Below, in pieces: positions 1-64,000 of a stretch of DNA of 64,000 bases. The stretch comes from Giardia intestinalis (Eukaryota). The translations under genes and the position numbers were made by a program. Under the pieces are notes generated by a model. The model did not search any database. It was given only the letters and a program-made list of their open reading frames with translations, and was not told where the DNA came from. The stretch lies in the NCBI GenBank assembly GCA_000002435.2, contig CM018789.1; one strand, 5' to 3'. Within the stretch, counting starts at the first letter, position 1; the number at the start of each line of letters is the position of its first letter.

Positions 1-441
1 CCTCGGCAGTTTTGCATGTGCATTAGTGAAACGGGAAAACATTCAGAGACACACGTGGAGCGGATTGCGGCTATCCCCGAAGACTTGCGTGAGCTCAGCC
101 CTTCACTGCCACAAGGCCTTTATACGCTCGTTGTTCTTCGCCCTGTCACAGGCAGGAGACACCAGCTTCGGCTTCATTTGGCGCATATTGGTCACCCCAT
201 CGTCGGGGATCAGCTCTATGGAGGCGGACTGACGGATACCAATCAATGTGGTGAAGAAGAACGCCTCTGCCTTCATGCCCTTATGCTCTCCATTCCAAAT
301 CTATCGGGACTACCTCTTTTAGAGGCACCTCTGGAGTTTCCAAGTGATTTACTTGCGATAGTGTTCAATAAATATAAGCATACAATTGAGAGCATGCCTG
401 TACGTGTCAGTACCCCTTGTACTGACCTTCCCTCAAGCTAG
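1..441 (+). CDS. Pseudouridine synthase, RluA family (C-terminal part; 5' end outside window)
   Basis: Frame 1 is open from nt 1 ([12 protein letters not shown]...) with no upstream stop in the window. Motifs [25 protein letters not shown] and a later LHA resemble the RluA/RluD C-terminal core. Stop at 439-441. Confidence 0.6.
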
Positions 442-465
442 GGTTGCTTGTCTAAGGCCTTTAGC

Positions 466-3387
466 TTAGTGAGGGCCTTGCTTATTCATATTTTTAGTCA
501 AAGCGTTATACAGCTGTGTTTGTAGCTCCTCGTTGACAGGCAGAGATGTCTCCACCTGGGCTCCTAACGTGCGCTGAATCACAGAGGACAAAAGATCCGA
601 CCTTTCCCGGCTCAAGGAAAGCTCCTGACTTCTCACCAAAGCGTCGCCCTCGGCAGTATTGTCGTGAATTGCCAAGAGTTGACCGGGCATAGCATATGCG
701 TGCGCTTTCTTTGGCTCCTGCAGCATGGATGAATCCACTATCGGCGCCTGTGGGCTATGAGCCGCGGTGTGTAGGTATATCTTGGTGATGTTTCTATTGG
801 ATGCCTCTGTCATCCTTCTCGACGGAGAGCTGGGCAATGCAGTCGGCCCAGAATCGTTTAAGTCAGCAGCGAGCAAAGGGAGCTTATCAAATGCGTCTAT
901 AGAGAGATCCTTTGATAAGCGGCCCGTTCCAGCCGGTGATAAAGGGAAGACGTCCTTTGGATCGACTATCGAGGCGGGCAGCTTTCTGGTCTTCCGTTTC
1001 TTGTTTGTCACCAGCTCTTGCAAATCGGCGGCAAGGTCATTGAGAATTCGGCCATGCGGTTCGCTCTTCTCTCCGCCGCTGGTTCGAATGTGAGGAGTTG
1101 TCTCCAAGTTGTGTGGAAAGAGGATTGGAGACAGAGTTGTGGGAAGCTCCACCTGTTGTTGAGGACGGGAACTGCTATCGTCAATCATCGGTTGCTGGTA
1201 TGGTTGGACGTGGGAAGTGTACTCCCTTATCTCAGGGCTTTTCTCGGAGATGGTTATAGACGGCGTTTGCTGCGTAGATTCTCTTGTTGGCGAGATAGGT
1301 AGAGTGCTTTTAGAGACGGGCTGGCTCTCTTCTGTATCTGATACGTGCCTCTGCTGTGCCACGGGCCCCAGCGTGGTAACTGTCGACCCGAAGCTTTTAT
1401 GAATATCAACCTCGGGTGCAGAGGTCCCTAATGCCGTAGCAGATTGTCTACTGGTAGCACTTACACGAATATCTAGTGTATCGTTATTGGGCTTACCTCC
1501 GTCCTGCTCTACTCTGTTCTTAAGCTGATATTGCCTTGAGCCGGCCCTCTTTGCATTGTCCTTTTTGGCGGAAGTTGGGCGCTTTTCTTTAGTGATGCTT
1601 GAAGATGGTAGCTTGACGGATTTTTCTACACCTACTGCAGGCTTTGGCCTGGCACTTTGCGGTCGCCTTCCACGTGTAGCATTAGATGATTCTCTGTTGC
1701 TCCTGTTATCAGCATTTTCTCTTTGCGTGGATATATGTGAGTGTGCCTCCTCTGCGCCCTGGCATGCCTCTTTGTTGCTGATAGACGTATGCGCTTTGTT
1801 GCCTGATCGAGACCTTGAATCAGTAGTTGCTGATGGTCTATGATCGGGCTTCCATGGCCTCTGAGGGGCCTCCGGTATTGTGTGTGTTGCAGCCTCTGAG
1901 AAAGCAGCACCGCTCCCAGAAGCATGGCCGATAACCGTTGGGGCTTTATCATCGCTGGGAATACGATAACGTTCCAATTGTTCAGAGAGGGTTTCTGGTT
2001 TAGTGAGAGAATTAGACTGTCTTCTTTGCTGAGGAAAGCGTGCGCACGGTCTTTGCACTGTGTTTAGTACACCTTCTTGGCAAGCGGCCTCATCTAGCTC
2101 CTGTTTATAACTTGCCATGCTGTTATATTGCCTATTCCATTGTATTGTTTGGATACTGTATCTCTTAATGAAGGACCCATCCTCCCTGCTCCTCCCTGCA
2201 CCATCTGAAGGGTCTGCTTCTTCGCTATAGTCATACAACTGCTGCGTATCGTTCTTACCATATTTCTTCAAGAGATCTACGGATGCTGCCTGTGTCTCCG
2301 GGGCAGTCCCACAATTATCTGCAAGACCTTTATCTCTGGGTTGATTGGCATCCGAGACCAATGCTTTCACTGGTTCGTTGATGATTATATTCTTCTTTGT
2401 ATACGTTTCTGCATCGCCCTCGTTGCTCTCTAGTTTCATGTTATGTCGCCACGGCTTTGCATAGTCCCTTTGATCTTCCCAAATGTCATGCCTGTTTCTA
2501 AATACCTTGTGGTCTCTGCAATTGTCTTCAACGTAAGCCATTGCAAGGTCTGTTGCCAGCATATCCATAACGACATGGTTGTTAGTCTGCTTGAGCGTCC
2601 TTTCATGTGTGTCGTTTTCATGATCCAAAAGGAGGTTTTGCTTATACTCAAGAGAATTGTAATTGGATCGTGTGGAAGACGGGCGTTTAACATTGGCTCC
2701 GTGAGCACTTGTGACGTTCTGCATGATTGCTTTTTTATACGCCAAGTAACTATTGGTACTAGGAAGAGACACGGATGTGGCCATGCTTCCCGAAATGTGT
2801 GGTTTAGGCGACCCTTGTCGCGACGGTTGCTTGGACGCAGGAGGTGTCAGGCCTTCCTGCCGCTGGGGGGACTGAGGGACAGACGCTTGGCTCGCCATTT
2901 CGCCCTTTGACTCACGTGGTGATGAGGTTGGTGACACACTTCTTTCCTGCTTCTGGGACGCGTCGGGCTCTTTAGATTTAGAGGAAGATCGACTAGCGGT
3001 TTTCTGTTGACTCTTCCCAAGTGACCTCCGAGGACTTTTAGAGGTTGGTGTGCTGGCTTTAGAGTTGCTCTTCACATTAGATGACTTGCTGTTAATGGTT
3101 GAGCACGACGCAGTCCTATGGCTTTGGTGCATACTTCCGACTCTACTCGTTGACCGTGAGTCTAGATATGAAAGGCGATATTGCATTAAGCGCTTGTCAA
3201 ACGTTTCAGACTTATCAAAGCTCAGTCTATCAAGATATCGTTCCGGAAAGCTGAGTCGGAACTGATCCTTCAGCTTGTCCTCCGGGAGCCTTACACGCCG
3301 TATGTCTCCGTTATCCGTATACTCCTTGGCCAACTGCAGCGACCCTGCCATGCTCCTACTGGACTTTGTCCGCGCATCCTTGGGCAT
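466..3387 (-). CDS. Hypothetical Ser/Thr/Gln/Pro-rich low-complexity protein (973 aa)
   Basis: Uninterrupted 2.9 kb ORF. ATG confirmed as CAT at 3385-3387 on the + strand. Convergent with the previous gene, 24 bp between stops. No recognisable domain. Confidence 0.5.
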   Translation of the reverse strand: MPKDARTKSSRSMAGSLQLAKEYTDNGDIRRVRLPEDKLKDQFRLSFPERYLDRLSFDKSETFDKRLMQYRLSYLDSRSTSRVGSMHQSHRTASCSTINSKSSNVKSNSKASTPTSKSPRRSLGKSQQKTASRSSSKSKEPDASQKQERSVSPTSSPRESKGEMASQASVPQSPQRQEGLTPPASKQPSRQGSPKPHISGSMATSVSLPSTNSYLAYKKAIMQNVTSAHGANVKRPSSTRSNYNSLEYKQNLLLDHENDTHERTLKQTNNHVVMDMLATDLAMAYVEDNCRDHKVFRNRHDIWEDQRDYAKPWRHNMKLESNEGDAETYTKKNIIINEPVKALVSDANQPRDKGLADNCGTAPETQAASVDLLKKYGKNDTQQLYDYSEEADPSDGAGRSREDGSFIKRYSIQTIQWNRQYNSMASYKQELDEAACQEGVLNTVQRPCARFPQQRRQSNSLTKPETLSEQLERYRIPSDDKAPTVIGHASGSGAAFSEAATHTIPEAPQRPWKPDHRPSATTDSRSRSGNKAHTSISNKEACQGAEEAHSHISTQRENADNRSNRESSNATRGRRPQSARPKPAVGVEKSVKLPSSSITKEKRPTSAKKDNAKRAGSRQYQLKNRVEQDGGKPNNDTLDIRVSATSRQSATALGTSAPEVDIHKSFGSTVTTLGPVAQQRHVSDTEESQPVSKSTLPISPTRESTQQTPSITISEKSPEIREYTSHVQPYQQPMIDDSSSRPQQQVELPTTLSPILFPHNLETTPHIRTSGGEKSEPHGRILNDLAADLQELVTNKKRKTRKLPASIVDPKDVFPLSPAGTGRLSKDLSIDAFDKLPLLAADLNDSGPTALPSSPSRRMTEASNRNITKIYLHTAAHSPQAPIVDSSMLQEPKKAHAYAMPGQLLAIHDNTAEGDALVRSQELSLSRERSDLLSSVIQRTLGAQVETSLPVNEELQTQLYNALTKNMNKQGPH

Positions 3388-3603
3388 TAATTCTGGGATT
3401 GAAGTCTTTTTCCAGAATTTGTTCCTTTCAGTGTTTAGTGTCTTTGTCTTTTATCTTAGCTTTTCTATTAATTGAAAGTCGAAAATAAAGTGATGATTCG
3501 AATTACCGCCCGAGGGCCCTCGGGCTCCGCTGAGGACATGCTGGTCTGACTCCTTTGCTCAACCTTTCCCTCTCCCTGTGACCGCGCGTGGCTCCTGCAG
3601 TGA

Positions 3604-4917
3604 ATGCCTCTGTCTGTTTTCCATTTTTTACTCTGCGCTCGTCCGATGAGGTGCTGCAAAAAGGTGGACACCCAGGAAGACAACCATATTGCTCCGCTTG
3701 CTCCCAAGATGGCAGAACGTCTTGCAAATAGCATCTATCCTCCCTGTCTCAGGGCTCCCTGCACTTCCCCCGGCGATTCAGATGCGCCCAAGTCGACCTC
3801 TATCAAGCCAGCATTGGAGGACATGGTCATTGACGGAGTTCGTGGTAATTTGGTATGGAGAGGGCCTGGCTCCCTCTCTGGCACAGAACTTCGTATATCC
3901 AATTGCCACGACTCCACAATAGTCCTCCTTGATAACGTCAGCACAGTCACCGTCGACGACTGTGTGGGTTGTGACATTGTCCTTGTTGCAAGCAGCCAGA
4001 GCACATTCCTCCGCTCCTCCACAAGGTGCCGCTTCGCTGTCTCCTCTGGCCAACTACGCACCCGAGACCTAACTGCTTGCTCCATTTTCCTCCACTGCAA
4101 CACAGATCCCATTATTGAGTCCTCCGAGGATCTCACCTTCATGCCGTTTTGCATTGGCATAAATCTGCCCGATGCCTTCTCCGACAACTCCAAGGTAGAG
4201 CAAGTAGTTTACTACATTAACTACGCAATCCAGAGCGCCCAGGCGCGTGCTTCACTGATAGGACTGAAGAATCGTTTTGAGAGAGTGTACAACTTCACCC
4301 CTGAGAAGAACACCTATAAGGTGGTTCTTCAGCCATCTGCAAATTGCACAGATATCGAGAAGCCACCAACTGTTCGATTCCCGTCTAATACATCGGATCT
4401 GTGGAATGATGCCAACGTACTGACTACTTATAATGCCCCAAAGACTGGAGATCTGGGGAAGGCTATAGTGACCACGTCCGGCGGAATGGTCCATGGAATG
4501 ATGAGGCCTACGTCGCTAGCTCAAACAAATCTTTTCGGCGATGAGCACTGCTACTTCTGGGTAGACGGTATTGATACCACGCTTCCCTCACGTGAGTATA
4601 GTATACGATACAGCCAGGCATCGTTGTGGTGGTCTTCACAGCTGTATGGCCTGCTGGCAATGCACAAGTTGTATATTCGCCAGGTTGCAGCTGTACTCCC
4701 AAGTCCAACCGTGGAGCGTGGCGGCATCCCGGTTAGTCACGGATTCATCGTTGACGTTTCGGCTCCTAATAACACACTTCAAGCACTGGTAGAGGCGACC
4801 CAGAAGTTCAAACAGTGCAGTCTAGAGCTTCCACCAGTGAAGATCCTGAGTGGTGCGGATATATTCAGAGCACATGAATTGATTGCGTTCTGGAATAGTG
4901 AAATGAGCCTTGCCTAG
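3604..4917 (+). CDS. TBCC/CARP-domain protein (tubulin-folding cofactor C / RP2-like); start codon uncertain
   Basis: Segment ISNCHDSTIVLLDNVSTVTVDDCVGCDIVLVASSQSTFLRSSTRCRFAVSSGQLRTRDL...PIIESSEDLTFMPF follows the beta-helix repeat pattern of the cofactor C / RP2 C-CAP domain (TVTVDDC.GC.I.L...S.FLR...CR.AV...QLR.RD...P.IE.S...F.P). ATG at 3604 confirmed; in-frame ATGs at 3646 and 3709 are alternatives. Confidence 0.55.
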   Translation: MPLSVFHFLLCARPMRCCKKVDTQEDNHIAPLAPKMAERLANSIYPPCLRAPCTSPGDSDAPKSTSIKPALEDMVIDGVRGNLVWRGPGSLSGTELRISNCHDSTIVLLDNVSTVTVDDCVGCDIVLVASSQSTFLRSSTRCRFAVSSGQLRTRDLTACSIFLHCNTDPIIESSEDLTFMPFCIGINLPDAFSDNSKVEQVVYYINYAIQSAQARASLIGLKNRFERVYNFTPEKNTYKVVLQPSANCTDIEKPPTVRFPSNTSDLWNDANVLTTYNAPKTGDLGKAIVTTSGGMVHGMMRPTSLAQTNLFGDEHCYFWVDGIDTTLPSREYSIRYSQASLWWSSQLYGLLAMHKLYIRQVAAVLPSPTVERGGIPVSHGFIVDVSAPNNTLQALVEATQKFKQCSLELPPVKILSGADIFRAHELIAFWNSEMSLA

Positions 4918-5037
4918 AAATCTACTGGGTAATGGGGCTTAGAAGTAAGAGATCGCGTAAATACGGTTCTTTAAGTAACTGATTTAGTTTAGAGACAGAT
5001 TGCACGCTACAAGGGTCAGTATGTCTCCGTGCTGAGA

Positions 5038-8019
5038 CTACTTCTGAGAGTAGCCTACGACCTTATAGCGTTTTTCTCCGGCAGAAATCATCACATTTCC
5101 GTGTATATGCTCATAGTTCTTTGAGTATACCCCCTTCAGCTGCCTTAGATCAACAGGAGACCGTAGTGCTCTCTGCTCACAGTCAGCTCCGTTGAAGGCC
5201 TCTTCCTTGCTGCCTATCTGGCCTGAACTGGCCGGCTCAGACATCCCAATTAGCTTCTGCTTGATAAGATTTCTCAGATCATTGTGCAATCTATCATTCT
5301 GCGTTGCAATGGATCCCCTTAGCTGGTTATCGTGAGACTGTAGCTCGAATCGCGGAGATGCCGCAATATTCCGGGGAACGAGGGAGTCTATTGTTATCGG
5401 AGTTCTCTGCTGCGGGGAGTCTAGAGGATAGTCTGGCTCATTCTGAGTGTGGGCACTCGATGGGCGGCTTGCAATGAAGCTAGAGTTCCTACTTGCTGAG
5501 CGCGAGGAAGCACGGCTGTTGATCCGACCCTTCGGCTTAGACTTGCTAGCGGAAAGAGGTCGTTGACGCTGCCTAGAGCTTCCTTGCGTACAAGTTTCCC
5601 CATTGTCTGAGTGAGCTGCATCTTTGGCTCTGGTTTGTTGCATCTGGTTTAACGATCTAGGCGGAAACATGGGTTCAGTGCCCATCACTGTACCCACAGC
5701 GCTTTGCGCGTACACCTTCTGCTGTGGAATCATTGGCCAGCTGTCGTTATTCTTTGGAACATAGTTGTAACTCATTCCCTCTGGATTAGTGACATGCGGC
5801 GAGGCCTTCGGGAACTTAATCACAGTCTGAGGGCTTTTCGGCTGCCCCACGTCATACTTGGTGTACTGGTGATGCGTAGTTGAGGAAGCGCTGTATACAG
5901 GGCTGGCTTCTACATCTGTCATTGAAGTATTTGCACTCTCTGACATCATACTTGTCTGCTTGCTAGCATACCCTGTCGTCGTACTTGTCGACCGTGCAAC
6001 CCGCTTGGACGTAGATGGCTTTCTTAAAGGAGATTTAGACTTTCCCATTGACGCTCTGTGACTTCCTGCTCGTTTTTTGCTCGAAGATTTGCCCCCAGTT
6101 GTGCTCTTTTTCAATGACTTTCCGCTCTTAGAAGCATTTAGTTTTGTGAACGATGAACTAACTGACAAATGAGTACTGGTGTGTCGATGCGAATTACTAT
6201 CTCCTCTCCGTGACGAAGCATGTGATTTTCGAAGTCCATTGGTAGAACCAGCACTGCCTATTCCAGAAATAATTGAAGAGGCTAGAGTGTGGGTGGCGCC
6301 TCCCCGTACACCACTCTGAGAAACTTGATGAAGTCGTGAACGAGAGGAGGCACGTGAGCAAACGGGAGAGCTAAACTTTCTAGATTGCTTGCTAGCAGAT
6401 CTGCCTCTTTTCGGCTTGTGGATAGTGGGAGCTGTTTCATCCTCTATTAAATCCGTCATCTTATAAACATCCGGGGCTGTTGCCATTGCTGACACTGCTG
6501 ATGTTCGCGGAGAAAATGGATTTGCTGTGGGCTTGTTCTGTGGGCTTTGCGAGTAAACTGGATGAGAATAGTAGTCATAGGACTGAGGGAAGACGAAGTT
6601 ATTGATGCCTTGGCTAAGAGTCGAAGGCAGCTCTGGAAGAGGTTGGTACCCAGTAAAAGACGTAGAGCCTAGATCTCCAGTGGACTGAGTGCGGTTGACA
6701 GAGTGGCCAGGATAGTGAGTCATACTAGCAGACGATGGTCGATTGTGCGGGCGCAGCAGGGGAGTGCCCATGGAATGCGGGCTACTACCTTCCTCTGTAA
6801 TGTCCCCCAGACTCTCGTGCAGCATTCCATAAGAGGATCCGGGATTCTTTCCCTCAAGGAACTGTGTCACCTGGCCTATCTGAGATTGTGTAGGATGTAT
6901 CTCGACACCGTGATCAAGAATACTGGCCAGACCACTGCCGATCATTTCATGTTGCTCGTTGCGGTCTGGCAGTGGAGCAGTTTGCGTATCTTCTATGAGG
7001 CAATAATTCCTATTTCTCTCCGAGGTATCTGCTATTTTCTCGTAGAGTGGAGCAGATAAGTGGTCTGAGAGCGCAGAAAATTTGGGATATGGTTTAAAGG
7101 AACGTCCAAGATCATTCGTTGTCCCATAGAGTTCCATTTCGAGAATGAGATCGGCGTTTCCAGTGACCTTTTCACTTGGCACTATCTCATCGACTTCATT
7201 GGTCGCGTTGGGCCGTTTTGTTTGCAGGCCAGTGCCATGAATTTGGTGTGGAGCAGCTAAAGGCCCACGCAGGTCAGGGACGTGATCCTGCCCCAGATAG
7301 GACCCAGGTGTATTGGCAGACGACCTTCCTGATGGAGGAAGGTTGAGTGTGTTTGCTGTAGGCTTGGGCCTTGTATCCTTGGTCAGCGTGTCTATGGTGA
7401 CGGCAGCAAGGCCAGGTCCAGTGCTTATCACGTTATCCATGCATCTAGAGTCAGATTTGTGCAGAGACAATGAAACCTCTGGAGATATGTCACTCTTTCC
7501 GCCGTACAAACTACCCCCTGTTGCCCCAGAATCTGCCTCAAGGAGATCTGTCAGATAGTTTGTTTTTATGAGGCTATCCCTAACTGCATGGTGCGCAGCA
7601 TGGGCCCCAGCAGCGTTGCCTGAATGCTCATCCATCTGAACCCCATCAGAGTCCTCCCCGTAATGCCTTGGAGGTGTATCCATGCCAGTAAGAGATGATG
7701 CCGGGAGTTGGGATAAGTCGAGAATGCGATGCGTTTTAGTTCGAGAATAGCTGGGGTGGGAAATTACTACTGACCCAGAAGTGGGCTCTGAACCGTACTT
7801 GGACTCAACGGATTCCTCTAGCATATGCGAAATCGAGTCCAGACGCATTGTGTTCTCCGGAGACGCCTCTAGAAGGTCAGCATATGTCGACCGTTTTCTA
7901 CTTAAAAGCCTTGACCTGGCCTGCTTTCCATCACTCGTAGTACTAAAGATACCATCCTGCTGAGACAAGCCCGTAGAATTTTCGCTAGCTTCGAGAGCGT
8001 ATCGAGCTTCAAAGGACAT
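5038..8019 (-). CDS. Hypothetical Ser/Thr-rich low-complexity protein (993 aa)
   Basis: 3 kb uninterrupted ORF. ATG confirmed (CAT at 8017-8019). Shares a 74 bp AT-rich divergent promoter with the kinase gene at 8094. Confidence 0.5.
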   Translation of the reverse strand: MSFEARYALEASENSTGLSQQDGIFSTTSDGKQARSRLLSRKRSTYADLLEASPENTMRLDSISHMLEESVESKYGSEPTSGSVVISHPSYSRTKTHRILDLSQLPASSLTGMDTPPRHYGEDSDGVQMDEHSGNAAGAHAAHHAVRDSLIKTNYLTDLLEADSGATGGSLYGGKSDISPEVSLSLHKSDSRCMDNVISTGPGLAAVTIDTLTKDTRPKPTANTLNLPPSGRSSANTPGSYLGQDHVPDLRGPLAAPHQIHGTGLQTKRPNATNEVDEIVPSEKVTGNADLILEMELYGTTNDLGRSFKPYPKFSALSDHLSAPLYEKIADTSERNRNYCLIEDTQTAPLPDRNEQHEMIGSGLASILDHGVEIHPTQSQIGQVTQFLEGKNPGSSYGMLHESLGDITEEGSSPHSMGTPLLRPHNRPSSASMTHYPGHSVNRTQSTGDLGSTSFTGYQPLPELPSTLSQGINNFVFPQSYDYYSHPVYSQSPQNKPTANPFSPRTSAVSAMATAPDVYKMTDLIEDETAPTIHKPKRGRSASKQSRKFSSPVCSRASSRSRLHQVSQSGVRGGATHTLASSIISGIGSAGSTNGLRKSHASSRRGDSNSHRHTSTHLSVSSSFTKLNASKSGKSLKKSTTGGKSSSKKRAGSHRASMGKSKSPLRKPSTSKRVARSTSTTTGYASKQTSMMSESANTSMTDVEASPVYSASSTTHHQYTKYDVGQPKSPQTVIKFPKASPHVTNPEGMSYNYVPKNNDSWPMIPQQKVYAQSAVGTVMGTEPMFPPRSLNQMQQTRAKDAAHSDNGETCTQGSSRQRQRPLSASKSKPKGRINSRASSRSASRNSSFIASRPSSAHTQNEPDYPLDSPQQRTPITIDSLVPRNIAASPRFELQSHDNQLRGSIATQNDRLHNDLRNLIKQKLIGMSEPASSGQIGSKEEAFNGADCEQRALRSPVDLRQLKGVYSKNYEHIHGNVMISAGEKRYKVVGYSQK

Positions 8020-8093
8020 TAATCGTCAAACGAAGTATTGGAATTTTAAAAACGCTTTAGAGAGAAGACTTTAGAGAGAAGAGAAAGAAGCGG
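8020..8093. promoter_or_regulatory. Divergent (bidirectional) AT-rich promoter region between two ATGs
   Basis: 74 bp between ATG at 8019 (minus) and ATG at 8094 (plus). Contains 'attggaattttaaaaacg' and an exact tandem duplication of the 14-mer ctttagagagaaga (8055-8068 and 8069-8082). Confidence 0.4.
8055..8082. repeat. Exact 2 x 14 bp tandem direct repeat (ctttagagagaaga)
   Basis: Read directly from the sequence: the two copies are adjacent and perfect. Confidence 0.6.
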
Positions 8094-9998
8094 ATGACTA
8101 TGCTACGATCTCTTCCATCCGGGTACCGGATTACAGAGAAAATCAGTGACGGCCCTTACGATACCCTTTATCTAGGGACCAACGCTAAGTACAAAGACTT
8201 GGTGGTATTTAGGCATATCGTTCTTCCAGAGGCCCGCCGCACACGGACTGAGCTAGTGCACTCGCAGACAACCCTCGTCCCTGCTCTGAGGCATCCTCAC
8301 ATTATACCACAACTACAGACAGAGCAGGCACCCAATAATGATATTATTACAACCACTCCCTATTATGAAAACGGATCTCTTCAGTTACTGATCAACGTTC
8401 TTAAAAAAGACAGAAAAAGGGTAAGCAAAAGCTGTTTCTTTTCTTATACCTATCAGCTGCTAACAGCCCTTTCTTATTTGCATTGCCCAAGGAAGGACGA
8501 GACATATCAAGGACCAACTGGCACCACCATCTCCATCAAGAGGGTGGTACACGGGGCCATTAGACCAGCCTCTGTGTTGATTGATAATAATGGGAAGAAG
8601 GTCATCCTCGGGAACATGACACACTGCCAGGAAATCACTAACTCTACTCTTACCGTTAAGCTGGCAGCAACAGGAGTTAACGTATACTATTCGTCTCCAG
8701 AGCAAGTCAAGGGGATGCCTCTCTCAGAGACAACAGACATCTGGAGCCTCGGCGCGACCCTCTATGAGTTCTTTACTCTAACACCTCTGACTTACCTATC
8801 CCAATTAGAGTCAGCCGGGAAGCTAATCATGGACTCACCAGACAGGAAGTATCCCCCGAATCCTGACTTGTCAGTGATCACAGATAAGGATGTGCGGTTC
8901 CTACTTTCCGTCATGCTCTGCATGGATCCTGCAGAGCGCATCTCTGCCGCGGAACTCTTAACCCTAGACGCCTTCACTCCATACTTTGAAGCCCCTGACA
9001 AACAAGACTTAGTAGAGGACGGGGAGCACGTCATCTCTCAGTCCGACTTTTTCATGGCATATAGTAAGCCACTTGTCACTAACGATATGTTGTCCGGGGA
9101 CACCGTGATAGCGCAAGATGAAATCTCAAACTCCTGTATCTCCGTGAGTACATCTGTCAGCACTGATTGTGCAAGCACACAACTGAGCCACCAGAGCTAC
9201 ATGTCTGGATCCACCACCTCTCAGTCCAAACCAAAGAAGCCGGACGGGTCTCCATCCAACCTGATTCCATCGTCTAGTACATCTAGTTGTTACCTGTACA
9301 GGCCTCCAAAGATTGTTTATAAGGATATTTGCAAATGTATAGCGAATAAAGATCTGGAATCCCTTACGGCCATGAAGGATGAGGCAAACACGCTGCCGGC
9401 TAAGTACCCCACTATCCTCTACCTAGCTGCGGAGGCAGGGTGGGTAGACGGCTGCAGAGAATTTATATACCAGGCTGGGCGCCATGTGCGTCACACAGGA
9501 CGTGGATACCTTAATCCGACTGCGCTAATGCGTGCTGCACGTAAGGGGGTTGTCGGCACGACACAGCTCCTCGCTGGGATAGAAAAAGGGCTGCGGGACG
9601 AGTACATGGGGAGAACAGCGTTAATGCTTGCAGCAGAAAAAAATCAGACACGTACTGTGGAGATTTTAATCAACTATGAAGCAAGGTTGACAGACAAACA
9701 CGGCAATACCGCCCTTATTCTCGCCACAATGAACAATAGTATTGAATCTATCAAGATCCTCTGTAAGAAAGAAAGCAACATAGAGAACAGAGCTCGTCAA
9801 GTATCACTTCTCATTGCGGCCCACAAAGGCAACCTGGAAGCTATACGTCTATTGGCACCCTACGAAGCAAAGAACTATGCAAGCGCCGCCCTTGATAAAG
9901 TCTCCCGTGCAATTTTTCTTTCAACAGAGACCAAGAGTGAGATAATGAACTTTCTTTCTCAGTATATTGGCTATTACAGACTTCAAAGTAAACAATAG
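8094..9998 (+). CDS. NEK-like pseudokinase with C-terminal ankyrin repeats
   Basis: Kinase-fold subdomains are recognisable (…YQLLTALSYLH…, DIWSLGATLYEF), but the Gly-loop is absent, the beta3 Lys is replaced (VVFRHI), HRD is VHGAIRPASVLI, DFG is LGNM, and APE is SSPE. The C-terminal half carries TALMLAAEKNQ / NTALILA ankyrin repeats. ATG at 8094 confirmed. Confidence 0.7.
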   Translation: MTMLRSLPSGYRITEKISDGPYDTLYLGTNAKYKDLVVFRHIVLPEARRTRTELVHSQTTLVPALRHPHIIPQLQTEQAPNNDIITTTPYYENGSLQLLINVLKKDRKRVSKSCFFSYTYQLLTALSYLHCPRKDETYQGPTGTTISIKRVVHGAIRPASVLIDNNGKKVILGNMTHCQEITNSTLTVKLAATGVNVYYSSPEQVKGMPLSETTDIWSLGATLYEFFTLTPLTYLSQLESAGKLIMDSPDRKYPPNPDLSVITDKDVRFLLSVMLCMDPAERISAAELLTLDAFTPYFEAPDKQDLVEDGEHVISQSDFFMAYSKPLVTNDMLSGDTVIAQDEISNSCISVSTSVSTDCASTQLSHQSYMSGSTTSQSKPKKPDGSPSNLIPSSSTSSCYLYRPPKIVYKDICKCIANKDLESLTAMKDEANTLPAKYPTILYLAAEAGWVDGCREFIYQAGRHVRHTGRGYLNPTALMRAARKGVVGTTQLLAGIEKGLRDEYMGRTALMLAAEKNQTRTVEILINYEARLTDKHGNTALILATMNNSIESIKILCKKESNIENRARQVSLLIAAHKGNLEAIRLLAPYEAKNYASAALDKVSRAIFLSTETKSEIMNFLSQYIGYYRLQSKQ

Positions 9999-10073
9999 GC
10001 GCGTGTTTCCGAGTGCTCTGGTGGTTGAGCTATCCGTACTTGGCTAAGAGAGGGATAAGGCCTTAAGAATAAA

Positions 10074-11225
10074 ATGGGCTCGGGAGACTTCTCCATTAAC
10101 GATCTAGACGTACTCAAACAGATCAAAAGCGCAAAGGAGGATAAGTTCCAGGTTGTTCTGCTAATAATCCGATACGTCATAGAGCTGGTGAAGAAGTTAG
10201 AGTTTTCTTCCGCAGAGGACATTGTGCTAAAGATGGACAGCAGAATAGCTCGTCTCCAATCCTTCCTGCCTCTTAACCTTCTCATTACCAACGTCGGCAA
10301 ACGGTGTATCGCCTGTGTAGTGGAGGTACTGCACGAGAGCGGTATTATCCAGTCCACGGTTCCACTGTTTGAGCAGCGCAAGTCTCCTGACGATTTTACT
10401 ATGTCTCCTAGGCTGCAGAGCCGCATGATAGACAGGCTCCATAGCTACGAGGAACACATTTGCAGTATACGCCTAAAGCCATGCGACCTAAATCCACGGG
10501 CATACAACACGGGGGCTTCCATGGGATACTGCTCACCAAGCGAGCTTATGGGATCCCTGACAACGCGAGCAAGCGTTAAACCGACAATGCGTGGTGCCAT
10601 GAATAGCTCAGATGACGAGTACAGAGGTATCCGCAACAAGTTCTCCCAGGGAATAATACACGGTGACATCGTGCTGGTCGTCAGTCCGGGCATCCAACTA
10701 TGTAATTACTTAACTGACCTATATGCAAGCGGGGTGGGCTTTGAGCTGGTAGTGTTGGAGAACGAGCCGCTCCGAGATGGCCTCCACGCAGCCCTCTACT
10801 TTTCAAGCCTTGGAATACCTACTTCTCTGATTGCCGATTCTGCCTTGATGATTTTCCTTCCCAAGATTGCAGTACTCTTTCTTGAGCCAGAGTTTGTCTT
10901 CAACAACGGGGCTGCAGTTGCCTCATCTGGCTCCGTTCTAGCAGCCATGGCAGCTAAAATATATAACATACCCGTTAACTGCCTCTGCGAAACCTTCCAG
11001 TTCTGCACTGCATATCCCTCTTCTCTGTCTACGTTGATATTGTCCGCCAATCCATCTGAGATACTGCCCGATGCAGATAGTTATGACACATTTAAAAAGG
11101 TAACAATAAAAGCCCCCCTTGCGGGCTATATCGAGCCAGATTGCATTGATTACTATATCACATCTGAAGGGATATTCAAGCCCAAGGCAATCTTCCAATT
11201 GCTGCAGGCCATAATGAATATTTGA
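10074..11225 (+). CDS. Translation initiation factor eIF-2B subunit family protein (IF-2B domain)
   Basis: C-terminal core GDIVLVVSPG..., VVLENEPLRDG..., LIADSALMIFLPKIAVLFLEPEFVFNNGAAVASSGSVLAAMAAKIYNIPVNCLCETFQF matches the IF-2B fold. The ETF-F ending is typical of eIF2B alpha/beta/delta rather than MTNA. ATG at 10074 preceded by 'ttaagaataaa'. Confidence 0.65.
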   Translation: MGSGDFSINDLDVLKQIKSAKEDKFQVVLLIIRYVIELVKKLEFSSAEDIVLKMDSRIARLQSFLPLNLLITNVGKRCIACVVEVLHESGIIQSTVPLFEQRKSPDDFTMSPRLQSRMIDRLHSYEEHICSIRLKPCDLNPRAYNTGASMGYCSPSELMGSLTTRASVKPTMRGAMNSSDDEYRGIRNKFSQGIIHGDIVLVVSPGIQLCNYLTDLYASGVGFELVVLENEPLRDGLHAALYFSSLGIPTSLIADSALMIFLPKIAVLFLEPEFVFNNGAAVASSGSVLAAMAAKIYNIPVNCLCETFQFCTAYPSSLSTLILSANPSEILPDADSYDTFKKVTIKAPLAGYIEPDCIDYYITSEGIFKPKAIFQLLQAIMNI

Positions 11226-13593
11226 ATGCGTCAGATCTGCTTTTCATTGCATCTACCGTGCCCTTCAGGTCACGTGGGTCTAGAACGGCGTCCACTGTCT
11301 GTACGAAGTAGATCTGTTTGCTGTGATATGCGTTTACGCTTGTGCACCTGAGTATCTGCTCAATGGCCGATTCAAGGCCTAGGGCAGAGCCTGCAGGTAT
11401 ATAAAAGACTGCTACTGCAAGCGAAAAGATAGGGCAAGCCATCTGGATCCACGGGTCAGTTTTGAAGATGCAGCGCCTTGAACAGAGGAGATCCTTGAGC
11501 TTTTCCAGGGCGCTGCTTAGAAAGCTCTGCTCCTTTTTAGTGTGGTAGAGTCCTGTGCTAATAAACACCTGGGCGTAGAGGAGAGGCTCCATGTAATGAA
11601 GCTTGCTGCTTCCTATAGCATTCGTGAGTAGAGTGTTGGCATGAAAGCGGAGGTAGTGGGACTTCTGGTAACACTTATAATCTAGTACAACTATCTGCAG
11701 ATTGTAAAACGATATTGAGCTGTTCTCAGCTTCTTTGGAAATGGCCTCTTTCAAGGCATCAACTAAAGTGCTTGGGTGCGTCAGCTGGCTGCTCAATGCT
11801 ATTGATCCTTCGCCTGAATTAACAATGTCACAGCGCATTGTTCCATCAACGATACTATAGAAGTCATTTGCGTACAACGTTGCGATTTGATCATACACGG
11901 AAGTTTGAGGATTCAATGTGGCAAGTAGCTCATTGCGCTTTTGTGGCCCAGTCACGTAGCCCCAGACTTTGGGTGGTGGAGATTCACGTAGTATTACAGA
12001 AATAGTAAAGCTAAGTATACCACGGAGTTCATCAAGATACACTTTTAGTTGAGTGGGGTTTTGTGATGTATGTGAAACGCGCTTACTTAGTACTGGAAGC
12101 AGTGGGAGAGTCTGGATAGTGGACTCCTCTTGTTTCAGAAGCTTTTGGGCCAAGAAATTCTGCGCCACCAAGTAGAGAATTGACAGGAAGAGGTTTAACG
12201 TGTACTCTCCTCTTGTTCTTACTTCTAAGACGTTGGCTTGGTGTGTAGGTTGGAGGCTAAGTCCAGAAAAATATATAGATAATTGCAGAGCATCTGGAAC
12301 CAGAGGGGCTGGAACCTGGCTGTGTGTCACGTATGGATAGAAGGTAGACTTCTGCTTAAGGGACTTGATCCAATCAACCGTATCACCTCTGTGCTGCGGT
12401 GAAATCAGAATCATGAATATAGTATCGGCAGGGATAATAGAGAGTCTTTTTAAGGATCCATCAGACTCTTCTATCAGCGGCCCGAGGGCACCTACTCCTA
12501 GGAGCTCGCTCCATTGGCTCTCACTGCCTACTAGTGCTGACGGTGCATAGAAGATATAAGCAGACCAAGGTGCACATAACTTGTATGGACAGCAACATAA
12601 AAAAAGGTGCCGAAGATTTTCTGAAGTAACAGTGATTGGTAGTTTGGCAGACATGTATTTAGGAATGCACGCTATTAGATCTCTTGGAGTAAATTCGGTA
12701 CCATTTAAGAGAGAGCTGACAATGCGCTCAAATGTTGCAGGCGAGTCTAGTCTATCATTAGGTGATCTCTGAACGCTTGCCAGACAATATGCCTTCAAAC
12801 AATTGTAGTAGCACAAAAGAGTCTGATGGCCCATGGAGTCTTTGAGCCAAGGATAGTCTCTGCAAAGGGCGTCCTCAAGAGCCTCTATTTGAAGACGAAG
12901 ATGTAGTGCAACATACTGTATTAAACAGCACTGGTTAGCCCCCTTCTTACGTATTCGAGTGACTTCTGCATAACAGAATTTGTCTATATTACTAAATGCC
13001 AAAATGCATGTGGGTGATGACCAAGTATGAACGCTGTCATGCACTGTCGTTAATCTATCTTCAAGTGCACTTAAGTACATATTATGGTCAGGTTGAAGCC
13101 CAGCGCAGAGATTGACCAATAGAATGACAGTTCTTAGGCGAGAGCAAATGGAAATGCTCTCTGGTAGCTGCTGTGGATGTCCTGGGGTGTCTAGGAAAAA
13201 GACAATATACGTTGGTGATGCATTATTTCGAGACACCTTGCAATAGCTCCGCCAGGCCTCGACAAACACAGTCCGTTTAAGCCCTTGGTTGACCGTCTTG
13301 CTCATAGAAGCGTTGACAGAAGAGGCGATCCTCTGTGAAAGGTAACTAGCTAGTGTTGTCTTTCCACTTTGGTTGGGGCCCAAAATCCCAATTGTTGCCG
13401 TGCGGCCTGCTGCATAGAGTTGTAGGTTAAATTCTGAGTCTGCTCCGATAGTCCATTCCTCTCTAGCGCTGTGTAGCTCGTACCTAGAAACCTGAAGGTC
13501 GGCTGCAGGCAGATCTAGAGCCACATCCTCCTCATTAATTTGAACAAAAGAGTCGCTGGTGCTTTCTAATGTGCTGTAAGATGAGTCAGTCAT
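11176..13593 (-). CDS. Large hypothetical protein (805 aa) with N-terminal P-loop GTPase-like domain
   Basis: Walker A IGILGPNQSGKTTLASYL followed about 60 aa later by FLDTPGH (a DxxG switch II-like element). The G1 region resembles small IFT22/RabL5-type GTPases but the protein is far longer. ATG confirmed (CAT at 13591-13593). 3' end overlaps the convergent eIF2B gene by 50 bp. Confidence 0.55.
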   Translation of the reverse strand: MTDSSYSTLESTSDSFVQINEEDVALDLPAADLQVSRYELHSAREEWTIGADSEFNLQLYAAGRTATIGILGPNQSGKTTLASYLSQRIASSVNASMSKTVNQGLKRTVFVEAWRSYCKVSRNNASPTYIVFFLDTPGHPQQLPESISICSRLRTVILLVNLCAGLQPDHNMYLSALEDRLTTVHDSVHTWSSPTCILAFSNIDKFCYAEVTRIRKKGANQCCLIQYVALHLRLQIEALEDALCRDYPWLKDSMGHQTLLCYYNCLKAYCLASVQRSPNDRLDSPATFERIVSSLLNGTEFTPRDLIACIPKYMSAKLPITVTSENLRHLFLCCCPYKLCAPWSAYIFYAPSALVGSESQWSELLGVGALGPLIEESDGSLKRLSIIPADTIFMILISPQHRGDTVDWIKSLKQKSTFYPYVTHSQVPAPLVPDALQLSIYFSGLSLQPTHQANVLEVRTRGEYTLNLFLSILYLVAQNFLAQKLLKQEESTIQTLPLLPVLSKRVSHTSQNPTQLKVYLDELRGILSFTISVILRESPPPKVWGYVTGPQKRNELLATLNPQTSVYDQIATLYANDFYSIVDGTMRCDIVNSGEGSIALSSQLTHPSTLVDALKEAISKEAENSSISFYNLQIVVLDYKCYQKSHYLRFHANTLLTNAIGSSKLHYMEPLLYAQVFISTGLYHTKKEQSFLSSALEKLKDLLCSRRCIFKTDPWIQMACPIFSLAVAVFYIPAGSALGLESAIEQILRCTSVNAYHSKQIYFVQTVDAVLDPRDLKGTVDAMKSRSDAFKYSLWPAAIGRLPWA

Positions 13594-13705
13594 ATTGTCC
13601 GTTATATGTTGCCTCCTTATAATTCTTCAGCTAGTAGGTTTTATTTCTTACAGACTAGTCGGCCTGGCAGACGCAGAGAAGATTAACAAGAGGAAAACCG
13701 GGGAC

Positions 13706-13712
13706 ATTTACT
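13706..13712 (-). promoter_or_regulatory. Putative polyadenylation signal AGTAAAT (minus strand) 1 nt after the DNA ligase stop
   Basis: + strand 'atttact' is the reverse complement of AGTAAAT. The ligase stop TAA is at 13714-13716. Matches the Giardia AGTRAAY polyA consensus. Confidence 0.4.
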
Positions 13713-13713
13713 C

Positions 13714-16146
13714 TTAGGAGCGCTCGGGTTGAGACATGAATGCCTCAAAGATGACGCTGGCCTTTGTGCAGTCCCAAGGCCTTTTATCTGGTCGTGCCCT
13801 TAAGAGCCTAGGAAGTCTCAGGGATATCCCTTGGCCAGTTTCTGGATTAAAGCACAGGGTATGCTTCATACTCAAGCTGAGATTGGCACACTTCACCTCC
13901 CAGACCTGCGACGTCTCGGGATCGAACCACATATCTGGCTCCTTATCCAGCCGCGCCTCAATAGACGCGGGCTTCTCTTTCATGCCACATTTGACAAAGC
14001 TGTCATGAAATACGGCTAAGTCAGCATCACTAAAACCTGTCCCAAGCTGACACACGGTTTCCCACTGGTCGCACTCCTCGTTGAATGACGCTAATAGATA
14101 TGCTCCAAGAACCCCGGTACGCTTCCCAGTTCCCATCCACGCGGCAACAGGCACCAGATCAAAGCTATCGCCAACGTCTTCCAGGTAATCCTTCTTTAGC
14201 TTTAGCCAAGCATGAGATCTCTCGTCTGGCCGATACCACGAGTCTCTAGACCTGAGTATCTTCACTATGAGGCCTTCTGTTTTGTTCTGGACAGCCTCTT
14301 CCAATAGATCTTTGAGGTTGGTGTCCTGTGTGCAAGTAACTGCCCTTGCAAACTCAAATCTGCGTGGCAAGACTGCAAACGCATAGTAAAGAGCCTCTTT
14401 CCTATCTGCAAGATCAACTGATAAGTAGTCCCTGGAGTTGAGAAAAAGTATGTCGAATGCGTACATCACAATTTCTGTTCGAGTCTTCACCTCCTTCACC
14501 TGCTTTGCATCCTTCTGTGCCTTGAGGATGTCTTTTTCGCGCCGGGACAGATACTGAAATGGAAGAACAAGGCCTGTGTCGGCATTTATGGGGCAGATCT
14601 CTCCGTCTATGACAAAGTTTGCGTTCTCTCTTTCTTCAACTGTCATCCCAGCAAACAGCTTGCTCTCTTGGAACGAATTCATAACAGACTCAGAAACATC
14701 GGGAAACCGCTTGGACATGTTCTCAAGAGACCGTGAAAAGATCTGAATTTTGTTGGTAGAAGCTCGTGCATCGTAGTGCACTTGCGCCCTGAATCCATCG
14801 TATTTATATTCGGCACTGAAGGACTGCTCACAACTGATACGTTGGATGATTTCGCCGTAGCTTGTGGTCGGCCGAGCAAGCATGGATAGCACGGGGACTC
14901 CTGGCTTGATGGTCATTGAGTAGAGTGCTGCAAGCACGCCTTCTATGTTTGTCTGATTCTTGTTCCTCTCTGAGCCTTCGCCACAGTGAGCGATGATTTG
15001 GTTGAGGATAACCTCGAAGCTTGGGCACGAGCTATACGCCTTGGAGATGACTATGTGACAGTGAGTGCGTAGCTCCTTGCTATTAATGGACAGGAGGTCG
15101 CCGTGGAGACTCTCAAACTGGTCACCAATAGCCCCAATAGATACAGAATCGCTAGAGTATTCGTAGACATCACTATCATCGCTACGAGAGACATTGTCTA
15201 TATCGAGATCATCATCTTTTCTACCACTCTTGTTGCTGTGGTTATCGTCACCGGTTTTGCCCTTCTTCCCAGTCAGCTCAACAGCAGTGTCAGCTGCCTT
15301 GATGATAGGAACCCTTCCGTAACCCAGTAATGTGTCGTAAACCTCGCTGATGCGATCTTTCGTTGCAAATCCTTTAATTTTGCATAGAATTATGCAGCAC
15401 AGTAGGTCAGCAAGAGTGGACACAATGGACTTTTTCTGAATTCCAAGCCGGAACTTCCCAGCGATAAGTCGTGAGATGTATCTAGTATCTAGCGTGGTCC
15501 CGTTGTATAGTAAGTTTGAGATAATCGTCGACTTGTCATCCATCGAAGAGGCTCCGGACGTGTCTGCTATTTGTAGAAGCTTTTGGTAAACGTCGGAAAC
15601 GTTAAGGGGCCTCCGAGGAGCAAATGTAGCGCTCTGTGACTTTTTGACCTTTTCCGCCACGGCTCCTATGTCGCCATGCTTCTCTATGAGCTTCTGTATA
15701 GTTGTGGGATCAGATCCAAAGGTCTTTGAAATGACCTTACGCAAACTGATTTCGGCAAAGTTCAACACAGATGGAAGGTCGGACCATGGTTCTCTGAGTT
15801 GATTTGTAGAAAGTAAAACAGCTGGTACAATATCTTTGGTAGATTCTAAGTAGATTTGCAAGAGCATCTGAACCATTTCGCGGCTCTTCTCAAGACGCTT
15901 GGTGGTATCCTCTATCCGCTTCCAGGCCGCAGACAGAGATGCAAAAGGAAAAGAAATATCCTTTTCTACCTCCTGGCCGTTGCTTGCAACTATATTACTA
16001 GTACTCATCTGTGAGGAAGTGCCAAGATCTGCCTTAGTTGCTGTGGGAGTTGTAGAGGATGAAGAAGCAACGTTCTTCGCTTTCCGGGGTGGCTCGCCAT
16101 TGCTACGGCTATGTGATTGCAGAAATGCATCAATAGAAAGCTGCAT
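13714..16146 (-). CDS. LIG1: ATP-dependent DNA ligase I
   Basis: Motifs present: the adenylation motif I with its active-site Lys (EYKYDGFRAQVHY), motif IV (TEGLIVKIL), and OB-fold motifs (WLKLKKDY). Overall ligase I organisation: N-terminal DNA-binding domain, adenylation domain, then OB fold. ATG confirmed (CAT at 16144-16146). Confidence 0.85.
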   Translation of the reverse strand: MQLSIDAFLQSHSRSNGEPPRKAKNVASSSSTTPTATKADLGTSSQMSTSNIVASNGQEVEKDISFPFASLSAAWKRIEDTTKRLEKSREMVQMLLQIYLESTKDIVPAVLLSTNQLREPWSDLPSVLNFAEISLRKVISKTFGSDPTTIQKLIEKHGDIGAVAEKVKKSQSATFAPRRPLNVSDVYQKLLQIADTSGASSMDDKSTIISNLLYNGTTLDTRYISRLIAGKFRLGIQKKSIVSTLADLLCCIILCKIKGFATKDRISEVYDTLLGYGRVPIIKAADTAVELTGKKGKTGDDNHSNKSGRKDDDLDIDNVSRSDDSDVYEYSSDSVSIGAIGDQFESLHGDLLSINSKELRTHCHIVISKAYSSCPSFEVILNQIIAHCGEGSERNKNQTNIEGVLAALYSMTIKPGVPVLSMLARPTTSYGEIIQRISCEQSFSAEYKYDGFRAQVHYDARASTNKIQIFSRSLENMSKRFPDVSESVMNSFQESKLFAGMTVEERENANFVIDGEICPINADTGLVLPFQYLSRREKDILKAQKDAKQVKEVKTRTEIVMYAFDILFLNSRDYLSVDLADRKEALYYAFAVLPRRFEFARAVTCTQDTNLKDLLEEAVQNKTEGLIVKILRSRDSWYRPDERSHAWLKLKKDYLEDVGDSFDLVPVAAWMGTGKRTGVLGAYLLASFNEECDQWETVCQLGTGFSDADLAVFHDSFVKCGMKEKPASIEARLDKEPDMWFDPETSQVWEVKCANLSLSMKHTLCFNPETGQGISLRLPRLLRARPDKRPWDCTKASVIFEAFMSQPERS

Positions 16147-16151
16147 TGGGG

Positions 16152-19100
16152 CTACGCACGTATAGACAGAAGCTTGATTACGCCGATAACTTTTTTAGTT
16201 GCTTCATCAAGGTCGCTTATATCGACGTCGCTCGGAGTCACCAGTACCACCTGCACAGAGGTTTGAAGGATGGCGTCCAGCATTAGTTTGAAGGCCCTCT
16301 TTCGGCGGGTCGCATCCATAAATACGTCCCACTCATCAATCTGGGCGTATCGCGTTTTTATTACAAGCCAGCATGAGACCATAAAGCATAGGGATATGAA
16401 CGTGCTTTCACCTCCGCTGAGGCTTGTCGCTCCACGCGTAGTCGATCGGATATCAATAGATCCTTTGGATGAAGCGATTGTCGTAATCGGTTGTTGATTG
16501 GCATCGTCGGAGGTCTCATCTACATTGACGTGTGATCTGCTTGGTGGTTCTACACTCCACGAGGCATGTAGTTGAGCACCACATATGTCGTAGTATCTAT
16601 CTGTGACTTGCTTGTCAATGAGCTCGAGCAGTTTAGGGGAGACAACGGGGAGCGCAGGGAACTGGAAGTACAATCGCTGGTTAATACCAGTGATCTCAGA
16701 CGTCTGCATAAAATGAAAGCTTATGTCATGCTCTGCGTATGAGCGAATAGATGTCAATTTGATTAATTGCCGCACAGCAATCTCCCCAAGTGAGGATATC
16801 TCCTGCAATATAGCAGTGTACTCTTTGGTCTGCGCTCGGATTTCATCCTCTATCCTCAATAGATGCTGCTTTTCTGCCTCTATGTCGCCATTGAATTCCT
16901 GTGCCAATTCATGCTTCTTCTCCTCTATTCGCTGGATCTCTTCAGACACAGCAGATAGTAAGTTATTTATGTTAATGAGAAGTTGCTCATTGTCTTCATA
17001 AGAGCTATCAGGAATGCTCTTTATATCTTTGGCATCTTGTCCTTCGGCAAAGATGGAGTAATCTGCAAGGAAATCTACCAAGAGAAACGCTAAGCGGGTG
17101 ACAGGATTGTAATAAGAGGAATCGATGTTCTCGTTTGCACACAATATCGCATATAGCTCCCGGAACGGTGAATGGTTTTGGTCCACCACATGCTCTGCAG
17201 AGCTCAAACCGTTGTCAATTGGAGGATTACATGGCTGTGCTCCTCTCAGTGACAGTGACTCAGAAAAAACAGTAGCCTGCCTTTCTCTGTACTCAGGTAC
17301 CAAATTGGACAAATTCTCAAATACTTCTAGAAATGTTTGCAAGTCGTTCAAAGTAGCGCTCTGAGCTGAGGTCAAGAAAGCCCTCAGTGTCTTGACTTTC
17401 GCTTTGCATGTAGTAATAGCATTTTCGGTTTGACTTATCTGCTTGTCCAAGTCTTCGGCCTGTATACTCTCCCTGTGAGCAATCTTCTCTGAGAGCCTGT
17501 CTTCTAGCACAACTACGTCAGCCTCGCACTTATCATATGTCTTTTGTTGTTGTTCAACTATGTCCTGCTTATTTTTAAGAGAGGCATTTGATCTTTCTAG
17601 ATCACTTGTCATCTCGGCTAGCTTGCTTTCCAGGGTTGCGAGTTTCAACCCAGACGATTCTACGATTGCACGAGAGCGCTCCAATTGTCTTCTCGCACTT
17701 TGCATCTCTCGTTGCTGTGCGTTATAGCATTCAACACTTTGTGCATACTGCTGCTTGAGGTGAATTAATCTACTATTATTGGCCTCCATTGTCTGCAGGA
17801 CTCGGGCCGCTTCTGCGGAAATGGATTCCAACTCTGCTTGAAGCTCGCTCTTCTTCAGAGTTTCCTGGGCCTCTATTACGCTCAGTTTGGCCACTGAATA
17901 ATTGGACTCAAACTCGGCCTTTGCCATCTCATAAGCGCGCTGCTGGCGTTGAATCTCTGATTGTAGGTTTGATTGGTTGGTGGTAGCTGAATAAAGACTC
18001 TGGGCCTTGATTGACCCTTGATTACTATATGCTGGTTTCATAATAACGCTATTTTTGGCGCCGATAAACATGATGCATTCTCTGTCCTTAGGAAGGCATT
18101 GAAAAGACACATGCAGCTTCTTTCCTACCTCCAAGACAGTGCGTGCGACCTCGAGGGTCTCGCAGATGACTAATCTGGATAGTTGGACCTTTAGCTGGAG
18201 GACTTCTAGAGCGAAGGGAGAAGAATTACCAAGGCACTGCATCACAGACAGGACCTTATCTCTATAGACTGGACCCAGCTCATGAACAAGCATGTTGTAC
18301 TCATCCATGGTAGGAATGGTCGACCTCAAGAGATTCATAAGCTGTATGCTTCGGCCTAAAATATTTCTGAGCCTATGCTCGTCATTCTTATCCCTATATG
18401 CTATTGTATTTAAAAGGCTTGGGCCTATAACACGTCTGATTATTGGTGCAAAAGCTGATGACGACTCCTTTACCCATATATATGCCGCAAGCGGGGCTAC
18501 CACACCACCCGAAAAGGACTCTGCTTTGACTTTAGTATAAATTTGATAGTTTGCTGGGTACAACGAGCTGATGCATTTCTCTGGCGCGGTAGTGCCAGAG
18601 GCCTCCAACTCTAGCTGTCGTTGCAAATAGTTCAATTGGTTTTTTGCGTTCTCGCACTTTTGGCGAGCTTCTGCCTCCCTGTCTTGTCTCCACTCTCTCT
18701 GCTTGAATACGCTCAATAGTGCAGACTCCAGTTTGCTCTTTTGCGTCTGCAGTTGCATCAGCTTCAGTTGCAAAGAGTGCTCCTCTGCTTCTAACCTCTT
18801 GTGTTCTTCGCTCTTCTCCGGAGGGGCAAGACACTCCTGCGCATCTGCTACCTTGCTGAGAAACTCAGTGTGCTGGGCAATTTCCTTCTTTAGCAATGCC
18901 GCGTCTTCATGTCCAGTCTTCATCATGCTCTCCAGGGTATTAATGTGTCTTGCAGTTGCTTCTAACTCACTCTTCTGTGCAGTTAATTCATCAACGAGAT
19001 CCATCAACTGCTTCTTGCCTTCGTCTAAATGCACAGTTAGCTCATCTATTTCTATATTGCAACGCTTTAGATATGGCTCTAGATTTGCTTTTGCATCCTG

Positions 19101-20069
19101 CTGGCGTTCATATTCGGCAAAGAGCTGCGCAAGCTCCCTCTTCTCTGCTTGTTCAACATCGAGTCGGTGATTTTGGACATGCACCCGGTGTTTCTGAATG
19201 GATAAAGCGACCTTCTTCAGGCCCACCTTATTGAGATTTACGTCTGCCTCATGGTATTCCTTCATTGCCTTGATTCTTCTTCCAACGCGCTTTCTATCCT
19301 GCATAAGATGCTTGAGGCCTCCTGCTATGCGCCTGCTACCTGCGATGGAGTTTTCCAAAGAGAGCTGAGAGTTTGCTAGATTCGCTTCTATCTCATCAAA
19401 AGACATGGCCGTGCTGAAGATCTTGTATCGATCAACTGGCTTCATGCGCACAAGGACCTTCATTCTCGATTGAGAGACCATCGTGATCTCATTGTCTGGA
19501 AAGTGGCCCATGTCAACCAGGATAGAGTGGGCCCGCTCGAAGGATATTCGCTCAAATTGGGGAGTGGATTTGGTGCTGGGGGGAAAGCTTGTACACAAAA
19601 AAAAATTGGTGACTTCGTTTGTGACCGTCCGCTTCAATCCAATAATCGGCCCAGAAAATTCAGAGCCCCCTTCATAATAGAAGTAGGCAATCACAGAACA
19701 TTGTGTAGTTTGTACATTTGTACTTGTGTCTTTTAGGCAAACTACTGTTTTTAAATTCGAAAATCTCTCGCAGTTATCACGGATATTTTTTGCCTTTCCA
19801 CCTAGGACAAAGTGGATGGCCTGGAGGATGGACGACTTCCCCGCACCGTTTGGGCCATGAATAAGAGATACCGGGCATTCAAAGTCCACCACCTTGTCTC
19901 TATGTGTAAGGAAGTTCGTTATGTGCAGCCGAAGAATGTATCCTGTTCTAGTATACATCACTGGGTGCCTCGGAACATTGAATATGTCAGCGACTGTTTT
20001 ATTTGGATGACGCGCCAGGGCTGCAATTTCGTCTGGAAGAGTAGCATTAAGATTGTCCTGGTGGTTCAT
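16152..20069 (-). CDS. SMC-family protein, SMC6-like (SMC5/6 complex)
   Basis: N-terminal Walker A LIHGPNGAGKSSILQAIHFVLGGKA. Long coiled-coil arms. C-terminal signature and Walker B LSGGESTFISLCFMVSCW...IDEWDVFMDATRRKRAFKLMLDAI, which closely follows the SMC6 C-terminal pattern LSGGERSFSTVCF...DEFDVFMD. ATG confirmed (CAT at 20067-20069). Stop is only 5 bp from the ligase ATG. Confidence 0.7.
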   Translation of the reverse strand: MNHQDNLNATLPDEIAALARHPNKTVADIFNVPRHPVMYTRTGYILRLHITNFLTHRDKVVDFECPVSLIHGPNGAGKSSILQAIHFVLGGKAKNIRDNCERFSNLKTVVCLKDTSTNVQTTQCSVIAYFYYEGGSEFSGPIIGLKRTVTNEVTNFFLCTSFPPSTKSTPQFERISFERAHSILVDMGHFPDNEITMVSQSRMKVLVRMKPVDRYKIFSTAMSFDEIEANLANSQLSLENSIAGSRRIAGGLKHLMQDRKRVGRRIKAMKEYHEADVNLNKVGLKKVALSIQKHRVHVQNHRLDVEQAEKRELAQLFAEYERQQDAKANLEPYLKRCNIEIDELTVHLDEGKKQLMDLVDELTAQKSELEATARHINTLESMMKTGHEDAALLKKEIAQHTEFLSKVADAQECLAPPEKSEEHKRLEAEEHSLQLKLMQLQTQKSKLESALLSVFKQREWRQDREAEARQKCENAKNQLNYLQRQLELEASGTTAPEKCISSLYPANYQIYTKVKAESFSGGVVAPLAAYIWVKESSSAFAPIIRRVIGPSLLNTIAYRDKNDEHRLRNILGRSIQLMNLLRSTIPTMDEYNMLVHELGPVYRDKVLSVMQCLGNSSPFALEVLQLKVQLSRLVICETLEVARTVLEVGKKLHVSFQCLPKDRECIMFIGAKNSVIMKPAYSNQGSIKAQSLYSATTNQSNLQSEIQRQQRAYEMAKAEFESNYSVAKLSVIEAQETLKKSELQAELESISAEAARVLQTMEANNSRLIHLKQQYAQSVECYNAQQREMQSARRQLERSRAIVESSGLKLATLESKLAEMTSDLERSNASLKNKQDIVEQQQKTYDKCEADVVVLEDRLSEKIAHRESIQAEDLDKQISQTENAITTCKAKVKTLRAFLTSAQSATLNDLQTFLEVFENLSNLVPEYRERQATVFSESLSLRGAQPCNPPIDNGLSSAEHVVDQNHSPFRELYAILCANENIDSSYYNPVTRLAFLLVDFLADYSIFAEGQDAKDIKSIPDSSYEDNEQLLININNLLSAVSEEIQRIEEKKHELAQEFNGDIEAEKQHLLRIEDEIRAQTKEYTAILQEISSLGEIAVRQLIKLTSIRSYAEHDISFHFMQTSEITGINQRLYFQFPALPVVSPKLLELIDKQVTDRYYDICGAQLHASWSVEPPSRSHVNVDETSDDANQQPITTIASSKGSIDIRSTTRGATSLSGGESTFISLCFMVSCWLVIKTRYAQIDEWDVFMDATRRKRAFKLMLDAILQTSVQVVLVTPSDVDISDLDEATKKVIGVIKLLSIRA

Positions 20070-20107
20070 TTTGTTTAATGCAGAAGATTGGAAATCTCAC
20101 AGCATCA

Positions 20108-22468
20108 CTAAACAACCCTGTTAAACGATTGGAGGATCTCTCTAGCAGAATATCCTGTGAGAGCATAGCAGCACCATTCATTATCTCCTAGTAGAGTGGG
20201 GGAGAGCGCCTGAAGAGCTTGGCAAAGTTCTGGTGGCTGTTGACCAATTCGGTCCATAAGAATGCTCACCAGTAATTCAACATAGCTCTTAGCAAGTGTG
20301 TAGCAGGACTCTGTGTCGACTTCCTTCAAAAAGCTCTCAAGGCTGTTCTTGTCTGGAAACAAATCCCATCTTCTGATTATGTCTAATATTTCCTTATAGT
20401 TTTGATCGCTTTGTGCCAAGAGCACCAATATATGGGGAGCAAGAACCAATGCATCATTGCTTATTCCAAACATGTGGTCACTCAGAAGTTCCGCAAGCTT
20501 CTTTGAATGCACCTCCTGACCAGAGACTCTATAAAAGATATCGCGGCTTAGATACTGCGAACTGAGCAAATTGTAATAGCAGGATAGCATCTTAGCGACC
20601 AGTAATTTCCCAATATCAACACATATAAGAGCTAGCTCCTTGCTTTGGAGGAATCCCAAGAGCATGTTGGTCCCTTCGCTACTGAACATGGTGGTGGCGC
20701 CACACAGTATGGGCCTTGTATCCCTATTGAGAGCTGGAAGTGTGCCTGGATTGTACGCAGCAGGAAGACTATCTATAAGTCTTTGAATGCCTATACTTGC
20801 CAAAGCACGACGAGACCTCTTGCTATACTCACCAAATTCTTTGTCAAAGAAAGCCATGTAATTCAGCGGTTCAGCATTCTGTGCCTGGATATCCTGAACC
20901 TGTTGAATAATTACCACATCGTCTGTTATAGCAGTATCAGATATGTCTGTAGTCTGATTTTCTTTACTTTCCCTATCACAGTCTACTTGTTTCCCCTCTC
21001 CTTCTTGATCATGGGAATCAATGTGATGAGAGAGCTGAAGTGGAGGACTGCATGGAGCCGATGTTTGGGTGTTTGGTGGCTCTCTCTCACGTGGGGTTCT
21101 CTGCACGTTTTCAAATCGAAGAATTGAGACCATTGAAGGATCATGCCTTTGCTTGTACAGGGGGCTGCTTGTGCCTTTGAACGACGAGTCCAGAGTATTA
21201 ATCAGCCGATTGCTTTTCTGAACTGAGTTATCAGTAGGTGCCAATCGGGGCCGAAGCTTTGTTTTAGGTTGAGATAATAACTGTTCCGCTGTTTTCACAT
21301 GATGCTCCTTCATGTGCTGTGTTAGCATATCAATAACTGCTGTGTATATCACTTCTTCCTCGAGGAGTAGTACCCTCTCTTTGGAAGGGTGAACATTGGG
21401 GTCACAGCCACCAGGATCAACTGCAATCCATAGTATCCCTGCCTGAATGGTGCTAAAAGCAGATAGATATATATCAACTACACTCTGAACGGCATTCTTT
21501 AGACGTGGGTACTGTACCCTTCGACCATTAATAAATATCAGAAGATTAATAAGGCGTTTGTCTTGTCGTGAATGATCTACTGGATCAACGAAGTAGAAAG
21601 ATAGCTCTCTGCATGTATCACAAGGATAGTGCTTGACGAGAGACTGAACCTGCAGCGGCTCGGTCCCACAACCTTTAGTTTGACTTAATAATGCAGTCAA
21701 TACTTGGAGGAACCGCTGGTACCTTGTCGTCGTAGAGCTGAAGTGGAGGGTTGCAGTTCCAAACTCAATAGTGTATGAAATAAGCGATAGCATGCCGGAT
21801 ATGTGTTGTGTGTCGTTGAGCCAAGATTGAATCTCTCTTTGAATGGCCTGGGGATTATCTATAAACGAAATAGAATATTCTCTCGTAGGGTTAGCAGCAG
21901 AAATAGATATTAAGAGCTCTTGCAAATCTAAACTAGTTTTCGAACTGCGGATTTGATTACGCCTAATTGGTTCTGCATAGAAGAGATCGGTAACACAAAT
22001 TATGGTGAAAGAATCCGCCTTTAAGGTGCTGATGAAGAAGTCAGTGTGCTCAGATGTAAGTGTCTTTGGGTCGAAGTGAAGCTTTCCGTCTATGTACACG
22101 GCCACGTATGCAGGTTGATTCTTTGTTTTGGAAACAACTATCATACGGCTTACATAACTAATAGATGAAAGAGCCTCTCCTCTGAAACCAAAGGACTGGA
22201 TACTGTAAATGTCACTAAAGGTTTCAATCTTGCTCGTTGCAAACCGGTGGCAGAGGAGGGAGTAGTCTGTCCGTTCTATGCCGTGGCCTGTGTCGCAAAC
22301 CATTAGCAGATCATAGCAATTGCTGCTAACGAACAACCTGATTGTTGGTGCATCTGCATCAGTCGCGTTTTCTACCAGCTCCTTGGCAACGTTAAATGGT
22401 CGCTGGATCACCTCTCCTGCAGCCATTTTGGCTACTGTTTCGGGGTCCAAAATGCGGATCGGGGGCAT
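20108..22468 (-). CDS. DNA mismatch repair protein, MutL homologue (MLH1-like)
   Basis: N-terminal GHKL ATPase: IRILDPETVAKMAAGEVIQRPFNVAKELVENATDA...CDTGHGIERTDYSLLCHRFATSKIETFSDIYSIQSFGFRGEALSSISYVS, essentially the MLH1 N-terminus. No DQHA(x)2E(x)4E endonuclease motif in the C-terminus, which favours MLH1 over PMS. ATG confirmed (CAT at 22466-22468). Confidence 0.8.
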   Translation of the reverse strand: MPPIRILDPETVAKMAAGEVIQRPFNVAKELVENATDADAPTIRLFVSSNCYDLLMVCDTGHGIERTDYSLLCHRFATSKIETFSDIYSIQSFGFRGEALSSISYVSRMIVVSKTKNQPAYVAVYIDGKLHFDPKTLTSEHTDFFISTLKADSFTIICVTDLFYAEPIRRNQIRSSKTSLDLQELLISISAANPTREYSISFIDNPQAIQREIQSWLNDTQHISGMLSLISYTIEFGTATLHFSSTTTRYQRFLQVLTALLSQTKGCGTEPLQVQSLVKHYPCDTCRELSFYFVDPVDHSRQDKRLINLLIFINGRRVQYPRLKNAVQSVVDIYLSAFSTIQAGILWIAVDPGGCDPNVHPSKERVLLLEEEVIYTAVIDMLTQHMKEHHVKTAEQLLSQPKTKLRPRLAPTDNSVQKSNRLINTLDSSFKGTSSPLYKQRHDPSMVSILRFENVQRTPREREPPNTQTSAPCSPPLQLSHHIDSHDQEGEGKQVDCDRESKENQTTDISDTAITDDVVIIQQVQDIQAQNAEPLNYMAFFDKEFGEYSKRSRRALASIGIQRLIDSLPAAYNPGTLPALNRDTRPILCGATTMFSSEGTNMLLGFLQSKELALICVDIGKLLVAKMLSCYYNLLSSQYLSRDIFYRVSGQEVHSKKLAELLSDHMFGISNDALVLAPHILVLLAQSDQNYKEILDIIRRWDLFPDKNSLESFLKEVDTESCYTLAKSYVELLVSILMDRIGQQPPELCQALQALSPTLLGDNEWCCYALTGYSAREILQSFNRVV

Positions 22469-22534
22469 TTTCGAGGATCTTGAGGGTCAAGAAGGCCTAA
22501 AAAGGCTCAAAAGTAGCAATAATTAAAAAAGATC

Positions 22535-24916
22535 ATGACAGATGTCTATCACCACGACCAGGAGGAATCGGAGTCTCTTATTTCGAAGTATCTCGGATCG
22601 GACAGCGAGGAGTCGTCTGAGGATACCAGTCGCGCCACTCCCGAAGAGCAAGCCCATCAAGTCATCAATAAAAGTGTAGAGGCCATCGCAGAATCCATCG
22701 AAACGGGAAGATGGGATATCATATATTCCTCCTTTTCAACCCTCAGCGACTCCTTTGGAAAGTACCATCGCATGCTGCGCGGCGAGATGCCCAGAAATTG
22801 GCTTCTAGCCATGCATCGTGTTTTGGAAACCTTTGCTGAATGCTCATCAAGCGGAGCATCCACCATAGCGAGATCTAACCGGAAGTATTTCAACGCGCTT
22901 AAGACGTTTCTTGAAGACGAGAAGAACCGGCCTGTGGTCTCTTATGTGCGTGCTGAGTATGATGCATATCTAAAGAAGCAGCTAGAAGATGCCTCAGAGG
23001 CTCAGGCAGTAGGGGCGATGGTCCCCATGGTGGAGATAAAAAGGGATGACGGACTGAACGTAGCAAGGATACTGAGCTTCTTCCGAATATCTTTTGAGTC
23101 TGAGGATGAGCATCTGGCCATTGTTCAAGATGAAGTGGCTGCACCAAATGCACAGGAAGCCACTACTTTGACCATTTCAGGCCATGAGATTTTCAAAGTG
23201 GCGACTCTGCACATAAACAAGCATAATTTCTCCCAGTTGCATGCACACCTTCTTCGTTCTGATTCTCCCCGGCATATCTTACATGCATACGTCCTATTTC
23301 TCGAGAGATTGGCTGCAAGCGGGTGTGTGGACTACCCCTCCGATGTGCAGGCATGCCTAAGGTGCATCCTTGCGCTTTTGCAGCAGAATGACAACAAGAG
23401 CTTGCTGGGACAGACGTATGATAGCACTGCTCAGGAGCCGAGCTTGTCCACACCATTTATTACTAGACTCCTGACGGGACTGTCCAGCCTGAGTAATCTA
23501 TATGAGCTGAAGGACGTAATATACTACATTTACTTGTCTGTTTTCATATCTTATTATTCCACCAATGGGAAACTAGAGTCCGCCATATTTCGCACTGTGG
23601 CCAACTACGCTAAGAATCTGTTGCGCGATGGATGCTCTGCCACTGTGCGCTATGGGGATGTTCTCAGTACCTGTTCCAATGCTTCTAAGTCCGCATCTGT
23701 TGACCCTCTGACCCTGGTGCCCACATGCAGCGACGATGTTGCGCCTGTCCCCCAAAGTAGTGAGCTGTTGAGGGCAGAGTTTACCAGAACCTTCCCAGAG
23801 GCTTCTAAGATCTTCACTACTTATCTGGCTGGGCACGTGTTCTTTAGGTCCAAGTATCTATATTTGCTTTACGTAGCAGGAACCCAACGTCCAGGCTCTC
23901 TTGCTGGCAATGCAGCTATTCCCTTGCCGGAGATCACCGAGGAGGTTACCCGTAAAGCCCCACGAGAGGGAGTTTCGTTTCCGTTCACTAAAGAGGCTAT
24001 TAGTGAAGATCGAGGCATTTCAGAGAGCGGAGACAAGTACGACGAGGTTATGGAGAGGAGGCATTGGCAGCTATCGTATGTTAGGCTGGCCATCGCTTGC
24101 TCCCTCGATAACGAGCTGTCACCGTACACATATGACCTCTTCATGTCTGAGCAAGAGCGTACCGTGGAGGACGCGAGGAAAGTGCGCGATTCTCGTCACA
24201 CCGACGAAGTCAGTCTCCTGGCACTCAATCATACTGACATAGACTACATCTTTCTGCGCTTGCACTACTGCATTGGAATCAAGGCATTCGCCAATGGCCG
24301 GATGCATCAGGCCTCAACGCATCTCCTTTTGATCAGCAGTCTTTTCAAGGGCGAGCGCCAGACGATATCCCCTTTTCTACCCTCTGTGCACGCCTTCGAA
24401 GCGGAGAGCATCGTATCGTGGCTAGACAGCGACCTGATAGAGGCCGCCTGCCTTCTATCTACGCTCTGTAGTAAGTTCGCTCTACTTCATAACCGGGCAC
24501 ACACAGTGGCTAACCAGCACCTGACCCCTCTTCAGAGGCTAGTTTTACAGAAGATTCTGCAGCTCGTTGACGTCGGTCGCCAAGTTAACGCCACTCCATA
24601 TGAGTACGCTATTGCTCTTGCGTTCAAGTGCTTATCGCACAACAACCATGACGGGGCCATAAGCGCAATCATCACATGCCCCACGTGGCGCTGTTTAAGG
24701 TACTACAATACACATTATGAAAGGTGCTTAGAGGAAGCCATAAAGGTCTTGTCACTAAAGTTTTGGATAATGAACTATCATGCAGTGGTATCTTCAATCT
24801 ATCTAATTGACCTTGCAAAGACCTACGGGCTCTCAGAGGATAAGATCAAGACCTGTCTCAGGGGCGTGTCCAATATTCATATCAAGGAGGACATTGTAGA
24901 GTTCCGCATTCAGTAA
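22535..24916 (+). CDS. Hypothetical protein (793 aa) with acidic/Ser-rich N-terminus; possibly eIF3c/NIP1-like (weak)
   Basis: Clean 2.4 kb ORF. ATG at 22535 preceded by 'aataattaaaaaagatc'. N-terminus DQEESESLISKYLGSDSEESSEDTS is reminiscent of eIF3c, but I cannot confirm a PCI domain by eye. Confidence 0.55.
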   Translation: MTDVYHHDQEESESLISKYLGSDSEESSEDTSRATPEEQAHQVINKSVEAIAESIETGRWDIIYSSFSTLSDSFGKYHRMLRGEMPRNWLLAMHRVLETFAECSSSGASTIARSNRKYFNALKTFLEDEKNRPVVSYVRAEYDAYLKKQLEDASEAQAVGAMVPMVEIKRDDGLNVARILSFFRISFESEDEHLAIVQDEVAAPNAQEATTLTISGHEIFKVATLHINKHNFSQLHAHLLRSDSPRHILHAYVLFLERLAASGCVDYPSDVQACLRCILALLQQNDNKSLLGQTYDSTAQEPSLSTPFITRLLTGLSSLSNLYELKDVIYYIYLSVFISYYSTNGKLESAIFRTVANYAKNLLRDGCSATVRYGDVLSTCSNASKSASVDPLTLVPTCSDDVAPVPQSSELLRAEFTRTFPEASKIFTTYLAGHVFFRSKYLYLLYVAGTQRPGSLAGNAAIPLPEITEEVTRKAPREGVSFPFTKEAISEDRGISESGDKYDEVMERRHWQLSYVRLAIACSLDNELSPYTYDLFMSEQERTVEDARKVRDSRHTDEVSLLALNHTDIDYIFLRLHYCIGIKAFANGRMHQASTHLLLISSLFKGERQTISPFLPSVHAFEAESIVSWLDSDLIEAACLLSTLCSKFALLHNRAHTVANQHLTPLQRLVLQKILQLVDVGRQVNATPYEYAIALAFKCLSHNNHDGAISAIITCPTWRCLRYYNTHYERCLEEAIKVLSLKFWIMNYHAVVSSIYLIDLAKTYGLSEDKIKTCLRGVSNIHIKEDIVEFRIQ

Positions 24917-24918
24917 AC
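24912..24918 (+). promoter_or_regulatory. PolyA signal AGTAAAC overlapping the stop codon
   Basis: 'cAGTAAACta': the TAA stop at 24914-24916 is embedded in AGTAAAC, the canonical Giardia polyadenylation motif. Confidence 0.45.
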
Positions 24919-25285
24919 TACCCGTAGTAGCATGCACGGGCACAATCAAGTGCATGCCCTGCAACGTGCGTCTGGGTTTGAGTGCGCTGCTCATGCGTCT
25001 ATGCAAGGCATATGAAAAACCTCCAGGCTACTCACTTAGCGCTTTAGGAGCACACGTCTAGTACGTTATAGAAATTTAAATAAACGCATTGAACAGGGGG
25101 CAATATCTTTAGACAAGATTATCCTATTATACTATACACTACAATTTGGTTACACAGAGGGCGACGGCATCATACAGAGCTTGTACTACGAGTGTCACAT
25201 CTTACGATTCTGTTAACGGATACTATATACCCTCCCGCCTGTAGCTTTTCCGAAAACCAAGTGTTGCTGAGATTCGTCGTGAGCA

Positions 25286-28200
25286 ATGCTTGGGCTTTTA
25301 TCACTACAAATTGGTTGTCTAGGAGCCGGATGCATAAACCTGTGTGCTTCTGGATCAGATATATGTGCTCCAGATGGAATTTGTCGTATTACATGTAATA
25401 AACAAGACGAGTGCTCTGAAAAACTGGGTCTTCCGTCTCGGTTAGTAGGATGCATAAGTCAAGCATGCTATCAAGCATGCTCTTACCAGGGCACGTGCAT
25501 TTACCCTGCAGGCCAGAAGTGCACCAATGGGCACTGCTCCATGGGATGTACTAATAACCAGGGATGCGGAAAGGATCAGCGCTGCATCACCTCTGGTTCT
25601 GCTGAAGGAGTGTGCGGCTGGAGCTGCAAAGGGTCTTGTGCAGGCCGGACCTCTTGCGGAATAGACGGCATCTGTCGCCAGACATGTGCTAGTGACACCG
25701 ACTGTCCCACTGGCTCCGTCTGTAGAGACGAGTCTTGCTTCAGGACATGCACGGAATCCAAGGAGTGCTTATCAGAGGGGAGGCTTCACTGCTGGAATGG
25801 CGTCTGCAGGCAGAAGTGCGCCCAGGCCACCGACTGCCCCAGTGGCTACATGTGCTCGCTCGCAGGAGACTGCGAAAAGGTCTGCCACTTCAACGCGGAC
25901 TGCAGCGTTATCACTGGAGAGGCGTGTATTAATGGGCACTGCAAAGACGGGTGCAAGGATGATGCTGACTGTTCTTCCTCACAAACCTGCAACATCTCCA
26001 CCTCATCAAGTACGGGCACCTGTGTCTGGAAGTGTAGCACCGATTGCTCTGCAGATCAGGTTTGCGGGGCTGACGGTATCTGCCGCAACCAATGCAGCAA
26101 GTGCCAGGACAAGGAAGAATGCCTCTACGGCTCTTGCTTTAAGAAGTGTAACAGTGATATTGACTGCACAGGAACCCCAAATCTGTCCTGCATAGGCTTC
26201 CACTGCATGGCTGTCTGCGTCAGCAACGTGGATTGCACAGGCGGCCGGCTGTGCTCCTTCGAGGGAACCTGCAACTACCAATGCAAGGGCGTTGCCTGCC
26301 CACACCCTTCCCTGTGTGCACTGGATGGGGTGTGTCGCTTCAAGACCGAGACGTGCCAAGATGGTTACACCAAGGGCCTGGATGACGGATTCTGCTATCT
26401 GACATGTGACTCCAAAAACAGCGACAGTCCCTGCGATCCAATGAGGACAGGCACAAACAATAAGCCCTTGGACCCCAGTGTTTTCGAGAGCAACGCCAAT
26501 TACAATCCTCAGCAGCTGGCTGCCCAAGCCACATCTCCCCTGAACCAGATCTCTATGACCTGTGCCGGCGGTAACCTGTGCAAGGCTGGCTGCATCATCG
26601 ACAGCGACTGCCCGCTGCTGAGCGTGTGCGACCAGGAGACCCACAGATGCGTGCGGCGAGCGGACGCCCCCGTTTTGGCAGAGATAAAGGGCTGTTGGCA
26701 CGAGGACATCAGCCTGCAAGCAAGCTATGGAAACCTATCATTCACTTTAAACGTGCGTCCCAGAAACACCGCCGAGTGCAGGGCAGCGTTTTCCACGATG
26801 GCCATTGTCCGACTCAACCTATCAGACTACGAAGACACCATAGTGCAGACTCTATCCGATTTTAGCTTCTCAAATACAAACATGATAAGGCTCGCGTGTA
26901 ATCCCAGCTCCTTGCAGAGCTGCAAGCTGGCGATGATAACAAGCACGTCCGCCTCTGTTTCCATAGAGTCAGCGACGCATATCATGTCGACTATTATAAG
27001 TGACACAGTTCTCGATAAGTACGACTATAACACTTGCTTTGTACCCATGCAATCTGCGATCAATCTGATTAAGTTGCTCGACGGTAGTCCAACACAACTA
27101 TGTGTATTTATCGCATGGAATAGGTCGTGTCCGTATCTCTATAGTAACAAGCTTATAGCGTCGACCCTTGTCGTCCACTCTGATAATGGTTCGGTCTCTC
27201 AAGATGACAAGTATCACCTTCCTCCAGAGATCATGTTACCTTCAAAGGAAGTATATTGCACGGTAATAGATGAGAGTGATGAGAACATAGCCAACAAGGT
27301 TACGACTTACTTTAATGAAATATGGCTATCTGGTATCCTGTTCTTGGATTTACTGATCGATGAAGTGCAAACAGAGATACAAATTGAGCTATCCGGACTC
27401 ACCACAACTTTTATGAAGGCTTGCATGCAAAGTGTCGGTGTCATTATTTCGCCTGTCAGTATTTTCAGTATAGTGAAGGGACATGAATCTGCCAATGGGG
27501 AATCCTGTGTTATCCCAGAAGCTATTCAACGAATTGTGCTAACAACAGTTGTTAAGGATTATGATATAAACGAATTTATAGTCTCAGAAAGAATCTTATC
27601 TTCTTTCTCTTATGCCTCGACAACATCATTGGTATCTATCTGTGGCACAGGATATCGCAGGACGACACCTTCTAAGGACTGTTATAACTTTTTCAGCAGT
27701 ATCTCCAGTACAAATCTAAGTACCTTAGATGGGTATATGCGCATAGCACTATATGATACCATAGATAGCATGTCCACTAATCCAGTAATTAGATCTATCT
27801 TCTATTACACAACATACAACCTTGGGTGCTATAACGGAACCGTAGTCATAGTGGAACCCACAGTCCTCAGCCTGCGCCTCCAAGAGTCTGGGGCCAAGGA
27901 TTGCAGCATCCCTACCCTGGAGCAGGCCGCCATCTGGCAGGGAGTCGACCTTGTCAACGTGTCAAGTACCCGTCTGAATGAGGCCGGCGCCCTCGTCTAC
28001 ACGATCACTGCCGAGATATACACCAACTCCTCCATGCTCCTTTCAATGGGGAAGCTTGCAAAGCAAGGCACCTTCAGCAGAGATACAGACGTGCTCAGGT
28101 TCTCGTGCGAAACAGACTGGGTACCGGGTTTTGGCACGGAGTACGCTGGAATGAGTTGCCAGAGAGTCCTTGCCGAATTGTGGAACAAAAAGGAGACAGC

Positions 28201-28477
28201 CCTCGTGGGCCTCACCATAGACGGCGTCACTAACACTAGTATACACTCGGGGTTCATCCCCAGCATCACAATCCAATCCCAGGACTACAACACCACGTAC
28301 ATCATCACCTTCTCCGTTGCCGCGGCCTTTGCTGTGGCGCTGAACGCTATGGCAATCGTTTTGTGGGTCCGGCTAAATAAAGATGTCAAGGCCCTAAACC
28401 TTAAGATAAAAAACCGACATTATCAAAGAAATCAACACAACCAGGGGGTTAACAGTATTGTATTAGGTTCTAATTAG
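25286..28477 (+). CDS. Cysteine-rich type I membrane protein (HCMP-like family) with atypical two-part ectodomain
   Basis: Signal-peptide-like N-terminus MLGLLSLQIGCLGAGCINLCAS. About 430 aa of ~23-residue Cys repeats of the form C-x3-DC-x2-G-x2-C-x4-6-C-x3-C (e.g. CASDTDCPTGSVCRDESCFRTC, CAQATDCPSGYMCSLAGDCEKVC, CVSNVDCTGGRLCSFEGTC). Then ~550 aa that are Cys-poor. Then a single TM helix YIITFSVAAAFAVALNAMAIVLWV and a ~35 aa basic tail. ATG at 25286 confirmed. Flanked by unusually long intergenic regions (~360 bp each side). Confidence 0.7.
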   Translation: MLGLLSLQIGCLGAGCINLCASGSDICAPDGICRITCNKQDECSEKLGLPSRLVGCISQACYQACSYQGTCIYPAGQKCTNGHCSMGCTNNQGCGKDQRCITSGSAEGVCGWSCKGSCAGRTSCGIDGICRQTCASDTDCPTGSVCRDESCFRTCTESKECLSEGRLHCWNGVCRQKCAQATDCPSGYMCSLAGDCEKVCHFNADCSVITGEACINGHCKDGCKDDADCSSSQTCNISTSSSTGTCVWKCSTDCSADQVCGADGICRNQCSKCQDKEECLYGSCFKKCNSDIDCTGTPNLSCIGFHCMAVCVSNVDCTGGRLCSFEGTCNYQCKGVACPHPSLCALDGVCRFKTETCQDGYTKGLDDGFCYLTCDSKNSDSPCDPMRTGTNNKPLDPSVFESNANYNPQQLAAQATSPLNQISMTCAGGNLCKAGCIIDSDCPLLSVCDQETHRCVRRADAPVLAEIKGCWHEDISLQASYGNLSFTLNVRPRNTAECRAAFSTMAIVRLNLSDYEDTIVQTLSDFSFSNTNMIRLACNPSSLQSCKLAMITSTSASVSIESATHIMSTIISDTVLDKYDYNTCFVPMQSAINLIKLLDGSPTQLCVFIAWNRSCPYLYSNKLIASTLVVHSDNGSVSQDDKYHLPPEIMLPSKEVYCTVIDESDENIANKVTTYFNEIWLSGILFLDLLIDEVQTEIQIELSGLTTTFMKACMQSVGVIISPVSIFSIVKGHESANGESCVIPEAIQRIVLTTVVKDYDINEFIVSERILSSFSYASTTSLVSICGTGYRRTTPSKDCYNFFSSISSTNLSTLDGYMRIALYDTIDSMSTNPVIRSIFYYTTYNLGCYNGTVVIVEPTVLSLRLQESGAKDCSIPTLEQAAIWQGVDLVNVSSTRLNEAGALVYTITAEIYTNSSMLLSMGKLAKQGTFSRDTDVLRFSCETDWVPGFGTEYAGMSCQRVLAELWNKKETALVGLTIDGVTNTSIHSGFIPSITIQSQDYNTTYIITFSVAAAFAVALNAMAIVLWVRLNKDVKALNLKIKNRHYQRNQHNQGVNSIVLGSN

Positions 28478-28835
28478 TGTATGCTTTTCGGTATAACTGT
28501 AAATGAAGTTTATCTAGCTTTAGATGGCTTTGTATATATCTAGTACTACAACTGGTACATTAATGTAAGCCTAAAGTAAAAAGCATAATATACAATACCA
28601 CCAGCATTCAGAGATAGGCCCTTGTAACAAGAGTGGTATTGGTAGACATATGGACACTACTACAAGCAGTTTCAAAAGATTCATATTGTATTATAATACA
28701 ATTTAAACATGAATAAGAACAGTTATGTCCAAAACCCCAGTGACTACAATCTCGTGAGCAGTCACTGTCGCAAGATTCATGCACATAAATTAGTTGACAG
28801 TGTTCAGTATGTTTGGTTATCCTTTAAAAAGTATT

Positions 28836-30731
28836 ATGGTAGATTCAATTGTGCCTACTCCAAGCGTACTTCTACCAAGATACTGCCTCAAGAAAGTGCT
28901 TGGGGCAGGGTCATATGGTAAAGTTTACTTGGCGATGGACCTAGAAAATGATACGGAGGTTGCAATTAAACTAATTAACTATAGCGAGCTTCCACAGAGC
29001 CTAAAGGTTATACAGGATGAGGAGATAACATTGCTCAAAACCATACGGCACCCACACATTGTCAGGATGATTGACTCCTATCATGACAGGCAGCAAAACC
29101 TGATCTGCACAGTGCTTCCTCTGTTTCCCCGCGGAGACCTTGCTAGATTTATCAGACACAATAGAGAAACACCGATTCCTGAGCCACAAATATGGTGGCT
29201 GCTGGCTCAGATGGGCAGCGCCCTGAGATTTTTGCACAGTGGAGGCAACGGAGCTTGCAGAGGGATCATTCACAGAGACGTTAAGCCAGCTAACATCCTC
29301 ATCGACAACAATCTGTCGGTATATCTAACAGATTTTGGGATCTTTCGCTACATAGACGGTAACACTAAAGCTCTGACGTTCGCGGGTACCAGATGCTATA
29401 TGGCCCCAGAGCAACTGTACAGACAAGCATATGACTGCAAGGTAGACATCTGGGCGCTAGGAGTAACGCTCTATGAAATAATGTGTAGGAAGGCTCTGTT
29501 CAAGCTCTCGGATGACGAATTCATCAAGAAAAGCATCAAGGCGATCAGGCCGCTTCTTGACTCTATCTCCATCTACAGTACAGAACTGAAGGAGGTACTA
29601 AAGAAGCTATTGACGATTAATCCAACGCAGAGGATTTCTACTGAAGAGTTATGTGAGCACCCCATTCTAGCAGGACTTGTGAAGCTAGCGGAGAGTGGAC
29701 AAGTGCCACCACAGGACTTATATGCAGCCCTTCCTGTTATAGAAACAGCTACTCAGCACCACCCTAACTCGAGCTCACTTACCTTACTTAAGATACCTAC
29801 CATTGATGTTGACGATCCCGAGATTGATGCTCTTGACAGGACGCCTATTATGCGGGCGGTCATCTTGGGTGGTCCTGTGACCATTGATCCCAGGTACACT
29901 AGATTTTCAACTTCACACGGGGTCACGGCATTAATGTTCGCAGCCGCCTATGGGAACACGCGTGCTGTGGAGCTGCTTGTGCAACACGAAGCAAAAATGG
30001 TGGACTCTGACGGGTTGTCTGCCATATTCTATGCTGTATATGCGAATGCCTTGGATGCCGTAAAGTTGCTCTTGGATGCAGAGCATGACATGCGTGACAA
30101 CCGTGGATGTACTCCACTGGTAACAGCGGCACGGCAAGGTCGCAAAGAAATCGTTGCCTTTCTTGCACCGCGCATGGCTGGACTGCAGGGGAGAAGTGGC
30201 TGGACTGCACTGATGGCCGCAGCAACTAGCGACTCGGTTGATTGTATAAACGAGCTAGTCACATATGAGAAAGGGCTTATTGATAGCCACGGAGAAACTG
30301 CACTTATGAAGGCGGCAAGGTGCGACAGCGTAAATGCTATTAGTCTCTTACTCCCATATGAAGGCGACATTATCCGAAAAGATGGCAAGACAGCCCTGAT
30401 GTCTGCAGCAGAACTGAGCAAAAACAATGCTTTACACCTTCTTCTTTGGCAAGCAGGGCTAGCCAAGCATGATGGAATGACTGCCTTAATGTTTGCCGCA
30501 AGAAAGGGTAACATAGAGGGAGTCGAGGTTTTACTACCTCTCGAAAAGACTCTGCAAAACTCTCGAGGCAACACGGCTCTGATTGAGGCGATCCTCACCA
30601 AGCAAGTGGTCGCTGCATACTGTCTTGTGCCCCATGAAGGGCATATTGCAGATCATTCCGGGACTACCCCGCTTATGCATGCGCAGATGCAGGGCCTTTT
30701 GGATCTCTGCCAGCTCCTTCAACAGAATTAA
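28836..30731 (+). CDS. NEK-family Ser/Thr protein kinase (predicted active) with C-terminal ankyrin repeats
   Basis: Complete catalytic motifs: GAGSYGKV, VAIK, HRDVKPANILI, DFG, CYMAPE, DIWALGVTLYE. C-terminal half has many TALM.AA ankyrin repeats. The ORF-track start 28794 is in frame but upstream; the ATG at 28836 (MVDSIVP...) is preceded by AT-rich 'cctttaaaaagtatt', so I prefer it. Confidence 0.8.
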   Translation: MVDSIVPTPSVLLPRYCLKKVLGAGSYGKVYLAMDLENDTEVAIKLINYSELPQSLKVIQDEEITLLKTIRHPHIVRMIDSYHDRQQNLICTVLPLFPRGDLARFIRHNRETPIPEPQIWWLLAQMGSALRFLHSGGNGACRGIIHRDVKPANILIDNNLSVYLTDFGIFRYIDGNTKALTFAGTRCYMAPEQLYRQAYDCKVDIWALGVTLYEIMCRKALFKLSDDEFIKKSIKAIRPLLDSISIYSTELKEVLKKLLTINPTQRISTEELCEHPILAGLVKLAESGQVPPQDLYAALPVIETATQHHPNSSSLTLLKIPTIDVDDPEIDALDRTPIMRAVILGGPVTIDPRYTRFSTSHGVTALMFAAAYGNTRAVELLVQHEAKMVDSDGLSAIFYAVYANALDAVKLLLDAEHDMRDNRGCTPLVTAARQGRKEIVAFLAPRMAGLQGRSGWTALMAAATSDSVDCINELVTYEKGLIDSHGETALMKAARCDSVNAISLLLPYEGDIIRKDGKTALMSAAELSKNNALHLLLWQAGLAKHDGMTALMFAARKGNIEGVEVLLPLEKTLQNSRGNTALIEAILTKQVVAAYCLVPHEGHIADHSGTTPLMHAQMQGLLDLCQLLQQN

Positions 30732-30733
30732 AA

Positions 30734-31591
30734 ATGCGCCTTTGTCTAAAGAGTGGTTCCTGGTACCCTTTACCAAAGGAGGCAAAGGCTCAGGTTGCAG
30801 CTTTTCTCAGGAAAGCTGGAGAGGCAGTGCATCCAGATGCAAACGTTAGGTTCATTATCGCCCCACATGCCGGTCTGGTGTACAGTGGCTTGACTGCGGC
30901 GCACTCTTATTCATCCATCGACCCTACACGTTATACCTCAGTTGTTATGTTAGGTGTTTGCCACGCTTTTCATCAACGAGGCCTGTCTACGAGCCCATTT
31001 GCGTCCTGGGCCAATCCGTTGATGGAAAAGGGGTCGCCATCCCTCTCTATGGAGACAATTCCGGGTCTTCCTAGTTGCCAAAAAGATGATTGTGAGGAAG
31101 AACATAGTCTAGAGTTGCAAATACCTTTCCTCGCACACGTGTTTGCTAACCAAATTGAGGCTGGTACCGTCAAGTTTTCCGCGGTGTACTGCAGCTATGG
31201 TGCTACAAGGACAGAGATTGACTCCCTGATGGACTATGTCACCGAACACAACTCGCTTATCGTCGTGTCCAGTGACTTTTGTCACTATGGTCCACGGTTC
31301 CAATTTACACCGATGATACAAGGTAAAACAGCGAATGAAACAGTCACAATGCTGGATAATAAGTGCATAAATGGAGTTATGCTGGGCGCAAACTCGTTTG
31401 AAGAGGCTTTGAAAGAAACCCAAAACACCGTTTGCGGACAATACACCATATTGACGTGTCTGCGTGTTTTAGAGGGACTCAAATTGGACGTTAAGAAGGA
31501 GTTATTGTTCTACACCAAATCTGATGAGCCAAGGACGGCCCGTGACCACTCTGTTTCTTATGTCTCCATGCGAGGTATACAGGCATGCTGA
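30734..31591 (+). CDS. MEMO1-family protein (AmmeMemoRadiSam system protein B-like)
   Basis: SWYPLP..., IIAPHAGLVYSG, LGVCHAFH, EHSLELQIPFL, IVVSSDFCHYGPRFQF, CGQYTILT match the Memo1/UPF0103 core. ATG is 3 nt after the stop of the preceding kinase gene. Confidence 0.7.
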   Translation: MRLCLKSGSWYPLPKEAKAQVAAFLRKAGEAVHPDANVRFIIAPHAGLVYSGLTAAHSYSSIDPTRYTSVVMLGVCHAFHQRGLSTSPFASWANPLMEKGSPSLSMETIPGLPSCQKDDCEEEHSLELQIPFLAHVFANQIEAGTVKFSAVYCSYGATRTEIDSLMDYVTEHNSLIVVSSDFCHYGPRFQFTPMIQGKTANETVTMLDNKCINGVMLGANSFEEALKETQNTVCGQYTILTCLRVLEGLKLDVKKELLFYTKSDEPRTARDHSVSYVSMRGIQAC

Positions 31592-31606
31592 AGTAGTTAT
31601 GCCCGT

Positions 31607-31613
31607 AGTAAAT
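31607..31613 (+). promoter_or_regulatory. Putative polyA signal AGTAAAT 16 nt after the MEMO1 stop
   Basis: Exact match to the AGTRAAY consensus. Confidence 0.35.
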
Positions 31614-31699
31614 GCTTGATAAAGGATGCTCTAGATACTATTAGTTGGCTAGATGTAGAAGGTAGAGTGTGTGCCCATAACTAGATGTGAAATGCGTGT

Positions 31700-32473
31700 T
31701 CACGAGACTGGCTCTAGTGGCTGAGCAATCCGACCTGCCTTATGTTCCATGACATAGGTCTCCTGCACCAGGCCATCGAACCACCAGTACGAAGCTGGCT
31801 TCAGCTGGGAAAAGTCGATGACGAGACGTCCGGACTCGTCACACGCCGTTTCTAGTTCTAGCATAAGTGCGCTTATGCACCCAGCCATGGCCTTGGGAGG
31901 AAGTTGCTCTAGACGCTGTACCAGTTCTTGCACTTCATCATAATAGGGCGACCGGAGACTTTTCTTTCGATTGAGACACTTGGGGAGCTTTCCTGGGGTG
32001 AAGTACTTGAAAATGGCGTTTATCATGTCATCCGGCGTGTCGAATAAAGCGACTGCAGAAGAGGGGGTAACACTTTGGTTGTACTTTGTTATGATGTCGT
32101 TTATAACGCCCAATACAGCTTGCGAATAAATACGGACTTGTTCTAGGATCACAGTGTTCGACTTATTGAACGTCATTGCGTTGCTTATTGTAAGACACAA
32201 ATCACAAAACACGTCGCCAATGTGTGTGTACGTGTTCCCACTGCGGTTAGAAAGGCGTTGCTTTATCTCGGAAAGGCTACAAGGAAACTCTATAACGGCT
32301 TCATACTGCTGCTTCAGGTCTGGGTAATCGACGACCACAGGGTTTTGAAAGAGGGTAAAGCTATCCAGAGGCTTCATGCTATCTCGCAGAACCGTTCGGA
32401 TGTTGAACTTATTCATGGTCTCCTTGATCTCTCTGATCAGCATGGTAACGAGATTGTTCTCGTCCTGCTTCAT
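31700..32473 (-). CDS. Bromodomain-containing protein
   Basis: SFTLFQNPVVVDYPDLKQQYEAVIEFPCSLSEIKQRLSNRSGNTYTHIGDVFCDLCLTISNAMTFNKSNTVILEQVRIYSQAV follows the bromodomain pattern (F..PVd...pdY...I..P..L..I..rL....Y.....f..D..L...NA..fN......i...a). ATG confirmed (CAT at 32471-32473). Confidence 0.6.
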   Translation of the reverse strand: MKQDENNLVTMLIREIKETMNKFNIRTVLRDSMKPLDSFTLFQNPVVVDYPDLKQQYEAVIEFPCSLSEIKQRLSNRSGNTYTHIGDVFCDLCLTISNAMTFNKSNTVILEQVRIYSQAVLGVINDIITKYNQSVTPSSAVALFDTPDDMINAIFKYFTPGKLPKCLNRKKSLRSPYYDEVQELVQRLEQLPPKAMAGCISALMLELETACDESGRLVIDFSQLKPASYWWFDGLVQETYVMEHKAGRIAQPLEPVS

Positions 32474-32632
32474 GTGCGTTCACGGTTTTACAGTAGAATC
32501 CATGGCAATTTCAACTAAAATAGCTAAAGTATTGATTTACATTTCAGTTATTTTTTGCATATCTCCACTTGTTTTTCATACCCAAATCTGCCAAATCCGC
32601 TCTTGTTAAACTAAAACCAGATAGTCAGCGGC
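32474..32632. promoter_or_regulatory. Divergent AT-rich promoter region
   Basis: 159 bp between ATG 32473 (minus) and ATG 32633 (plus). Strongly AT-rich ('ttcagttattttttgcatatctccacttgtttttcat'). Confidence 0.35.
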
Positions 32633-33469
32633 ATGCTATCTTTGACTACCATCAAGCCTAGGGACAGAGATTGCTACTCGATTACTAAGCAGCTTACTGA
32701 GCAGACTGCGATCCTCAAGGACAGTCAGGACTTTTCTTTAGCCGAATCTCTACAACGCGAAATCCAAAAGGCAAAGCAAGACATTCTTCAGAAGCTTAGC
32801 GTAGCAGAGGATGCACGGCAGGCTTTTGAGCGTGATTGTTTAGAGCAAGCTCAAAAGCTAGCCATGACGTCCGAACAGAAAGCGTGGGCCGAAAACGAGG
32901 CTCTTCTTCAAAAGGAGATAGAGGAGAGCATTGCACAACTCCAAGAGGACCAAGAGGTCGAGCTAAGGCGTCTAGAGTCTAAACTTTCATCAGACAACCC
33001 GAAGGTCTATTTTTCCTCTAAGGTTCTTGGGTTACGGAAGGAAGCAGCCACCCTCTTTAAGCTCAAAGAGTTTGAGAGAGCCAAGGAGTCTGCTGCTCTG
33101 GCGGACAAGGAGGAGAAGGCCTTTCTGGCCCAGCTAGAGCGTGAGCGGGTGAAGAAAGCGGACATCGAAAGGAAAAAGCTTTATGACAAGCACGATAAGG
33201 AGATAGCTGTGCTAGAGTATAGAAACTATCTCAAATTCTGTGAGTTCTGGACCACACGAAACGCGGCCTTGGCTGCTACAGCACAGAGGGGAAAGAATTT
33301 CAAGCAAGATCTAGACATCGCGCACAAAGAGGAGTACATCAACTTGCGAGCTCGTTGTGTTGATAGGGACATTGTTTCCAATCGTAAAAGCTATCAATCG
33401 GCATCAGCAACGTTTCGAGGCTCTTCCTTTCTCAAGCTCGCTCGCACACACGCCAGTGCGAACGAGTAA
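32633..33469 (+). CDS. Hypothetical coiled-coil protein (278 aa)
   Basis: ATG at 32633 confirmed. Charged, heptad-like sequence throughout. No identifiable domain. Confidence 0.5.
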   Translation: MLSLTTIKPRDRDCYSITKQLTEQTAILKDSQDFSLAESLQREIQKAKQDILQKLSVAEDARQAFERDCLEQAQKLAMTSEQKAWAENEALLQKEIEESIAQLQEDQEVELRRLESKLSSDNPKVYFSSKVLGLRKEAATLFKLKEFERAKESAALADKEEKAFLAQLERERVKKADIERKKLYDKHDKEIAVLEYRNYLKFCEFWTTRNAALAATAQRGKNFKQDLDIAHKEEYINLRARCVDRDIVSNRKSYQSASATFRGSSFLKLARTHASANE

Positions 33470-33509
33470 ACTGGCGGAACAAGACAGTGAAGAAATAAAT
33501 AACACAGAG

Positions 33510-35744
33510 CTAGTTTACATTACTGGATGGCGCCTCTTCAGGGTCGGCGAGTAGAGCCTGTTTAGCTGCATTCCTCTTAACCTCTTGAAGCAAGAGGATT
33601 TCTCGTATCTCTTCGGTAGTATCCATATCTAAAACTGTTTTATTGTCGATATTCTTTATGAGCAGCTCATAGGGGGCTAACAGCTTGACACAGTCCGGTG
33701 CCTTGGATGAAACAGCAGCCATCAGCGCGGTGGTTCCAACGGTCGTCTTCATCCCGCGCTCGTACCTGCAAAGAATCTTTGCGCACTCATACTGCCGATT
33801 GAAGCATGCAAACATCAACGCTGTGGTGCCCGGGGCTCTATTAAACGTGTTTGTTACCCTCTTGGAAAGCGTTTTGGCGAGAAGCTTGACTATCTTCGCG
33901 TGCCCCTTCTTGGCCGCAAGCATGAGACCCGTATACCCGCTGTTACTGACTATCTCTTCCTCAAAGTCCAGCAGAAAGTCTACTATTTGATAGTTTCCTC
34001 TGTCAGAAGCATACAAGAATGCAGTGAAGCCATCAATATCCTGTTTCTTCTGCTCACAAGGTGCGAGTATCTTAACCGCCTCCAAGTGGTTGCATTGTGC
34101 GGCAATCATCATTGCAGTTTGCAGGCCGTTAGATTGCAAGCCAGCTTCTTTATCCAACAGGGCCAGAATACACTCTGTATTGTTTCCGTGAGCTGCGTAC
34201 ATCAATGCTGACCATCCATTATCATCCTTCATTCCTGCCTCGTAGGGTATGAGCATATTGACGGCTTGAACATTGTTCGCCCTGGCTGCAGCCATCAGTG
34301 CGGTGTAATCGTTACAGTTAGACATTCCTGCTTCTCGTTCGATAAGATAGTCTAGCATGTCGTTCTTATTGTTGGCTGCAGCAACCATCAACGCGGTAAA
34401 GCCTCTGTTGTCTTGCTGCCCCAGATCAGTGCTGAGGAAGTTCTTATTGAGTTCCGTGAATGTAAATACTGTGCCAATCATCAGTGTTGTCCATCCAAAG
34501 TGACGAAGAAGCCGAAATTCGTCTATGAACAGCTCATTTGCGCACTCGGTCTTCCCCGACACCGTGGCCAAGCGAAGGGCAAAGTGCCCAGACTCTGTGG
34601 ATATATTACGTTCGTAGGGCTTAAGAAGGCTCACGATCCCATGATTCCCGTTTCTTGCGGCAAACATCAGGGCTGTCATCCCACGCCATTCACCATTGGC
34701 AACAATCTGGTATCTGCATTCGTATCGCACTAGGCACTTAGCAATCTCAATATAACCGTTTTCTGCTGCATGTATTAAGGCTGTCTTGCCTGAGCGCTCA
34801 GCAAGACCCGCTTGATATGGAATCAAATTCATAACTGTGTCTATATCGTTTCTTAGAACAGCATTCATTAACTCTGTTCGGTTATTGACCCCCAGGACAA
34901 TACCTCTGCGGGTGTTTAGATCAGCTACATGATCTGCTATTAGATGGTTCTTTAGCAGATTTGTGGCGGATGGACGATGCTCTTCCTCACTGGTTGCCAT
35001 GAGCTGTACAACGTTATAGAGCTCATTACTATATTTGAGGCTTATTTCTGGAAAAGGATAGAGCATCCGTAGCTCAGCAGTCGAGATTGAAGGGTCAGAA
35101 CAAAAGTGGTGATCGACAGTGGCCAAGCTGTGAATAAGTTTCGCCAGCGAATAGGTATCTGACACGTGAGATCGTGTACCTGTGAGCTTCACTTCGGGCG
35201 CGTCATACATCTGAGGTTGCTGTGCAGCGGACGTACTGGCAGCGTTGATACAACTCTGAGCCAAATTGCCTATCTTAAGGACCCCGAAGCTGTCGAAGTA
35301 GATGTGCTTGGGATCTAAACACCCATGAGGAAAGGAGTGGAGGCCGTCAAGGTTCTTCCAATTGTGAATATAAGAGAGACCGGCTAGACACTGCACTAAA
35401 ATGTCCCATATCTCTTCTTCTGAAAAGGGCTCCTGGTGAAAAATACGGTCATCAATAACGTCCTGAAGAGAGCATCCAAAGGTCATGTCGGTGTAGACGT
35501 CATAAAATAAATTGGATACATTGTTCCGGTACGGGCTATACTTAACAAGATTGATGTGGTTTAAGAGGGATATTTTGTTGATATACGTGCTAATCTTCTC
35601 TTTGTACTTGTGTTTAAACCGTTTTAACGAGATCCTCTCGCAATAACAAACTCGGCCATTTAGATCATTAACGACCGTGCACAAGGGTTTTCCTTCGTTA
35701 ATAACGGTATAGGAAAATTCGCTCTTATCATCTATCGATTTCAT
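33510..35744 (-). CDS. NEK-like pseudokinase with long ankyrin-repeat array
   Basis: Kinase fold recognisable (LAGLSYIH, YDAPE, DTYSLAKLIHSL), but no Gly-loop, HRD replaced by HGCLDPKHIYF, DFG by KIGNLA. About 13 ankyrin repeats of TALM.AA type follow. ATG confirmed (CAT at 35742-35744). Confidence 0.7.
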   Translation of the reverse strand: MKSIDDKSEFSYTVINEGKPLCTVVNDLNGRVCYCERISLKRFKHKYKEKISTYINKISLLNHINLVKYSPYRNNVSNLFYDVYTDMTFGCSLQDVIDDRIFHQEPFSEEEIWDILVQCLAGLSYIHNWKNLDGLHSFPHGCLDPKHIYFDSFGVLKIGNLAQSCINAASTSAAQQPQMYDAPEVKLTGTRSHVSDTYSLAKLIHSLATVDHHFCSDPSISTAELRMLYPFPEISLKYSNELYNVVQLMATSEEEHRPSATNLLKNHLIADHVADLNTRRGIVLGVNNRTELMNAVLRNDIDTVMNLIPYQAGLAERSGKTALIHAAENGYIEIAKCLVRYECRYQIVANGEWRGMTALMFAARNGNHGIVSLLKPYERNISTESGHFALRLATVSGKTECANELFIDEFRLLRHFGWTTLMIGTVFTFTELNKNFLSTDLGQQDNRGFTALMVAAANNKNDMLDYLIEREAGMSNCNDYTALMAAARANNVQAVNMLIPYEAGMKDDNGWSALMYAAHGNNTECILALLDKEAGLQSNGLQTAMMIAAQCNHLEAVKILAPCEQKKQDIDGFTAFLYASDRGNYQIVDFLLDFEEEIVSNSGYTGLMLAAKKGHAKIVKLLAKTLSKRVTNTFNRAPGTTALMFACFNRQYECAKILCRYERGMKTTVGTTALMAAVSSKAPDCVKLLAPYELLIKNIDNKTVLDMDTTEEIREILLLQEVKRNAAKQALLADPEEAPSSNVN

Positions 35745-35827
35745 GACACAGCTCGCTTCTACTCAAATTCTGAACTTTTTCATTTCAATTAATCCACCTT
35801 AGATGGTCTATGCTCCGGCACTCTACG

Positions 35828-37978
35828 CTAACCGAGCTTCAGTATCTCGAAGAAACTTAAGAGATCAGTAGATTCAACTCTGGAATCATTGCCTAGCACA
35901 TTTCTGTGGAATCCGCGCTCACCCTTTCCGCAGGTATATTTGATCCCTCTGATGGTGGTGTCAAACCGCACTTTTCTATCTTTCTCTGTAAACTCGAAGT
36001 GGGAATCGTCAGCTATTTGACGCTCGAACCGCTGCGCCCCGTGAATGAGGATGTCTAGTCCCTGGGGCGTCCGCAGCTCGCTATGCATGGACGACCTGCG
36101 TCTCAGGGGGCTGCAGGCAGTGCACTCTCTAATGACTGATGCTGATGCTATTTTACGCATGGACCCTGTTGTGGGAGAGACAAGCTTGGGTGACTCCATA
36201 GGAACGGTTAGTGCCATGGTCGGTGATTGAAGAGACGGAGTGATGGCAGCATGGCCTACCTCATTAATGACGTTGGAGTGGTGAAGGGGTGGGAGAGGAG
36301 AGGGAGCAGTTGATAGCGGTGAGAGCTGTCCCTCAGGTGACGCCCAGGCAGTCAGAATGGATGGAGGTGCAGATGTAAAGGTAGGTGTATGGTTTGCCTC
36401 TGTTGTTGCAATTAGAGATTCCTGGTAATGCCTATCCGCTAATTGCAATATAGTAGACGGCTTATTTATTCGCTCCTCATTTTTACGAACATCCAAAGGT
36501 GTAAGTCGCTTCTGTCCGGAGACTACTATATCAAGTTCTGCATCCATACTAACTAGGAACTGTACAAAGTCTGTTACTGTATCATTCTTAAATTCGCGTT
36601 GAAACTGCTTTAATTGATTGATGAAGAAATCCCTAAGTGCTATTGAAATGTCAAGCTGCCGTAACTTTCCTATCACAGTGTTGTATGTCTGCGCGCTGTG
36701 TATAGAAAAGTTGACATCCTTATCAATATATTGCAAGTACACCAGTATTAGTAGGGCCTCGATTGCCATGTGGTTTAAAGGTCTTAATAGAATAATAAAT
36801 ATTTGGGAATATATTGCCTCTCTATGCTGAGTAAGACTCTCCATCAATTCCTTTGTAGCCTTTTTCATCTCGCTAGACGTGCAGTATTTCTTCTTCATAT
36901 ACCGAAACAGAAAACAGTTAAAGTCGTCTGAAATAGAGCAATCTTCTTTCTTATTTGCACCCAGAAATAGCTCCTTATACCTATCTGACGTGATTGCAGA
37001 AATCAGCTTATGCAGCCAGAGTGCCGACCGGGTTGTTGCACGAGGCTTTCGTTGCTGAGCAGCGTTTAGAGCTGGCCAGGCTTCTTTTGTGTATATTCTA
37101 TATTCTTTTCCGTTGGCTTGTTTATACGTGGTAATAAACAGATTGGCAGCAGAGTCGAAAATAGAGCTGCGCGATATAGCAGCAGTTAATTGCTTTCTGA
37201 TGGCCACCTGGTCACGAGGTGTCATATTATGAAAAACTGGATACACAGTTTTCTCTTCTTGTGCAGGTTCCCGTGCAGATCCGGGGCTTTCTGCAGGTGC
37301 GTTTGATTTATGATCGCTAATGGTAACGTTCTGTGTAGAGTCTTGTATAAGCTCATTCGATGATCTAGAGGATGCTCGCTTTGCGTGATCCAAGGGCTTA
37401 TTGAGAGGAAGAACAGCAAGTGCAGATTGAGTTCGCAGAGGTCTAGAGACAGACACAAGACCCGTGATAGGAGGCGCAGAGAAAACTGGAGAAGGCATGG
37501 TATGTCTGTCCGAATCCGAAGAGCCATCTTCTATCTCGGTATTCGATGCGGTGTGGCCTAGAAAGGAATGTTCTGTCTTCACATCACTTATATCAAATGA
37601 AGCTTTTCGTGGAGGAAGCCCAGAATGTGCCCTCACAGGGTCCTTTTCAAGCGAGTCAGAGACGCGCTCATCGAGCTTGTAGATTCTGGTTATTGCCTGA
37701 GCAGGTAAATTTGGAAGTGTACCGAGAGTAAATGCCCGCTGTCTAATACTTGAACTTTCTCGTTCATGAAGGACTGCATCTGCTTTCAGAGAGGAATTAC
37801 TATTAAGAGAAATGCCCGTGCTGTTGGATCTAGGGGGTCCTTTGTCTCTCCGAGGTAGACTGATTGGTGGCGGCGGGGGTGTCTTTAAAGCCTGATCTGG
37901 GACATTGGTGGCTAGAGATGTGCCCGACAACGCTCGATTGTTGCTGTGTGCGGCAAACTTCGTTAGCAGACTTCGCAT
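35828..37978 (-). CDS. Hypothetical protein (716 aa), Pro/Ser-rich N-terminal half
   Basis: The ORF-track start at 37984 is a TTG. The first ATG is at 37976-37978 (MRSLLTKFAAHS...). No domain recognised. Confidence 0.5.
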   Translation of the reverse strand: MRSLLTKFAAHSNNRALSGTSLATNVPDQALKTPPPPPISLPRRDKGPPRSNSTGISLNSNSSLKADAVLHERESSSIRQRAFTLGTLPNLPAQAITRIYKLDERVSDSLEKDPVRAHSGLPPRKASFDISDVKTEHSFLGHTASNTEIEDGSSDSDRHTMPSPVFSAPPITGLVSVSRPLRTQSALAVLPLNKPLDHAKRASSRSSNELIQDSTQNVTISDHKSNAPAESPGSAREPAQEEKTVYPVFHNMTPRDQVAIRKQLTAAISRSSIFDSAANLFITTYKQANGKEYRIYTKEAWPALNAAQQRKPRATTRSALWLHKLISAITSDRYKELFLGANKKEDCSISDDFNCFLFRYMKKKYCTSSEMKKATKELMESLTQHREAIYSQIFIILLRPLNHMAIEALLILVYLQYIDKDVNFSIHSAQTYNTVIGKLRQLDISIALRDFFINQLKQFQREFKNDTVTDFVQFLVSMDAELDIVVSGQKRLTPLDVRKNEERINKPSTILQLADRHYQESLIATTEANHTPTFTSAPPSILTAWASPEGQLSPLSTAPSPLPPLHHSNVINEVGHAAITPSLQSPTMALTVPMESPKLVSPTTGSMRKIASASVIRECTACSPLRRRSSMHSELRTPQGLDILIHGAQRFERQIADDSHFEFTEKDRKVRFDTTIRGIKYTCGKGERGFHRNVLGNDSRVESTDLLSFFEILKLG

Positions 37979-38042
37979 GCTCAAACCAAGATTTTGGTGA
38001 GTAACAGGAATAGTAAGGAGACAAGATTTACACGGTGCGACA

Positions 38043-39437
38043 TTAGTGCTCCTCTATCTTGAAGTTATACAACGGGGTAAGGTACTTATCCTCCACACCC
38101 ATACTCTTGAGCTCTTCTATCTTCTTCCAGCGATAGTCATCAAACATGTTCTTTCTCGCCTCCAGCTCGCTGCGTATCCTCTCGTTTTCAGCACTAACTG
38201 CCTCTTTCCCTGTGAGTTTTTCTTTTAGCGCAAGGTGTTCATCCAATTGTCGCTTGGTCTCTTCCGCTATAAGTTTCTGACGCAGCTTCTCGCGTTCCTT
38301 TTCTTTCTGAAGCTCTTCATAGCATCGCTTATTTCGTTCTAGGTCAGCTAAGTACTCTTCGCGCTCGCGTCTAGCCTCCTCCGCTTTGACTGCGAGGCGG
38401 AGGTCGAGAGCTTCTTTCTGTTCGCGCTGGAACCGGATCTGCTTCTCCTGTTCTTCTCGGAGCCTTGCCTCGCGTGCTCTCTCCTTCTTTTCCAAGGTAG
38501 CTCGCAGGCGCGCCTCTTCAATCTCTGCCATCTTATTGTCCTTCTTTGCTTGCTGCTGCTGGAGGGCAGCAAACTCGATGTTCTTGCGCCTTTCCTCAAT
38601 GATCCTTTCTTCCTCCTTCTTCCTTTCCTCGATCTCCTTTTGACGAAGCATGGCAGCAAGTCGCAAGTCCTCCTCACGCTCAAGCATCTTCTCACGCTCC
38701 TTAAGACGCATAGTTTCAGCGTTAATGGCATCAGCTTCACGTCGAAGGCGCCTTTCGTTAGCTTCCTTGGCTTCTTGAATGGCTTTGCTCTTGGCCTCCT
38801 CTGCCTTTATATATGCTGCCAGCTGCTCTGCTTCTCGAAGCTCCGCTTCCTTCTCAAGTAATGCATTCTGCTGACGAATAAGCATGTCATTCTCCATATG
38901 TATGCGGAGGCTTTCCTTCTCCTGGGCCTCTTTATCACGCAACCTCTTCTTTTCATCTTCGATTTCCTTGAGAACGCGCTCAACACGTTCCTTTTCATCG
39001 AGTGCTTCCATTTTTTCTTCAATAATCTTTCGTTCAGCAGCAGCAATCTGCCGGTCGCGAACTGTGTAGACCTTGGCCTGCATGGCAAGACTATCAATCT
39101 GTCGAACAATTCCCTCCTGCTGAAGCTTAGCAGCAGTGAACTGGGAATTAAGTTCGTTGCGTCGCGCGGTCATCTGTTTTTCCTCAGATGATGGGGCTTT
39201 ATTGGCTTTGCGTTGTGTTTCTATGGCTTCTATTTTGTCGGCACGAGTTGCTGCAGCCTTATTTCTCGCAGCTACGTGCTCCCTTTTACGCTCCCTCACT
39301 TGATCTTCTTTGAAATGATCAGAAATCGCATTAGTGCGCATACGTGCGAGGTCATCCTCTGTGATGAGTTGTGCCTTATCGGAATTTGGCGGCAAAAGAG
39401 CCTTCAGCGTAGAGGTTAAAATGATATTACCTCTCAT
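38043..39437 (-). CDS. Glu/Lys/Arg-rich coiled-coil protein with trichohyalin-plectin-homology-like repeats (possibly CFAP45/CFAP53-type axonemal protein)
   Basis: About 400 aa of ER/EK-rich heptads (…REAEQLAAYIKAEEAKSKAIQEAKEANERRLRREADAIN…). The ORF-track start at 39452 is a TTG; the real ATG is at 39435-39437 (MRGNIILTS...). Family assignment is tentative. Confidence 0.55.
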   Translation of the reverse strand: MRGNIILTSTLKALLPPNSDKAQLITEDDLARMRTNAISDHFKEDQVRERKREHVAARNKAAATRADKIEAIETQRKANKAPSSEEKQMTARRNELNSQFTAAKLQQEGIVRQIDSLAMQAKVYTVRDRQIAAAERKIIEEKMEALDEKERVERVLKEIEDEKKRLRDKEAQEKESLRIHMENDMLIRQQNALLEKEAELREAEQLAAYIKAEEAKSKAIQEAKEANERRLRREADAINAETMRLKEREKMLEREEDLRLAAMLRQKEIEERKKEEERIIEERRKNIEFAALQQQQAKKDNKMAEIEEARLRATLEKKERAREARLREEQEKQIRFQREQKEALDLRLAVKAEEARREREEYLADLERNKRCYEELQKEKEREKLRQKLIAEETKRQLDEHLALKEKLTGKEAVSAENERIRSELEARKNMFDDYRWKKIEELKSMGVEDKYLTPLYNFKIEEH

Positions 39438-42427
39438 CGACCTACGGATCAAATTATTTTTGGAATTTCCTGTCTCCTACCGAACTTTGTAAAAAAGCAT
39501 TGAACAGTGGACAGCGCGGTATCCATGCTGCGAGTATGTCTCTGATATCCTATTACTGCGACGTTACCATCTGGATGCTTCCTCGCATAGAAAGGCCGGC
39601 ACTCATCCATGTACACGGATTCGAAAGGCTGCAAGTTGCGGCCTCAGCAGAACCTCCAGTCTTTTACAGGAGAACTATAGACTGTCTGCAGCCTCTTAGG
39701 ATAATTTATCTATTTTCGCACTTCAGTACCCCATCCACGACGATGACCAGTAGACAGCAGCGACTCCTGCCTCGGACATAGCGCTAGATGCCGCCCAGCT
39801 CAGAACTCGTCAGCTAACATGTTCTGCCCGAACGGGAGAGGCGCTTGGACAGCTGAGTGCAGAGGGAGCTATCTGTTGAGGTTATCCAATGGTTGTATCA
39901 CCACGCACTCTTCCTTCATCGCTTCCATTTCTAAGACTTGCAGGAGAAGTCACAGACCCTATAGCAGCAGGGTAACGCTTGTTCAGACGATGCGCTCACC
40001 CCGCCCCTGAGCGTACTGGATGAATCGGTGCTGATCTTCTTGTCTCTAGTAGTTGACCCTGATCACTACAGCAGGTGTAGAACTTGTATGGTGGTGGACC
40101 TTATCCCGCCGCATAGGCTTAGATTTAAGGAGTAGAACATGCAGAGCTTCTTGGGGCCCGGCAGCTCGTTGCAGGCGGTGACAGAAGGGTCTCTCTGGCC
40201 AGTTGGGCAAGCATCATCCTATGCTTGCCACGGCCGCTGGGAATGCCGGTGTCACGTGTGTAGCTCGTAGGGTGAGCTCTTTTCGGAGCGCCCAATCTCC
40301 TTTTTATTCGTGAAGGCGAGACCCGTTCACAACAGACCAATGACGACAGATAGATGGCTCCATACTGTTCACTCAGGCTGTCTACCCCAAGCAGTAGGGC
40401 CGTTCTCCTTCGTAAGGCAGAGGAGACCATACGTTCACAAAGATACCCTTAAGTGAAGTGGCTTGGATGTGATATGTGTTTTCGGAGACTCTGGTGTACA
40501 CAGTTGCTCATCCTCCGATACCAGACTGCTCCATAGGCCGCCGGCCACGCTGGAGTGCCCCAAGGCGGGCCCAGATGAGAGTGCGTGTGCTGATAGCTTG
40601 TCCACCAGACCCTCCTGGCAGCAGAGCGCCGTCGTGGCAGGAGAGCCTGCCCCTTGCATCGGCCGGTCGGTTGCTGAGGAACCCCTGGTGCTCTGTCTGT
40701 GAGAGGAGACTGCCCATGAGGGCCCTGTACGCTGCTCCCCTGCACCGACTGGCACAGCAGGGGAGCCGGATGCCGAGGGACACCTCCAGAGTCTCGGGTC
40801 TCTACAGGACAGGACACACGGCAGAGACATCTGCATGCGGGCCGGGAGTCCTGCTCGGCCCCGTCCCTCGTCTGACATCTTGGTTCCTCGGGAGCCCTGT
40901 CAGCACCACCGGAGGCAGGAGCTCTCCAGGAGCGCTGGACTGGGCCCGCATGGAGTGGATGGCCCCACAGCCACTGCACGGGCCTCCAGGGCAGGGGGTC
41001 TCTGCTGCCATTGCAAGCTATAGCAGCGTGGGGGCCGCCCCGTGTGCTGCCCCCTCTGCCGTGGCGGGGCTTCAGGCATGCCATCGGGACTGTCCGACGG
41101 TCACCGGTTGGGCCCTGTGTGACAGCAACAGACGAGAAGGCTGCCCCACAACGACATGCCCTCGCTGGAGGACTGTCAGCAGGGGGGAGGAAGCTGTGAC
41201 CCACTGGGGGGAGTGAACGATCTCCGTGGGTCCAGGCGCGCTGCACTGTGGGTCCGTCGGCTCGGCCTCTGACGGGAAGGCTGGGGCCCTCGCTGATGGT
41301 CGAGCAGAGTCACCACAGGGGGGCACGAGCTCGAGTAAGTGGGGGCCTTCTAGCAGGGTGCATGTCAACCGAGCGAGGAGAACGACACGGCAGTCACGAA
41401 AGGAGCCATGAACTCCTGAGTCCTCTGAGGTTTGTACTAGGCTCGCTGGGCTTATCAATCTCAGGCTCTAGTTCGCTCGAGTGAGCACTGCAAGGGTGAG
41501 AAGGGAACCTAAATGGAGATAAGCCTCCACAAGTGGCGGACAGAGTATCTGTGATCGACGCTTGCCACTGATGCTGTCTGGCAACTTAGCTTTGCAGAGG
41601 CCCATTGAGTAAGCACTCCAGGCAGTAACAACGCAGCCAACTAGCCACTGCTCTAGACTGCTCCTGAAGACCTGCAGCGAGAGAAGGCGAAGTCCCCAGA
41701 GCTTGCTGATGCAGTGCCAGAGCTTATGCTCTTCTTCGATGATCTGCTGAGGATATCTCAACGGCTCCAAGACTGTGGAGAGGGAAGCTTGATAGTAGGA
41801 ATTCATAACCAGTGTTCCTTGGGCCCCGTAGGCCCTCCTCTCCAGTCATGGCGAGCTGCCGGGCCCTGAGAACGTCGGAGGGCCTTGCTGATGTGCATGG
41901 GCAGTGGGCAAGAGGATCCCCAACGTCTACGGTTCACAGGAGCTGTTTTACTACAGGCTGTCAGGCTTCTTCCCCGACATCACAGGGTTTTTGAAGCAGA
42001 GGCCTGGCAGAAAGAAGGTGGTGATAAGATAGCCAGGTCTCCAGCAGTGCAACAGAGAAGACCCTTGCTCTATCAGCGATGACTCGCTTCTGTTTCCTGA
42101 CACAATCGAGCATTGACTGAAGTTACTTACGGGATCCTTGGGGTGTGCTCGTAGGCAAGGGTCCTAGCAGTACAACGCTGAAGGTGACTGGTAGATGGAA
42201 TGAACAAATCCAAAGCTCTAGTGCCTACCCTGCACTGGTGCCCAGCCGGCTACAACCCCACAATTGAAGTCATCTCTCGTTGGGCACTTACCACACAAGG
42301 CAAGAAGGGCAGAGGGGATCCAGGGCGTACAATCTGTGTTTGGTGCGCTATCTGGATGATCTGTAAACAATACCGTGAATCGCAAGTTTACCAGTGCACG
42401 CGTTTCCTTTGTGACCATGGAATAAAA

Positions 42428-43096
42428 ATGTCGTCTACAGATGATTCAGATCACTGCTCTCAGGAGCACGACGACACCCCGCCCCTCATGTCTGAGAAGG
42501 ACACAGATGAGGAGGATGTGGGCGAGAACAGCCCCGCTAGGCCTCCGCGAGCAATTGGTGAGGATGAGGATGGCGTCACCGACCTCATGAAGGCGGCCAA
42601 GCGAAACGACGTGGATGCAGTGAAGCGCTACATTCCTCAGCAGGCAAGGATGGTGGCGAAGCTTGTCAGGGCAGGGATGGTAGAGATATACGAGGGGACA
42701 GCCATGATGGTCGCCGCGGTGCTCGGACACGTTGAGGCGGTGAAGCTGCTGATGAAGCACGAGCGTTGCATGAGGAGTAACAATGAGTACACGGCCCTCA
42801 TGTGGGCGACAGCCAACGAGCGTATCGAGGTTGTGAGGCTACTCCTGGATGCTGAGGGCTGCATGGAGAGGGACAGGGGCTGGACTGCCCTCACAATTGC
42901 AGCATACTTTGGTTGTTTGGAGTGTGTCAAATTGCTGTTGGAGAAGGAGAAGTACATAAGCAGCAGGTCTGCTCTTTGCGTAGCTGATATGAACGGTCAT
43001 TCCAAAGTGGTGTCTCTTCTCAAGAGTGAAGGCGTTGGACTGGAGGAGCCCTGTCTACGGATGCCGCCCAGAAAGCCCGTGAGTGAACGCGCCTAA
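42428..43096 (+). CDS. Ankyrin-repeat protein (Giardia 'protein 21.1'-like)
   Basis: Ankyrin repeats: DLMKAAKRNDVDAVKRYIP, TAMMVAAVLGHVEAVKLLM, TALMWATANERIEVVRLLL, TALTIAAYFGCLECVKLLL. ATG at 42428 preceded by 'ggaataaaa'. The ORF-track extension back to 42200 looks non-coding. Confidence 0.6.
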   Translation: MSSTDDSDHCSQEHDDTPPLMSEKDTDEEDVGENSPARPPRAIGEDEDGVTDLMKAAKRNDVDAVKRYIPQQARMVAKLVRAGMVEIYEGTAMMVAAVLGHVEAVKLLMKHERCMRSNNEYTALMWATANERIEVVRLLLDAEGCMERDRGWTALTIAAYFGCLECVKLLLEKEKYISSRSALCVADMNGHSKVVSLLKSEGVGLEEPCLRMPPRKPVSERA

Positions 43097-43402
43097 CTGT
43101 TGGTTGCATTTGATGATAGATCGGATTCCCCTCAAGCTGTGCAGCAAACAGACACCCTAATGAAGTGGTGGCTGTTAGTGGGTCACACAGCCACCCGTTT
43201 CCGCAGAGGCCAGGGGGAACAGACCTTCTCACCCTCGGTCAGCGCTAGGACACCGGTGGGTGAAACGGTCGCACAGGTGGCCTTCTCGCTCCTGATGCAG
43301 AAGCCCTCCGCAAGTATTGGACCACTACAGATCTGTAGACATAAACTCCTGTGGAAACGGATCGTTTCCAAAACTGTAGATTACCAAAATAATAAAACCA
43401 GG

Positions 43403-45577
43403 ATGCACGCTGCTTCGTCTGGATCCGCAACAATAGCTTTCAGTGTCCCACCGTTCACTCTCAGAGGGCTCTACAAGCAACTGAATGACGTGCTTAATGA
43501 AAGTCCCGCGGGAACAGTCTACTCTCTCAAGGATTATCTGGGCCTCGCCGTAAAGGAGGTCCTGCTCGACGGCCTGGACAAGGGGGATCTGGACACCATC
43601 AGACTAGAGCTGGCCACCCTTCTCGACCTCTCCCATCCGGGGGTCCTCAAGCACCATCAAGTGGTCGAGGATGATGACTTCATCTACGTCGTCACGGACC
43701 GCCACGACAAGACTCTCGAGTGCCTCCTCACTGAACACAAGCGAAGGAAGATCCCCGTCCCTATCGCTGTGATTCTCTCCGTCCTGAGGCAGGTCGCTGC
43801 CGCCCTCGCCTATCTCTACGGCCTCAGTGGGATAGGTACTAGGGGGCTCGTCCACCGCGACCTCAGGCCTGCCAATATATTTATCAGCGCAGATGGTGAG
43901 TACTTCGTCATCGCTGGTCTCGGCCTCTGCAGGAACGCCCTGAGAGGCGGGAGCATCACCGCGATAACAAGGCCGTACATGGCCCCCGAGGTGCTCCTCC
44001 ACAACGAGACCAGCCCTGCCTCCGATGTGTGGAGCCTCGGGGTCATCGTCTACGAGCTTACTATTCTGAGGAGACCGGACTTCCTAGAAGGTAAAGACCC
44101 AAAAGACGTCTTCGTTGACGGGTGGAGGCCGAACCTGAGCGGTGTCACCGATGGCTTCATAAAGAGCATTCTGGAAAGGATATTCGTGCTGGAGCCAGAG
44201 AGGAGGCCAACGGCCAAGGGACTGTGCGAGATGCTCGCCACAGCAGACATCCCAGTTAGTGAGCTGGGGCATCGGTGTGTGGCACTAGAAGACAAATGCA
44301 GCGCCTTGGAGGCTGCTTTGAACAGTGCTAATGCTAATATCGTGCTTCTGAAGGACGAGCTCAAGGTCGAGTCGGATAAGGTCACTGCTCTTGAGGCAGC
44401 CCTCGACGCCAGGTCTGCTGAGATTGCCTCTCTAAAGGGCGCTCTTGAGAACAGGCCAAGTGAGGCCGACGCCCTGGGACAGGAGCCCCGACTCAAGACC
44501 ACCAGGATCGACGCGCTTGAAGATCAGTGCAAGGAGTATTTAGCCATGATTAAGGCACTGGAGGATAAGCTTGCACAATCTAGTAGTGGGATGAACACGA
44601 GTAGCCCCCAGATCAACCTCTCCGCGCTGCCTCAACTGATATACGCTGCACACACGAATGACATGGAGACTGTCCAGATGCTGGCCAACGAGAAAGATTG
44701 TATCGGTCAGCGCGACGAGCGGGGGATGACGGCCCTCATGCATGCAGCCCAGCAGGGGCACGGTGGGCCTGTTGAGCTGCTTGTTAAGAAGGAAAAGGGC
44801 CTCAAAGATAAAAACGGCTGGACCGCGCTCATGCACGCCGCACACGGGAACCATCCTGAGGTAGCTAGGATTCTCATCCCTCATGAGCATGGGAGGAAGA
44901 GCAAGAACGGCCGTACTGCTCTGATGATTGCTGCACAGGAGGGCCATGCGGAGGCTGCTTCTGTTCTGGCTCCGTACGAGGAGGACCTGACCGACAGACA
45001 AGGCAACACGGCCCTGATCCTTGCGGCAGAGGCAGGACACGAAGCTGTGGTGGAGGCTCTCGACCCAACCGATGATAGGGGCGTCACAGCGCTCATGCGG
45101 GCCGCGAAAAGAAACGACACATTAGCAGTAAGCGCACTCATACCCGTCCAGAAGAAGCGATTGGCACCTACTGGGACAGCGCTAATACAAGCAGCAATAT
45201 GCGGCCACGTAGCAGCAGTACGACTGCTGATGCCATATGAGAGTAGGGCACGGGATGGTTGTGGTGCGACCGCCCTCATGAAGGCTGCCTCTGAGAATCA
45301 TGCAGAAGTAGTGCAGCTGTTGATGGAGCGCGAAGGCTGCATGCTGGATCCCCATGGCTTACCCGCTATCGTGCACGCAGCGTATGGCGGCCGCTTAGAG
45401 ATAGTGAAGCTGCTATTTGAAAAGGAGGGGCATCTAATAGACAAGTCTAATGAATCCTTCTTTGATAAGCTTGAGGCCAAGGGCTACTCTGAGATAGCAT
45501 CCTTCCTTAGGGACAGCCGTACACCGGGCGCCGATGACTGCAACGATCACCAAGCTGCTCCACGAGCTCACGAGTAA
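43403..45577 (+). CDS. NEK-like probable pseudokinase with coiled-coil linker and C-terminal ankyrin repeats
   Basis: Kinase domain has LAVKEV (beta3 Lys), HRDLRPANIF (Lys to Arg in the catalytic loop), GLG in place of DFG, YMAPE, DVWSLGVIVYEL. Then a coiled coil (LEDKCSALEAALNSANANIVLLKDELK...) and about 9 ankyrin repeats (TALMHAAQQGH...). ATG at 43403 preceded by 'aaaataataaaacc'. GC3 is elevated. Confidence 0.7.
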   Translation: MHAASSGSATIAFSVPPFTLRGLYKQLNDVLNESPAGTVYSLKDYLGLAVKEVLLDGLDKGDLDTIRLELATLLDLSHPGVLKHHQVVEDDDFIYVVTDRHDKTLECLLTEHKRRKIPVPIAVILSVLRQVAAALAYLYGLSGIGTRGLVHRDLRPANIFISADGEYFVIAGLGLCRNALRGGSITAITRPYMAPEVLLHNETSPASDVWSLGVIVYELTILRRPDFLEGKDPKDVFVDGWRPNLSGVTDGFIKSILERIFVLEPERRPTAKGLCEMLATADIPVSELGHRCVALEDKCSALEAALNSANANIVLLKDELKVESDKVTALEAALDARSAEIASLKGALENRPSEADALGQEPRLKTTRIDALEDQCKEYLAMIKALEDKLAQSSSGMNTSSPQINLSALPQLIYAAHTNDMETVQMLANEKDCIGQRDERGMTALMHAAQQGHGGPVELLVKKEKGLKDKNGWTALMHAAHGNHPEVARILIPHEHGRKSKNGRTALMIAAQEGHAEAASVLAPYEEDLTDRQGNTALILAAEAGHEAVVEALDPTDDRGVTALMRAAKRNDTLAVSALIPVQKKRLAPTGTALIQAAICGHVAAVRLLMPYESRARDGCGATALMKAASENHAEVVQLLMEREGCMLDPHGLPAIVHAAYGGRLEIVKLLFEKEGHLIDKSNESFFDKLEAKGYSEIASFLRDSRTPGADDCNDHQAAPRAHE

Positions 45578-45739
45578 ACCCGTCGTTCCCTTCACGAGAA
45601 GCAGAAGGCCCTGGAGAACAGGCCATACGGACCAGCGCCCCATGCTTCTGGCCGTGCCAAAGTGCCATGAAACAGCGTCTCCAAGTTTTCTATCAATTAT
45701 GTCTTATGAAGAGCCGCGATCGCAATTGGGAGGCAAAGA

Positions 45740-46498
45740 ATGGCACTTATTGAGGCGGCCAAGGAGAACAGGCTGGACTACGTCAGGGCCCACAAGGCCG
45801 CGGACGCAGGCCAGAGGGACGCAGACGGGAAGACGGCGCTCATGTGGGCCGCCGAGGCCGGGCACACCGCCGTCGCCCTGGAGCTGGTCGACGCAGAGGC
45901 GGGCCTGGTCTCGAACGACGGGTCCTTCGCGCTGATCGCGGCGGCAAAGAGGGGGAACCTCGAGCTGATCCAGGCCCTTTTCGAGAAGGAGGGGAGGCTG
46001 CGGGACGCCGGCAAGCTCTCCGCCCTCAACCACGCCTCCAAGGCGAAGCAGTTCGAGGCGGCCAAGGTCCTCCGGCTGAAGACCATCGAGACGATGGACG
46101 CGGCGATGCTGGAGCAGCTCCGGCAGAGGGTCGCGGCCACCTACACCGAGATGGCCAAGAAGTCGCAGCAGGCCGAGGTCAAGAGCCACAACATGGCCAT
46201 CTTCCGCTCGTTCTTCGAGGCGTTCTACTTCCTCTCCTGCTCGGGGATCGACCAGGGGGCGGAGATCTCGGAGGAGCAGCTGAACAAGTCCCTCGAGAAG
46301 TGCCTGGGCGAGATCCGCAAGCTCCTCAACTCGAAGAAGTACACGAAGTGCGTGAAGTGCCGCGCCAACGCCCCCAACCTGGTCTGCATGCCGTGCAAGC
46401 ACTACGTCCTCTGCAAGGACTGCGGGAAGGACGTCGCCAGCAAGGTCTGTCCTGCTTGCAACAAGCCGGTCGAGGAGTTCATGGAGGTCTTCAAGTAA
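45740..46498 (+). CDS. Ankyrin-repeat protein with C-terminal C3HC4 RING finger (IAP/MIB-type, putative E3 ubiquitin ligase)
   Basis: Ankyrin repeats (TALMWAAEAGHTAVALELV, FALIAAAKRGNLELIQALF), a coiled coil, then CVKCRANAPNLVCMPCKHYVLCKDCGKDVASKVCPACNKPVEEF. This fits C-x2-C-x11-C-x-H-x3-C-x2-C-x8-C-x2-C, the zf-C3HC4_3 RING of IAP/MIB/neuralized-type E3s. Nearly every codon ends in G or C. Confidence 0.7.
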   Translation: MALIEAAKENRLDYVRAHKAADAGQRDADGKTALMWAAEAGHTAVALELVDAEAGLVSNDGSFALIAAAKRGNLELIQALFEKEGRLRDAGKLSALNHASKAKQFEAAKVLRLKTIETMDAAMLEQLRQRVAATYTEMAKKSQQAEVKSHNMAIFRSFFEAFYFLSCSGIDQGAEISEEQLNKSLEKCLGEIRKLLNSKKYTKCVKCRANAPNLVCMPCKHYVLCKDCGKDVASKVCPACNKPVEEFMEVFK

Positions 46499-46996
46499 AC
46501 GCCAAGAGGTGCTCCACGTCTGCAGATGTCCACCTAGTCGGGGCTCACCAGTAGGATTGCTTTGGCAGCTGCGCCACGAACCACACAGGACAGAGACGCG
46601 GTGATTGGCGCAGCCCCAGAAGGAGCCAGCGGACGCGACCCGTGACAGTCTGACAGGACCAGATTTGTGAAGACGTCTGTCTCTACAAGCCCCTCCACCC
46701 AGCGGCCGTAGCCGAGACCCACCCTGGCCCTCTTTCCCATCAGTCCACCCAGGCAAGGTTTACTGTAGAACCGATGCTTCCCGCTGTTCAGTGTATTTGT
46801 TTGACTAAAGACACGCGGGTCCTTTTCAGATGCGGCTGCAGGACCATCCCGCGTGGAGCTGGGAGAGCGCAACGGCCTCCTCCGCCGCGTACTGCTCCGG
46901 GGCGTCGGCAGGCTGCTCTCGTAGAGCCAGCCGTGGTGGGCCAGCGCCAGCCGTCCTCGCTGCACGGGCTTATGGAGAGCTGGTAGATGAGCTTCG

Positions 46997-48780
46997 TCAG
47001 GTGCTCGCGGAAGGCGGGGAGGCCCTGCAGCTCGAACACCCCGTATATGCGCGAGTAGTCCCCGCCGCGAAGGGCAGTATGTGCTTGGCGATCTTCAGAA
47101 GCACGACGATGGACGAAAGGCTGTTGACCTTGGACAGCTGGTACCCCGGGAAGCTGCACGTGAGCGTGCCCGCCGTGTTCATGTTGGCGGGGCTGTTGGT
47201 GCTATGTCTCCGCGCAGGAACGCCATCAGGTTGGCCAGGTTGTTCGGGATGTACGCCGTCGGCGGCCTGGAGCCCCGCCCGGGACGCTCTGCGCCGCGGC
47301 CCCTGGCTGGCCGCCGTGCTGGAGGGCTGCAGGATGTGCGAGACGTAGCCGTAGAAGCAGCGCGACGCCGTCAGCAGGCAGAACAGCCGCCTGCCGCTCA
47401 CCAGGCTATGAAGGGGCCTCGCGGGGTCTAGCGCCGGGTCCGGCGGGGCGCCCTGCTTGGCGGGCCTGGCCTGCAGGAGGAGAAGGACGTGGAGGCAGCT
47501 CTTCAGCACAGACTCCCGGATGTGCCGCGTGGACGACGGGGTGTTGCTGGAGAACGCGCCCTTCTCGGCGTCCCTCGTCGTGCCCGCAGTCGCCTTGGCC
47601 GACAGGACCGTCTCCAGCATGTGGGGGACCCCACACAGCGCCAGGCGGAGCAGCGACGAGAGGAACGCCGGCATGTCGACCTCCCGGTTCAGGTGGTAGA
47701 GCTGGTGCCCCAGGACGCAGTCGGCCTCGTTGGAAATGCCGACGAGCATCGCCCGCTGGACGTCCAGGGGGAGCGCGTAGGCGAGCACGTTGACCAGCTC
47801 GTGGCACTTGATGCTGCGGAACCGCTCCTCGTGGTGGTTGAAGGACAGCGCCTTCTCTATGCACCGCTCGAAGTAGGGCAGATTGCCCTTCGCACCCGGC
47901 CTCCCCGAGAACGGGAAGGACGCGGTCAGCCCCCGCTTGACCCTGTTGAGGTACACGCGGTAGTCGCCGGTGGCCACCGCGTTGCCGAGGGTGCGCTCCA
48001 GCTCGGCGTCGTGCCCGCCGTGGAGGTCTGCCAGGGACTGCAGGCCGATCCGCACGTCCGGCCCGGGCGCCGCCTGTTGGGCTGGGGGCGTTGAAGGCCG
48101 TCATGACGCTTGCACACTCTGCCATCTGGTCTGCGACGCCCTTGTCGGCGTAGGGGAGACGTTGCCGGACGAGAAGGGGGCGGAAGCCGCTCGACGGTCT
48201 CGATCGCGCAGGACCCGGCGCTGCCCTGCTCCTCCAGGGCCATCCTGCGGATGCTCCGGCACGTCCGGGCCTGCTTGTGGCCGCCCAGGGGCCCAGGAGG
48301 AGGAGGAGCGCCTGCCTGGATCAGCTTGGAGAGCAGGCGCGCAAGGGCTGGACCAGGGCCCTGACGAAGCCTTCGAAGGTGCGGAGGCAGGGCAAGCAGT
48401 CGACCGAGCCGTCCAGGCGGTCGCAGACGGTGACCCCCCGCAGGTTCAGGGAGGCCAGCACAAGGTGCAGGACCTGGATGCAGTGGGCCAGGGGAGGCGG
48501 GAGCTGCTTGCTTGCGTTCTGCGTCGACTCCGCCCTCAGGTCCGAGAGGGAGGCCGCGCACTCGCCGGGACGCCGAACCGCTTGAGGACCTGCCTGAAAA
48601 GGGAGCCGCCGTTGTGGAGGAAGAGGAGGAGCGCCCGCCTCGCCTCGTCGGCGCCCATCTCGTCCTCGAAGAGCGAGAGGAACGACTCGCTGAGCTCGTA
48701 GATCGCCGGCTCCACGTCCGACCACACGACCGGGAGCGGGGCGGTCGTCCGGTTCTAGTCCAGGCTTCCGTCCCCCATGT
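46997..48780 (-). pseudogene. Hypothetical gene disrupted by multiple frame changes (pseudogene or uncorrected indels in GC-rich sequence)
   Basis: Protein-like minus-strand segments sit in different frames. Frame 1: VVWSDVEPAIYELSESFLSLFEDEMGADEARRALLLFLHNGGSLFRQVLKRFG. Frame 2: LAHCIQVLHLVLASLNLRGVTVCDRLDGSVDCLPCLRTFEGFVRALVQPL. Frame 1 again: MRIGLQSLADLHGGHDAELERTLGNAVATGDYRVYLNRVKRGL...PYFERCIEKALSFNHHEERFRSIKCHELVNVLAYALPLDVQRAMLVGISNEADCVLGHQLYHLNREVD... No single frame is open across the region. Confidence 0.35.
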
Positions 48781-50244
48781 TTGCGGTTTCATGGCCCGCG
48801 CGGCCCTCTGCCCCAATCCATAGGGCCATGGGCTTGAGCAGACGAGCGCTGCCCATTCATCCTCTACTATACGTTTCCACGGATGGCACCGTTCGCGGCA
48901 GGGGCACTGAAGCCTCAGGCGTTCCTCTCTGCCAACAACCATGAACTACGGTAAGGTCCTGACTAGGCTGGAAGGCGCTCTGGCGGTGGCACGGGCAACT
49001 GCTAGACCCGCCCGCATCGGCCTCTGGTCATGAAGGCGAGCTGGCCCTTCCTTGGTGTGTCCTCCATACTAGTGGGACTTGCCGCGCTTCCCCCTCACGT
49101 GCAGCCAAAGGCCATGGCCGACGTCCGCACTGGTCATATAGCCGACCTCCGCGACTCTGGTGGCAGCGTGCTTGCTCGCTTATTCCACGAGGCATGGGCA
49201 TGGTAGTTACCGGCCTTGCTGCACAGCTCTTGACGGCGCCTTCCAGCCATTGCATCGGCCAGCTGTGCTACTTACAAGAAGCTCGCGCGCGTTCCCAACG
49301 TTGCAGCAACGCACGCTTGATCCCCGGCGGTGATTACTTTCATTAGTGGTGGTGCCCGCTCCGTCTCTAATCTGGTGTCGAACACACCAAGGATGATAGC
49401 GGCGCCACTCACGTTGCCGACGACTGCTTTATCCTGGCTTCTCAGATTGAAGGAGTGCTCTTGCTGGGCGTGGGCTCCCACGCTCCCCTTCATGGCCTCC
49501 TGGCCCTGTGCAATCTCTTCCTGGAAAAACGATATGCTGCTGTGCGCGATGTCGTGCACGGCATGTCGCCGAAGCAATAGCAGGGCTGCGCAATCATGCA
49601 TCCACTTGGTGGGCTACATGACTTGGCCCGCCATGCTTCTCTGTGCCTTCTTGTCAGTGCTAAGCGGGCACCCTTACGACGGCCAGCGCCTATGCGGCTG
49701 CGTGTCTATTCAGCGTATTTGCTCGCGTCATTATCGATTTACCGTACTTGGTCTCCTCATTGAGCTCTGCAATTGTCAGCTGCCACAGAGCGAGGCAGGT
49801 TCTTACTCTGCCCGAGGGCGATTATTGTGGGAAGCTCCATGCAAAGAACGACTCCACAGCGGCTCAGTTTGTTATATGGACAGCTGGCAACCCGAGTTGT
49901 TCGTGGGGGAGACAGTGCCACAGACACATACCCTCTTCTCTCAATTCTAACAAGCAATCTTACAAGACCAGGAACAGAAGATTGCTGTCCATGAGGGCGG
50001 CTCTAAACTGCTCGGCGCATACAATGCACTCGAGAAGAGGCCTCCTGAAGATGTGCTGGTAGGCGCGGAATCGGACGGTCCGATCGAGACGCCGTCCCTG
50101 GCAGCCGCTGGTTCTCCTAGGGGCGACGAGCCCCATGCCCCCGATGGACTCCTACTTCCAAAGCCCCAGCCGGCAACGCCTGATGCCTCCAGGTGCTCCT
50201 CTCAAACTGACAGATTAAGGAAGTACTATGTTGAGCTAGCAGCC

Positions 50245-52800
50245 ATGCATAGGCAGATTACCGTACTTCAGTCTTCCGTACGCGAATCAGAGACAGAGTG
50301 CGTGCCAGTTCTTAGATCCTTGTAGTTTAGTATTCCTAGGGGGTGCCTGGTTGGGGTGGGGGGCTGTGTTGGCTCCGGGAAGTCGAGCTTCCTATTGGCT
50401 ATTCTGGGAGAGGTGGCCCTTTCGACATCAAGTAGTTCGGATTCCGCTCATATACACTCGGTGGGCCGTATTGCATACTGCTCGCAGGTGCCGTCCGTGT
50501 TTACAGGGACCATACAGTTCAATATCCAGTTATTCTTACCCTATGATGAAGAGAAAATGCAGCTTGCAACTCGACTCTCCTGTCTGGATGGGGACCTTTC
50601 TGAACTACCAGGGGGGCTTGCCACACTTGTTGGCAGCCGCGGTGTGACACTGTCTGGAGGACAGAAAGCTCGATTATCAATTGCCAGGGCCATCTACTCC
50701 GACGCGGATATTTACTTGTTTGATGATCCGTTCGCCTCTCTGGACTCTCATGTTTGCAAGTCGTTATGGAGCGAGACCATCAAAGGGTATCTACTTGCAA
50801 GGGGGAAGACCGTTGTGTTGGCGACCAATCAGATGCATTACTTTCGTTCGTGCTTAAAGGTGCTATTTATAGATGCTGGCACGATCAAAGAAGTGACACC
50901 AGAGAGCGTAGATATAGACTGTTCTCCTCTGCCCGTCGCAGAAGTCCTCTCACTGACCTCTATACAGGCTGTAGAGAAACACGACTCTGACTATCAAGTG
51001 CATCGAATGGCAGCAGTGCTTAAGGAGGAGAAATGCACGGAGCTGGGATCTGTTAATTCTAAATATTACAAGCTATGGTTCAAGGCAGGCGGGACCTGGA
51101 GATTCGTCATTTATGTTGTCATGTGGGTCTTCTGTATACTTATGTTGCAACTGGCGTCGCTGCTCATCAACTTCTGGACCGAACAGCGGCTAGGGCTGAG
51201 CACAGGTGGTTGCATAGGTCTGTTCTTGTCGTTCTCCTTTGCATTTATGGTGATCCTCTTCGTTGGGCAGCTCTTCTATATGCTGTTCACACGGAAGGCG
51301 GCAGAGAAGCTGTACTACAGCATGGAAGAGGGGCTTATCAATACATCGATGTCGTTCTATGACGCACACCCCATTGGACGGATCCTTAACCGCCTGATAG
51401 CAGACACAGGTACATGTGATTTGACGGTGAAGAATGGCCTAGCAGCGACATGTGAGAACTCCATCTTTGTGCTGGGTTCATTACTGGCCACTTTGCTGAT
51501 GAGCTGGCCATCTACGTTTGTGCTAGTTCCCTTGCTGGGACTGTTCCTTTGGATGTTCATGGGATTTCGTGCTGTGTCGCCCCTCTTGCGACGCACCACC
51601 TCCCTCTTGAATAGCCATGTGTGTAACTTTATTCTAGACACATACTACAACCTGGCATCTCTTAGAGCGTATAGGTATGAAGCCCAGGCGGCAAGCTACT
51701 ACGCCAGAGCCGTCCTAGCTATGGAGGCGGCATTTTGGATGGATGTTTCCCTCTACAGATGGCTACACTTTACAACTACCCTTCTATCTATCTGTGTGTC
51801 CGCAGTAGTTACTGTGTCCACTATCATAACGTCTTCTTTTGCTAACGGAGAGATATTTTCAGGTACCGTACTCATGAATGGCTTTGATGTTGTCATGATG
51901 TTAATAGATATGTGCTTCGGGATTGTTGCAATGGATCTTTCTATGGCCAGCGTGGAGAGGGTAGCAGAGTACGCTACTCTTGAACCAGAGAGTACAAGCG
52001 CTCCGCATAGCCCAAGTAGCTTGCCGGCAGACTCTACTCTCGGGCTTATTGTGCAAGATCTTTCGCTACGCTATCAACAGCATTTGCCAGTTGTGCTTCA
52101 TGGGATCTCATTCACAGCGGCCAAGGGAGAGCGCGTTGCAATCATAGGAAAGACAGGGTCTGGCAAGTCATCCCTTGTCAATGCGATTCTCAGACTTGTC
52201 GAGCCAGAGGCGGGCTCTGAGATTCTCTTGAATGGCCTGAACCTGCTGAAGATGGGCTTACATCAGGCACGGTCTAAGGTGACGCTGATACCACAGGATC
52301 CTTTTATTTTCTCCGGGACACTGCGAGCCTATCTCTCCGGGGATAGACGGTTCTCAGATGAGGAGCTGTGGCGTGTCTTGGAGAAGACGCACTTGCGTGA
52401 ATACTTCGCAGCTCAGTCAAAGCAACTTGACTACCACCTTTTTGATAACGGCAGCAACCTTTCGCTCGGACAGCGACAGCTTCTGTGCGTAGCCCACGCG
52501 CTGCTCAGAGACACAGAAGTCATCCTATTGGACGAGGTAACAGCACACGTAGATAGTGCCGCAGAGGCGGCTATTCAGGATGCCCTGGGGGCATATAAGG
52601 AGCAAAAGATCATTATTACGATAGCCCATAGACTCCGCACTGTTTGCAACCAGGATAGGGTTATTGTTATGGCCGGTGGTCAAATAGTCGAGCAGGGTCC
52701 TCCACGCGTGCTGTTTCACAAGCCTGACAGTATCTTTGCCAATATGGTAAGGTGTTCGGTAGATTCGGAAGACCTCGTCGATTTTCTTACGTCGATGTGA
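50245..52800 (+). pseudogene. ABCC (MRP)-type ABC transporter, 5'-truncated (no TMD1) with in-frame TAG at 50323-50325; retains NBD1-TMD2-NBD2
   Basis: NBD1: ...ITV...FSIPRGCLVGVGGCVGSGKSS (Walker A), LSGGQKARLSIARAIYSDADIYLFDDPFASLD (signature and Walker B). TMD2: about 6 hydrophobic helices (WRFVIYVVMWVFCILMLQLASLLINFW...). NBD2: GKTGSGKSSL, LSLGQRQLLCVAHALL, VILLDEVTAHVD, IAHRL. Reading back in frame from 50356 gives RSL-TAG-FSIPRG, the start of NBD1 interrupted by a stop. Nothing resembling TMD1 lies upstream. PolyA signal AGTAAAT at 52814-52820. Confidence 0.65.
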
Positions 52801-52813
52801 ATTAGCATATGCT

Positions 52814-52820
52814 AGTAAAT
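52814..52820 (+). promoter_or_regulatory. Putative polyA signal AGTAAAT 14 nt after the ABC stop
   Basis: Exact AGTRAAY match. Confidence 0.35.
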
Positions 52821-52933
52821 CCACAGAGCGCTTGCGTAGACAGGTAGCAGGGCGATCGACACCCCGCAGAAACGAGTCTTTTGCGGTCAGTGACACCTAA
52901 ATTGTTGGATTGAGGCTCTGTCATAATAAAAGC

Positions 52934-53761
52934 ATGTGTGGATTGGAAAACAACATGGAGGCCAAGCAGAGGGCGAAGCGTCTCAAGGGATACATGATAC
53001 GGTATGACAAGCTTGCAAGGCAGCGCACACGACTTATGGACCACACCGAGCGTCTCGCAGACAGCCGCGTATCCGTGGACGAAGAGACACAGACTCGGGC
53101 GTCCTCGGCCGAGACATCCTTGCATGTACTATACCTGGATGGGCATGGAAACATCTGCCCCACCGTCCCGGTGCAGCCAGGGCTGCCAAGGTGGGTGTCT
53201 CTGCGCGTGAACTCCTGTGCCTCTCTTCTTCTATCGGTTCACAACATCGTAGTCAGGTCGGAGCTTGCCGCACGCTGTGAGACTAACGACGCCGCCGATC
53301 GCATTCTTACCAGAATCCAGACAAACCACGGACCTTCCGTCCAGATCCCCAACGAGTGCATCGTGCTCTGTCCCCCGCCGCCCCTCTTTCTTGAGTCCTT
53401 GCACTATCTCCTGGTGAAACTGCAGCTCTGCACGGCGCCGGTCCCAGGTGCTGACTCCCGAGTGGTCGGCGAGGTTGCGGCCCGCCCATTTACATTCAGC
53501 AGGAATATGACACATAAGGATCGTCAGTTTACACAAATATCCGACACCTACCCAATCGTCCTCGATTCGGAGGTTGTTGGAAGCCTGTGCTTGCGACTGG
53601 AAATGCTTTCGCACGACCATACAATCGAGACCACGCGTCACTTCACGGTAGACTGCTCCAGTCTTAATAGGCCCAATCAGAAAGAAAAACGAAGACTGAT
53701 AGGCGCACAGACACAGACAACTGGATATCTCACTTCGACCTTAGAGGAAAGGCGGCTGTAA
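52934..53761 (+). CDS. Hypothetical protein (~275 aa); start uncertain (52934 or 52955)
   Basis: The ORF-track start at 52910 is a TTG. In-frame ATGs at 52934 and 52955 both follow AT-rich sequence. No domain recognised. Confidence 0.45.
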   Translation: MCGLENNMEAKQRAKRLKGYMIRYDKLARQRTRLMDHTERLADSRVSVDEETQTRASSAETSLHVLYLDGHGNICPTVPVQPGLPRWVSLRVNSCASLLLSVHNIVVRSELAARCETNDAADRILTRIQTNHGPSVQIPNECIVLCPPPPLFLESLHYLLVKLQLCTAPVPGADSRVVGEVAARPFTFSRNMTHKDRQFTQISDTYPIVLDSEVVGSLCLRLEMLSHDHTIETTRHFTVDCSSLNRPNQKEKRRLIGAQTQTTGYLTSTLEERRL

Positions 53762-53788
53762 AGGCTATGACGGCAGAGCTATAACAGC

Positions 53789-54250
53789 TCAGGTGGAGCC
53801 GAACTCCGCTGTGAACTTCGCTATGCGCGACTTGTCAGCTTGGGAGACGCTCGACTTCACGGCTGCCTTGGCACGCAACAGGCTACTCACAGTGACATAG
53901 GGAACCGTCAGCTTATCGTTGGGAATATCCATAAAGTCTTTCTTCTCAGCGCCGGGCATGTCTGATGCTGAAACCTCGTACATGCCTGTGATCTTATTGA
54001 GGCGGAAGTAGGACACCTTCTGCAACACGCGCACGGGGTCCATGAGAGCTTCCTTGCACAATATGCTGAGGTCAGAGCCAGAGTAGTTCTCTGTTTGCTG
54101 TCCGAGCTCAGTGATATCCTCATCTGCTAGCACATTGGGCGTAGTGCCGATGCAATTCTTTATGATATTTGCTCTGGCAGCGGCGTCTGGGAGGACGATC
54201 TCGATGCGCTTCTCGAAGCGGCGGCGGATCTCCACCCAGGCCCCCTTGAA
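53789..54250 (-). pseudogene. VPS4-like AAA ATPase, C-terminal fragment only (no Walker A/B region present)
   Basis: From ...EIRRRFEKRIEIVLPDAAARANIIKNCIGTTPNVLADEDITELGQQTENYSGSDLSILCKEALMDPVRVLQKV...KLTVPYVTVSSLLRAKAAVKSSVSQADKSRIAKFTAEFGST to the stop, this matches the Vps4 second region of homology, small alpha domain and C-terminal helix (human VPS4 ends ...DLLKVKKFSEDFGQES). The roughly 250 aa expected upstream, including GPPGTGKS and DEID, are not found on the minus strand in any frame between 54250 and 55060. Confidence 0.6.
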
Positions 54251-54284
54251 CGGCAACTGTGCGGCCAATCCACGAGCAGCTTTC

Positions 54285-54779
54285 TGTGCAACAATCACAA
54301 GTGGGGCCTGTACACAATGCAATGAGGGTTACTTCCTCAAGGACGGCGGCTGCTATCAGACAGATAGACAGCCTGGTAAGCAGGTCTGTAGTAGTGCACA
54401 GGGAGGAACATGTCAGACGTGTGCCAACGGACTGCAGGTACAAAGTGGGGCCTGTGGGGAGTGCCACTCTACTTGTGCTACGTGCTCGACTGCAGATGAC
54501 CCTAATAAGTGTAAGACCTGTGCCACTGGGTATTACAAGACAAGCGATAATGATGGCCCGTGCATGAAGTGCTCTGAGGGGCTCGCTGGGTGCAGACAGT
54601 GCACAGCGTCATCCACCGATGCGTTCATGTGCCTCGAGATGGGCGATGGCACTGGCGACAACACCGGGGGAAGCACCAACAAGAGCAGCCTCAGCACTGG
54701 CGCCATCGCGGGGATCTCCGTCGCTGTGATTGTCGTTGTGGGGGGCCTTGTGGGCTTTCTCTGCAGGAGAGAGACGTAG
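54285..54779 (+). pseudogene. VSP (variant-specific surface protein)-like 3' fragment with divergent tail (…GGLVGFLCRRET instead of …CRGKA)
   Basis: FCATITSGACTQCNEGYFLKDGGCYQ...CQTCANGL...CGECHSTCATCS...CKTCATGYYK...CMKCSEGLAGCRQC...TNKSSLSTGAIAGISVAVIVVVGGLVGFLCRRET. The CxxC spacing and the TM segment are those of Giardia VSPs. Only about 165 aa are present where VSPs are usually >400 aa. The conserved CRGKA end is replaced by CRRET-stop. Confidence 0.6.
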
Positions 54780-55063
54780 ACTTAGATAATAAATATGTCA
54801 CATCAAGGCATCCTGTGCTCAGTGATTGTCCGACAACTGATTCCCTAAACACTGAATGGTATCTAACTGAAGGTCTCAAGAAGAGGTAAACTCACAACGG
54901 ATAACCGATAGCATCAGGAGGGGAGAACTAGGAATGCCTCTATCAAAACTGGCAGGACGAGTCCGCTGAGACAACATGGGCCGTGCCACACATTCCAAAC
55001 TATTCTGACATGTAAAAATGTGGTTTTTAATTAGTTTGTCTAATTTAAGTACTCAAGGAAGCC

Positions 55064-57088
55064 ATGAAGCACTCTAAAAGTGAGGAAGAGTTCTTATCGT
55101 GGAAGGAATTCACATCGGAGACATGTACCAAAATATATAAACTAGCTGCTGAGCACTTTTCGCGTCGGTATCTCTCCAATATGACCAGGACTGGGGATCC
55201 TCGTTTTTGGGGGAATGAAATGGAATCTATTATTTTACAAAAGCACCATAAAAACACATATGCGCTTAGCACTAATCACTGTCACGATCAACTTGCAAGA
55301 CTTTCAGATAGATTGACGCTCATGCCTGAATTTGCACGGTTTATCCTTGAGTTCATACCTGTTGCTCCATTTGATGAAGAGCTAAGAGGTCTTCGTCTTA
55401 GATGTGATGAATATACTAGACATGTCACTGACTTGCTCGCTACAGCGGAGCTAGAAGAACTCACGATTCTTTTAGGCACATGCTATCCAGTCTTTGGGAA
55501 AGACTTTTTAATGGACAGGGACGCCTTTAGCTCACAGACTCCCGACCAGCTTGAGCTATTGAAGACCAAAATGCTCGAGTACGTCACTGATACTGGTAGG
55601 TATCGTACGCTAGTCTCCAATATGCTTTTGCGGAAGGGCAGTATCTCGTGGGCTACCGTGTCTTCTAGTTGTGGAGACACGTACTATCTCCCAGGGCCTC
55701 TGTTTGGTATGGGCTTGTGTGGGATGCATGTCACGATCCAGAGTGCAACCATGGAAGACTCGCGCCTCCTTTACGATGCACTTCAACCCTTGTGTCCGGT
55801 TCTCTTGGCTCTTAGCGCATCTACTAGCGTATTGGCTGGGGTTGTTCTAGATAAGGATACGCGGACATCCTATTTGTCTGATGCCATGGACGATCGGCCA
55901 CTACATGAGCACTCTATAGGACTACCAAGACGCTATAGTGTGGCAGGAGTGTATATTGCAAATCATCCAGCAAATATCCCTCTTTTAAACGACGTATCAC
56001 CTGTTTCATCAGGGCTCAGTAGTAGATCTAGTGTCATTCAGTCTAGTGGTAATGATTCCAAAATACATGCCTACGTTCAATCTGTTATTTCACATTTTCC
56101 ATTAGTAGTTTTACGAGATTCTCTTGTCTTCCACGATGAAAGTTTTGACTCAGACTGTTGGGATCAAATACATTCGCTTTTTTGGCCGACTTGTCGTTGG
56201 AAAGTTCCCCCAATAGACTCTCTCAAAGGAAGTACGGGCTGGCGCACTGAAGTTCGTTGCATGGAGATGCAGTTCTCCATAGCAGAGAACCTTGCATACT
56301 CGGTCTTTGTGTTCCTGCTTTCAAGTGCCATTAGAGACATGGGTCTGCTATTCTACATTCCTCAGACTTTCATCTTACAGGATATGTCTTCTGCAGAAAA
56401 GCGTGACGCTGTTAATAATGAGTTGTTCTGGGTAAGAGACGTCTTCCTCGACCTACACTTCGAAAGTGTATCTGGTGCTGATCTTCAACTCGGCTCCTCA
56501 GGTATCTTTTCAGAGCAATGCAGACAAATGGCTGTAGAGATATTTTCTTCTCAAATCAGATTGGCACTGGAAAATAGACGAGCGTTTGCAACTCTAAGCT
56601 CAGCAGACGATGCTGGTACACATAGGCACACGTGGTGTCCTAAAAGCGTGTGCACGTGTTTCGAGAATAGCATTTCTGATTTTCATCTGATAAAGGTAAG
56701 TCTTAAAGAGTTTATGTGCGGGTCCGCTCGATATCCTGGGCTTCTTCCTGTACTTGCTATGTACACAGACGCATATTTTGATACTATCGCCGATCCCACA
56801 TCCCTGGATGACGTTGAATATATTCACTCTGTCATTTCATATCTTGCAGACCGTGCTGCTGGTGTTATTCCAACCTGTGCTGCAGCAGTGCGAAATCTTA
56901 TACAGAATATGCACACTCACAGAGACAATAGCTTCGCTGAAGTGTGCTCTAGTATGCTTTCAGAACCAGAGGTACAAATAGTTACCGAGTACATGCTTGG
57001 TGCTAGGCGACTATCGCTAGATGGTCTGCGAGAATACTATAGAGCCCACTCTGGTACTGTTAGTATTAGCGTTAGCACCCCCGAATGA
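55064..57088 (+). CDS. GCLC: Glutamate-cysteine ligase catalytic subunit (gamma-glutamylcysteine synthetase, eukaryotic GCS family)
   Basis: 674 aa. N-terminus FWGNEMESIIL (compare KWGDEVEYMLV in animal GCLC). Core GPLFGMGLCGMHVTIQSATMEDSRLLYDALQPLCPVLLALSASTSVLAGVVLDKDTRTSYLSDAMDDRP (compare [67 protein letters not shown]). C-terminal half RWKVPPIDSLKGSTGWRTEVRCMEMQFSIAENLAYSVFVFLLSSAI...IPQTF...AEKRDAVNNELFWVRDVF (compare [43 protein letters not shown]...IPLSKV...AQKRDAVLQGMFYFRKDI). ATG at 55064 confirmed. Confidence 0.8.
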   Translation: MKHSKSEEEFLSWKEFTSETCTKIYKLAAEHFSRRYLSNMTRTGDPRFWGNEMESIILQKHHKNTYALSTNHCHDQLARLSDRLTLMPEFARFILEFIPVAPFDEELRGLRLRCDEYTRHVTDLLATAELEELTILLGTCYPVFGKDFLMDRDAFSSQTPDQLELLKTKMLEYVTDTGRYRTLVSNMLLRKGSISWATVSSSCGDTYYLPGPLFGMGLCGMHVTIQSATMEDSRLLYDALQPLCPVLLALSASTSVLAGVVLDKDTRTSYLSDAMDDRPLHEHSIGLPRRYSVAGVYIANHPANIPLLNDVSPVSSGLSSRSSVIQSSGNDSKIHAYVQSVISHFPLVVLRDSLVFHDESFDSDCWDQIHSLFWPTCRWKVPPIDSLKGSTGWRTEVRCMEMQFSIAENLAYSVFVFLLSSAIRDMGLLFYIPQTFILQDMSSAEKRDAVNNELFWVRDVFLDLHFESVSGADLQLGSSGIFSEQCRQMAVEIFSSQIRLALENRRAFATLSSADDAGTHRHTWCPKSVCTCFENSISDFHLIKVSLKEFMCGSARYPGLLPVLAMYTDAYFDTIADPTSLDDVEYIHSVISYLADRAAGVIPTCAAAVRNLIQNMHTHRDNSFAEVCSSMLSEPEVQIVTEYMLGARRLSLDGLREYYRAHSGTVSISVSTPE

Positions 57089-59597
57089 TGTTACTTGCTC
57101 TCCTTCCTATTTCTGTACCAGCCTCCATGGGGAGCATGTTGCTACTCTCGTTCCAACTGGTTGCAACCCAAACAGCTCGGCTTGAGCTTCTGGAAACACC
57201 TCGCTCGGAGTCTGTATGTACTGGAAAGGTGGCACTGATGCCAATTGATAATTGGGAGTATGTAGAGACGACACTAGCTCGCTGGTAGCTACTGCTGGCT
57301 CGACTAACACTAGCTCTCGACACTCTGCTAGCCATCGTTAAAGGAACTCTTGGGGGATCCAGGGTGGTCCCAGGCTCTAATTGCGAATAGATAGAACCAT
57401 CTGGAGATCTTGAAGCGGTGGTGCCCGGAGGCGTTACTCTTCGTTGCGGGGCCTTGGATCTACGCAAGTTATCAGCTACACTAGTTTGACTGCGTCTAGC
57501 GCATTGTAGAAACTCTTCTGAAGGATCTGGAAGCTCGTTCCGATACGACTGAGTGGCGGACTGGTTAGATCCCGAACGTAACTTCTTAGCACTTTTAGAT
57601 ATAGGTGTCCCTGTCTTCTCGTATGGAGTAATATTTATTGAAGGGGCTAAAATGGAAGATGCCGTGTACAAATCGGATGCTTCTATCGTGCTACTTAGAG
57701 AAAGCTCAAACATCATGCTGTTGTCTGGAAATCGACGACTAAAGATGGAATATGCATCATACATCTCCAGGTAGCTACTGATTAGTGCAGAAAGCTCTCC
57801 CCGAGTAAGAATGCTGTAGAGCTGAGTTGGAGTAATAGGCTTGTCGTTTATCAACTCCCAAATGCTTTCACATGGAATGGGATCGCTTGAAGAAAATGTC
57901 TCCATTAAATTAAACCCCTCTCGCCTACTCTTAAAGACTGCTCTATCGGTGGTTCCTATAGAATAGTCCATTGCTTTGTGCACTGTGCATGTTAAATAAG
58001 CAATTTCGGCGGGTCTTTGGCCAACGGTCTTCGGCTTTGAAGTTGCAAGATAATACTGCATACGATCGATCAATCCTGTCTCATAGAAGCACATGTAATA
58101 GAGGGAGTTGTCATAGGCCCCTAGTTCCAACATAGAATTGCGTATACGCGTTAGGGGGCAAAGAATCATGTTACAGTTGATGAAGCGTGCAGAGGAGGAG
58201 ACGTCTGACATGAATTCTAATAGTTCCTTACAACAGAGGCTAGCTGCTGCACCCATTATAGGAGAGTATCGCAGGACCTTGGCAGCATTTTCTGGTGACA
58301 GCCATTCTGATGTACCTCCACAACCAAGATATGCTGTGGAGTTCATCTCAGCGCGGCTGCTCTCTGAAGCAATATACATCTCCATCGCCTTTACGTGTAT
58401 GGAGTCGTATTCTGGTACATAGCTATGCACTAGGTCTCCGAGAAGGATGGCCTCCTTTAACTCTCCAAAGCAACAGAAGAACCTGGCAACAAGAACCAGG
58501 ATATAATAAACCTGTCGAAAGGAAAGCTGCTGAACTATGGTACCTGAGCAGCACTGGTACGTACTATGTAGCTCTGCTATGACCAGTTTTATTACATCAG
58601 ACATTCCTGGTATGGCCAGGGGAATAAGATCAACGATAGAGATAGATGTTTCATAGACAGTTGCAGTTTTTCTCAGGTCTTCTTCATTGTAGCGTAAAGT
58701 CTCAGCAGAAAGGGACAAGGAAAAGTAAGTTGCTATTAAGTTAATGATATCCATGACGAATGTATCATATTGGCTGTACTGTGCTATGTGCCGAGCCATG
58801 TGCGTAGCTATATCAAACACTTGGTCGTAGAAGCAGTTGAGGTCTTCTGGATACTTGCTAAACAATAACGTAAGTGACGTACATATGTTTGTCACGTGAT
58901 CACTGTGGGGAATGGGCATCTGTAACAGCTTACTTAAATAGCGAAACAAGGAATACATGAAGGTTAGAGGGACGGAGGCATCTTCTTGTAGGAGCGGAAC
59001 AACGGCACAAAACTTATCTGAGGAGAGAAGGTTGAGAAGTGGCGAGTATTGATCATGCGAAACAATGCTAAGTCCATCCTTCGGGCTGACCTCTGCAAGA
59101 GTGGTAAGTATGCTTTTAATTATTTCAAATTGAGAGTGAAGGTCTTCATATGTTTGGTATCCTAGCATAAGGCTCTTAGTCGCCTTTTCCACACCATTAG
59201 CAAAGTACCTCTGAAACTCTGCACTGGAGAGATATGCATCTCGAATGGGTTTGCTTCTCAGCATAGCACTGAAGATTGCAGGTAGCTTATCAGTAATTTG
59301 CTTTTCCTGAGATGTGGTGAATACTATACCTTCCTCGTTATACTGACCGGAAAAGGCGGCGAGAGAAAGGTTTGTGATAACATCTGGCCGTATCAATGTG
59401 GAAACAAGATGGCTAGTTGGGTTGGCCAATTCAAGGATGAAGCTATCCCTTAGTATTAATGAAAGAATTGCTCCACGGGTTTCATGCTCGTGAGACTGGT
59501 CTACGAACATGTTCGTAGAAAGCACAGACCAGTAAATACGTTGTGCCCCCAAAGGAGTATCAACGTCCCTGATAAGTTTCATAGGAGTTAGAGGCAT
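57072..59597 (-). CDS. Hypothetical protein (~842 aa), Ser-rich C-terminal region
   Basis: The ORF-track start 59681 is a GTG and would overlap the divergent gene at 59659. The ATG at 59595-59597 (MPLTPMKLIRDV...) leaves a 61 bp AT-rich divergent promoter ('ttcttttaaaaatcc'). 3' end overlaps the convergent GCLC gene by 17 bp. Confidence 0.5.
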   Translation of the reverse strand: MPLTPMKLIRDVDTPLGAQRIYWSVLSTNMFVDQSHEHETRGAILSLILRDSFILELANPTSHLVSTLIRPDVITNLSLAAFSGQYNEEGIVFTTSQEKQITDKLPAIFSAMLRSKPIRDAYLSSAEFQRYFANGVEKATKSLMLGYQTYEDLHSQFEIIKSILTTLAEVSPKDGLSIVSHDQYSPLLNLLSSDKFCAVVPLLQEDASVPLTFMYSLFRYLSKLLQMPIPHSDHVTNICTSLTLLFSKYPEDLNCFYDQVFDIATHMARHIAQYSQYDTFVMDIINLIATYFSLSLSAETLRYNEEDLRKTATVYETSISIVDLIPLAIPGMSDVIKLVIAELHSTYQCCSGTIVQQLSFRQVYYILVLVARFFCCFGELKEAILLGDLVHSYVPEYDSIHVKAMEMYIASESSRAEMNSTAYLGCGGTSEWLSPENAAKVLRYSPIMGAAASLCCKELLEFMSDVSSSARFINCNMILCPLTRIRNSMLELGAYDNSLYYMCFYETGLIDRMQYYLATSKPKTVGQRPAEIAYLTCTVHKAMDYSIGTTDRAVFKSRREGFNLMETFSSSDPIPCESIWELINDKPITPTQLYSILTRGELSALISSYLEMYDAYSIFSRRFPDNSMMFELSLSSTIEASDLYTASSILAPSINITPYEKTGTPISKSAKKLRSGSNQSATQSYRNELPDPSEEFLQCARRSQTSVADNLRRSKAPQRRVTPPGTTASRSPDGSIYSQLEPGTTLDPPRVPLTMASRVSRASVSRASSSYQRASVVSTYSQLSIGISATFPVHTDSERGVSRSSSRAVWVATSWNESSNMLPMEAGTEIGRRASNIIRGC

Positions 59598-59658
59598 CGT
59601 GTAAAGGGACGTTAGGATTTCTTTTAAAAATCCGCGTCCTTTTGGTCGGCATTCTACG

Positions 59659-60816
59659 ATGACACAGCAGTTTCTAGCCACACAGACAGACCTAGTGAAG
59701 CCTTATGCGGAACACCCACTCATTCTTCGTTCTTTTGATGACATCTACACCCGTAAGGCCCTGCTGCACAAAGGGAGTGATGTGTCTCTATACCTCACCG
59801 TCCTGACTACATCCATGGAGCAGGTAATTTCTAAGGAGATCTACTATCAGGAAGAGAACGAAGATCTCGTCTTTGCTTTAACAGACGAGCTACGCTATAT
59901 CTCTTACATGAATAATCGGTGCTTGCAGCCGATTCTTGATGTGTTCTTCCAGAGACCTGAGAAACGTATCATTGCTGTCTATGCTTCTGTTAATGGGCTC
60001 TCTCTGAGGCAGATAATAACCTATAACACAAAACACAATGTTCGCATTTCCGAGAGTGACATGTGGCGCATAGCAGGTCAGCTAGTGAGCGTTCTTTACT
60101 ACATGCACTTCGTTCAATCTCTTCATCGACTCGTGAAGAGCGCCAATACTGATGCGTTTACTGAGAGCGCTCGTGAGGAGGATTTTGCCGTTATGTATAG
60201 ACTCTATAAAAACCGTCCGGAGAACTTCTGCAGCGATGATATTCATTATAAAAACTTTCAGCTGGAAGAGCTGGCACGCGTCTCTAATCACTTGGTTCGT
60301 GAAAAGAGCATGGAGCTCTATGAATATGCCTGTCAGATAATACCAATCTTGCACAGAGAGATTACCCCGGACAACCTGATAGTCGACAGTGCAGGCTATC
60401 TTGTACTGTGTAATGCTAATCCGTATAGAGTCCTCTCGCAAGAATACGGTCCATATGACTCTCCAGAACTGCAGAAATTTGGTATATTTTCAGAAGCAAC
60501 TGACTTGTACAGTGTAGGGCTTGTCTTGTATGAACTCTTAACCTGTCGCAAGTATCTCGAACGGTCTGTGGACTCTCACTGGTGTCCGCGCCAACTTCCA
60601 AATACCCTCTATTTTGATGGGTACTCTACACATCTTCGCAACCTGATCAGAGGACTGCTTCACCCAGATCCAGCGCTGAGGCCTCTCCTGACAGACATCA
60701 TGAGGCTACCTCGCCTAAGCGATTCATTTCGTGGTGTGGATAGCGTTGGGAAGGTTACCCCAATATACAAAAGCCTTCTTCTACATAACTACACAAATCT
60801 TGCTGCGTTCAAGTGA
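59659..60816 (+). CDS. Highly degenerate kinase-fold protein (pseudokinase, NEK-related?)
   Basis: Remnants of kinase subdomains: ILHREITPDNLIVDSAGYLVLCNA (compare HRDIKPDNLL...K..DFG), TDLYSVGLVLYELLT, LLHPDPALRP. No Gly-loop, beta3 Lys, catalytic Asp or DFG. ATG at 59659 confirmed. Confidence 0.55.
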   Translation: MTQQFLATQTDLVKPYAEHPLILRSFDDIYTRKALLHKGSDVSLYLTVLTTSMEQVISKEIYYQEENEDLVFALTDELRYISYMNNRCLQPILDVFFQRPEKRIIAVYASVNGLSLRQIITYNTKHNVRISESDMWRIAGQLVSVLYYMHFVQSLHRLVKSANTDAFTESAREEDFAVMYRLYKNRPENFCSDDIHYKNFQLEELARVSNHLVREKSMELYEYACQIIPILHREITPDNLIVDSAGYLVLCNANPYRVLSQEYGPYDSPELQKFGIFSEATDLYSVGLVLYELLTCRKYLERSVDSHWCPRQLPNTLYFDGYSTHLRNLIRGLLHPDPALRPLLTDIMRLPRLSDSFRGVDSVGKVTPIYKSLLLHNYTNLAAFK

Positions 60817-60950
60817 TTGATTGGTTGTGGGAGCTACAGTAAGGCAGACACATCGCAGCCAGCATAACCTTCTGACTGAAATAGAACAGTACTTAGCAGT
60901 GGTTGTAACATTGTATTTTCCTCATCCAATAACGAACCATCACTTACTTC

Positions 60951-63929
60951 TTATTGGTCGCTTTCGATGCTTGTGAGATTCTTCACAGCCACATTTTTGA
61001 CATTCTTCACTCGGGCAGCAAATGAAAGTGTTGAGAGAGTCTCATAGAGTAAATTTGGAAGCGGAGATATATTTGCAAACAGAAGCGTCTTGCTATTATT
61101 GCCGAGCGACTGCTGAAGGATCATCGTTAGCTTGTTATTTCTGTACGGTACATAGCTTGCAACTTTCTTCCTCGAAAGGGCTGCAATGACATCCCCGAGT
61201 GCACAAAGAGACGTGTTAATGTGCTGGGCCTCCTTAAGACGTAGCCCATTACTGTGGGATTTTGTTACATTCTCACTGCCAGCCAGGTCAGCAAATGTCA
61301 GTACCGAGCGTGCAGTTCTGGTTCCTTTTGCTGTTTCGCGGTATGAGGTAATCTCGATTAAGAACACAGTATGTGAACGAGAAGACAGAGAGTTGAGCTT
61401 TGTTGCCGCAATATGCCTCCTTTCAAGGCCGTACCCGAGATAGCCGACTAGCTCCTCTGCGCTTGCCACAGTCTTGTAAGAGAGATTTTGTATGTATGTT
61501 TCCCCCTTAGCGGTTTGTCGAACGACCAGTTTATCAGAGTTGAAGCTCGGAAGCTGTGTCCGGGTGTCATCCTCTGTATGCAGCAGGTCAAGGATATTAT
61601 CAAGGTAGTGCTCAATCATCGCACATCTGAGTTCATATCGTTGGGATTGGGATGTGTCAGCCTCAATAAGATTGAATAGTTCTACAATCGAGCGAGGCAA
61701 AAGTCCAAGCCTTTCATATGGATTTTTCTCCTCAGGATCCTTTTGCATGGACATCACAACACTCTCAGCAACAGCCGTTTCAGAGTCGTCTCCTATGAGC
61801 GTAAATGTCTTTCCGCTCCCCGTGCAGCCATATGCCAATACACAGACATTATAGCCGTCAATAACCGACTTTAGAAGGTGGGACATGTCATGAAATACAT
61901 CCTCCTGGGTCTTTGTTTCGTCTAGAATCTTATAGAAGTCAAAACTATAATTCTCTTGAGAAGCCACGCCATACGGAAGCTTGAGCTGCAGCGTATGCTC
62001 ATCCTTAAAAATGAAGGCGTTGCGATAATTAAAGGATCTGAATTTCGATGTCTTTAGCTCTTCCTTTTCATGCTGCAACATCGGACGCATGCGCACAATT
62101 ACTCTTATGCTTCCTTTCATCTCTTCGAGAGTGTTGTGTAAGGTTTTTCGTTGTTTGTTTTCTACAACCATCAATCCCTGCAATCTGGTGTATTCCCGTT
62201 GAAACATACCGTAGTCCAAACTTATTTCTGCGCTTTTCCGCACATCTGGTGTGAAGGTTGGCGTCTTGGAGAGGGCGTAAGACAGCTTGTTCTGAATATC
62301 GGCAAGACTGGTTCTTGATTCTTCTAAGGCTTGTGTCATATTACTATGCTCTATGTTTGCTATCTCGATTTCAATGTCGAAAAACGTGTCCATGAGAGAG
62401 TATACCTCCAGGTTCTGAAGAATCTCTGTTAGCTCTGCTCGCTCGGCTTCTATTTGCTGTTTAATGGTCTGGATAGCAAGGAGTGATGAATTCTGTTGGG
62501 ACTTGGTGATCCCAAGAACCTTAGCAGACGGTGGACGTGGGGGCCCGTCACTCTGCCTAGGTCTGATAGTTGTTGGTGTCGTATTGGATGATCGTCGTGC
62601 TACATCATTGACATCCAACTCGATGCTCTCGTCTGTAGTGAGAGTACCGAATGTATCTCTGGTGGCTTTGGTTGTGTCAAGGTGAGACTCTGACGTTGGC
62701 GGTGGCTGGTGTGTGGCAGTGTTGCTTGAGCTTCTGGCCAAGTCGCGTGCATTTCTCAACTGTTCTACCTCTAACTTCAGTGCAGCTAACTCCTCATCGT
62801 ACTTGTGTTTGAACAGGCTCCAATCAGACATGGGTGCTTCTTGAAATTGGTTACAGAGCTTCTTAGATCCCTGTAGCGTATGTGCCGACAATACAGACTC
62901 ATCAACTACTGCATTGCTAGTGGGAGTAGAGGCAATAGTTCTCTTAATAGTGTCCATCTCCTGCTTGATTAAGGTAACCTGCTCCTGTAATTCCGAAACT
63001 AGTGCAAGCTCCTCAGTTAGATGAGGTTGCTTCTGTGAGGCATGGTCTCTTGTCATATTTTGTACTGATATATTTTCCACTAGTTGTATATCAGCGCGCG
63101 AATCATCATTCATTTGTCGTAATAGCTCAATATCGTCCTCGGTAAATGAGGGATAGTCACTGTCATTTGCCACTTTGCTCTCTGCAGTGGTCTCTTCCAT
63201 CTCACTGTCAGCTAATCGTGCATGTGGTGTCAACTCAGGCTTTTCAAGGAGACCCCCTTTAGATGCACTCAGAATTGATTGATGCAGTTGCAGGTCGACT
63301 ACAGATGGCTGGGGCACAGTTATCTTTGTTGTTTTTGCCGGAAATTCTGGCTGAGTGGACGCATACATCCGATCACTCCCGTGCAAGTCAGTCAAAGAAA
63401 TACGACTCGTGGTAAGTTCCTTTGTCTTTGTATAATGATTAGTAGCCGGAATCAGGGGCGGAGAATCAGTGGGAGAGTAAGATTCTCCCTTGGGGGGACA
63501 GGGTTCGTAATTGCTATTAGAAAGGCGCTTTCTGGGAGAAACCGTAACAGCACCAGACTGGTGGGGAGACTTTTGAGGAGTCTGCGGCTTTTGTGGCTGA
63601 CTTCTCTTCTTGGTGGATTTTGCACTCTGCATTTTGGGGTAGCTCACGGGTGGCTCGAAGTAAGACGATTTGATAACTGAGCGGGTTGATGATGTCTTGC
63701 ATGTCTTCTGCTGGCTAGAGCTACGCCCTGCTGCCTTCACAACAATACTCTTCACTGAGTCATCGCGTAGAGATGAGGTGGAGCTGTTGCACAGACCAAT
63801 ACTCTGAGTGGTAGATCTCTTGTCTGTACTACCTCGTTGGATTCTTGGACTAGATCTTGTGCAGTCTTTGGTGGGGATTGTGAAGTGCCGGGTAGCTGCA
63901 GACTGCAGTGTTGCATCTCTACTCGCCAT
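60951..63929 (-). CDS. Kinesin-14 family motor protein (C-terminal motor domain)
   Basis: Motor domain occupies the C-terminal ~340 aa: IRVIVRMRP, GYNVCVLAYGCTGSGKTFTL (P-loop), SSRSHTVFLIEI (switch I), TFADLAGSEN (switch II), HINTSLCALGDVIAAL, VPYRNNKLTMILQQSLGNNSKTLLFANISP. Neck/coiled coil and a ~600 aa Ser/Thr-rich N-terminal tail precede it, as in Ncd/Kar3-type minus-end motors. ATG confirmed (CAT at 63927-63929). Confidence 0.85.
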   Translation of the reverse strand: MASRDATLQSAATRHFTIPTKDCTRSSPRIQRGSTDKRSTTQSIGLCNSSTSSLRDDSVKSIVVKAAGRSSSQQKTCKTSSTRSVIKSSYFEPPVSYPKMQSAKSTKKRSQPQKPQTPQKSPHQSGAVTVSPRKRLSNSNYEPCPPKGESYSPTDSPPLIPATNHYTKTKELTTSRISLTDLHGSDRMYASTQPEFPAKTTKITVPQPSVVDLQLHQSILSASKGGLLEKPELTPHARLADSEMEETTAESKVANDSDYPSFTEDDIELLRQMNDDSRADIQLVENISVQNMTRDHASQKQPHLTEELALVSELQEQVTLIKQEMDTIKRTIASTPTSNAVVDESVLSAHTLQGSKKLCNQFQEAPMSDWSLFKHKYDEELAALKLEVEQLRNARDLARSSSNTATHQPPPTSESHLDTTKATRDTFGTLTTDESIELDVNDVARRSSNTTPTTIRPRQSDGPPRPPSAKVLGITKSQQNSSLLAIQTIKQQIEAERAELTEILQNLEVYSLMDTFFDIEIEIANIEHSNMTQALEESRTSLADIQNKLSYALSKTPTFTPDVRKSAEISLDYGMFQREYTRLQGLMVVENKQRKTLHNTLEEMKGSIRVIVRMRPMLQHEKEELKTSKFRSFNYRNAFIFKDEHTLQLKLPYGVASQENYSFDFYKILDETKTQEDVFHDMSHLLKSVIDGYNVCVLAYGCTGSGKTFTLIGDDSETAVAESVVMSMQKDPEEKNPYERLGLLPRSIVELFNLIEADTSQSQRYELRCAMIEHYLDNILDLLHTEDDTRTQLPSFNSDKLVVRQTAKGETYIQNLSYKTVASAEELVGYLGYGLERRHIAATKLNSLSSRSHTVFLIEITSYRETAKGTRTARSVLTFADLAGSENVTKSHSNGLRLKEAQHINTSLCALGDVIAALSRKKVASYVPYRNNKLTMILQQSLGNNSKTLLFANISPLPNLLYETLSTLSFAARVKNVKNVAVKNLTSIESDQ

Positions 63930-64000
63930 GTGAGCATTAATGACGTTTGGAGAAGAAAGGTTTTCAGCAGTAGTATTGAGTTCATTGATGGGTGGATTCA

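Follow-up and report, generated by a model that had tools for sequence, protein, structure and literature searches.

Within the 64,000-nucleotide stretch of Giardia intestinalis DNA analysed here (the window), pieces of two unrelated genes, a Vps4-like AAA ATPase on the minus strand and a VSP on the plus strand, abut with their 5' parts missing. The question is how two such genes came to be truncated at one point, and whether either piece still does any work. We consider it highly probable that the locus is the scar of a rearrangement, in which an inter-chromosomal segmental duplication was joined into a VSP gene, and that it is not a working system; both gene pieces are non-functional leftovers. 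That two truncated pieces lie side by side was first proposed in a preliminary description of this DNA, and Pfam, tblastn and blastp agree that they do.

The left piece is a 3' fragment of Vps4a, comprising codons 309-454 and the stop codon (53789..54229, minus strand; Pfam, tblastn and 100% amino acid identity). It covers the arginine-finger motif, the AAA lid and Vps4_C. The fragment forms the last 146 codons (IRRRFEKRIEIVLPD...AEFGST*) of a minus-strand ORF at 53789-54322, in which Pfam detects only AAA_lid_3 (PF17862, E 8.3e-10) and Vps4_C (PF09336, E 2.2e-11), and tblastn with full-length Vps4 proteins places the homology exactly from IRRRFEKRI (54229) to the stop. All amino acids are identical to residues 309-454 of WB Vps4a (KAE8305545), and 144 of 146 are identical to the same residues of the P15 Vps4 (tblastn, E 2e-91). 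A full HMMER scan with the fragment returns one 114-aa representative, and paralogues at no more than 53% identity. With 146 of 454 codons, the piece is the last third of the gene and not its 3' half, as was first thought. The MIT domain and the Walker motifs are missing upstream, as originally described: no MIT domain is found in the minus ORF by Pfam or elsewhere in the 64-kb window by tblastn with full-length Vps4, and the Walker A, Walker B and sensor-1 core is absent, with the homology beginning at I309, after sensor 1. The same tblastn search reveals no other Vps4 piece in the 64-kb window, and therefore no nearby N-terminal exon. The frame upstream of the fragment is VSP antisense and bears a stop in AII.

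The right piece is a pseudo-VSP remnant of approximately 180 last codons (54240..54779, plus strand; Pfam, blastp, tblastn). The plus-strand ORF that contains it spans 54111-54779, and its latter part is CxxC-rich and has a VSP-type TM segment at the end. This ORF matches positions 271-388 of the 397 in the VSP profile (Pfam, E 7.9e-40), and the remnant aligns by blastp and tblastn to residues 434-618 of a 625-aa VSP of P15 (assemblage E). The start codon, the signal peptide and the full Cys-rich ectodomain are absent, and the upstream frame is antisense Vps4. A 24-nt deletion common to WB and DH removes the WWFxCRGKA tail, leaving a remnant that ends in ...GFLCRRET*. The TM segment is present in the WB remnant, and in AII it is frameshifted by a 1-nt insertion. 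The initial reading of the piece as only the 3' end of a VSP, with CxxC repeats and a TM segment and without a 5' part, was correct; the 24-nt deletion means that the 3' end is damaged too.

The remnant has also changed unusually fast. Its AI and AII versions are 90.6% identical (49 mismatches and 3 gaps in 550 nt), whereas in the flanks the 284-nt adjacent intergenic region is 100% identical and the glutamate-cysteine ligase (GCS) gene 99.3% identical. The latter gene is the unique right flank of the locus (55064..57088, plus strand). Its product matches XP_001706039.1 / KAE8301237.1 of Giardia intestinalis WB C6 exactly, which identifies the window as WB. The tenfold local excess of AI-AII differences cannot be neutral decay, and exchange with other members of the VSP family is the likely cause. 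The differences cluster at 54380-54510 (compared with L013 and L014) and are accompanied by small indels, a pattern that suggests a putative conversion patch from another VSP.

The two pieces meet at a sharp junction between 54229 and 54230, as located by tblastn and by side-by-side comparison of the window, the full-length Vps4 sequences of DH and P15, and AII junction contigs. On reaching this point the window reads ...GCGGCGGAT and then CTCCACCCAGGCCCCCTTGAACGGC..., and intact Vps4a reads ...GCGGCGGAT and then GGCGCTGTCGAGCGCC.... Homology to Vps4a ends abruptly at 54229 and homology to the P15 VSP is recognisable from 54240 on, with the 10 nucleotides in between (54230..54239, CTCCACCCAG, no strand assigned) being of uncertain origin; microhomology amounts to at most approximately 1 nt. 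The junction is thus slightly to the left of 54245-54285, where the broken ends had been placed, and the loss of Vps4 similarity, described as lying upstream of ~54250, is indeed abrupt, although its exact point is 54229. Because AII-type junction sequences carry TGA TTG as the two codons just upstream of EIRRR, the frame past the Vps4 homology is not conserved. No second copy of the junction and no further Vps4 or VSP piece was found in the 64-kb window, and an Rfam scan of 52.8-55.2 kb gives no match. A weak inverted match between the junction and 54447-54461 (13 of 15 nt) was considered as an inverted repeat and judged to be at chance level.

The same junction occurs in other assemblies. 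An ENA metagenome contig (L001/L013, ERZ27317378) carries it within a sequence that spans from GCS to an ABC transporter gene and is 98.4-98.6% identical to the window over 14 kb. It is also found in DH contig AHGT01000093 (L014), from a 454 assembly, and a second ENA assembly (L015) crosses it by 55 nt. All of these are assemblage A sequences with lineage-specific substitutions on both sides of the junction. Beyond the WB reference, at least three assemblage A assemblies thus have the identical junction, and none of those compared reads differently there. Because AII-type assemblies carry it, the junction is older than the AI/AII split. It is absent in P15, in a B-like contig and in L008-type contigs, in all of which the syntenic Vps4 is either complete or longer than the fragment.

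This recurrence bears on the simplest alternative, namely that a Vps4a-containing repeat was wrongly joined to a VSP during assembly of the WB genome. Repeated sequence families do lie on both sides of the junction, and other assemblies break or jump nearby: many contigs end close to it, a second DH contig (AHGT01000062) looks chimeric, and ENA contig L025 passes from Vps4a to Vps4b. However, a misjoin in WB does not explain why the exact junction bases recur in L014, L001/L013 and L015 together with lineage-specific substitutions, and the WB reference was assembled from PacBio reads and an optical map (PMC7000408). We regard such an artefact as scarcely credible. The preliminary description had left a choice among a recombination breakpoint, an inversion breakpoint and a chimeric join. 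The finding of the junction in other assemblies, and of both parent genes intact elsewhere, shows that recombination did bring together two unrelated genes, each of them truncated; the junction is the edge of a multi-gene duplication, and not an assembly chimera.

The intact parents, which it had been suggested should be sought, are found both in WB and in P15. The full-length WB Vps4a gene (GL50803_101906, KAE8305545, 454 aa) is on the 4,018,654-bp record, as is Vps4b, and the order of accessions there is phosphatase (5543), methyltransferase (5544), Vps4a (5545) and GL50803_00137699 (5546). The last of these (KAE8305546, P0208) differs at 6 residues from the product of an intact 275-aa hypothetical gene in the window, GL50803_00137692 (52934..53761, plus strand; exact match to KAE8301234, P0209), which, together with GCS (KAE8301237), is on the 1,485,438-bp record. 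One genome thus contains two copies of a block with different flanks, the second WB locus being placed from annotation and accession order. Because WB Vps4a is intact and the 275-aa gene is doubled, the fragment is to be read as the end of a duplicated block and not as the remains of a broken single-copy gene.

In P15, one contig carries, in order, the ABC transporter, a 276-aa gene, a convergent Vps4 of 454 aa, and methyltransferase, phosphatase and acyltransferase genes, and this syntenic Vps4 has MIT, AAA, lid and Vps4_C domains. On another contig (L002), an intact 625-aa VSP ending in ...CWWFICRGRA lies directly upstream of GCS. Because the 3' flank of this VSP aligns to the window, the WB remnant is its positional orthologue. 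A B-type contig (L007) and the distant contigs L008-L011 likewise have a longer Vps4 in the syntenic position.

One alternative is a simple reciprocal exchange, by translocation or inversion, in which a VSP and a single-copy Vps4 were both cut and their 5' halves became joined elsewhere. Two head-to-head, 5'-truncated genes do resemble one reciprocal product of such an exchange, and synteny is divided between the two loci: the left side of the window is syntenic with a distant assemblage (Ank/RING, LSM, the 1081-aa gene and the ABC transporter; tblastn), and the right side of the Vps4a locus is syntenic with P15. Against this, the Vps4a locus retains the full-length gene and there are two copies of the 275-aa gene, which puts the duplicated length at 4.6 kb or more, and probably at 7 kb or more. 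A simple exchange is accordingly very improbable, and is workable only with staggered breakpoints whose overlap is kept in both products, which makes it a variant of the segmental duplication favoured here. The two-sided synteny fits such a staggered-breakpoint translocation at least as well as a copy-paste insertion.

To the left of the 275-aa gene, the duplicated block contains a dead copy of the ABC transporter (48811..52800, plus strand; tblastn, alignments and fragmented ORFs), the intact version of which is 1403 aa and is found in contigs L021 and L022. Its lesions include a 94-nt deletion at 49587, a 4-nt deletion near 49999, a 2-nt deletion and many indels further 5'. The 94 nt missing at 49587 in WB are kept in the AII copy-2 contigs, in copy-1-type contigs, in P15 and in B; the loss is a WB-lineage deletion in the dead copy. 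Further left is a frameshifted, GC-rich remnant (46829..48790, minus strand; tblastn matches in three frames and the ORF list) of the gene upstream of the ABC transporter. This gene is 1081 aa in L008 and 686 aa in P15, and the GC content of the remnant is 65-71%.

Identity to the intact copy changes along the block. The intact copy (copy 1) was represented by short-read contigs L021, L022 and L024, which encode the 275-aa protein of the other copy exactly; copy 1 is known from annotation, accession order, these short Logan contigs, which may mix both copies, and DH contig AHGT01000062, which looks chimeric over the repeat. Identity between the window and the copy-1-type contigs is 66-85% at 48.7-49.5 kb, 93-94% at 49.5-50.1 kb, and 99-100% at 50.1-54.2 kb. 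The sliding identity profile and the direction of substitutions delimit a recently homogenised part of the block at 50101..54229 (no strand assigned). In the last interval, the window is more similar to the copy-1-type contigs than WB is to AII at the same locus. The Vps4a fragment itself differs from these contigs by 1 nt in 414, and a single base, G at 54089, distinguishes it from Vps4a. We infer that gene conversion was the homogeniser and that it extended as far as the homology does, to 54229, which accounts for the undecayed state of the Vps4 fragment beside an old junction.

The DH contig AHGT01000062 (L012/L026) contains a full-length Vps4a and yet has the copy-2-type 2-nt ABC frameshift and left end. 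Either the repeat was collapsed in the 454 assembly, or conversion moved lesions to the Vps4a-linked copy in DH.

The unconverted part, at 47000-50100, has a GC content of 60-71%, whereas both the live copy and P15 have 45-49%. On the window lineage, AT-to-GC changes outnumber GC-to-AT changes by 88 to 8 at 48800-49590 and by 21 to 4 at 49591-50100, and the two directions are balanced in the near-identical part of the block. The GC enrichment at 47000-50100 may reflect either GC-biased repair or conversion, or a mutational bias.

The undecayed state of the Vps4a fragment could also mean that it is used. It might be an exon trans-spliced to a Vps4 5' part encoded elsewhere, as occurs with HSP90 and dynein in Giardia, or it might encode a small protein, made up of the lid and Vps4_C, with a modulating effect on Vps4 oligomers. 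The frame is undamaged and its translation matches Vps4a at 100% of residues, and its differences within assemblage A are mostly synonymous (5 differences between the window and L001, of which 1, a D to N change confined to AII truncated copies, is non-synonymous), although these counts are too small to exclude purifying selection. The 99-100% identity that extends over all 4 kb of the block, the dead ABC gene included, nevertheless accounts for the conservation. Moreover, a split gene is unneeded when Vps4a is intact in WB, AII has a TGA directly upstream, and the first in-frame ATG leaves only approximately 85 codons. On inspection by eye, the minus strand upstream of 54229 shows no Giardia-type branch/acceptor motif (CTRAC followed by ACACAG). 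Trans-splicing and a hidden intron were rejected on this basis, together with the AII stop and the intact Vps4a. Five trans-introns are annotated in Giardia (PMC7000408, Table 1), but we think it most unlikely that the fragment is a functional piece.

We infer the following order of events for the favoured segmental duplication. In the lineage ancestral to assemblage A, a block originating at the Vps4a locus would have been joined non-homologously into the VSP upstream of GCS, whether by copy-paste insertion or by a translocation with staggered breakpoints. The block carried the ABC transporter and the 275-aa gene and ended with the final 441 nt of Vps4a. The join presumably fell at approximately VSP codon 430, with loss of the 5' two-thirds of the VSP. 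As a result, WB carries the block on each of two chromosomes: one copy is intact and has a full Vps4a, and the second has the truncated Vps4a, the dead ABC transporter and the pseudo-VSP. Inter-chromosomal gene conversion would have kept the right-hand 4 kb of the truncated copy nearly identical to the intact copy, and the VSP remnant would still be changing fast, probably via exchange with other VSPs.

A bolder extension is that conversion between the truncated block and the live Vps4a/ABC locus is still going on, so that a dead copy would repeatedly trade sequence with essential genes on another chromosome. It might even export frameshifts to them, as the broken ABC gene beside full-length Vps4a in DH contig AHGT01000062 could indicate, as its unconverted part decays under an extreme AT-to-GC bias. 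We offer this tentatively, and consider it rather doubtful at present. If true, the locus would allow the length of conversion tracts and the GC bias of repair to be measured at base resolution in a natural example from an asexual-like tetraploid protist. In any case, it is a modest natural setting in which to examine gene conversion between chromosomes and the GC-biased decay of a pseudogene.

Both halves of the locus resemble known Giardia elements. The WB reference contains 208 pseudo-VSPs and 6.9% duplicated sequence, with multi-gene duplications of up to 20 kb (PMC7000408). Like other WB pseudo-VSPs, the remnant lacks a signal peptide and proper start but keeps CxxC repeats and the conserved TM segment. 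Unlike them, it is solitary and not in an array, has an intact P15 VSP as its positional orthologue, has lost its tail through the 24-nt deletion, and is fused to a fragment of a non-VSP gene. Comparison of WB with P15 has revealed 113 synteny breaks, at which VSPs are the second commonest gene class, and the comparison includes PCR-verified chromosome 1-5 rearrangements (PMC3091692). The present locus is like these VSP-associated breaks and multi-gene duplications in being assemblage-specific, in having a VSP at the break, in involving two chromosomes and in comprising a block smaller than 20 kb. It differs in having a junction known to single-base resolution, two truncated partners of established identity, and a graded identity profile indicative of later conversion. 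The locus is therefore a well-resolved new instance of an already-known type of event, and not a new biological system. It explains an odd pair of gene fragments as a base-resolved case of VSP genes marking points of chromosome rearrangement in Giardia. A search of the literature on the two gene IDs found nothing relevant.

The Vps4a fragment is a fourth Vps4-related sequence in assemblage A, outside the three described paralogues. Surveys of ESCRT components list three Vps4 paralogues and do not mention the fragment (PMC12611102, PMC10758263). It shares residues 309-454 and the same 3' flank with Giardia Vps4a (GL50803_101906), an SKD1/Vps4 AAA ATPase of the meiotic clade, but differs from it in lacking the MIT domain, Walker A/B, the pore loops, sensor 1 and a start codon at the boundary, and in residing on a different chromosome. 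Identity with the short paralogue GlVps4c (~30 kDa, GL50803_15469) was considered and rejected, as GlVps4c primers have no match in the window. The published reverse cloning primer for glvps4a (PMC12611102, S1 Table), on the other hand, matches the window exactly at 53780-53799. Because the primer site and the sequence are shared, primers, probes, short reads, and C-terminal antibodies or peptides cannot separate Vps4a from the fragment.

Two further observations concern the genes in this neighbourhood. In Giardia, the AAA core of Vps4a is 100% identical to that of Vps4b, and the ends of the two occur in different combinations in different lineages (P0181, P0183, P0187, P0188, P0185). The syntenic gene in assemblage B (EES99642, L007 6651-7922, misnamed 'Topoisomerase II') combines a b-type N-terminus with an a-type C-terminus, and ENA contig L025 (8292-9836) combines an a-type N-terminus with a b-type C-terminus and the genes downstream of Vps4b. 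These end swaps either reflect true recombination or arose where an assembler crossed from one gene to the other within the identical core. In addition, P15 contig ACVC01000130 (L006) has a 2-kb unannotated gap at 1432-3450 that contains a remnant resembling a VSP TM segment (1813-1924). This remnant is 79% identical to window positions 54656-54767 and adjoins the gene that is 686 aa in P15 and 1081 aa in L008, and the gap possibly marks another VSP-associated break close by.

Follow-up and report, generated by a model that had tools for sequence, protein, structure and literature searches.

Gene locus and identity

The window analysed here, a stretch of 64,000 nucleotides from Giardia intestinalis, contained a complete coding sequence for a glutamate-cysteine ligase (GCL), and the features of the locus are as in Table 1. 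The predicted protein showed 100% identity to XP_001706039.1 (UniProt A8BN69), the reference protein of G. intestinalis WB C6, which carries the database name "Glutamate-cysteine ligase"; the gene ID given for the Giardia enzyme is GL50803_16001 (PMC8700996). Because of this identity, the gene is one that was already known, having been annotated since the 2007 genome and named in NCBI and UniProt, and the novelty weighed in an earlier note on this DNA was lost. Its presence with GSH2 and a glutaredoxin-like protein had also been discussed (Jimenez-Gonzalez 2019, PMC6934886, citing Morrison 2007), and the published expression data showed that transcripts of GCL and of the glutathione synthetase gene GL50803_15429 both rise in mid-encystation (PMC8700996).

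The match to the WB reference lay on a 1.49-Mb contig, and 146 contigs carried the protein. The GC content of the locus was 0.45-0.49, which is typical for the window. The Giardia origin of the DNA, read by the earlier note from the rest of the window, was borne out by the match to the WB C6 protein. NEK-ankyrin kinases and one VSP fragment were present in the window. A functional link of GCL to an ABCC/MRP-like ORF 2.3 kb upstream was rejected, adjacency being the sole argument for it and the ORF being 5'-truncated; the P15 contig ends short of this region. A GC-rich block at 40-50 kb was considered as rDNA and rejected since an Rfam scan of the whole window produced zero matches.

Table 1. 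Features of the glutamate-cysteine ligase locus, with positions in the 64,000-nucleotide window.
Feature	Position	Strand	Basis and remarks
AT-rich stretch abutting the ATG upstream	55005..55063	+	Sequence read; presumed short Giardia-type promoter/initiator
Complete CDS, glutamate-cysteine ligase (Gsh1/GCLC type)	55064..57088	+	674 aa plus stop; ATG-to-stop ORF
N-terminal metal-binding glutamates E52, E54, E89, E96	55217..55351	+	Yeast alignment; = yeast E50, E52, E96, E103
Shortened loop ISWATVSSSCGDTY (residues 193-206)	55640..55681	+	Alignments; in place of the long KV.I.VP.F.D..TP... loop of canonical GCLCs
Pfam GCS domain match	55703..56932	+	Residues 214-623; profile positions 8-355 of 372
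His222 codon	55727..55729	+	Translation LCGMHVTIQS; gapless 3ig5 alignment; position of yeast Gln268 / LdGcs Gln328
Glutamate-binding R267 (yeast R313) and Y291 (yeast Y362)	55862..55936	+	Alignments; Y291 within conserved RY motif R290-Y291
ATP/metal/glutamate-binding block CRWKVPP...GWRTEVR	56195..56257	+	R378, K380, R394, E396, R398 = yeast R449, K451, R468, E470, R472
Giardia-specific insertion, about residues 463-545	56450..56698	+	Alignment; partly low model confidence

Family membership and predicted structure

The profile check of the translation produced a Pfam PF03074 (GCS) match with an E value of 1.9e-58 and 199 bits (cutoff 25). The sole PDB sequence match was the S. cerevisiae glutamate-cysteine ligase 3ig5_A (E=3.6e-27), which aligned in three pieces covering the N-terminal, core and C-terminal regions. 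An AlphaFold2 model built on a 111-sequence alignment had a pLDDT of 90.4 and a pTM of 0.93; an earlier 8-sequence alignment had given a pLDDT of 39.8 and was discarded. The best Foldseek structural match to the model was again yeast GCL 3IG5 (E=7.6e-25, TM 0.71 in both directions), and the matches ranked after it all belonged to the GCL/YbdK superfamily. Taken together, the Pfam score, the 3ig5_A alignment and the match of the model to 3IG5 showed that the ORF is homologous to eukaryotic GCL over its full length and far above chance, in agreement with the full-length eukaryotic-type catalytic subunit proposed earlier.

Yeast Gsh1 (3IG5/3IG8/3LVV/3LVW; eukaryotic group 2) shares the Pfam family and can be aligned over the whole fold, with about 18-25% identity to the Giardia protein. 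Bacterial group-1 GshA and YbdK-type carboxylate-amine ligases (1V4G, 1R8G) have a common superfamily fold with it (Foldseek E 1e-6 to 1e-4) but are another family. Assignment to a different amidoligase family was rejected on two grounds: the NCBIfam YbdK/GshA matches reached 12-21 bits against cutoffs of 176-371, the YbdK profiles matching weakly at residues 218-260 and far under their curated cutoffs, and the structural matches to these families were far weaker than that to 3IG5.

Catalytic residues and sequence blocks

Giardia metal-ligand residues were mapped by counting along the yeast 3ig5 alignment. The Mg2+ ligands of yeast Gcl are E50, E52, E96, E103 and E470 (PMC5613772 Table 3). The Giardia counterparts of the first four were kept in all 6 Giardia sequences, and the same columns in 144 other GCLCs held Glu in 108-128 sequences, at most 3 other residues and gaps in the remainder. 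The fifth, E396, was conserved in every Giardia sequence (n=6), as were the glutamate ligands Y291, R398 and R267 (yeast Y362, R472 and R313) and the ADP ligand K380 (yeast K451); R394 (yeast R468) was conserved as well. Every Mg2+, glutamate and ADP ligand listed for ScGcs was thus conserved, and 27 of the 28 family-conserved positions checked were retained. Overall, the Pfam threshold, the 3IG5-like fold, the Mg2+ glutamates and the Glu/ATP-binding residues expected of a group-2 GCL were all found.

The hallmark blocks listed in the earlier note were present for the most part, namely RWKVPP, GWRTEVRCMEMQ, ENLAYSVFVFLL and AEKRDAV. The GFGMG block had been quoted there as the family consensus, and the actual residues read LFGMGLCGMHVTIQS; writing the consensus for the actual residues concealed a Gln-to-His change at residue 222. 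Yeast Gsh1 also differed in having a longer loop after the RRG motif and in lacking some 80 residues that are inserted in the Giardia protein ahead of the C-terminal helical region. In the model, strands E196-201 and E206-210 on either side of the shortened loop were preserved, and the Leishmania counterpart of this loop has been described as far from the active site (PMC5613772). The pLDDT dropped at residues 461-480 and 511-540.

Substitution at residue 222

His222 was the sole exception among the active-site ligands compared with yeast Gcl. The conserved Gln of the CLQVTFQ motif (yeast Q268, LdGcs Q328), a near-invariant residue with no standing as a formal family criterion, was missing in all five G. 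intestinalis-complex sequences, which all had His. The substitution was confined to that complex, and Gln occupied the column in G. muris, Carpediemonas, Kipferlia and 141 of 144 other GCLCs. Searched against PDB sequences, the motif segment around His222 matched yeast Gcl only. Residue 222 is placed by the alignment in the glutamate/metal pocket, and the equivalent Gln328 of LdGcs has been implicated in the binding of L-glutamate (PMC5613772).

Conservation, selection and origin

GCL ORFs were intact in five members of the G. intestinalis complex (assemblages A, B and E plus two further lineages), where the orthologs were also syntenic, and in G. muris. The dN/dS of GCL within the complex was 0.13-0.22, with dS between the compared Giardia lineages of up to about 1.6, and the gene is under purifying selection. 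Omega for two syntenic neighbours was 0.02-0.12, so that the GCL protein evolved 2-4 times faster; being above that of the neighbours, the GCL value suggests a gene less constrained than a core housekeeping enzyme would be. The synteny check showed that the gene order GCS, 844-aa gene, kinase and kinesin was preserved in P15 and two other lineages.

Beyond the G. intestinalis complex, the GCL most closely related was that of G. muris (TNJ26485.1, 567 aa), which scored 305 bits to the Giardia profile, grouped with Giardia in the distance tree and shared the shortened loop. Identity between the two proteins was 32%, and the G. muris protein was 107 residues shorter, lacked most of the insertion and had the canonical Gln (CGLQVTLQ). 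The Giardia GCL clade was monophyletic in this tree. The nearest non-Giardia matches formed a mixed-eukaryote plateau of 175-214 bits, in which Kipferlia bialata GIQ83520.1 and Carpediemonas membranifera KAG9390517.1 were among the top matches (175-187 bits); these two are longer (778-862 aa) and have the canonical Gln. No donor lineage could be inferred from the profile-search plateau and the distance tree. That GCLCs of free-living Fornicata rank among the best non-Giardia matches fits a gene older than the genus Giardia.

Glutathione pathway context

In line with the earlier note, reviews still describe Giardia as lacking glutathione or the pathway for making it, including a 2023 statement on the pathway. 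Trophozoites were reported to have no glutathione and to use cysteine as the major thiol (Brown 1993, as related by the papers citing it). The conflict of this view with the GCL and glutathione synthetase genes has already been discussed in publications. No primary GSH measurement, enzyme assay or buthionine sulfoximine (BSO) study in Giardia was found in the searched literature.

Among the 31 window ORFs of 250 aa or longer there was no match to a glutathione synthetase family, which agrees with the earlier remark that no such gene is nearby. Outside the window, GL50803_15429 is annotated as "Glutathione synthetase, putative" (PMC8700996), and GSH2 has been reported in Giardia (PMC6934886). 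With such a gene at another site in the genome, the two explanations offered earlier, re-purposing and gamma-Glu-Cys as the final product, are not required.

Among the Fornicata, Hexamitinae lost both a Grx-like protein and GSH synthesis, and Giardia and Kipferlia retain both (PMC6934886). The earlier statement that Giardia lacks glutathione-dependent enzymes was therefore too strong, given the glutaredoxin-like protein retained (PMC6934886). Glutathione reductase is absent from all Fornicata, glutathione peroxidase occurs only in Kipferlia, Dysnectes and Ergobibamus, and thioredoxin reductase has been proposed as the GSSG reductase (PMC6934886); according to the literature, Giardia has no GST gene. 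Kipferlia is reported to have GSH2 and a Grx-like protein and, unlike Giardia, glutathione peroxidase (PMC6934886). GSH1 and GSH2 are likewise retained in microsporidia, highly reduced eukaryotes that also have mitosomes (Trachipleistophora hominis and Encephalitozoon cuniculi), where the literature treats them alongside mitochondrial-type Fe-S cluster export and maturation; the likeness to Giardia is a functional analogy only. Rada and colleagues are said to have described a mitosomal Grx5 of Giardia in 2009.

Proposed function and alternative explanations

The gene apparently encodes a working first enzyme of glutathione synthesis, as judged from its sequence. We consider it probable that this is a functional Gsh1 leading to small or stage-specific amounts of glutathione, with supply of a cofactor to a mitosomal monothiol glutaredoxin as a plausible role. 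By homology, the ORF would be a catalytically competent glutamate-cysteine ligase (EC 6.3.2.2, eukaryotic group 2) which would bind ATP and L-glutamate via Mg2+ ions held in the glutamate cluster, form gamma-glutamyl phosphate and then ligate L-cysteine to yield gamma-glutamylcysteine. The separately encoded glutathione synthetase GL50803_15429 would convert this product to glutathione. With cysteine in free form making up the bulk of the thiol and no glutathione reductase, GST or glutathione peroxidase in the parasite, the GSH made would most likely be small in amount or stage-specific, with the transcript rise pointing to mid-encystation. The most plausible consumer would be the mitosomal monothiol glutaredoxin and Fe-S machinery, with GSH as a cluster ligand, and any GSSG could be recycled by thioredoxin reductase. 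Both the low-level synthesis and the Fe-S/glutaredoxin role are our inference, the latter from co-occurrence and from analogy with yeast and microsporidia. The reported absence of GSH from trophozoites, His222 and the omega above that of the neighbours were counted against a functional GSH pathway.

The best-surviving alternative, though an unlikely one, is that the enzyme is active but re-purposed, with gamma-glutamylcysteine as its end product or with a metal or amino-acid specificity shifted by His222 so that it makes another gamma-glutamyl amide. The fixation of His in the glutamate/metal pocket of five lineages at a column with Gln in 141 of 144 other GCLCs, the role given to LdGcs Gln328 (PMC5613772), the faster evolution relative to the neighbours and the reported failure to detect GSH in trophozoites would all fit such a change. 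However, the genome has a glutathione synthetase gene whose regulation parallels that of GCL (PMC8700996), and a homolog of bis-gamma-glutamylcystine reductase was not found in Fornicata (PMC6934886). The remaining substrate and metal ligands are all conserved, and Gln has persisted in G. muris and other Fornicata, which belong to the same orthologous, monophyletic group, so that the function was canonical in the ancestor. In addition, the corresponding metal site of GshA from E. coli and other bacteria presumably contains a His, and a His at residue 222 should therefore suit normal chemistry.

Less probable still is the view of GCL as a remnant, decaying or devoid of function, of an ancestral glutathione pathway, retained by chance in an organism that has ceased to use glutathione. 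The textbook view of Giardia without GSH, glutathione reductase or GST, the elevated omega and the lineage-specific insertions and deletions with an active-site substitution lend themselves to this reading, but full-length ORFs have stayed intact in six lineages at dS of up to about 1.6, dN/dS lies far under neutrality, 27 of 28 checked positions persist and transcription is regulated in encystation (PMC8700996). Moreover, the pathway is gone from the sister diplomonads, Hexamitinae (PMC6934886), so loss occurs when the gene is dispensable; a pseudogene was accordingly rejected on the six intact ORFs and their omega. Finally, a contaminant or recent foreign acquisition is scarcely credible: in a published tree Fornicata GSH1 is the sister group of Blastocystis, from which a single transfer between eukaryotes, of unspecified direction, has been suggested (PMC6934886), but the WB identity on the 1.49-Mb contig and 146 contigs and the conserved synteny refute the contamination that the earlier note had allowed for, the GC content matches the window, and with the gene in G. 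muris, Kipferlia and Carpediemonas and a monophyletic Giardia clade any transfer would be older than the genus.

Implications for Giardia thiol metabolism

A new detail is the change from Gln to His at residue 222, which is small and testable. A more specific proposal is that G. intestinalis makes low or encystation-specific GSH for mitosomal glutaredoxin and Fe-S work and that His222 alters metal or substrate properties in a way exploitable for selective inhibition; it is offered tentatively, and we would lean slightly against it as a whole. The interest lies in the gap between reviews that call Giardia glutathione-free and an intact, selected GCL with a complete catalytic set throughout the genus, together with a glutathione synthetase gene. 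If the proposal is true, the statement that Giardia lacks the pathway, still repeated in 2023, would be contradicted, and GSH would serve purposes other than redox buffering. At stake are the source of the glutaredoxin cofactor for the mitosomal Fe-S machinery of Giardia and the contribution that thiol metabolism may make to encystation or to nitro-drug tolerance.

Identification of the glutamate-cysteine ligase

The profile search with the 674-aa translation showed a match to the Pfam glutamate-cysteine ligase (GCS) family PF03074 at 199 bits (E = 1.9e-58; curated cutoff 25 bits), in which residues 214-623 covered profile positions 8-355 of 372. Among all PDB sequences the sole match was 3ig5_A, the glutamate-cysteine ligase of S. 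cerevisiae (E = 3.6e-27), aligned in pieces near the N terminus, in the core and near the C terminus. Bacterial YbdK/GshA-type ligase models of NCBIfam scored 12-21 bits against cutoffs of 176-371, which ruled out another amidoligase family and, together with the GCS and 3ig5_A matches, indicated the eukaryotic group. An AlphaFold model built from a 111-sequence alignment was confident (pLDDT 90.4, pTM 0.93; an 8-sequence alignment gave pLDDT 39.8). Its top structural match in the PDB was yeast GCL 3IG5 (E = 7.6e-25, TM 0.71 in either normalisation), followed at far lower scores by YbdK, plant GCL and E. coli GshA. The ORF belongs to the group-2 GCLs of eukaryotes, and the full-length eukaryotic-type enzyme proposed in the earlier note was confirmed by the ORF, profile, sequence and structure matches, including the profile check it had suggested.

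The translation was identical at every residue to KAE8301237.1, XP_001706039.1 and UniProt A8BN69 in public databases, labelled "Glutamate-cysteine ligase" of Giardia intestinalis ATCC 50803 (WB clone C6); the window is therefore of Giardia WB and the gene was already annotated. The protein sequence was found on 146 contigs, the longest of 1.49 Mb; a contaminant origin of the ORF is less likely. The gene is GL50803_16001 in Rojas-Lopez et al. 2021 (PMC8700996), where it was up-regulated in mid-encystation together with the glutathione synthetase gene, entered in the supplement as "GL50803_15429 Glutathione synthetase, putative". With reference to Morrison et al. 2007, Jimenez-Gonzalez et al. 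2019 (PMC6934886) also report GSH1, GSH2 and a glutaredoxin-like (Grx-like) protein as encoded in Giardia. With annotation and expression on record, the novelty suggested for the gene was lost: the finding is correct but known, and there is no new kind of system here, the gene and its context being already published.

Active site residues

Yeast numbering was carried to the Giardia protein by counting in the 3ig5_A sequence alignment, and PMC5613772 (Table 3 and text) supplied the residue roles. The Mg2+ ligands (yeast E50/E52/E96/E103/E470) aligned with Giardia E52/E54/E89/E96/E396, the L-glutamate ligands (Y362/R472/R313) with Y291/R398/R267, the ADP ligand (K451) with K380, and yeast R449 and R468 with R378 and R394; the RFKPP motif holds yeast residues 449/451. 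In a 150-sequence alignment every one of these residues was kept across the six Giardia sequences and in almost all of the rest. Two further features were Giardia-specific: an insertion of ~80 residues, partly of low confidence in the AlphaFold model, and a shortening of the loop after the RKG motif; the Leishmania counterpart of this loop is described as distant from the active site (PMC5613772).

The sole exception among the mapped active-site positions was residue 222, whose counterpart in Leishmania, LdGcs Gln328, was assigned to the glutamate pocket (PMC5613772). The motif here is CGMHVTIQ in G. intestinalis versus CLQVTFQ in the family. His222 was present in five of five G. intestinalis-complex sequences, while Gln was found in G. 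muris, Carpediemonas and Kipferlia, with 141 of 144 other GCLCs having Gln. The T. brucei counterpart, Q321, was reportedly proposed as a metal ligand, and E. coli GshA probably uses a His at this position. The Gln to His change, restricted to the G. intestinalis complex, is the only detail here that was absent from the literature searched.

Conservation and synteny

Intact orthologs were present in assemblage E (P15; 82% identity), assemblage B (cluster of EET02075.1; 65%) and two further lineages drawn from sequencing-run data (67% and 62%). G. muris also has an intact one, of 567 aa (TNJ26485.1). The synteny check proposed in the earlier note showed the same local order in three other lineages: the GCS gene, a convergent ~844-aa gene, a 385-aa kinase and kinesin. 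The dN/dS (omega, Nei-Gojobori) of 0.13-0.22 among five G. intestinalis-complex sequences clearly points to purifying selection, and a functionless relic is less likely. Comparison of positions 55064..60816 with three syntenic loci (L001, L002 and L004) produced omega values of 0.05-0.12 and 0.02-0.05 for the two neighbours, with that of GCL 2-4 times higher. The A-E amino-acid identities of the neighbours were 91% and 94% against 83% for GCL. GCL clearly evolves faster than both; its constraint is real, yet relaxed by comparison with them.

Outside the G. intestinalis complex, the best relative was the GCL of G. muris; next came GCLCs from other Fornicata and from diverse eukaryotes, on a plateau at 175-214 bits. 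The Giardia clade was monophyletic in a distance tree. Fornicata GSH1 has been placed as sister to Blastocystis (PMC6934886).

Genomic context

Features of the window around the glutamate-cysteine ligase (GCL) gene
Feature	Position	Strand	Remarks
Kinase + ankyrin-repeat (NEK-type) ORF	8094..9998
Kinase + ankyrin-repeat (NEK-type) ORF	28794..30731
Kinase + ankyrin-repeat (NEK-type) ORF	33510..35744
Kinase + ankyrin-repeat (NEK-type) ORF	43100..45577		within GC-rich block
Ankyrin + RING-finger ORF	45740..46498		within GC-rich block
ABCC/MRP/Ycf1-family ORF	50356..52800	+	814 aa; PDB matches
Vps4 C-terminal fragment	53789..54322	-	AAA_lid_3 + Vps4_C; 5'-truncated
VSP C-terminal fragment	54111..54779	+	PF03302 positions 271-388 of 397; 5'-truncated
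GCL ORF	55064..57088	+	674 aa; ATG-initiated, from ORF listing
Convergent gene	57072..59681	-	no Pfam domain; about 842-844 aa in other assemblages

At its 3' end the convergent gene overlaps the GCL stop region by 17 nt (57072..57088), an overlap kept in two other lineages (L002 2078..2094; L004 4494..4510). No AGTRAAY signal was found near the GCL stop (57088) on the plus strand; the nearest was on the minus strand at 56822..56828, 244 nt past the stop of the convergent neighbour and within the coding sequence of GCL. AGTRAAY occurred 30 times in the window against 29.5 expected, not above chance, with many copies at or directly past ORF stops (e.g., 9987, 24912, 33465, 45573, 46494 and 52814).

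Upstream, the Vps4 and VSP fragments lie head-to-head with overlapping ORFs, and the VSP fragment ends in ...GFLCRRET, not the canonical CRGKA tail. Assemblage E (L004) has a full 625-aa VSP upstream of the GCS gene. The fragment pair (53789..54779) looks like a rearrangement scar. The ABCC-type ORF matched the C-terminal halves of ABCC2, ABCC4, Ycf1 and MRP1 in the PDB (E ~1e-113 to 1e-103). It starts at the NBD1 Walker A motif (GGCVGSGKSS), with no in-frame TMD1 to be seen upstream of it, and therefore looks 5'-truncated or frameshifted. This transporter family takes in glutathione-conjugate pumps; a functional link to GCL, 2.3 kb downstream, was not supported.

The four NEK-ankyrin ORFs bore out the earlier reading. 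The window also holds housekeeping genes (DNA ligase I, SMC-like ATPase, MutL-like protein, eIF2B subunit, tubulin cofactor C, Memo and a bromodomain protein); such a chromosomal context is typical of Giardia. The block at 40001..50000 is GC-rich (0.55-0.65 versus about 0.46-0.50 elsewhere). No Rfam match was found anywhere in the 64-kb window, and rDNA was therefore ruled out for this block. Only overlapping ORFs were present at 46.5-50.3 kb, and the two scanned, each 250 aa or longer, had no Pfam match.

Probable glutathione synthesis in Giardia

The primary source for Giardia lacking glutathione (GSH) is reportedly Brown et al. 1993. Reviews describe Giardia as without GSH and the glutathione/glutathione reductase system (PMC4588103), and G. 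duodenalis is counted among the eukaryotes without the GSH synthetic pathway in a paper of 2023 (PMC10829872). The paradox raised in the earlier note stood in part: genome and biochemistry genuinely diverge, but specialists had already noted the discrepancy. A modern, targeted quantification of Giardia GSH or gamma-Glu-Cys was not found in the literature searched, nor was an enzyme assay or a buthionine sulfoximine experiment.

The best-supported reading is an ordinary Gsh1, predicted to be active. It would activate the gamma-carboxyl of glutamate using Mg2+ and ATP and then couple it to cysteine, and the product would pass to the separately encoded glutathione synthetase. An enzyme turned to another purpose, or one whose end product is gamma-Glu-Cys itself, is less likely. 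None of the 31 window ORFs of 250 aa or more encodes a glutathione synthetase, as the earlier note had seen for the vicinity. Output of GSH by the ordinary Gsh1 pathway would probably be small or stage-specific, because cysteine is the bulk thiol and glutathione reductase, GST and GPx are missing. The GST gene is absent from Giardia (PMC4450592), cysteine synthesis has been lost, and glutathione reductase is absent from every Fornicata, where thioredoxin reductase may reduce GSSG (PMC6934886).

The monothiol glutaredoxin and Fe-S machinery of the mitosome may use GSH as a cofactor, because GSH synthesis and the Grx-like protein were kept or lost together in Fornicata, both being lost in Hexamitinae (PMC6934886), and because microsporidia, like Giardia, have mitosomes and retain GSH1 and GSH2. 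The biochemical question of Giardia glutathione has been testable since 2007.
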